From assembly GCA_963693365.1 (NCBI GenBank), contig CAVNZM010000009.1, positions 9,800,243 to 9,864,242 of the forward strand: a stretch of 64,000 nucleotides of DNA, in the 5' to 3' direction. The translations under genes and the position numbers were made by a program. This stretch comes from Amoebidium appalachense (lineage: Eukaryota > Protista > Ichthyosporea). Positions within the stretch are counted from its first letter, which is position 1; each line of letters begins with the position of its first letter. This document shows, piece by piece, positions 1-64,000 of the stretch. Below the pieces are notes generated by a model. It saw only the letters and a list, made by a program, of their open reading frames with translations, ran no database searches and was not told the origin of the DNA.

Positions 1-226
1 GTGAACCGCATGTGATTGGCTCTCGTAGCCAAAAAGCACATACCGATGCGCATGTCTGAGCCAGCCGTGCGCAGCTCCAGTTATAAGGGCATGTCGGGGG
101 CTTCAGAGCTCACTCAGTGTGCTCGGCTTAACTAGGTGTAGGCAGGACTAGCACGTGCACTAAGCAAAATGCGGTCTAGTCAACCCCGGTCTACTTATAA
201 ACATATTGTTTGTCACAGACACACGA

Positions 227-305
227 TCATATTACACAACAAGTCGCTTTGACCGGCCCAGATGTGGCAGACAAGGCATCCTTTTGGATACGCGGAGCAG
301 TGGTG
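227..305 (-). pseudogene. Displaced 3' end of the gag-protease ORF (beyond the Plavaka insertion)
   Basis: Removing 306-19120 and one TG copy keeps the frame: ...DAQT-TTAPRIQKDALSATSGPVKATCCVI-stop (TGA at 229-227). Confidence 0.55.
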
Positions 306-335
306 CATCAGCAAACTTCCCGGAAGTATTGCCAA
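306..335 (+). repeat. Left terminal inverted repeat of the Plavaka element
   Basis: 30 bp, 2 mismatches to the reverse complement of 19091-19120. Confidence 0.92.
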
Positions 336-1810
336 CGTATTTTTTGCTATTGGGGCTATTGGCGATATTGGCAATAGAACCCCTTGCCGCCAATAAGAAC
401 ACCATATTGCAATAATATTGCTTTGGTATTGTCAATGGTAATACAGTACCAATACCCCCTATTGTCGATATCCCGCTGATATGAATATATTATCCAGTAT
501 ATGTTACATCAATATCGCCAATACATTAGAGTGCCATTACATTACCATTGCATTACTATTGGGCTAGCATTATAGACGTATTGCCAATATCAATTATACC
601 CGGGCGATATTACAATAACAACCAAATAATATCAAAAATACAGATAATGATATGGATGTATTATACTGTATTTTCGCATTGTAGTTGCACTATGAACGCA
701 TTATTAATGTATTGCCAATATGTAATTCATAGAAATACAAAGATTTAAATATCAAGAAACATATAAACAATGTATTGCCAACATATGATCCAACTATAAT
801 CAATATATAAATGCGGTATCGCCGATAGGTTGTTTTAATATCGTGAGTATATTGATGACATAAACAGAGGTATGATTAATACACTCCCAACACATTACAA
901 ATAAGGAATATGTGAGTATGTTCCATATCAAGCATATATTGGCAACATACGAATGATACCACCACCATAAAGATATAAGTATTGATAATGCATTGCATAT
1001 ATATTATAAATATCGGTTTTATTTGTGGAATTTATTGACATAAATATTTTTCTGGGTAAACACGTAGGATGGGTGTTCGATATTGACATAACCATGTAGG
1101 CTTCGTTTCGTGTTTTAGCAGTTCGCGATTGGCCGCTCGCACACGGGCACCTATTAGCTAATCAAAACATCAGATTCCACATATCGCTAGACCGATTTTG
1201 ATTGGTTCGATTCAGATTCACATATCACTGGATCGATTTTCAATTGGCTCAGGTCGGTAGGCTTAGGTATATAAGCAAGACAGTTTTCAGCAGATCAGCA
1301 AGCTACAAACACATCTTCTGTGTTGAGCACCTACAGCCCTTACGGCTATACATTTTCTTTTCACCCACCCACCTACACCCACACTCACCCCCATTGATCC
1401 ACACATGCGTGCTGTTTTTTCACGGGGCGAAGACTTCCCCCGTTTTTTGGGCACAAGGACCTCACGGATCAATAAATTGATGACTGGGGGCTTGCCGTGG
1501 TTTACAACCATTGCAGGTTCACTTTCGTCCAAGGGGATGTCCCCCTAGAGGCAACACACGTCCCGGAGTAGTTTTCATAGAACACTATATTATTCAAATA
1601 CATTGCCAATAAATTGATAATGGGAACGAATGCATGCAAAGTACAGTATAAGTGCGCTTATAACATGAAAGGCATATCGGACGAACATTGCCAATGTATT
1701 AATAATAACTTTATTGACACCTCAATCACATGCTCAATATATTGGCAATATGCACACGGTACGGTAAGCACAGCCCCATGATCATTGTCAATGTATTGCC
1801 AATGTATTGC
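326..1810. repeat. Left subterminal array of TATTG(C/G)CAATA-like motifs, interrupted by the 1015-1581 repeat
   Basis: Many copies of tattgccaat/attggcaata and variants in AT-rich sequence, in both orientations. Confidence 0.8.
1015..1581 (+). mobile_element. Dispersed ~570-bp LTR-like repeat, copy 1
   Basis: Aligns along its length with 11700-12268. Several ATTGG (CCAAT) boxes, TATATAA at 1268-1274, AATAAA at ~1471, structured 3' end, terminates ...agtagttttcataga. Confidence 0.8.
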
Positions 1811-2062
1811 ACATGTCGTCATCCATACGTGTTCCGTATGGTCACTTTATTAACTTCGGTTGGATATACCACATTATATTGAGGACCACACCTGGTGGCC
1901 CTCCCCCCTCCCCCCCTCCCCCCCCCGGCCCAACCCCCTCCCCCCCCCCCCTCCCCCCCCCGGCCCTCCCCCCCCCCTCCCCCCCCCCCCCCCCCCCCGG
2001 GCCCCACCCCCTTTTCCCACAGGCTCAACCGGCCATGTATACACCGCCCCCCCCCCCCCCCC

Positions 2063-2944
2063 CTAAAAAAACCCAAGTCCACTACCCCCCCCCCCCCACC
2101 CAAAATCAAAGAAAAAAAAACTTTTAGGGCTCGTCAATGTTGCAGGCGGCATGGGACTTGTCGATGTTGCAGGCATGGCCGTCTCAGTGCTCGTGCTCGG
2201 TATTGGCGGCGAGGGGAGACTTAGGAGCGGGGGGGGCTCTGGAGCGTGGGGGGACTTTTGGGCGTTGATCTCTGAGTCTTGTTGCTCAGCCTCGGCCTCC
2301 TTGAGCCTTGCCTCCTCCTGGGCCTTGAAAGTCTTCCAGTTGTTGATGGCCTGAGGACACACGTATTAGAATGAATGTAACAAGAGTTCTGCAGACAAAG
2401 ACATGTGCCAAGTGGCAAGCTGCAAATGGAGCATAATTTAACTGAAATAATAATATGCAAACGTACTCCCCATCTTCTGGCAAGAAAGCTATAAAATGTG
2501 GAAGTATCATGTTCATGTTCAAGGGGTTGGGAGGAGGGAGGGGGGGGGGGGGGGGTTCCCTACCGCTTCAAAAGACCTCGGGTTCGCCAGCCCGTGCCAG
2601 TCCTTGGGGATGCCTCCCTCCTTGGAGAAGGGTGACCAGACAGGCAAGCCATTTTCAGCTTGTGCCGCAGTGCGGTCGCTCAGACAGGCCTCGATGATGT
2701 AGATGATGAAGCGCACAAATTGGGGCGAGTCCTTCAGCACGTCCTGCATCATTGAGAAATCAGCAGTTAGCTATGATCATGTGGATTGGGCTTGGGTTAA
2801 TCTATGTACATCAAGGACCATTAACTTAGTAAAAGGAAAATGAACTCATAGACAGCAAACGCAATTGAAACAAACGAAAGAACTAGAAAAGAAAGTGATT
2901 CCATACACACATGCCCAAAAGGGCTATTATGGGAAGGGATAAGG

Positions 2945-3018
<74 letters not shown>

Positions 3019-3987
3019 GGACTTACGTCAATGGTCTCGAAGGTGATGTCCATGTCGTTGGCGCGGTTTCGCACTTCATCCAAGGCCAATAGCAGGTCGA
3101 GGAGCGCTGGGTTCCCAAAAGGGTGGCCGGTCTCTGGGTCGCGGAAAGCCCTGCTGCCACCTGACATGCCTGGGGCAAGGTCGATGATATCCATGAGGCT
3201 CTGCCAGAACGCCCACCGGGACGTGAACTCCCCGGGGACATCCCTGTCCAAGATCTGCAAGAAGAGATGTGCATGTCAGTGATGAGTGCTGACGAAGGAA
3301 TGTACAAACAGATTCAGAATAACTTGTCAACGGTAAAAGGTGTTCAATGCCTAACAAACAGCTACTACTAGCATAGTATCATGGGCACATTCATTTTTGT
3401 CCTACACTCTGACTATAAAACTCTACATTGCAGGCAGTGTTTGGGGTTTGAACACACAAGCAACCAGGGTTTAGGAAGCTTACCCTGACGTTTCCTGGAA
3501 GCACACTGAACATGGGCATTTGCCGCCGGACAGACTTGACGACGTTGTGCTTGGCCTGTGACATGGCCCTGCTGAACCTGCCATGTTTGGGTGGAGGGTG
3601 TTAATATCGTTATATAAAAAAGTCAACAAGATAACCAACCATTTTAATGTAAACCTATGGATAGTTGTCCCACACTACTTGCAAGAAGTAAAGTATGTCG
3701 ACGACAATATCACTCACTAGAAACATATGAACAATACAATGCCAATATCATTTACATATCGAAGACATGTTGGCAATACTATTTCGATACAATGCCACAG
3801 CTATTACGAATATATGAAACATATGAGGGACACGTAAACTTAATCAAAAGTACAACAAGTGTTCACTAACATATTGCCAATGTATCAGAATGATACGATG
3901 CCGTATATCAACCCTATGAGCACCTCATTATGATGGATAGAACACTTGGGGATGATGTGGTGTGCTTGTGTGTGTGTGCTTGCGCTT

Positions 3988-4021
<34 letters not shown>

Positions 4022-6817
4022 TTACTTACTTGGACCTGAGCTTGAAGTCTTCATCGGTCCGCTTCAGCTTGCCGAAGTACACAACGGCTTCTTGAATCTC
4101 CTCGTCGGAAACCTTCCCCCAGAAGGGCTTTCCTGTGGGGGGGTCTTTCTTGAGCGTCATAGCGATGGCCTTGATAAGGCGCTGGGGATCATTCTGGATG
4201 TTGGCGCCAAACTTCATGAGCACCGTGGTGTACACAGTGTCGGTCATGGGGTGCTTCCGAAGAAGCCTTGCCTGCATTGGATGGAATAAAGAGAGGGTTG
4301 GAAAGAAGGTCTTTTTTATCTCATGGAACAAAGATTTAATGAAGACATGCACATGACTAATTGATTCGTTAACTGACGTGAACCATAGAATAGGGTTTTT
4401 ATGGGTTTGGATTTGATACACAAGTGCGGTTGAACATTCTTAATTACTTCAAACGTTGTCTTCAAGGTTTGGCCGTGTCATTGGGAGGGGGAGGGGGGGG
4501 GGGGGGACGATGTCTTCAAGGTTTGGCGGTGTCATTGGGAGGGGGGGAAGGGGGGGGGGGGGGGGGGGGGCTGGATGGGGAGGATGGGGGGCCGGGGATG
4601 CGTTACCACAGTGGTGTTCAGCATCAACTCATCATCCGCAGTAGCCTCATTGGAGGACACATCAGACATCTTCATCTTCTTGACCTTGGGCCTCTTGGGG
4701 GGGTCGTCGTCCTGGGAGGGAGCGGCCCGCTTCAGGACACCCGTCGTAGCGAAATTCGCGATGCCTGCCCTTTTCGATGGTGTCTCTGTGCCAAAAGCAA
4801 TGTCCAGAGCATCACGCTCGGTCAACTCCGGCACTTGCGCGCGCAGGAGGGCAGCAAACGCGATGTCGAGTTTGGAGTAGTTCATCGGGGCCGAGACGGG
4901 GGCGGGGGTCAACGGCATGGGTTGCTTGGAGCTGTCCTTGCTGCTGGAGCGGTCCTTGCTGCCGGATTTATCTGTGTAGGAATGGTTGGGCACTCAACAT
5001 CCCGACCGAAGCCACAAGAGTATTACGAGGTCACTACCAACTTATTCTCAATACATGCTAAGTACAACACCAATACTGTAACGATATCACGATGGTATTG
5101 CCATTATGTACGTAGCCTACGACAATTGCATAAAGCATAACAAATGTATATTAGCAATGTATTGCGCATGTTTGTTCGATATTCACCGTCAACGAGGAAC
5201 ACATTGAAAATGAGATGCAGTTGGTTTGTGTACAATGGTAGGTGTTTGGACCGTGTGTGTGTTTCTGTGGTTGTGTGTGTGTGCGCGTGTGTGTGTGTGG
5301 TGGGTGGTGGGGAGGGGGGGGGGGGGGGGGGGGGGGGGCAAAAAAAGACAAGACCTGGCAGCAAGGGCCAAGACAAAGACTGGTAGGCTCTCACTAAAAG
5401 TGTGGGGTTAGGGTCCCAGTATGAGCGGCAGCGGCAGCGCAATTCTAGGGGTGTTGCTGCTAGCCAACCCTCAGAGAGAATGTTGACAGCCTGTGCAAAG
5501 TTTGGGCCCAACTGGAACCCAAAGTGAAGCGCAAACGGCGTGGTCATGACAAGGTCACCAGGGTACTGCACCAGCACCTCAGGGACCAGACCCTCCTTCA
5601 CCCATTCCATGATTGCTTCGGCGGTAGGAATGAACGTCTTGTGTTGTATGGGGTTTTTGCACTCAACACCTAAGTCTTCCTGCAGTTTGGCTACGATCGT
5701 TCGATACACCGAGGGTGGGTAACAAAACCAGAATTTTGGGTAGCCAGCAACATGTAGTGAACAAGACGGCACCCCGTTGTCCTCCGAGTGAATTTCAAAC
5801 GCAGAACCTCCCTTCTTCGCAGGTGATAAGTGCACGTAACTAAACGGCCGATTGATACCAGGCAAGTCCTGAAGATAATGAGGCCGACCAAGGGGTGTTG
5901 CATTGACCAGTTGTGTCAGATCAGGAATGCTATGCAGGCGTCTTTTCGGCGGGGGGAGGTCAACGTGTGCAGCATATACACCCCCACCGTTGAGTGCCTT
6001 TTCGTACAGACTTACGACTTCACGGACGGTGGTTTGAGGACTAAGTGGGGGTGCATGTGCCCTAGCAGCTTCGATGCTAGCCTGTATGTCTATAGTCGTG
6101 CAAGGTGTGCGAATGACCTGCCTCCAATGATTGTTGGTGGGTTGCAATGTAAATACGTGGGCATGCTTGCGTAGAGCAGTGGGTGTGTACTGAGACAAGG
6201 CATCTTCAAAGGGTATTGGGGGGGCGAACTGTCGAAGCACAACACCACCAACGTCTATAGCCTCCGCAGCATGGAGCGTGGCTAGTGCTAGCTTTAGGTC
6301 GAGCATGTGTGCAGTAGAAAAAAACAAAATGCAAAACAGAAGACTGCGGTACGGTAGCTAGGTGGGTGTACTATTTATGAAAGCATGCAGGAGGACGCTA
6401 CTGCCAAAGATAACGCAACGAAAAAAAGGTGATGTGCACAGTGTGGTTGCAAGAACAGAATGGGGAGTTGCACGGGGAACAGTCCGGCTATGTACCTGCA
6501 AGGATAGCATGCATATACAGGCGAGTGGGCGGGTTGTGCAGGCTGAGAGGGCGGGATATGGAGGGCCGAGCCATACCTTTTGTTTTCCCAGTTACGAGGT
6601 CCATAGCAGGGACCTTGTTGGCCTGGTTGATGACCTGGGCCAGGAAAGGGTTCGCTTTGCCATCGTCCGAGGCGGACTCGTCGGAGTCGGCTCGGACCTT
6701 CTTCTTGCTCTTGGACCCCTTGCTGGTGCGCACGGGGGTTTCGGGAGGTGGGGTGACCTCCTTGTCCTGTCGATCCTTCTGCTTCTTGGCTGCTTTGTCT
6801 TTGTTCGACTTTGCCAT
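2063..6817 (-). CDS. KDM4-like JmjC histone demethylase with a long uncharacterised C-terminal region (transposon cargo, multi-exon)
   Basis: Proposed exons (minus): 6817-6496, ~6320-5355 (5' boundary uncertain), 4971-4607, 4271-4030, 3577-3484, 3254-3027, 2743-2564, 2350-~2063; splice phases are compatible from the JmjC exon onward. Motifs: LPGINRPFSY, FEIHSED (HxE), AGYPKFW, CKNPIQHK, QYPGDLVMTTPFALHFGFQLGPNFAQAVN, RCRC. The C/H/CxC zinc site matches the KDM4 subfamily. Basic N-terminus resembles an NLS. Confidence 0.85.
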
Positions 6818-6959
6818 GGTGGTGGTACAGTACAGCGAACGGCAAAACAGGCCAGACAGAGCAATCTAATACAAACAATATATCGCAAATACAAGCAATA
6901 CAACGGCCAACATACTGAGGGTATGCACAGTATATTGAAAACATGTTTTCGGTGCGATG

Positions 6960-7112
6960 GGCGCGCCAAAACCCTGGAATTTAGGTGGATTTGACGTGGA
7001 ACCAATCGTGTGCAATGACATTGTGGGTTTGGCCAACCGGTTCCGGCTCTGGACATAAAATAAGTCATAGGCCAATCACGATCGCCTCAATAAAGGCATG
7101 CAAATTCCAATC
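6960..7112 (-). promoter_or_regulatory. Putative promoter of the JmjC gene: E2F-type site plus CCAAT boxes
   Basis: TTTGGCGC on the minus strand at 6970-6963; CCAAT at ~7002, ~7073, ~7107; about 150 bp upstream of ATG 6817. Confidence 0.35.
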
Positions 7113-8348
7113 CGGCTTACGCCTCTCTCCTCAAAAGCCGCACAATATCACCCCATCCAAAAACATCAAAAACACCTGCAACACCATAGTACGCCTTCAT
7201 ATGGAAAACTACTTTTTTAAAAAAACTAAACCTTTTTAATTTACATTGTCATTCACAATACGAATCACTTACTACAGCATGTACGCGACCACGTTTGACT
7301 TCAAAGGTTTGCATGATTTGCTTCGCTCAATCACGTTGAGCATCCCGGGTGGCACGTGTCGATGCTGCTTGGCGGTCATTGAGGTGGTATTGTTTGTAGT
7401 GAACATCTAGCATGTATTTTACACCCATTTAATGTTTATTTTCGTGTTTGTTTGTTTTTTATTTTGGTACTGGATATGTTGGTTTTGCGTAGTAGTGAAA
7501 CTTCCAAGGTGCTTGTATTTTTTCTGACGCCATATTCGCGTCAATAAACGTTGAGGGCATGCAAATTCCTCGTAGGTTTCATCCCTATGTCATGCAAAGG
7601 TCAGTTGCATAATCAAGCCTCCGGATACGACAACAAACCAACACATATGAAAAATAGACCATTTAATTACCTCTTATAAACAATCTTTGTTACATTCAAA
7701 GCCTAAAACAATATGACGTGTTCAAGGTATACATTGTCATGTGTACGCAGCTCACTTGGCCTTCAGTGGGTGAGCATTTTGCTTCGCTCCCATGAGCAAA
7801 TAGCCAATCATCGCAGTTCCATTGTGCATGTATGCGGCGGCGCGCATCATATGCGGCACGATCAGCCTAATATGTATATTAGTACGGCCAAATATACATG
7901 TACATCCAGTGCATGGCTTGTAGACGTAAAGTGCACGTAATATGTATATTGTTTAGATATAAATATCGTGTATATGTATGAATATATATACAACAATAAT
8001 TAATACAGGTACAGACGTAATAAAGACGGTCAGCGGATGCGTGAACCCTTGCCTGGGCCGGGGGGGGGGGGGGGGGGGGGGGCCACCTCCCCCCCCCCCC
8101 CCCCCCCCCCCCCTTTATCCGCGAAATATTGAGCATATATGCAGGCGATATCCACGCGATATCCGTCATTCCCCTGCATACGGGTATCCTTGTCGTCAAT
8201 AAGCGAATATACTTTCTCAATATGCTTACGATACGGGCGGTAGATTGACCATAGGTGTGCTTATGTGATTCTATCATTGTTCTGTATCACACGTGTAATG
8301 TTTTAAGCATCACATTACTTTCACTCTAGGAAATTTGTATATGGCGTC

Positions 8349-17597
<9,249 letters not shown>

Positions 17598-18049
17598 TGT
17601 ATGTCATTGCCTGTATGGTCCACAGGGAATACATTCCCAAGAGTTGAATTCTTTATTCCGTATGTATGCCGTACTTGCCCGTATTTCACGGTTGGGGGGG
17701 GGGGGGGGGGGGGTTGTCATTACTTTCCTGTATTATCCTTTATGCTACTTCAAGTTTTATACCCTACCGCTTACACAGGATGTAGGCTGGTGAAAGGTTT
17801 AATGGTAGGACGTTCGGTGACGTTTGTACCACGGACCACGGGAACATCTTCCCCAGGAACATTATTCAAAACAAAGAACTTTTATATTTTGAGGTGCTAA
17901 AAACGTGAGGTACTGTTATGGCCGTTGCCCTTCTCAATCTTGGTACGGAAATGCACCCATATTATACTGCAAATGTATTGTATATGACGTGTGTATATCG
18001 TACAGGTACTGGTAGTATATTGATAGTACCTCCTACGTAATGATTTGTT

Positions 18050-19100
18050 CGCATTCGAACATACTGGCAGTATATACTGAGACTATAACCAATATATGGT
18101 GTCCTTAGCTGTGTCCGTATTGGTGACAGTATTATAGATGTATTCGCGACATTGCCAATACCACTTGTGCCTTAGATATTCGCAATAGGATAAAAGTTTT
18201 CTTGCTATATCATGTTTATGTCCTACTAATATGGATGTGATATGGGTAGGATATGATCTACATAATATCAGTATATGTCCACCCTAATACCACGGTATTA
18301 GCAATGTACTGCGCATACAAGGACTACACTCCGAATATGTTTGTTGAACATGTGTTGGCAATACATTCACAATATTGCAACTACATAGGTAAAGTGACCT
18401 GTTCTTTCATCCCCAATATTGTACCAATATATTGGCAATAAAATACACGCCCCATATTTTCGGTTGCTTTTACCTATTGATAATAGGTGCATAATAGTCT
18501 TGATATTGTGACGGATACATTGGCCATACATTTGGACCGAATTGAGATCCTATTATAAGCATATCACAACCCTATAACCAATAGCGACGATATGTTTGTA
18601 TCGGCCATATGGGACATATGTGTTGGGTATATTGCCAATAACCCAAAATGGTCAGGAATAATACATTCATAATATATTGGCAATAGTCTTGCCACGTTGG
18701 ACAATACCATAATTTGACACAAAATTATCCTACATTTTATATATTCATAACTTATTGACAATACTCCGCAAGCAATAGTATAATACCGAATAAATACATT
18801 GACAATATCGAAATTGTATTGTTAATAGGCACACGTACACGCGTTTTGAGATATTGCCAGTACATTACTCATACGGTATATAGTTATTGGTGGTAGACCC
18901 GGCATGGTATGACAATAATATCAAAATATGTTGCCGATATTACGTCAATATTACAGTTCTATTACGCTTCTATAGCGTCTCTACCACAGAAAATCTCTAC
19001 TCGCAATACATTGGCAATGGATAATTGATATTACTTCAGTATTAATCTGGTATTGTTACGATATTGGCAATAGATAATAGCCTCACAATATTGGCAATAC
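18050..19100. repeat. Right subterminal array of TATTG(C/G)CAATA-like motifs
   Basis: Same motif family as the left end (e.g. ~18150, ~18430, ~18630, ~18675, ~19010, ~19062, ~19089). Confidence 0.8.
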
Positions 19101-19120
19101 CGCCGGGAAGTTTGCTGATG
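19091..19120 (-). repeat. Right terminal inverted repeat of the Plavaka element
   Basis: ttggcaataccgccgggaagtttgctgatg, the inverse of 306-335. Confidence 0.92.
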
Positions 19121-20652
19121 TGGTTTGGGCGTCCGGGGTTATGTCCGCGCGCAGAAGAGACACCGCCATGTGGTACAGCTTGGTGCCGACAGCCGAGCCG
19201 GTGGCCAGAATTTGATCGCCGTAGCACAACTTAACGCCGCCGCGGGTGTCAAAGCGGGGTAAAACGCCGTTGGTAGATGCCGTGAACACACTGATGAGAG
19301 TGTCGGGGATGGAGGGCACGTAGAGTACATCCGTCAGCTGATGCACCGCAGTAACGCCGTCGATGGTGCTGGAAAAGAACACGTCGCCCACCCCAAGCAC
19401 TGCACATGCACCCTTGTCGGCTACTTGGACCGTGGAGTAAGGCGCCGCACGCATGTTGACGAACACATCGGGCCGGGGGCACACATGGTCAGTGGCTCCA
19501 GAGTCGAGGAGCACCTTGTTGGTGCCATAGTCGTTGCTAGACATGAGGAAAGCCCGGGGAGCGGCAGCCCCCCCCTTGCACTGTGCCGTAGTGTGGGTAG
19601 TAGAGGCAGGGTGGTTGATGCAGGACCCAGGCGGGAGGGGACCACCCTTAGGTTTGCGGCCGTTGGCACGGTTGCCCCCCTTGCACATGGCGGTAGTGTG
19701 ACTGGTAGACAGTGGGTGGTTGACGCAGGAACCCTTGGGGTAGGTGCTGGCACGGTTGTTGCCAGAGTTGCTGTGTTGCCGTTGGGGCACTGAGACTTGA
19801 TGTGGCCTGGTTTGCCGCAGCCGTGGCAGATGACAGGTTGAGGAGCCCGTGTGGTGAAGGCGGCCGGCCCGGAGCTGGTAGTCACACGTGCACGTGGGTG
19901 GCTGGTCTCATATGCCCGTAGCTGTTGGAGGAGGCCCATCACGGTAGGCTTGGGTGTCATCTTGTAGGCAATGACAGGCATTTCGTAGTAAGGCACCTTG
20001 CCGAGGTCGTTGGTGAGCTTGGTCAGCACTTGAGCATCACCAATTTGTGTGCCGTAATCGGCCAGGCGCCGCACGTAGCCGCGGAGCTTCATGGCGTATT
20101 TCGTCGCGGTGTCCGTAGGTTCAGGCGTAGAATTCATGTACAGCCCGATAAGGTCGTACTGATTGGCCTCAGATTGCTCCAGGTAGTGGGCAGATAGGGC
20201 CGACCATATCTCCGCAGGTGTGGTGGTGCGTGTTAACTCTAGGATACAACGCACGTCAACCGAGAGTGCTTGCCACAGGTAGGAACGGGCAGTGTCGACC
20301 TGTTCACGGGTAGCCGGGTGCCACAGTGCTCCGTACTGGGCGCGATGGTGTAGAGAAGACCAGCACCAGAAAGCTGGACATACATGGTTTCGGCCCATGT
20401 GTGGTAGTCCGTGCCTGAATCATTATCAATGCCAGTGAAGAGAGGGATGTCGACCTTGAACTTGATGGAATCATTACGTGAGGGGCCCATAACCCTGTTG
20501 GACATCGTGTTCATAGAAGCTAGTTCTAGTGCACGTTGTTCCTTCTGTAAGTCAGAAATGATTGCATCTTGTGAGGCCAACCTCTGCTCCAGTAGTTGGA
20601 CTAGTTGCTGCAACTGTAAGTTGTCAGACATAGTGTCGTGTATGATGGGCAA
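19121..20652 (-). pseudogene. Ty1/Copia-derived gag-zinc knuckle-aspartyl protease ORF, two frameshifts, interrupted by the Plavaka element
   Basis: IPLFTG..DYHTWAETM (gag N-terminus), PAEIWSALSAHY, CHGCGKPGHIKSQC (CCHC), LLDSGATDHVC (protease), VLYVPSIPDTLISV, TKLYHM; spread over three reading frames. Confidence 0.88.
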
Positions 20653-20742
20653 CTAGTCTATGTGTTTTGTGCACTGAAAACGACAGTAGAAAAGTGTAAA
20701 TCAAACGTTCTGCTTCCCATGTTTGTGACATGGGAGGCACTG

Positions 20743-20753
20743 CTTTATATAGT
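20743..20753 (-). promoter_or_regulatory. TATA box upstream of the gag-like ORF
   Basis: actatataaag on the minus strand, ~90 bp upstream of ATG 20652. Confidence 0.45.
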
Positions 20754-21233
20754 CGTTGGCCACCTCATGGTGGCCTCGTGTGCACCCTGGTGGTGGGCCA
20801 TGTACAGCATGGCCGAAAAGAGAGCACAATGAAAACAAGTCGTTAAAGACATAAAAGTTAACTGTGCACGTTGAGTGGCTAGTTAACTTGCACTAAAGCA
20901 CACAAATAAACGTGTTTAACACACCAATTGCAGTTAAACGTAAGTCTTACTTCACACAACTAAAAATATTCTGAGAATATCCGGGAAAAAAAAAAAGCAC
21001 ACTACCACTCTAAGAATAGAATCCTGTGGCAAATATAGACATGACATCATCTGAACCGGGAATATTAATTAATGAGCACAATTAGCACGTTGCTAGTGAA
21101 GCTCGTCATTGGTACAGTTTTGGCTCAAACATATAACTACCATATATGAATATGACCGTAAACAAAAGCTCTATGCACTCGAGTGAGTGTTGAAACAATT
21201 ATTCAATTGCTCAGAAGCTTTCTCTAACAGACA

Positions 21234-22157
21234 TTGCTAGCCGGGAGTACCAGTGTACTCCAACAGGTTCGTCCTGGGTCCCCCGCCTTCCACTCGGCCT
21301 CGAGCAGCCCTGTGGACACCGATGCCCCCCTCACCACCGGTCCTATTCCTGGCTTCCATGCCCCTGTCCCGGCCTCCACCACCTCCCCGGCCACCACCCC
21401 CCTCAAGGACCCCCCCAAACCCAACCTTCGTCGGTCTGCACGTCTCACCAAGCCTCCAACGGCACTGGTCAGCATCACAGCACCGACCATCAACATTGAC
21501 CAACTCCCCAAGGGCATTCAAAAGCTTTGCAACGGTCCCAACGGTGATGCCGTCATAGCTGCCCTCACCTCCGAGTACCAAGCCTTTATCGCCAAGGATG
21601 TCTTTACCGTCGTTGATCCCCCCCCTGATGCCAACATCATCAAGTTCAAGTGGATTGTGACTGAGAAAGTCCTCAACTCAGCCGGTGACACCAAGATCAA
21701 GGCTCGTGGTGTTGCAAAGGGCTTCACTCAAGTCTACGGTGTTGACTACGGTGACACCTCTTCCCCCGTGGTGATGTCCTTCTCCGTCAGTGCCCTCCTT
21801 GCCATCGGTGTGGACGGCAACCATGAGATTCATCAACTCGACGTCTCAACAGCCTTCCTCAACAGTCCTCTTCAAGAAGACATCTACATTGAGCCACTAC
21901 CTGGCTTCATCACCCCCGGCAACGAGCACAAGGTCTGGAAACTCAAGAAGGCACTCTACGGCCTCAAGCAAGCATCACTGGCCTGGTATGAGTACTTCGA
22001 CAAGGTCCTCCTTGCTCACGGTCTTGAACGTCTCCGTTCAGATCCATGTGTCTACATCAAGACCTTCCCCAACGGTGACATCATCCTCACTGGCAACTAC
22101 TAGTATGTGGACGACGTCATCATCATCTGCACGGCCAACTCCTCCCACACCAAGGAT
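21234..22157 (+). pseudogene. Ty1/Copia reverse transcriptase fragment
   Basis: NIIKFKWIV, KIKARGVAKGFTQVYGVDYGDTSSPV, IHQLDVSTAFLNSPLQEDIY, KLKKALYGLKQASLAW, DPCVY, then a stop immediately before YVDDVII; truncated at ~22157. Confidence 0.93.
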
Positions 22158-22347
22158 CTAGTAGTGAAAATTTTTATAAGTATTCTGACTATGTCGGGGA
22201 AGCAGAGACACAGTGGTGCAGTGTAAAAACACCACAGACACACAAACACACAGACGGAACCGATCGGAGAAGTGTACAGAACAGACATCAATGTTTAGAC
22301 ACAACTGAACTGAATTTATTTTGAGATGTGCTTATCCCCAATGTAAT

Positions 22348-22435
22348 TTGATTCACATTCAATGTGAATCAATCTTGTATCCCGGGAATTTTTGAAAATC
22401 GGTCAATTAGGGTGATTCACATTAAATGTGAATCA
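22348..22435. repeat. Two palindromic subterminal motifs at the left end of the piggyBac-like element
   Basis: ttgattcacatt-c-aatgtgaatcaa (22348-22372) and tgattcacatt-a-aatgtgaatca (22413-22435). Confidence 0.9.
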
Positions 22436-23002
22436 AAACCCCCTCTTCAAAAAACAGAGTTTTTTCCCGTATAAATGACCCGGTGGGGTCGAAACTTTGC
22501 AAGAGCGAAGTAAACATATATAGTTTTCAAAGCCCCGCGGCTGTGTATAGTTTGTATATGGGCTTTGCGGCGCAGCGAGGGCGTGCTGGCACACAAAGTT
22601 GGATATCGACAACCCATAGAATGATCAATGCCTGCAATCGACTGATTGATGTAAGTGTGCTGCCTTTATGATATGTTACCTCATAATGAGCTTCTGAACA
22701 GCGTTTCATCTATTGAGTAAAGATGAAGGTCGACCAGTTTCAATGCTTTACACCCCTCGAAGACTGAAAACCATTGGTTGTTACACAAAGGAAAACCATA
22801 TATGGTGTTTAGACGTAGCCTTTTTTGGCTCTTGTAAACAAAGCAACGGCACCGTGGCCCCTTGAAAGAGCTGCACGTAGATCATCTTCCCATACCCGTG
22901 ATTGAATTGCACCGTTATATTGTCACTTCTCCTTGATATATACCAGTAGTTGGTGTCTCTTACAATGCACACAAAGAATGGACGGGGGCATGGAACTTGG
23001 TG

Positions 23003-24243
23003 ATGGCAGTGGTGCGGGGGTTCGAAGCAGGGACACTTGACTCGGATTTCTTTGACAATATTTTTTCCGACGATAGCACACAGAGTGATACGGAAGACAG
23101 TGAGGCTACAGAGAATACCGCTCTCTCAGGGAAATGGCGTATTTTTGACTCCAAGCAAGTAGACATAACACTCAAAGCAGACGATATTGAAAACAGGCTC
23201 CTAGACACGTTCAGGAAGGAAATCACAGAGATACGAAACCGTGTGAAAGCCCACGTTTCAGGAAACGCAACCATTAGCCACGCCCTCAACCTTTTCTTTT
23301 CACCACTCATTCTCCAAACACTTCTTGAACATATGAATGTTGGACTGCGTGCAAGCAAGAAGAGGACTGCTTCAATATACGAGCTGCACGGTTTCTTGAA
23401 AGTGATATGCTATTTGTCATTCTACCGTGTGTCCCCCTCCGTGTTCTATGACAGCACACTGAATCACGCATTCCCAGATGCACGCACGTACCTGCCCCAC
23501 AACCGGTTCAACGAATTGCTGGGCGCGCTGTCAAGCACCCCCCCCACACAACATGATGGTGAGACCGGGCGCACATGGAATTTGCAGTTCCGCCAAACCA
23601 ACATCCGTCTTCTTGAATTCGAGCAACTGGCATCACAGCGCATGGCGGAAATGTGCTTTGTGCCGAACGTTTCCGTGCTCATTGAAGATGATGACCATCT
23701 GCGGCTTAGGTCAAATGTTGTTGAAGAAACGGATTTCGTACGTGTTAACAACCCAATCAAGGCATACGGGCCCGTAAACCACCTTCTCGGATCTTTGTTG
23801 ACTGGGTGCCCTATATCAGCACATGTGGGTCAGCGTGCACAATCAGTGGACGACATTTTCGGTGTGCTGTGGTCTCGGGTGACCCCAAAGTTTCCGAATA
23901 CGACCGGTTTTCGGAACTCTTTCGGAGTTGATAGGGGTTACAACTCGAGGGAGCTTACAAATTCGGCACTTAGCATGGGCCTCCAACTCCATGGGACCCA
24001 CAAACGTGGACCCAACTTTCCGTTCACCTTTGGAGTCCCACCGGAGAAGGTGAAGGGCAACGTTCAACTTGTTAGCACTGTCGGTGCTAAGGCAGCATAC
24101 TGGGCGGAGAGGAAGGCGGAGGGTATGGTGCCCCCCCCCCCCCTCCCCCCCCCCCCCCCCCCTCTCCCTCCCCGGGGGTCCCCATGCCCGCTCTCCCCCT
24201 CCCCCCCTCCCCCTCCCCCCTCGCCCCCGCCTCTCGCCTTCGC

Positions 24244-24320
<77 letters not shown>

Positions 24321-24447
24321 CTGGCACACAACACACAGACACACACAACACATAGACACACACAACACATAGACACAAAAACACAGACACACGAACAAAC
24401 AGGCACACGTACACACACACATACACACATACACACACACACACACG

Positions 24448-24490
<43 letters not shown>

Positions 24491-25198
24491 GCACACATAC
24501 AGAGACATACACACACACGCACGCATGCCTACACACACTGACAGATACACGCAGCGGACAAACACAGACATGCATATTCACACACACCATGCAGCACACA
24601 TACACAGGCACATACACACACACGTACACACACATGCACGAGCACGCACACACTCACACACGCACACACGCACACGCGCACACACACACAAACACTCACA
24701 CACACGCACACACACACACGTGCACGCACTCACGCGCACATGCGCCCACACACACACACACGAGCATGCACACGCGCACGCGCACACGCACACGCACACG
24801 CACACGCACATGCACACACACACACACGAGGCACGCATGCACACACGTGCAGATGCACTAACTCAATCATGTACATGCATCATTTGTAGAGTACTCTGGC
24901 AGGGATTTTCCACAGTTCTTCAATTTGTGCCCTTCAAGCTTTTGAAAGTTTTATTTACATTTCTTTTTGATTACTGACATAAAATGCACAGGTGTACGTG
25001 GGGGACCGGAGGTGAAACTAACTGCGCTTGCGTATCGTGGGGGGTTTGGTTCTGTGGGTCTACTACAAACCTGCGATCCGGCAGCTGGCAAGGGGATGTG
25101 GACATACAGGGTTGCAAACAAGAGGTGTGTCTTACATGCTTTATATTTCACCGTGTTTATTTGTGTGCATGTGTTTTGGATGTGTGTGTGCCTTTCTT

Positions 25199-25233
<35 letters not shown>

Positions 25234-25477
25234 GGGGGGGGGGGAGGGGGGGGGGATTAGGCTTGCTTTTTTTTTTGGGGGGGGGGGGGGAGGGGGGGGG
25301 GGGGGAAGGGGGAGGAGGGGGGGGGGGGATAGGCTTGCGCTGTTCGTGTGGGTGTGTGTATGAATGCATCTGAACGGCACTGTGTCAGTTGTGTTTGTGT
25401 GTGGAGAGTGAGTATTTGTGCTGTGCTTTGTACTATGGCTGCCTCGTGTATGTTGAGGGAGTGAGTGTGTGTGTGTG

Positions 25478-25525
<48 letters not shown>

Positions 25526-28327
25526 GGATGGAAGAGGGGGGGGGGGGTAGGAAGGTATGTTTTTCGAGTGGGGGGGGGGGGGAGGGGGAGGGGGTGCCAA
25601 GGAGGGTTCGGGAGAAGGGGGTTGTGTGCCCATATAGGTGTGCGCGCTGTGTGCGGGCAACGAATTTGTGCTGAATGCGCATACATATTGTCGATGCCCA
25701 TGCAAAGTACACGTAGAAAATGATTATGAACCCAAGATCTAATATTTCATACAGGGAGAAGCTGGACCTCGTGGTCACCTCCTCAATGCCCACCTGGCTG
25801 TGTATGGAGGGCATCTTGTGGCCCAGGGACGGCAACGATCAGCAGCCTCAGACCGACGCGGCACCTACCACCGGTGCTGAGATCCCGTCACAACCCTCCT
25901 CTCCTGCGTCAGTGCCCACCCCCTCCCCCGCTGGGCCAAAGGGGAGATGAGCAGGCAGCACAACGAGTGGTTACTCTTACCACAGGCCAGGCATCCCCCG
26001 AATGGTTTGCCTTCCGTCAGTTTATGATTACGTCCACTGGTGCTGCAGAGGTGCTGCGCCAACTGCGGGCGGAGGATGTCCTCGATGATGCGCATGTCGA
26101 TGTTCTCCGCAACAAGATCGGCTTCACCATACCCAGCGCACGGGATGCAGGGGTCGACGACGTGGAGGTTGCAGCCCGATCCTACAGCGAAGAGGAGCTC
26201 AGCAAATTAAAGGTGCCAGATCTTAAGAGCCTGGCATCCAAATGCGGGCTATCTTCGGCGGGCAAGAAGGCAGATTTGCTTCAGCGGCTCACGGAACATT
26301 TTGCCAGCAGTGTCTCGCAGGACAATGCCGGCCCTCGCCCACCGCCACCCCCCCCACTGCCTTCTGACCAAGTGCCCCGTTGGCAGTTTGCGTCTGCACT
26401 TCCGCGCGCAGACACACGAATGGGTCAGCCACCCCACGTGCAGCCACCTCTCACTGCGGAAGGGCACCAATTTGGTCCACCCACTAATCCTGCTGCACCT
26501 CATATGGGAGTGACTGGTGGCCCTTTTGGTGTACCTCAGGGGTATCACCGGACCTATGTGCCCATGCCCCAACCCGGCTTTGCCCTGCCCACCCAGTATG
26601 CTAATTACCAGCCGTCGGTGCATGCGCGCGACAACCGGCCACAGGTACCACCGGCTGAGCCTGTGCCTACACACCAGCCACCCGAGGCACCCTCACAACC
26701 GGCACAGCACCAAGTCGGCAGCTCTGCGCGCGGTAGTGTGAGCGAATCGCCGGCAGTGGCAGCACAATCACGTGCCCGTGCAGTTGATGTTGCTCTGCTG
26801 CGTGCGTGGTTCCTAGAAGTGCAGCGCACAGACGGCATGGCAAGTGGGTCCCGCAACGAAGCTAATGTGCGCCGTGCGCTTCCATTGTTTTTGGAGGACC
26901 ACAGTCAGTGGAGGGTGGATGGTCCCATATGTGAGGCTGGCCTTGTGTGCGTTCGTGAGAAGCCGTATATGGGTGCGTCTGTGGATGGTACCTTGCGTTT
27001 GTTGGACACGTCTGACAATACAGCACACGGCGCAATTCTGGAGATCAAAACAATGACGTCACCCACAACCACCCGAGAAGCAACTGTGCGTTCAATCACA
27101 CACGGCCGGTCTGTGGAATGTGAATTCGGGGATGACACCTGCCGTATCATGGTCCACAGCGCATCCTATCGGTGCCAACTACTGCATCACGCCGCAGTGT
27201 ATGGAGTCAACCGTGCCGTTTTTGCAGTGGGGGCAACCGACACAATCCTATACGCTGTGGTCGTCAAGTTCCCCCAGCGGGTGTTGGACGACTACTGCTC
27301 TGTGCTTGCCATGATCGCGCAACGACACCTGCGGTGGGTGTATGGGAACAACGAACCCCCCTGCTTCACACCGGCGGAGCTGAAGGGGCTCTCAGCAGTC
27401 GACAACGACACAGTTGTGAGTAGTCTGCACCTGTGGCGAGCCCTGCACAATCTTCGCGTCAAACACGGGGGGGCCCTACCAACTGCTGCCGCCATCTTGC
27501 CAACGGCAGTGGGCTGGTGGAACTCCACCAAAGGTGCTGTGGACATAATATCGCGGTACCTCGCCAATGTCAAGCTGGACATCAAAGGATTGCCCCCCGC
27601 TGGGGCAATTTACCTGCGAACGATTCAGCTCCTTTTGCTTTGTTCATTTCAATGCCACCGTATTATGGCGTTGGGAGACCGCTTGCAAGAGGTGCAATCG
27701 TATGTCCAGGGTCGTGACATGCTGAACCACGAGAGTTCATTTCGAGTGTTTGTTGCACGCGCGCCAGTGGAATGGCAATTGCCCCCGCACGTGTCGCAAT
27801 TAACGGCGCAGCTTCTCGCGGAGTCCTCGCCGAGCGGTGGTCCTGCACCTCCCCTACGCCACTCCCCCCGGTTTCCACGCGTAGCCGCGGCCGCCCCACC
27901 CGAACCACATACACCCCAACGCCGCCAGTCACCGCGGCTTGCCAAACGCAGCCGGTCTGTCTTTCAGCAAAGCGACACTGATCTGGAGCAGCCAAGCAAA
28001 TTTCCGCGCTTGACTAGGCAAATCCGGCAGGGGTATTGGGGTACGGGTGAGGGCAGGCAGTTTCGGCTGAACAAGACCAAACCCCACGTCATCGTGCAAA
28101 ATGAGGACCGAGGCAATTGCGCATTATGCGCTTACTTCAAGAAGGTGGCGCCTGGCAAAAGGTCACGCATAGGTGGCTCGTCACAAGCCAGTTGTGAGGC
28201 ATGCAACGTACGTTTGTGCTCCAGGCGCAAGTCCAGTAATCCAAACGCCAAATCCTGCTTCGATATATGGCACACGAACAAGGATATCAAAACACCTGAA
28301 TACTGGGCAGATTACGAGCCTCCGTAG
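23003..28327 (+). CDS. piggyBac-like transposase with an inserted YqaJ/lambda-exonuclease domain and SAP domain
   Basis: Exons ~23003-24122, 24992-~25123, 25755-28327 (one probable frameshift near 25940; start codon uncertain). Asp motifs [32 protein letters not shown]; [11 protein letters not shown]. Insert: [48 protein letters not shown] (SAP), [38 protein letters not shown]-terminus [19 protein letters not shown]. Confidence 0.85.
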
Positions 28328-28468
28328 ACACGGTGGTCGCAGTGTGAAATGATTGGTTAAGTTAGAGTCACGTCACTTGCAGGCTTTGCTGTTGCCAAAA
28401 AGTTCTTCTTGTGTTTTTTCCTTTCCCCTCCCCCCCCCCCCCCCCCCCCCCCCCTTTTTTTTTTTTGG

Positions 28469-28516
<48 letters not shown>

Positions 28517-29185
28517 GCGTGTGTGGTGGTGGTGTATGATGGTGGTGGTGGTGGGGGGGGGGGGGGGGGGGGGGGGAGGGGAGGGCTCGGGAGGGGGGGG
28601 GGGGGGGGGATTGCCTATGATACCCAAGTTAACCGTTAGAGGGACTGTTGTAATTTCAAGTGTAAGACACTTAATAGTTCAGATTTCGTGGTCTTCTACT
28701 ACTGTATATATATTCTTGTGTTGCTAAGATCAGAGTGTACCAGTATCACAGTTATTTTTCGGAACATTATGTAAAAATTTGTTTAGACATTTAGAAGGAG
28801 CTTCAAGCTGAGTTACTGTATCATTGAATAAAAAATTCGTTTGAACGTGAAATTCCAAGTGTACGCAAACCTGCATGTCCGACCAATTATTATGGCAATC
28901 TACAAATTTGGACACTTGTTCACTATAAAATACATGGGAAAGAACCAGCAAAACATGCAGCTCGCCTGGCTGAGTATGTGCATACGTTTGCCCCCCCCCC
29001 CCCCCCCCCCCCCCCTCCCCTCTCCTCCTCCTCCCTCCCTCTCTCTAATAACAACAACAACATCCGCCTGACCACACACACACGCACACGCGCTACTGCC
29101 ATCACCCAACCGTGATAGTAACCACCGAACACACACACACACACAACACACTGTTACACACACACACATGTACACACACACACTG

Positions 29186-29280
<95 letters not shown>

Positions 29281-29343
29281 GGCACACACACACATACATG
29301 TACACACACACACACACCCGGCCGTGCACACACACATACACAC

Positions 29344-29387
<44 letters not shown>

Positions 29388-29400
29388 TACACACACCATT

Positions 29401-29520
<120 letters not shown>

Positions 29521-29613
29521 ACACACACCATTGCACACACACACACACACGCACATGTACACACACACACACACACACACACACCGTGACACACACACAC
29601 ACACACGCACACA

Positions 29614-29678
<65 letters not shown>

Positions 29679-29975
29679 CGTACACACATGTGCACACCGC
29701 CACACACACACACACACACACACGCACACACATACACCCACCCACCCGGCACCCACCCACCCACCCACCCACCCACCCACCCACTCACACACATGCGCGC
29801 ACACACACCTACAGACGCACGCTATTCATTTGGCAGGCACTATGACATGCCGGCATTAAAAGCCCTCGCACGCTGCACGTGTCACTTAGTCACTAATTAG
29901 TATGATATGTCGGATCACGTGGCCCCCCCGCTGGCGCGGCCGCGATCATGTGAGTCGCGACTCGAAGTCGCCAAG

Positions 29976-30200
29976 TTGATTCACATTGTTTTCAGATTGA
30001 TTCACATTGTTTGGAGCTCGCACCACCTCTCGAACGTCTCTAAGTAACATGAAAAATATAGACATAAACACCCAAAAAAAATTATATGGGCGTTTTTTTG
30101 ACTACCAGAACTAAGTTTTTGCTTAAGTAACATGTATTTTTTGACCAAAGGGTAAAAATTGAGAAGCGCCACAAAATTGATTCACATTGAATGTGAATCA
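29976..30200. repeat. Right-end subterminal motifs of the piggyBac-like element
   Basis: Half-sites ttgattcacattgtt at 29976 and 29997; full palindrome at 30177-30200. Confidence 0.9.
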
Positions 30201-31114
30201 TCCGGACTACAGGGGGGTTATATAACTGCAATCACTAAGTCAAACCTATGTGTGATTTCCGACCAGTCGGAAATCAGAATAGATATCGGATAGACCAATC
30301 ATAATGGACTGATCACTACAGCAATAATCCAACACTCGCAATAGATCACGGCAAGGCATATTAAGAACACAGTCACGAAGAAACTGTAAACCTTGACACT
30401 AATTTCTAACCTATTATTGAGGTTAACGGCAGGGACACGTTATGACTAGTCTAGTGATTGGTTAGACCGCGGCAATTCGCAAAACAAACATAGTTGAATA
30501 AACTATTGACACATAAAATAGTACATGGTGTAGCCTATGTGTTTTTCTTCCAATCAAAACACAACTACTTCACACGAATTGACTCAACGTATATTAGTGA
30601 GAAAGAACAGTGATCACACACATGAACACCAGGGAAAAGGAGGAAAGAAAAGAGAAGAAGAGAAAGAGAGAAAAAGAGAGGAACACAGAACAACAAACAT
30701 GAACACGATAGCACAGTTACAACATAAGATATTCATGTACACACAAACATGTGCACGAGCACTCCTACTGAGTGGATTCGTGCAGGCACATATCTATATG
30801 CTAATCTTTAGATCAACACACGATTAGAGCCAATATGACACGATTACAGACACGAAAACATGTTTGAGATCGATTAACAATTTTACGAACAAGGAGGGTG
30901 ACTTTTACATTAATGCTATGAACTGAATCATAAACACAAACTGAAAGATCTTACACATGTACAAACTACGTACTTCAACATCCCCACTTAAGACTTGAAG
31001 TTTGTGTTCTCACATATATCCCCACTGTATCTCTAAAAACTCCCCACTTGAGAACGGAAACGGAAAGTGAAAAAAAAAAAAAAAAAAAAAGAAATAAAAA
31101 TTAAAGGATGGGGC

Positions 31115-31167
<53 letters not shown>

Positions 31168-31227
31168 ACAACAGCAAAGGAAGGAAAACAACCAAGGAAG
31201 AAAATAAAATATGCAGGTTAAGGTATA

Positions 31228-31546
31228 TAGGTATATAAGCACGACAGTTTTCAGCAGATCAGCAAGCTACAAACACATCTTCTGTGTTTAGCATCCACAG
31301 CCTTACAGCTATATATTCCTTTTTCATCCACCCACCTACACCCACACTCAACCCCCATTGATCCACACATACGTGCTGTTTTTTCATGGGGCGAAGACTT
31401 CCCCCGTTTTTTGGGCACATGGACCTCACGGATCAATAAATTGATGACTGGGGGCTTGCCGTGGTTTACAACCATTGCAGGTTCACTTTCGTCCAAGGGG
31501 ATGTCCCCCTAGAGGCAACACACGTCCCGGAGTAGTTTTTCATAGA
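31228..31546 (+). mobile_element. Dispersed LTR-like repeat, copy 3 (5'-truncated near the TATA box)
   Basis: Near-identical to the 3' ~320 bp of copies 1 and 2, with the same 3' end. Confidence 0.8.
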
Positions 31547-31589
31547 AGACTGGTTTCTCTTTGCCTCGAGTAAACAGCGTAAACCCCAA

Positions 31590-40090
<8,501 letters not shown>

Positions 40091-40228
40091 CCTCCCCCCC
40101 CACCATCCCCCCCCCCCCTGCCCCCCCCCCCCCCCTCCCCTCCCCCCTCTCCCTCCTTTTCCCCTTACCCCCCCCCCCCCCCTCCCCCCGCCAGCTCCCC
40201 TCTCTCCCTCCTCCTCTCTCTCTCTCTC

Positions 40229-40263
<35 letters not shown>

Positions 40264-40553
40264 ACGCTGCCTTCACCCTGTCCACACCTTTGCGAGAGGG
40301 CCCCTGGACACACACAGGGACACGCACAGGCAAACTTGTATACGCACACACATGCACATGCGCATGTGCACAACACACGTGCACGTTCCTTGCATAATTG
40401 AAACACAGACCCCAAGACATAACACCATGCGCGCAAACATCCATCCATGCACATATACAAACACAAATATTCACGTGCACACGTGGCAAAACACACACAC
40501 TCACACGTCACATGGGGAGACTGTGCCACGGATGGGTGGGTGGGTGGGTGGGT

Positions 40554-40586
<33 letters not shown>

Positions 40587-40865
40587 TCCCGTTACTTGGT
40601 TGAAATTATTATTGGCCTGGTCGTGACGTATATATTACTGCCCAAGTACTGTGTGCAGCTGAACGATTATCAGTTGTGCAGTTGATAGTAAGTGAAGAAG
40701 CTTCTACGGTAAATATTCAGAACACATGCAAGGCACCGTGATCACGACATCAGGCCATGCTCGTATGATTAACTGGAGAATGCGTTTCGTACAAATTCAA
40801 TTTTTGCCAATCTGAAACTTTTATTTCGAAGCCTTTCCGAAAGTGTGAAAACCTCCCGTCCCACT

Positions 40866-40961
<96 letters not shown>

Positions 40962-41269
40962 TGTGTGCAGTTGTGTGTTCAAATTTGGTGTAGCGTGTTT
41001 GTGTGCAGCTGCATATGGTAACCGTTACGGGGGGATTCTTCGACTCAAAAGGATTCAGCCTACATACTATAATGCACATGCCACGGCCGTATACATATAT
41101 CTTGTTGATCTCTGCTATTTCAAAATTTCTCCTGCGCCGCGGCTTTTACACATATCCTTTTCTCTCTCTCTCTGACCGTGACCAACAACTTTGCCTCAGT
41201 GAGCTATGGGGATCCGGAACGGGAGGGTCTTGGAGGGGGTGGGAGTTGACACGCGCTCGGGGGGGGGAG

Positions 41270-41319
41270 GGGGAGGGACGGAGGGAGGGAGGGAGGGAGG
41301 GAGGGAGGGAGGGAGGGAG

Positions 41320-41380
<61 letters not shown>

Positions 41381-41423
41381 GGAGAGAGGGAGAGAGACAG
41401 AGAGAGAGAGAGGGGGGGGGGGG

Positions 41424-41460
<37 letters not shown>

Positions 41461-41473
41461 AGAGAGAGAGAGT

Positions 41474-41528
<55 letters not shown>

Positions 41529-41624
41529 CTCCGGCGAGAGAGAGAGAGAGGGGGGGAGGGAGAGAGAGAGAGAGAGAGAGACCGCCCGCTCAAGAGAGAG
41601 AGAGAGAGAGAGACCGCCCGCTCA

Positions 41625-41695
<71 letters not shown>

Positions 41696-41792
41696 AGTGA
41701 GGGAGGGAGGGAGGGAGAGAGAGGGAGGGAGAGAGAGGGAGAGTGGGGGGGGGGAGAGAGAGAGAGAGAGGGCTCGGAGAGGGAGAGGGAGG

Positions 41793-41859
<67 letters not shown>

Positions 41860-41880
41860 GGGGAGGGGGCTGAGGGGGGG
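41270..41880. repeat. Long (GA)n/polypurine tract upstream of the ligase promoter
   Basis: ~600 bp of GA/GGGA repeats. Confidence 0.9.
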
Positions 41881-41957
41881 GGGAAGGGAACCGGCAGTGG
41901 GGGAGGGGAGGGCGGCCCCTTTTGACGCCGACTCGGCTCCGTAGGAATCGGCGAGGA

Positions 41958-41968
41958 TTTCGCGCCAG
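41958..41968 (+). promoter_or_regulatory. E2F-type site upstream of the ligase gene
   Basis: TTTCGCGCC about 325 bp upstream of ATG 42286. Confidence 0.3.
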
Positions 41969-42285
41969 ATTTCGTTGAAGCCAACCAAAACCTATAAATC
42001 CGTGTTTGCGCAATCACGATATGATGTTTTGGACCCTTCATTTTTTTGTTTTGTTGACCTGCAGAACGCCACCCCCCCCCCCATCCCCATCTCCCTTCCC
42101 CCTCCCTCTTTTCCACGAAGAACACGGCATGATGGGTTGAGTTCAAGAGACATGCATGAAATTGGCGTGAAAAAATGCACAACAGACCATCTCACAAAAC
42201 CAACCACAAAACTTATAGGATATGGTTTTTGGAGCAAGAAACAATCCAACCTGAGCACGTTAAGTCAAACCAAGTTACAACAGAA

Positions 42286-54741
<12,456 letters not shown>

Positions 54742-55199
54742 AACTAGGCAAATTTACAGGGTGCATGCTAAATTCATTTATTAAAGACATGTATTGATCC
54801 GTGTATTACCAATCAATCGGGATATGACTGTGTTGTACATAACTTATGCCCCATATATTGTTGCGAAAATTTGATATTCTCTATTAATTAGCTCATTACA
54901 CATGTATTGCACGGGAAAATGGGTGGGCGGGTGGGTGGGGGTGGGTCGGGGGGGGGGGGGGGGGGGGGGGGGGGGAGATAATCAGGTTTTCGAAGGACCC
55001 GGCCTAGATTTACCTATGGAAACTGCATGTACAGAATGACAAACCACTTGACAACGTGTATAGAAGTTACTGGTGCTCTCAGCTTTCGAACCTTCATGAT
55101 CTGCTGCACAGCAAGTCGGATTTCCAAATGTTTGAATATAATTGCAATGACACTGGTAAAGTTCTTTAGTGAATGAGAATGTGTGTGTTGGGGTTGGGG

Positions 55200-55252
<53 letters not shown>

Positions 55253-56101
55253 CGTGTGTGCACGAGTGCGAGCGCACGCACGCGCGTGCGTGTGTCTTTG
55301 TGTGTGGGTGTGGGTGTGTGTGTGCGTGTGTGGGTGTGTTTTTTGTGCCCCCGCACGTGTGTTTGTGGGGCTGCGCTCTTGTAGCCAAATCCAAATCAGA
55401 GAGGTTGGGTTTTTAATGTTTTTTTTACCCCCTAACTAAACCTTGGAGAAGTTACACCTGTGTTTCCACGTACGATGATCTCTTTAAATCGTGAACTATT
55501 CTATTAGCTTTGTACCTTGTTGGCTGTAGGAACTGTGGGCATGATGCCGGCACCTTGTCAGAACTCACATGATTGTCTAAAATAAACAACACACATGTCA
55601 TTATCTCTTATTCTGCGATGTGCATGAATGGCCGCAATAGAAAATTCCTGGAATGGGGGAGAAATCTGTGGAGAGGCGGGAAAGAGGGACTGGGGGGGGG
55701 GGGGGGGGGGGGGGGGGGGGGCGACATGCATATGCGCATGTGTATTATAACACGAATTCTTGGACATCAGTTTAGAATGGGGTGGTCAAAGCAAATTCGG
55801 GCATCCGGGTCACGTTCTTCAATGATGGCGTCAAAACATGGATTCTTGCTCTGACCGGCCACCCCATGGTAGACTTATCATGGTACGATCTTTATAACAT
55901 CATGATCAAAGTCAATTAAAAGCCAATCGAAATAAGAGAGCTTGACTGAGGCAATTTAAAGGTGAATGACTTAGTAGTACTGCGCATCTGTATTCCCGCG
56001 CACGTTGTAACACACGTGTGTGTGTGTGTGTGTGTGCACGTGCAAGTTTGTGGGTGGGTGGGTGGATGAGTAGGCTTGTATAATTGCATGTGTATGTATG
56101 T

Positions 56102-56147
<46 letters not shown>

Positions 56148-56201
56148 GGGGGGGGGGGGGGTGAGAGAAGGGGGAGGGTGGGAAAGGGGGGAGGCATAAT
56201 C

Positions 56202-56517
56202 GATGATCCCTTCTTTCTCTTTCTCTTTTTTGTCGATCTTTTGTCTTGCACACGTTGTTCATGTGTGCGCCATTTGAATATATGTTATTAGACGCCGGGC
56301 CTGGCCTTCAGGTTGTTGATCGCCAATTTCAAAACCGTTCATTATATTTCAGAAGGTCATTAAGATGATCCCTTCTTTCTCTTTCTCTTTTTTGTCGATC
56401 TTTTGTCTTGCACACGTTGTTCATGTGTGCGCCATTTGAATATATGTTATTAGACGCCGGGCCTGGCCTTCAGGTTGTTGATCGCCAATTTCAAAACCGT
56501 TCATTATATTTCAGAAG
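56202..56517 (+). repeat. Near-exact tandem duplication of ~154 bp (period 162)
   Basis: gatgatcccttctttctct...cattatatttcagaag at 56202-56355 and 56364-56517. Confidence 0.92.
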
Positions 56518-57222
56518 TAGCCAAATCCTGAGATATATATATGTTTACTATACATGCAGCCTGATCAACCAGTTCGAATGATGTTTTGTTGTGAAAAAGG
56601 CACACTTGAGACTTGAGGGGATAAAAATTCATCAGGTGTACTAAACAATATTATGAGTATGCATGTGCAATCATGGTGTAGTATATTAATACACATAATA
56701 CCAAATTTCAGACTTTCAGGGTTGTCATTTGTCGCTTTGAACAATCTTTCTGTCGGGTTATCTAAATTCAGAACACAAGAAATCACCACTTACAGAGGCT
56801 TTGCTCCACATCAACACCGTCAACTGAATACCTTTTCTGGAATATATATATATTTTAAGTTTGAAAAAAATACTTCTCATTCGTCAACCATTCGGCAATC
56901 GATGTTACAAGCCATAACATGCCCCCTCTCCCCCCCCCCCCCCCCCCCCCCCCCTTCCCGCCCGCCCCCCTATCAAAACTTTCATTCGATTCAGAGCGTT
57001 TCATCATGCGCACATAGTACAGATATATCCCTAAACATTTTTCCCACGATAAAGAAAGTGAAAGTGAGACGGGGAGAAGGAGAAGAAGCTGGGGAGGGGG
57101 AGGGGGGGGGGGGGAAGCACGGGGGTGGGCAGAGGAGAATCATATGATATGGGGAGAAACATTGCCTTTGACGACAAATAACAACCCCCAGCCCTCACAC
57201 TAACCACGCCCTAATAAACGCC

Positions 57223-58398
57223 TCAAAAGAAAGAAACCAACTCATCATTCCCCATACGATACAACATGCTCAACTTCGAAGACCGAACACGGCCCCCCGC
57301 CATGACATCATCAAACACCGCAGTTACCAAATCAGGCAATAGCTCCATAGCGGGAAAATTCGCTAGCCACTGTTTGATTGGTCCGTTTTCAGGAATGTGC
57401 ACCAGGAAAATAGGAACCCCCCCTCTCCGAGCCGCCTGTATCATTTTCAGATTTGGGCACACGCTGCTCACCAATAAGCTCAGGTCAACACCATCCGTTT
57501 TTTTGTGCGAATTTTCCAATTCCTGAACGACATTCGGATTCGGGGACCTTCTATGCGCCTTGCATTGCACGTTGACTATAAGCGTTTTCCCGCATGGAAG
57601 CGTCCAGTCTCCCTTTAAGTCCACCCCACCATCCCCGGCGCCACCACAATGCTCAAGTTTAAACCCGAGGGGGTTTAACACATCCAAACAATGAAATTCG
57701 TAATCCCTCCCAATCTCCACTTTTGTGCGTGTTGTTTCGGGAACCGGCAATTTTTTGGGCGGCTTGTCACCTGTCGGTTGTTTTTGACGAGAAGACCTGT
57801 AATTCACATGAGCGGGCGTTATTACAAATGTCAAAGAAAAAAGTTGGGGTGAAAGGGGTAACTGAAGCATAGCAAGTGCCTTCCTAAAACATGTGGCAGT
57901 AACACAGAAACATAGGGGGGTATAGTAGAGGAGGGGGAAGGCAGCGCGAGAGAGGAAGGAAGAGAGAGAGGGGAAAGGAGAGAGAGAGGGGGGGAGGGGG
58001 GGGGGGGGGGGGGAGAGGGGGCAGACAGAAAACGAGAGAGAGGAAGAAGTCGTCCGATAGTGAGGCAGTGGGGAGCGTAGGGGGCGAGGGTAGAGGCGGG
58101 GACGGAGAGGGAGAGAGATGGGTAGGAGAAGAGGAGAGGGAGAGGGAGAGAGAAAAGGGGGGGGATGGGAGGGAAGGGGAGAGGGGGCGGCATTGTGATT
58201 GTGAAAGAGAGAGGGAGAGGGAGAAAGAGAGAGAGAGGGGGTGAGTGATGGAGGGGGAGAGAGGGAGCGAGAGGGAGGGGGGGGAGAGAGAGTGGGGGAG
58301 AGTGAGGGAGAGGATAGAGAGAGTGTGTGACGGAGAGCGAGTGTGAACATGTTGGGCATAGGGGAGAGGAGACGTGGGAGAAGAGGGTGACTGAGCAT
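57223..58398 (-). CDS. RRG7: RRG7/DUF2034-like restriction-endonuclease-fold (Mrr-like PD-(D/E)XK) protein, probably mitochondrial; 5' exon structure uncertain
   Basis: Main exon ~57796-57223: GRDYEFHCLDVL..LEHCGGAGDGGVDLKGDWTLP..VNVQCKA..PNVVQELE..LLVS. Candidate start MLSHPLLPRLLSP resembles a presequence; the intervening CT-rich tract is probably intron. Confidence 0.72.
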   Translation of the reverse strand: MLSHPLLPRLLSPMPNMFTLALRHTLSLSSPSLSPTLSPPPPSRSLSPPPSLTPSLSLSPSPSLFHNHNAAPSPLPSHPPPFLSPSPSPLLLPISLPLRPRLYPRPLRSPLPHYRTTSSSLSFSVCPLSPPPPPLPPSLSPFPSLSSFLSRAAFPLLYYTPLCFCVTATCFRKALAMLQLPLSPQLFSLTFVITPAHVNYRSSRQKQPTGDKPPKKLPVPETTRTKVEIGRDYEFHCLDVLNPLGFKLEHCGGAGDGGVDLKGDWTLPCGKTLIVNVQCKAHRRSPNPNVVQELENSHKKTDGVDLSLLVSSVCPNLKMIQAARRGGVPIFLVHIPENGPIKQWLANFPAMELLPDLVTAVFDDVMAGGRVRSSKLSMLYRMGNDELVSFF

Positions 58399-59388
58399 GG
58401 GTTTCTGCGCAATTTTGTACTTGCGCGGACATGCGCGTAGTGAACGTGAAAAAAGGAGGCAGAAGAAGTAAAGTGGACAACATGTCTTGTCAAACCCGCG
58501 ACGTTAAAACTATGCGTGAACACACAGCGCTGACAAGTCGATGATGAAACAAAGCGGATGCGGAAGAACTTACGTCAATTTTCCGTTGCCTGGTGCAGTA
58601 GCCAAGAGTCTCAACGGTGCGCCGTGTGCACAGAAGCACCTCCACAGCGGACGTGAAAGCATGTTGCGCAGTAAAGACATGGTGGGGTGTTCCAGAAGTT
58701 TCAGAATTATTTTGTGCTAAGTCGTCGAAAGACTGCCAAACCATGCCGCTTAGAACCCGCATACAGATTTCAACTCTGACTGTCTCTATGTATTATCCTA
58801 CTTCAAGCTCAAAAAAGAGAGCGTGTGACAGCTCCCTAGCGAAAATGTAACTGTTACAACCCAGCTGTACATGTGAGAGTGATGCTTCGACTTCGTAAGG
58901 CTTGTTCGCCTGTGTGGTACCTGTGTGACCGTTGAGGTGCAGTTGTCACCCTCGATGTTCGTGATCTGGGGAGAATCTACCGCGAGATAGCCATATATGG
59001 TAAGTGGCTCACCTCTGCACCAATCGGAGCGCTGCTGCTTCCGCATGGCGCGCACGCGCACGTTCGAACTAATATGGAGGCTTAGAAGTTCACTCAAAAA
59101 GAGAATAAACCTCAGTAGCTCAAGGTGTTGCCGTATTGGTTGAGATAGTGGCCAGGCACATAGGCCTCCATACGTCCCACAGCCACCGTGCTAGAGTGAA
59201 ATAGCATATAGCACCACACCATGCCATCGCAGGGCATCCTCATATGAATATCTCCAGTTTCCCTAGATACATCTCGACCCAGCTATCCTCTAAAACGTTA
59301 GATCCCCCCGGGTCTTCCCTTGGGGAGAAAAAATTACCCTCTCCATCACCAAGTTCACCCTTCCGCCGGGCAGGTGTTTTGTGCCGCC

Positions 59389-62814
<3,426 letters not shown>

Positions 62815-62912
62815 GTGATTCCCCCCCCCCCCCCCCCCCTCCTCCCCCCCTTCCCCCCCCCCCAAAAAAAAAAAAAAAAAAGGGGGGGGGGGGGGGTGGG
62901 GGGGGGGGGGGT

Positions 62913-62943
<31 letters not shown>

Positions 62944-63875
62944 GAAAAGACAAACCATAATAAAAAATAGTAGTAACAACAACAACGATTATAGTTTAAT
63001 CATGAATGAAAGGGAGTAAATCAGATGGAAACAGAGGGAAATGAAGGAGCGAGGAAGGAAAGATGACTTCAGGTTTACACGGGGGCCCGGGGGAGAGGGG
63101 AGAGGGGGGGGGGGGGGGGGGGGGGGGAGGGAGGGGGGGATGGGTGTGAGTGAATATCGCGGAACAAGGAAATGGGAGAAAACCGAATGGTCTCGAAATC
63201 ACTGAAAATGATATGGACTAAAGGGACAAGTCCGTATTTCACACTGATGAATTTTACTTCCAGCGATTTGCTACGTATGTGAGGACATTATTTAGGCCCA
63301 AATTAGGTGTCTGCCTGCACCAAATGGCAGTGCAGATTTCCATTTATGGGCAAAAGTGACAGCATGCAATTGACTTGTGTCAGGGTTTCCCTTTTCGATT
63401 CACGGGGTAGATATCAGCGGCCTTCAAAACGAGAAAAGTAGAGGAAATGAGTACGATTATAATTCTCGGATGCATGCGACATGGTTGGAGCATGGCATGC
63501 TACATGCTGCCATAGATGTTGGGCATAAGCTTAAAAACAAGAATAAGGTATTTGCAGGGTTGAATCTTCTTTGAATGGGTGTGATAATTGCGTTTTTTTC
63601 CCGTTATGCTCTCGTGTTCTCGGGTGGGAGGGGAAGGGGGGGGGGGGGGGGCGCAGGCAAGGGGTGGAAGAGAGATGTTTGGGGATGTGAGAGGAAAAGA
63701 GAGCCTCAGAGAGAAAGAGGAAGATGGAAATGAGGTGGGGTTGAGGGGTGAGGGACAAGGACAGAGGGAGAGTTGGAGGGCGGGGAGGGGGGGAAGGGGG
63801 GGGGGGCTGGGGGGAAGGAAAGAGCTAGATAGAGGTGAGGAAGAGGGGAAGGGATGATTCATTCCTTTATCCACT

Positions 63876-63906
<31 letters not shown>

Positions 63907-64000
63907 AAAAAAAAAAAACCAGTCCCCCCCCCCCCCCCCCCCCCCGCGCACACACATCATCGCTTCCACCCCCAAACAACCCCACACCCTCACTCCCGGG

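Follow-up and report, generated by a model that had tools for sequence, protein, structure and literature searches.

The analysed window, a 64-kb stretch of Amoebidium appalachense DNA, contains one 18.8-kb unit (positions 306–19120) that is bounded by terminal inverted repeats (TIRs) and a target-site duplication (TSD). Four coding units lie within it, namely a transposase, an accessory gene transcribed divergently from it (gene B), a JmjC exon within gene B and an antisense PLD frame. In window coordinates, the features are as follows.

304–305: TG, left copy of the 2-bp TSD
306–335, plus strand: left TIR, beginning with CATCA and sharing 28 of 30 bases with the right TIR
328–1803: left subterminal region, dense in the 9-mer ATTGCCAAT on either strand
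1011–1581, plus strand: copy 1 of a 570-bp repeat, bearing CCAAT- and TATA-like boxes
4971–4607, 4271–4030, 3577–3484, 3254–3027, 2743–2564 and 2350–2063, minus strand: gene B exons 2–7
5355–6306, minus strand: KDM4-type JmjN/JmjC exon of 317 aa with its own ATG and a phase-1 donor, between gene B exons 1 and 2
6577–6817, minus strand: gene B exon 1, coding for 80 aa rich in Lys/Arg and followed by a phase-1 donor
8349–17597, plus strand: transposase with nine modelled exons (8349–8954, 9204–9368, 11112–11479, 13112–13360, 14034–14546, 14786–14940, 15299–15521, 16081–16324 and 16965–17597)
9693–10961: 190-bp tandem array of 6.7 copies with 95% matches, in transposase intron 2
11696–12268, plus strand: copy 2 of the 570-bp repeat, 93% identical to copy 1, in transposase intron 3
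About 12540–13097, minus strand: single-HKD PLD frame (Nuc-type), 184 aa, antisense within transposase intron 3 (11480–13111)
18151–19099: right subterminal repeat region
19091–19120, minus strand: right TIR, ending with TGATG
19121–19122: TG, right copy of the TSD; the adjoining sequence belongs to the protease region of a retrotransposon of the Copia type (Pol_BBD, E = 5e-18)

The TIR pair was the sole inverted match within the window when up to six mismatches were allowed, while the TSD was judged at this single insertion site. No Copia motif was recognisable when both element flanks were read joined, and Rfam gave no match within positions 1–20000. The termini CATCA..TGATG, the 2-bp TSD (2 or 3 bp in the definition) and the PF18759 transposase agree with PlavakaB as defined in section 3.2.2 of PMC12730594. 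It can be concluded that the element is a real DNA transposon whose features fit PlavakaB, and the preliminary description was right about the TIRs, the 2-bp duplication and the Plavaka transposase. Its count of three independent genes is rejected: gene B had been overlooked, the JmjC domain is an exon within gene B, and the PLD frame is nested in transposase intron 3, so that neither is free-standing.

PF18759 scored above the Pfam cut-off on two transposase exons (E = 1.9e-20 and 2.1e-08). The motif CHLC lies in exon 5, and HVGVH followed by E lies in exon 7, the putative catalytic D and E being assigned by our own reading. The exon 4/5 junction is backed by a related contig in run X16. The reading frame of the model is broken twice, once in exon 5 and once in exon 9. 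Slips in the assembly may be the cause, given that the window departs from all three of the DNA runs at four places in 3,582 compared bases, one of them an indel. Viral contigs contained no loci related to a transposase exon, and a scan of them for the TIR returned one locus with just 19 bases in common, taken as chance.

Gene B comprises seven exons besides the JmjC exon. Exons 2–7 encode a core of approximately 465 aa, with GT-AG junctions in phase and the frame open. No family was found for the gene B exons in Pfam, NCBIfam (at the curated cut-off), PHROGs or the PDB, nor was a match to exon 2 found in the Atlas. These searches, including the one that detected no DNA-binding family, used single exons, and a domain spanning exons would escape them. 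The VANC domains DUF1985 and DUF287 had no match in the element. By analogy with the accessory gene of CACTA elements, the gene B product is predicted to be a TnpA-like accessory protein.

The JmjC exon matches PF02373 (E = 2.5e-13) and is closest by sequence to Rph1/KDM4. The iron triad H173-E175-H261 and the 2-oxoglutarate (2OG)-binding residues K191 and Y111 are present, as are the further conserved residues F170, W193, Y157 and N275. A structural zinc site of the type C-H-C-C is a KDM4 feature, and the corresponding set C216/H222/C291/C293 is complete. All of these residues agree with alignment positions that are at least 90% conserved among 115 sequences, but the Asn that assists 2OG binding (100 of the 115) is replaced by Ser183, a residue found in 13 of them. 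An AF2 model reached a pLDDT of 82, with KDM4A as the top Foldseek match over the full length (E = 4.7e-18). This result leans to KDM4 because the folding alignment consisted of KDM4-like matches; folded from the single sequence, the exon reached a pLDDT of 33. Canonical KDM4 proteins also have PHD and Tudor reader domains, for which the gene B exons scanned gave no Pfam match. The KDM4-like assignment of the JmjC gene described earlier stands, but the domain forms a single exon inside a larger gene.

The JmjC donor is in frame with the next gene B exon, and all three splice forms are open throughout, giving 545 aa if the JmjC exon is skipped, 782 aa from its own ATG and 856 aa if it is used as a cassette. 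In run X1, one unbranched contig of 2,740 nt covers the JmjC exon, gene B exon 1 and the divergent promoter. A C-run lies 16 bases past the JmjC donor, as it does 6–15 bases past the donor in 10 of the 14 other modelled introns. Judged by these sequence features, the JmjC exon is likely spliced into gene B. It may instead be an unspliced insertion, since its donor (GTCTTG) is weak and its GC3 of 0.52 is unlike the 0.75–0.79 of the gene B exons measured (0.77–0.79 in three of exons 2–7).

The nearest relative of the JmjC exon is a protein (P0002) with 30% identity over 318 columns, its sister at 0.97 in a tree of 115 sequences that is unrooted and free of named references. In P0002, a Lys/Arg-rich leader is followed by intron-like residues and then by the JmjC domain, and the residue patterns, as far as the protein alone indicates, are compatible with phase-1 donors at both places. 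Word-based searches at near and longer lengths found no homologue. A metagenome scan with the alignment of the JmjC exon and P0002 gave one locus from 203 pattern matches, an intron-rich JmjC gene in whose ORF list no transposase or PLD was recognised.

With regard to the non-coding parts, ATTGCCAAT occurs 14 times in the 2,399 subterminal bases of both ends, compared with 0.09 copies expected and a maximum of 2 copies in 1,000 Markov simulations. Elsewhere, it occurs once in the element interior and not at all outside the element in the window. The 570-bp repeat has a partial third copy beyond the element at 31228–31551 and is likely an independent small insertion. That the PLD frame belongs to this repeat was considered and rejected, as the repeat is found elsewhere without PLD and the frame adjoins the transposase exon in two element subfamilies.

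The PLD frame matches PLDc_2 (E = 2.4e-10) and keeps H118-x-K-x4-D, G(S/T)xN as GTYN and NxEN as NYEN. Its best structure and family matches are weak (Nuc, E = 0.011; NucT, E = 0.006, far under the cut-off). A stop lies directly upstream, the first Met is residue 64, and there is no in-frame start. Zucchini/PLD6 proteins carry a zinc wing that separates strand 1 from helix 1, and an N-terminal mitochondrial membrane anchor. Here, residues 17–57 align gaplessly to Nuc 13–53, the zinc wing is absent in the alignment to Nuc, PLD6 chains match from residue 111 on only, and no membrane anchor lies within the frame, whose 5' end is not identifiable. The HKD nuclease announced in the preliminary description is therefore confirmed in its single HKD and Nuc-type motifs, but as an antisense intronic frame rather than a gene with a start, and a Zucchini orthologue is rejected, as the Zucchini N-terminal insertion is missing. 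A word-based search found no PLD homologue; viral and prokaryote contigs and phage records held no related loci, and plasmids merely 11 weak PLD-family records.

Related copies in the sequencing runs include a sister family of 89% identity, in which the PLD frame adjoins the same exon of the transposase. In both subfamilies, individual contigs of X1, X2 and X4 run from PLD into transposase exon 4. At 85% similarity, no X1 sequence of the sister family aligned to the JmjC region, and run X16, tentatively taken as RNA, covered neither JmjC nor PLD; neither gap in coverage is informative. A gap of one base at 13008, present in each of the three DNA runs, shifts the frame of the sister PLD, which also has approximately 445 extra bases at its 5' end, so that the PLD start was possibly lost in the present family. 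Both X2 and X4 have a contig that ends at 5532 and is joined there to sequence matching 5040–5069, equivalent to a deletion of approximately 460 bases that removes His261 (the third iron ligand), the zinc-site cysteines and the JmjC donor. The JmjC-deleted form looks common, since contig depth, which is not a copy number, falls at the deletion from 130 to 56 (X2) and from 590 to 161 (X4). Further foreign contig ends lie inside JmjC (6148 and 6257) and PLD (12899), and the copies differ by three JmjC variants, two of them non-synonymous, too few for a test. Related copies are thus losing both JmjC and PLD. Family members without the cargo, named beforehand as evidence against a counter-defence role, were found in part, in that X2/X4 copies lack the JmjC His261.

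Taken together, we consider it about an even chance that this is a PlavakaB element with its own histone demethylase, an intact KDM4-type JmjC exon likely spliced onto a predicted DNA-binding core, and with PLD as an older passenger. Like TnpA in CACTA elements, the gene B core would bind the subterminal ATTGCCAAT repeats, and JmjC-containing transcripts (of the 782- or 856-aa form) would tether the enzyme to element copies. The tethered enzyme would then strip repressive H3 methyl marks, by precedent of the KDM4 family H3K9me3. JmjC-skipping transcripts (545 aa) would retain the core function. A copy without the JmjC exon could therefore be supplied in trans, which is what the X2/X4 deletion suggests. 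A TnpA-like gene likely gained a KDM4 exon and thereby an element-targeted anti-silencing isoform. The fuller version, in which a captured JmjC exon spliced onto the repeat-binding protein yields a sequence-targeted demethylase with an exon-skip switch and an antisense Nuc-type nuclease is expressed as well, an enzymatic counterpart of VANC at the histone level, appears improbable. Of the anti-silencing enzyme proposed at the outset, the idea survives as a hypothesis built on the intact domain and its in-frame splice to gene B.

Alternatively, the element could carry two active counter-defence enzymes, with JmjC erasing silencing marks and PLD, completed by an undiscovered upstream exon, cutting silencing RNAs or DNA. 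Besides the preserved HKD, G(S/T)xN and NxEN motifs and the linkage to transposase exon 4, selection speaks for this. Between the two families, 18 of the 29 listed changes in PLD fall at third positions (p = 0.0014), 11 codons are synonymous and 13 non-synonymous (ratio of approximately 0.33), and the stop is kept as a stop; purifying selection has acted on the frame across two subfamilies of the element. Moreover, a candidate PLD 5' exon lies on the minus strand near the right end, where an ATG is accompanied by a TATA-like box and, at 17774, by the donor GTAAGC. However, the only phase-compatible acceptor for it within the first 10 PLD codons is a weak AAG, the start is possibly lost here, and the sister frame is broken as well. 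PLD also shows neither Zucchini features nor a tie to RNA silencing or small-RNA pathways, and the JmjC deletion together with the two transposase frame breaks fits poorly with an active pair. We regard two active enzymes as unlikely. In the preferred reading, PLD is an older passenger: a putative nuclease-type gene that the family once kept under selection, and whose activity today is in doubt.

Equally doubtful is passive capture, in the manner of Pack-CACTA elements, of host or viral gene fragments that sit in introns, are untranslated from the element and decay. Both JmjC and PLD are intron-nested, single-exon and unlike gene B in GC3, and the deletions, insertions and frameshift of other copies would be expected of such fragments. 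On the other hand, the JmjC exon takes in the complete catalytic core, with an in-phase donor at its end, and the selection on PLD argues against mere decay. Furthermore, JmjC has at most approximately 30% full-length identity to the closest of 1.84 billion representatives and has kept every metal ligand, a combination that needs long selection. Least probable is a role of the cargo in transposition, with PLD processing transposase-made DNA ends and JmjC opening target or donor chromatin or acting on a non-histone substrate: PLD lies within the transposase gene and best matches the DNA/RNA nucleases Nuc and NucT, and JmjC has diverged strongly and differs in a residue of the substrate pocket, but the Plavaka families described in PMC12730594, in the sections drawn on here, do without such a gene.

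The PLD linkage to the transposase in two subfamilies, the ends, the TSD, the domains, the catalytic residues and the splice phases are directly established. From its sequence, the element may use the JmjC domain to resist chromatin silencing. With a KDM4 catalytic domain as an optional exon of its accessory gene, the element would be a compact and testable example of a transposon that removes histone marks from itself, and copies with and without the exon coexist in the same runs as natural controls. The searches run turned up no eukaryotic DNA transposon with a nuclease of the PLD family. According to the portions of the sources considered, transposon-encoded anti-silencing has been shown for VANC (PMC5735166) and proposed for TET/JBP (PMC12730594) and for SET and 2OG cargo (bioRxiv 10.1101/2025.02.11.637652).

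For comparison, the PlavakaB elements of PMC12730594 share the CATCA..TGATG termini, the 2-bp TSD and the C(2)C and H(3-4)H motifs of the transposase. A 2OG dioxygenase (TET/JBP), proposed to act against silencing, is found in some of these families (Kojima 2025, PMC12730594), whereas the present element bears a JmjC of histone-demethylase type together with a PLD; the term JmjC has no occurrence in the main text of that work. In the red alga Bostrychia, giant Plavaka elements of 17–19 kb (bioRxiv 10.1101/2025.02.11.637652) likewise combine accessory chromatin- or DNA-modification genes with tandem arrays, and in one of their accessory proteins a 2OG oxygenase is joined to a putative DNA-binding domain. 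Their PAG2 is of the methylase/SET type, PAG3 combines a ParB-like domain with a distant 2OG oxygenase, and the relevant parts of that preprint describe neither KDM4 nor PLD. In Amoebidium itself, the endogenised giant viruses offer a parasite-borne, catalytic-domain-only KDM4 proposed to counter H3K9me silencing, but in viral insertions and, as far as that account goes, not spliced to a transposon accessory gene; the Plavaka repeats described there carry tyrosine recombinases (bioRxiv 10.1101/2024.01.08.574619).

The PLD frame resembles Nuc, NucT and Zucchini (PLD6) in its one HKD motif, G(S/T)xN, NxEN and length of approximately 180 aa. It differs from all three in lying antisense in a transposase intron without an evident start, and from Zucchini in showing no zinc wing and, within the frame, no membrane anchor. 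Gene B is comparable to TnpA of En/Spm (CACTA), a poorly conserved, alternatively spliced (here predicted) second gene beside subterminal repeats, which TnpA binds. No sequence similarity to TnpA was detected, TnpA-like proteins having little sequence in common in the portion of PMC2613891 used here, and gene B differs in its divergent transcription and JmjC exon. Finally, VANC, the anti-silencing protein of the Mutator-like VANDAL elements of Arabidopsis, was shown to bind and hypomethylate DNA (PMC5735166, in part). Unlike VANC, the present candidate is known from sequence alone and carries an enzyme domain in place of a DUF1985/DUF287 match, but it shares with the VANDAL system the short motifs and tandem repeats in the non-coding parts and introns of the element.

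The element is a genuine PlavakaB transposon. Its terminal inverted repeats (TIRs) of 30 bp are identical at 28 of 30 positions, with CATCA at the 5' end, TGATG at the 3' end and TG outside each, and these same termini with a 2- or 3-bp target site duplication define PlavakaB (Kojima 2025, PMC12730594 section 3.2.2). No second inverted match to the TIR was found in the 64-kb window with up to six mismatches allowed. The Plavaka, JmjC and PLDc_2 domains within the element all exceeded the curated Pfam cut-offs, and both the TIR-bounded unit with its 2-bp duplication and the three domains of the preliminary description were confirmed.

Features of the element and its surroundings (window coordinates)
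306–19120: the element, with 30-bp inverted repeats and flanking TG on both sides
1011–1581 and 11696–12268 (in the element), 31228–31551 (outside): 570-bp repeat with CCAAT- and TATA-like boxes
6306–5355, minus strand: JmjC exon between exons 1 and 2 of gene B, the element's second gene; GC3 0.52
Transposase intron 2: tandem array of a 190-bp unit, 6.7 copies
13094–12540, minus strand: PLD frame (single-HKD phospholipase D type), antisense within transposase intron 3, its end adjoining the intron acceptor
17775–17890, minus strand: candidate, possibly the first exon of an antisense transcript, with a TATA-like box, a 29-codon ATG frame and a GTAAGC donor (17774)
19083–20652, minus strand: Copia-type gag/protease, frameshifted
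21228–22103, plus strand: Copia RT fragment

The 9-mer ATTGCCAAT occurs in both subterminal regions, with 14 copies in 2,399 bases where 0.09 would be expected; as it was chosen from these regions themselves, the fairer control is its count elsewhere, namely one copy in the element interior and none outside the element. The 570-bp repeat may be a solo LTR or some other small mobile repeat; its orientation is opposite to that of gene B and of the PLD frame, and its outside copy is truncated at the TATA box. On the right, the element is flanked by Copia-type protease sequence, and the two Copia pieces form a nest of elements. Further along (22937–28327), an 865-aa frame combining SAP, YqaJ-like and zf-Tnp_2 domains comes after a PiggyBac-like transposase fragment (PF13843), and together they are a possible second multi-domain DNA transposon. 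The window also holds a large inverted duplication (31590–52974; arms of ~9–10 kb, 87–93% gapped identity, centre near 41.5 kb) and two likely host genes, for an RRG7/Mrr-like nuclease-fold protein (57223–58503) and a class I tRNA synthetase (one exon, 61464–61940).

The Plavaka transposase was modelled with nine exons on the plus strand and is open to the end of exon 4, with frame breaks near a G run at ~14180 in exon 5 and near 17250 in exon 9. Both breaks could be errors of assembly, because the window disagrees with all three public DNA sequencing runs (X1, X2 and X4) at 5801, 7392 and 12859 and by a one-base indel at 7847 (3,582 bases compared). The exon 4/5 junction is supported by a contig of a distant Plavaka family from a further run, perhaps of RNA (X16), which matches 13287–13336 and then continues without the GT donor of the DNA runs. 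Exon matches from further Plavaka families were seen at 13287–13345 in all four runs, one apparently spliced in X16.

The most interesting feature of the element is the JmjC exon nested within its second gene. Gene B is transcribed divergently, starting at ATG 6817; its seven exons other than JmjC have GT-AG ends and join into an open frame of 545 aa (GC3 0.75–0.79 in the four exons measured). Searched singly against Pfam, NCBIfam, PHROGs, PDB and the Atlas, the gene B exons gave no family match. The JmjC exon has its own ATG and a phase-1 donor compatible with exon 2, and splicing there would produce an open 782-aa form, while a TAG acceptor at 6287 would yield an 856-aa cassette form. The donor is weak and is followed 16 bases on by a C-run, a feature common to 10 of the 14 other modelled introns; unspliced, the frame reads through low-complexity intron sequence to a total of 400 aa. 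Thus, the domain named in the preliminary description stands, but as one exon of gene B with fitting splice phases instead of a free-standing gene.

Among solved structures, 55 sequences matched JmjC at E ≤0.001; the closest were yeast Rph1 (E 4e-12) and KDM4A/C/D, ahead of KDM5 and JMJ14. The alignment-based AF2 model (pLDDT 82, pTM 0.85) matched the KDM4A fold best, over the full length (E 4.7e-18). The iron triad H173/E175/H261, the residues K191, Y111, Y157, F170, W193 and N275, and the zinc set C216/H222/C291/C293 are all present; Ser stands where 100 of 115 aligned sequences carry Asn. The database relative P0002 was the sole near-full-length match (8–313, 30% identity) among 1.84 billion representatives and the sister of JmjC (support 0.97) in an unrooted tree of 115 of the 151 available sequences. 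At the protein level, P0002 runs from a Lys/Arg-rich leader through an intron-like stretch to JmjC, with donor-compatible end residues at the same place; BLASTP found no significant similarity between this leader and gene B exon 1, and a layout shared with gene B is only suggested. Several other top matches (P0001, P0006, P0008, P0010, P0018 and P0019) are encoded in genomes of whitefly and thrips, as diverged proteins of KDM4-like type.

With the ends, domains, intact residues and compatible splice phases observed, we consider it an even call that gene B and its JmjC isoform act as an element-targeted remover of repressive H3 methylation, accompanied by a skip isoform. Gene B would be a TnpA-like partner binding the subterminal repeats, since TnpA of En/Spm binds such repeats and proteins of this type diverge fast (PMC2613891). 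The JmjC-containing isoform would carry a KDM4-type enzyme to element copies, the skip isoform would retain the core function, and JmjC could work in trans from few intact copies.

X1, X2 and X4 come from two studies under three organism labels and contain the element sequence at ~99%. In X1, JmjC, gene B exon 1 and the divergent promoter lie together on one unbranched 2,740-nt contig. Contigs of X2 and X4 that end at 5532 carry on with 30 letters, 29 of them matching 5040–5069, a deletion of JmjC codons 259–317 including His261 and the donor; the exon 2 acceptor is spared, which preserves the skip form. The broken form is no rarity in these runs, where depth, which is not copy number, drops at 5532 from 130 to 56 (X2) and from 590 to 161 (X4). 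Another end in X4, starting CATCA inside JmjC at 6257, is a further Plavaka family that has inserted into a copy of JmjC; another foreign end lies at 6148 (in JmjC) and 12899 (in the PLD).

The PLD is linked to the transposase and was under past selection. Single contigs bridge it to transposase exon 4 in all three runs, and a sister family (~89% identical) has it beside the same exon, with 504–565 letters at the PLD 5' end where the element has 60–115, ~445 extra. Comparing both families, 36 differences from 40 of 71 rows were used, leaving out two outside the frame, one common to all contigs and one beside a gap. Of the 29 listed differences in the PLD, 18 are third-position changes (p 0.0014); 11 codons differ synonymously and 13 non-synonymously (ratio ~0.33, uncorrected for transition bias and for unlisted rows). 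The transposase exon, with seven, offers too few for a test. In X1, X2 and X4 alike, a one-base gap at 13008 breaks the sister PLD copy, and this frameshift and the contig breaks in JmjC and PLD mark the element family as polymorphic and partly decaying. Of the refuting conditions set in the preliminary description, loss of the cargo from other family members is partly borne out, by the copies in X2 and X4 whose deletion takes out JmjC His261. Passive capture of the cargo, which would fit this decay but not the third-position excess, is an unlikely reading.

By its motifs (HxKxxxxD at 118, GTYN at 137, NYEN at 149), the PLD is a predicted Nuc-type nuclease. The best matches are all weak, comprising Nuc (E 0.011), PLD6/Zucchini chains, NucT and plasmid PLD proteins (26–37%), and Atlas placement was among single-domain PLDc_2 clusters from eukaryotes, phages and bacteria. 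A zinc wing is a feature of Zucchini; residues 17–57 align to Nuc without a gap and leave no room for it, so the proposed Zucchini likeness is overstated. A stop lies directly upstream of the frame, and its first Met is residue 64, beyond the first strand and helix. The search for an upstream exon gave nothing convincing, only the tentative candidate near the right end with its donor at 17774. The claim of a nuclease is thus less strong than first put. We likewise doubt that JmjC and PLD are both active in counter-defence, a reading with the selected PLD on one side and this weaker claim on the other. That the cargo serves transposition itself, the PLD lying within a transposase intron, is more improbable still.

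JmjC genes near TET/JBP transposon clusters have reportedly been noted by the group of Iyer et al. Literature searches (Repbase Reports and the supplements of the Kojima and red-algal papers outside their scope) listed no KDM4 or PLD cargo of a Plavaka or CACTA element, nor did term counts of a giant-transposon review (PMC6431247) show one. The accessory genes of chromatin type described for giant Plavaka elements are TET/JBP in fungi (PMC12730594) and methylase/SET and 2OG oxygenase in red algae (bioRxiv 2025.02.11.637652), whereas the element here carries a KDM4-type JmjC and a PLD. For VANC, anti-silencing by a protein that the element itself encodes is proven, and motif arrays lie in introns there too (PMC5735166). 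Endogenised giant viruses (bioRxiv 2024.01.08.574619) carry KDM4-like genes that are catalytic-only, whereas the JmjC of the element is an exon nested in the transposon's second gene.

What the first reader, a model, noticed from the sequence alone, without database searches (positions are those of the whole stretch)
2063..6817. Transposon-borne KDM4-like JmjC protein with intact metal ligands and an unrecognised C-terminal domain
Seen: Fe ligands (H-x-E...H), the 2-oxoglutarate Lys (YPKFW) and the KDM4-type Zn site (C..H..CxC) are present. The Asn of the KDM4 SINYLH motif is replaced (SCSLHV), so substrate or activity may differ. Instead of PHD/Tudor readers there are six in-phase exons encoding a largely helical region I cannot assign. 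Inference: that region could be a sequence-specific DNA-binding module that targets the demethylase to the element's own TATTG(C/G)CAATA repeats, like the accessory DNA-binding protein of CACTA elements.
Basis: partly seen in the sequence, partly recalled or inferred. Interest (0 to 1): 0.8.

Follow-up and report, generated by a model that had tools for sequence, protein, structure and literature searches.

The report
Transposon carrying its own histone demethylase
A complete 19-kb cut-and-paste transposon carries an intact KDM4-type enzyme gene inside an intron of one of its own accessory genes, and this enzyme likely strips silencing marks from the element's chromatin.

Summary
Real. The finding lies inside a complete 18.8-kb PlavakaB transposon (306-19120; CATCA..TGATG ends, TG target duplication, PF18759 transposase). 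The JmjC frame (6306-5355, minus strand) aligns with the whole KDM4 catalytic core and keeps the iron, zinc, methyl-lysine and two of three 2-oxoglutarate residues. The Asn-to-Ser change is real but recurs in 14 of 149 relatives. New: the JmjC block is foreign to its host gene (GC3 0.52 against 0.75-0.79) and sits as a phase-1/1 cassette in intron 1, so it can be included or skipped in frame. Splicing onward to the helical exons is plausible; the exon-1-to-JmjC splice is weak; no RNA shows either. The TATTG(C/G)CAATA motif is element-specific and clustered. DNA binding by the C-terminal region is untested (weak Myb/SANT-like fold hint only). Chromatin-modifying cargo on Plavaka (TET/JBP, SET, 2OG oxygenase) and KDM4-like genes in giant-virus insertions are in print; my six searches found no KDM4 on a DNA transposon. 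This scan earlier noted JmjC-like cargo on mushroom Plavaka elements (unchecked notes). Verdict: new variant of a known kind, interest 0.62.

The parts
306..19120 (.). Complete PlavakaB DNA transposon, 18,815 bp, inserted in a copia-type pol fragment
   Evidence: TIRs, TSD and Pfam PF18759; right flank PF22936
306..335 (+). Left terminal inverted repeat starting CATCA; 28 of 30 identical to the right one; preceded by TG at 304-305
19091..19120 (-). Right terminal inverted repeat ending TGATG; followed by TG (2-bp target duplication)
327..947 (.). Left subterminal cluster of the palindrome TATTG(C/G)CAATA (7 at up to 1 mismatch, 11 at up to 2)
18062..19099 (.). Right subterminal cluster of the same motif (10 at up to 1 mismatch, 23 at up to 2)
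3737..5159 (.). Small intronic clusters of the motif inside the accessory gene (3737-3882; 5043-5159); others at 1601-1804 and 13790-13883
6577..6817 (-). Predicted exon 1 of the accessory gene: basic, low-complexity, 80 codons, ends in phase 1, GC3 0.75
5355..6306 (-). KDM4-like catalytic core (JmjN-position region plus JmjC) in one uninterrupted frame; own ATG at 6306; phase-1 acceptor candidates 6287 and 6203; phase-1 donor candidate 5355; GC3 0.52
4607..4971 (-). Exon 3: mostly low-complexity linker with a basic KRPKVKK stretch; a contig of a related copy matches just this exon
4030..4271 (-). Exon 4: predicted small helical bundle; basic together with exon 5 (pI 10.4); candidate DNA-binding part
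3484..3577 (-). Exon 5: basic
3027..3254 (-). Exon 6: unassigned; acidic together with exon 7 (pI 4.5)
2564..2743 (-). Exon 7: unassigned
2063..2350 (-). Exon 8: short charged stretch, then Pro/Ser/Thr tail to the stop
8349..17597 (+). Plavaka transposase, about nine exons, divergent from the accessory gene; the reading frame switches near 14181-14187 (a G run) and near 17230-17260
12540..13097 (-). PLD/Nuc-Zucchini-like ORF with an HxKxxxxD motif inside transposase intron 3; no in-frame start codon at its 5' end

Best explanation
This is a complete PlavakaB transposon whose accessory gene holds, in its first intron, a captured KDM4-type catalytic core that is likely an active histone lysine demethylase, likely spliced onto the accessory protein and predicted to keep the element free of silencing marks. 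Shown: the element, the intact catalytic residues, the foreign composition and phase-1/1 position of the cassette, and the motif clusters. Inferred: (1) JmjC is made from its own ATG (782-aa fusion) or from exon 1 (856 aa) and spliced at 5355 to exons 3-8, while skipping gives a 545-aa accessory protein; (2) the exon 4-5 basic helical part, or the transposase, binds the TATTG(C/G)CAATA clusters as TnpA and VANC bind their motifs; (3) the tethered Fe(II)/2-oxoglutarate enzyme removes H3K9 (or H3K36) methyl groups, which keeps the divergent promoter between 6817 and 8349 open.
For: Element; PlavakaB definition in Kojima 2025. Enzyme: best solved relatives are Rph1 and KDM4; the fold aligns over 318-346 columns of the KDM4A core, E 2.5e-8, TM 0.52-0.60. 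Equivalents of KDM4A Y132, Y177, H188, E190, K206, K241, H276, N290 and four zinc ligands are kept (roles), although identity to the nearest relative is only 30%, which implies long selection. 3' fusion: the frame has no stop after the domain and runs into poly-C; the 5355 donor is in phase with exon 3 and has a C run 16 nt downstream, like 10 of 14 other predicted donors (6-15 nt); similarity to P0002 continues to Trp314, past the alternative 5395 donor. Cassette: GC3 154 of 302 codons against 321 of 427 in exons 1 and 3-7, p=2e-11. Motif: 54 matches at up to 2 mismatches inside the element, 5 outside. Precedent.
Against: The one related contig (X1, RNA status a guess; 9 differences in 367 nt) has exon 3 flanked by sequence that, read by eye, is neither the JmjC end, exon 1 nor exon 4. 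The 5355 donor is weak (2.5; others 2.1-9.9) and the 6287 acceptor is poor (-5.2; others -3.3 to 8.6) on a matrix from only 12-14 predicted sites. None of 151 JmjC relatives matches exons 3-8 (best E 0.37). The exon-4 fold hits are below the tool's own significance range (best Z 5.9). Asn198 is Ser, and the Asp of the KDM4 YGAD motif is His. In Arabidopsis, TnpA activates Spm without removing H3K9me, so a histone eraser is not required for anti-silencing. The transposase has two frame switches, so this copy may be decaying.
Confidence: 0.5

Rival explanations
1. JmjC is a separate nested gene with its own promoter and ATG inside intron 1. The accessory gene splices around it (545 aa) and acts alone as a TnpA-like factor, while the demethylase works untethered or as a non-covalent partner.
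For: Exon 1 splices in frame to exon 3 and shares its codon bias. The in-frame JmjC acceptor is poor. A TATA-like CATAAATA lies about 70 nt before the ATG (by eye). A second foreign ORF (PLD-like) is likewise nested in a transposase intron.
Against: The JmjC frame has no stop of its own before running about 80 codons into poly-C and CA repeats. A phase-matched donor followed by poly-C sits just after the last conserved helix.
Confidence: 0.27
2. The enzyme is active but is not a histone H3K9/K36 demethylase. It hydroxylates or demethylates another substrate, such as another histone lysine, the transposase, or a host silencing protein.
For: Long branch outside the slow-evolving KDM4 cluster; Asn198 to Ser; Asp to His in YGAD; no reader domains; 15-19% structural identity to KDM4.
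Against: The residues that orient trimethyl-lysine (Y177, K241, N290 equivalents) and the KDM4-type zinc site are all kept. Ala at the 288 position is the KDM4D state.
Confidence: 0.13
3. A passenger capture (Pack-type): a host KDM4-like paralogue was picked up recently and has no role for the element.
For: Foreign composition; only one copy seen; weak splice sites; transposase frame switches.
Against: An intron-free, stop-free 317-codon core in an intron-rich genome, with every ligand intact and far from canonical KDM4. Plavaka elements repeatedly carry chromatin enzymes.
Confidence: 0.1

Closest known systems
PlavakaB transposons carrying a TET/JBP dioxygenase (Kojima 2025, PMC12730594; parts 1-3 of 7 and passages read)
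   Same: Same termini (CATCA..TGATG), 2-bp target duplication and transposase family; cargo is an Fe(II)/2-oxoglutarate dioxygenase proposed to undo silencing.
   Different: The cargo here is a histone-lysine JmjC, not a DNA 5mC oxidase, and is nested in an accessory gene. That paper has 0 occurrences of JmjC in its main text; its supplement was listed but not read.
Giant Plavaka elements of the red alga Bostrychia with PAG1-3 (bioRxiv 10.1101/2025.02.11.637652; passages read)
   Same: Same size class (17.4-19.1 kb). PAG3 joins a putative ParB DNA-binding domain to a 2OG oxygenase beside inverted-repeat arrays and is proposed to modify its own element.
   Different: PAG3 is not described as KDM4 or JmjC (0 occurrences) and PAG2 is a SET plus 6mA methylase; no such domains were detected here.
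KDM4-like genes in giant-virus insertions of Amoebidium (Sarre 2024, PMC11244446; abstract, passages and supplement passages read)
   Same: Reader-less divergent KDM4 paralogues on parasitic DNA, proposed to counter H3K9me3 silencing; activity also untested there.
   Different: Those are virus-borne and multi-exon, with JmjC only. This one is on a cut-and-paste transposon, has no intron in the core, and may be fused to a transposon protein. Relatedness to them was not tested.
Spm TnpA and VANDAL VANC anti-silencing factors (bioRxiv 10.64898/2026.08.24.746577; PMC5735166; passages read)
   Same: An accessory gene plus dense clusters of a short element-specific motif in ends and introns.
   Different: TnpA recruits host DNA glycosylases and leaves H3K9me in place; no eraser enzyme on the element is described in the passages read. 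No sequence likeness to either was detected.
KDM4/JMJD2 and yeast Rph1 histone demethylases
   Same: Catalytic core fold, iron triad, zinc site, methyl-lysine pocket residues.
   Different: Asn198 is Ser; no PHD or Tudor; no Pfam JmjN hit; long branch.

Membership tests
PlavakaB transposon | Plavaka transposase (PF18759) | tested here: met
   E 4.4e-20 and 7.9e-8 on two exons, both above the curated cut-off
PlavakaB transposon | Termini CATCA..TGATG | tested here: met
   definition
PlavakaB transposon | 2- or 3-bp target site duplication | tested here: met
   TG on both sides; the flanking frame continues across the site
PlavakaB transposon | [quoted passage not shown] | tested here: met
   CHLC and HVGVH read by eye in exons 5 and 7
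PlavakaB transposon | Placement in the PlavakaB clade of a transposase tree | not tested
   No reference transposases were retrieved
PlavakaB transposon | Dispersed copies in the genome | not testable with these tools
   No genome is held
KDM4/JMJD2 | JmjC with His-x-Glu...His iron triad | tested here: met
   H173, E175, H261
KDM4/JMJD2 | 2-oxoglutarate residues Tyr132 and Lys206 | tested here: met
   Y111 and K191
KDM4/JMJD2 | 2-oxoglutarate residue Asn198 | tested here: not met
   Ser183; Ser in 14 and Asn in 133 of 149 relatives
KDM4/JMJD2 | Cys-His-Cys-x-Cys zinc site | tested here: met
   C216, H222, C291, C293; the role as zinc site is recalled
KDM4/JMJD2 | Methyl-lysine orienting Tyr177, Lys241, Asn290 | tested here: met
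   Y157, K223, N275
KDM4/JMJD2 | JmjN domain | tested here: inconclusive
   No Pfam JmjN hit, but the fold alignment spans nearly the whole KDM4A core; model pLDDT is low at the N-terminus
KDM4/JMJD2 | PHD and Tudor readers (KDM4A-C type) | tested here: not met
   None in any exon
KDM4/JMJD2 | Nested among canonical KDM4 in a tree | tested here: inconclusive
   FastTree of 150 rows: joins P0002 (96) on long branches outside the canonical cluster; unrooted, no KDM5/6 outgroup, long-branch warning
KDM4/JMJD2 | H3K9/H3K36 demethylase activity | not testable with these tools
   Needs an assay
TnpA/VANC-type anti-silencing system | Dense clusters of an element-specific short motif in non-coding parts | tested here: met
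TnpA/VANC-type anti-silencing system | Accessory protein has a DNA-binding fold | tested here: inconclusive
   Exon-4 model: best rows Myb/GARP/SANT-like, Z 5.9 (rmsd 2.7, 61 aligned) and 5.0 (rmsd 2.4, 57 aligned), under the tool's significance range
TnpA/VANC-type anti-silencing system | Protein binds the motif and de-silences the element | not testable with these tools
   Needs EMSA or ChIP
DUF6532 (PF20149), resemblance recalled | Match to the Pfam profile | tested here: inconclusive
   No hit on single exons at E up to 1; the spliced region was not scanned and no member was retrieved

The most novel reading that the evidence does not exclude
The transposon encodes a natural sequence-targeted histone eraser: a captured KDM4 core grafted as a skippable exon onto the element's own DNA-binding accessory protein. 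Alternative splicing would switch one motif-reading protein between a plain end-binding factor and an H3K9 demethylase aimed only at copies of its own family.
Probability: 0.27. Interest if true: 0.85.

Novelty: new variant of a known kind. Interest (0 to 1): 0.62.

Why it matters
Known transposon counter-silencing either lacks a described enzyme of its own (VANC), borrows host DNA demethylases (TnpA) or acts on DNA (TET/JBP). An intact KDM4 core on a cut-and-paste element would extend the arms race to erasing histone marks directly, and gives a compact testable system: one enzyme, one candidate targeting domain and one 11-bp motif. It also shows how such cargo is acquired, as a symmetric-phase cassette dropped into an existing accessory gene. 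With the giant-virus KDM4-likes, it suggests unrelated parasites converge on the same enzyme.

Tried and rejected
Splicing by RNA: no RNA holder was listed; three same-species runs of guessed type came up, and none of their listed pieces covers JmjC or joins exons. That is no evidence either way. Whole genome: not held, so copy number and dN/dS could not be computed. Word-based homologue searches found nothing for JmjC (0 of 4467 candidates), exon 4 (0 of 31) or a transposase exon (0 of 157); these are weak negatives. IMG/VR: no relative of JmjC, the transposase or tree neighbours P0067 and P0063. The 30 matches to a 16-base TIR piece carry no transposase or JmjC and are taken as chance. The one metagenome locus (L001, 1 of 203 candidates) is a multi-exon JmjC that by eye resembles P0018/P0019 rather than this one. 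C-terminal region: no significant Pfam hit on single exons, no usable Atlas hit for exons 6 and 7, no Foldseek match at E<=0.001 for the exon-4 model in PDB or BFVD. A recalled likeness to DUF6532 stayed untested on the spliced protein, and the single paper naming it only lists it beside Plavaka and KDZ. Exon 1 versus the basic N-terminus of P0002: score 32, no better than shuffles (mean 32.7), so homology there is rejected. No repeats of 9 or more bases bound the JmjC cassette, so it is not a nested element with its own ends. Rfam: nothing reaches a gathering score in 1-32000. The IQ-TREE run did not finish; FastTree was used instead. The host lineage was not established.
Full report
1. Observation. 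The minus-strand frame 6357-5104 holds a JmjC domain (PF02373, E 4e-13). The closest solved sequences are yeast Rph1 (E 4e-12) and human KDM4s, ahead of KDM5. An AlphaFold model from a 20-sequence alignment (pLDDT 68) aligns with KDM4A over 318-346 columns (best E 2.5e-8, TM 0.52-0.60), so the block is the whole catalytic core, though Pfam finds no JmjN. Six downstream GT-AG exons join in one open frame to a stop at 2063 (my first coordinates were wrong and were corrected).

2. The element. A 30-base inverted repeat (28 of 30 identical) at 306-335 and 19091-19120 starts CATCA and ends TGATG, with TG on both outer sides. Two plus-strand exons match the Plavaka transposase PF18759 above its cut-off. 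Kojima 2025 defines PlavakaB by these termini and a 2-3 bp duplication (PMC12730594). The element is 18,815 bp and interrupts a copia-type pol fragment. The transposase (8349-17597) is transcribed away from the accessory gene and changes frame near 14181-14187 and 17230-17260; the first lies in a G run and could be a sequencing error. TATTG(C/G)CAATA has 25 matches at up to one mismatch, all inside the element, against 1.13 expected, and 54 inside versus 5 outside at two mismatches. Shuffles of the AT-rich ends alone give 0.12 and 0.07 against 7 and 10 observed (0 of 200 reach them). Clusters also lie in introns; none lies in the JmjC exon or the intron before it.

3. Catalytic state. In an alignment with 149 of the 150 listed relatives (P0001 left out as a tandem-repeat model) the window keeps the majority residue at the equivalents of KDM4A Y132, Y177, H188, E190, K206, K241, H276 and N290, and at all four Cys/His zinc positions. 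Their roles are from passages of PMC13632499 and PMC8162366; the zinc role is recalled. Asn198 is Ser here, in the nearest relative P0002, and in 14 of 149 relatives, so it is a tolerated variant rather than a sign of a new activity. Position 288 is Ala, the KDM4D state, as in 119 of 149. The Asp of YGAD is His; its role in holding the histone tail is recalled. In a FastTree tree the window pairs with P0002 (30% identity over 323 columns; Logan, unnamed) on long branches among reader-less, mostly unnamed metagenomic proteins, outside the canonical cluster; the tool warns that such joins may be false. I scanned 110 of the 150 hits against Pfam: two carry a Ulp1 protease domain; none shows a transposase or DUF6532 hit.

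4. Is JmjC part of the multi-exon protein? Exon 1 ends in phase 1 and exon 3 starts in phase 1, so they splice together in frame (545 aa), and JmjC can be inserted between them as a phase-1/1 exon (856 aa) or start from its own ATG (782 aa). Exons 1 and 3-7 all have GC3 0.75-0.79; JmjC has 0.52 (154 of 302 versus 321 of 427 codons, p=2e-11). The JmjC block is therefore likely a later insertion into an older accessory gene. At its 3' end the frame has no stop and runs into poly-C. The phase-matched donor at 5355 is weak (2.5; others 2.1-9.9) but has a C run 16 nt downstream, as do 10 of 14 other predicted donors at 6-15 nt, and similarity with P0002 extends to Trp314, just before it. At its 5' end the in-frame acceptor at 6287 scores -5.2, below all 12 others; one at 6203 scores 6.6 but would drop about 35 N-terminal residues. 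I therefore favour an own start with 3' fusion. The matrix rests on few sites, all predicted. The only transcript-like evidence is one 479-nt contig of run X1 (type a guess) that matches 4605-4971, i.e. exon 3 plus two bases, with 9 differences (of 8 listed, 4 synonymous). Its flanks, compared by eye, match neither the window's introns nor exon 1, JmjC or exon 4. It supports the exon's boundaries in a related copy and gives no support to the fusion.

5. The C-terminal region. Exon 3 and the end of exon 8 are low-complexity. Exons 4-5 are basic (pI 10.4) and exons 6-7 acidic (pI 4.5). Only single exons were searched. None gave a significant Pfam, Atlas, homologue or Foldseek hit, and none of 151 JmjC relatives resembles the region. 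The exon-4 model (single sequence, pLDDT 62) is all-helical. Among 48,161 chains its best rows include the PHR2 Myb domain (Z 5.9, rmsd 2.7, 61 aligned), ARR1 (Z 5.0, rmsd 2.4, 57), ISWI (Z 4.9) and LUX (Z 4.7), mixed with unrelated rows and all under the Z of 8-13 that the tool asks for. This is a lead, not evidence of DNA binding. A likeness of exons 5-8 to fungal DUF6532 is recalled and untested on the spliced protein.

6. Mechanism. Most likely (0.5) the element expresses an active KDM4-type demethylase joined to its accessory protein, which concentrates on motif clusters at the ends and in introns and removes H3K9 or H3K36 methylation, keeping the shared promoter active. The model rests on the anatomy above and on analogy with VANC, which binds a 9-base motif clustered in non-coding parts of its element (PMC5735166, passages), and with Spm TnpA (bioRxiv 10.64898/2026.08.24.746577, passages). 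The latter also cuts against it: TnpA works through host DNA glycosylases and leaves H3K9me. Rivals: separate nested gene (0.27), different substrate (0.13), passenger (0.10).

7. What is known. Plavaka elements carry TET/JBP in fungi and SET, 6mA-methylase and ParB-2OG genes in red algae, at 17.4-19.1 kb (bioRxiv 10.1101/2025.02.11.637652, passages; supplements not seen). Reader-less KDM4-likes occur in giant-virus insertions of Amoebidium, where Plavaka-flanked repeats are a separate class described with tyrosine recombinases (PMC11244446). Searches for Plavaka+JmjC, Plavaka+transposon+demethylase (37), transposon+JmjC+anti-silencing (41), DNA transposons+JmjC+captured (45), KDM4-like+transposon (60) and transposon-encoded+histone demethylase+Jumonji (96) listed no paper whose title, abstract start or read passages describe a JmjC-bearing DNA transposon. 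The library lacks most subscription papers and Repbase Reports, Iyer 2014 was not read, and Kojima's supplement was only listed. Earlier notes of this scan describe JmjC-like cargo on mushroom Plavaka elements and a broken one on a foldback element; I did not check them, and no note overlaps this place or sequence.

8. Verdict. A real PlavakaB element with an intact KDM4-like core: a new cargo for a known strategy. Fusion, activity and targeting remain unshown. New variant of a known kind; interest 0.62.

Noticed in passing
window 12540-13097 (-): PLD-like ORF (PLDc_2 E 2.4e-10; weak likeness to Nuc and Zucchini, intact HxKxxxxD) inside transposase intron 3, abutting the next exon, without an in-frame start.
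   Followed up: partly
window 1011-1581, 11696-12268, 31228-31546: A 570-bp repeat present twice in the element (93% identical) and partly outside it (98%); has a TATA-like box; no Rfam match. Probably a small nested element.
   Followed up: partly
window 9693-10961: 190-bp tandem array (6.7 copies, 95% matches) in transposase intron 2.
   Followed up: no
window 22937-28327 (+): PiggyBac-like element (weak DDE_Tnp_1_7) whose 865-codon frame has a SAP domain, a weak YqaJ-like nuclease match and a C-terminal zinc ribbon.
   Followed up: partly
window 19121-22103: Copia-type pieces: gag and pol beta-barrel on the minus strand, reverse transcriptase on the plus strand.
   Followed up: no
window 57223-58503 (-) and 61464-61700 (+): Likely host genes: RRG7/Mrr-like protein and a class I tRNA synthetase exon.
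   Followed up: no
proteins P0024, P0102, P0006, P0008, P0010, P0018, P0004, P0054: Many divergent reader-less KDM4-likes exist: two fused to a Ulp1 protease, several from thrips and an ostracod. Whether they are transposon-borne is unknown.
   Followed up: no
P0002: The nearest relative also has a basic N-terminal stretch, a Pro-rich stretch, then a Met just before the core, and ends soon after the same helix; it may share the gene layout, but no DNA was available.
   Followed up: partly
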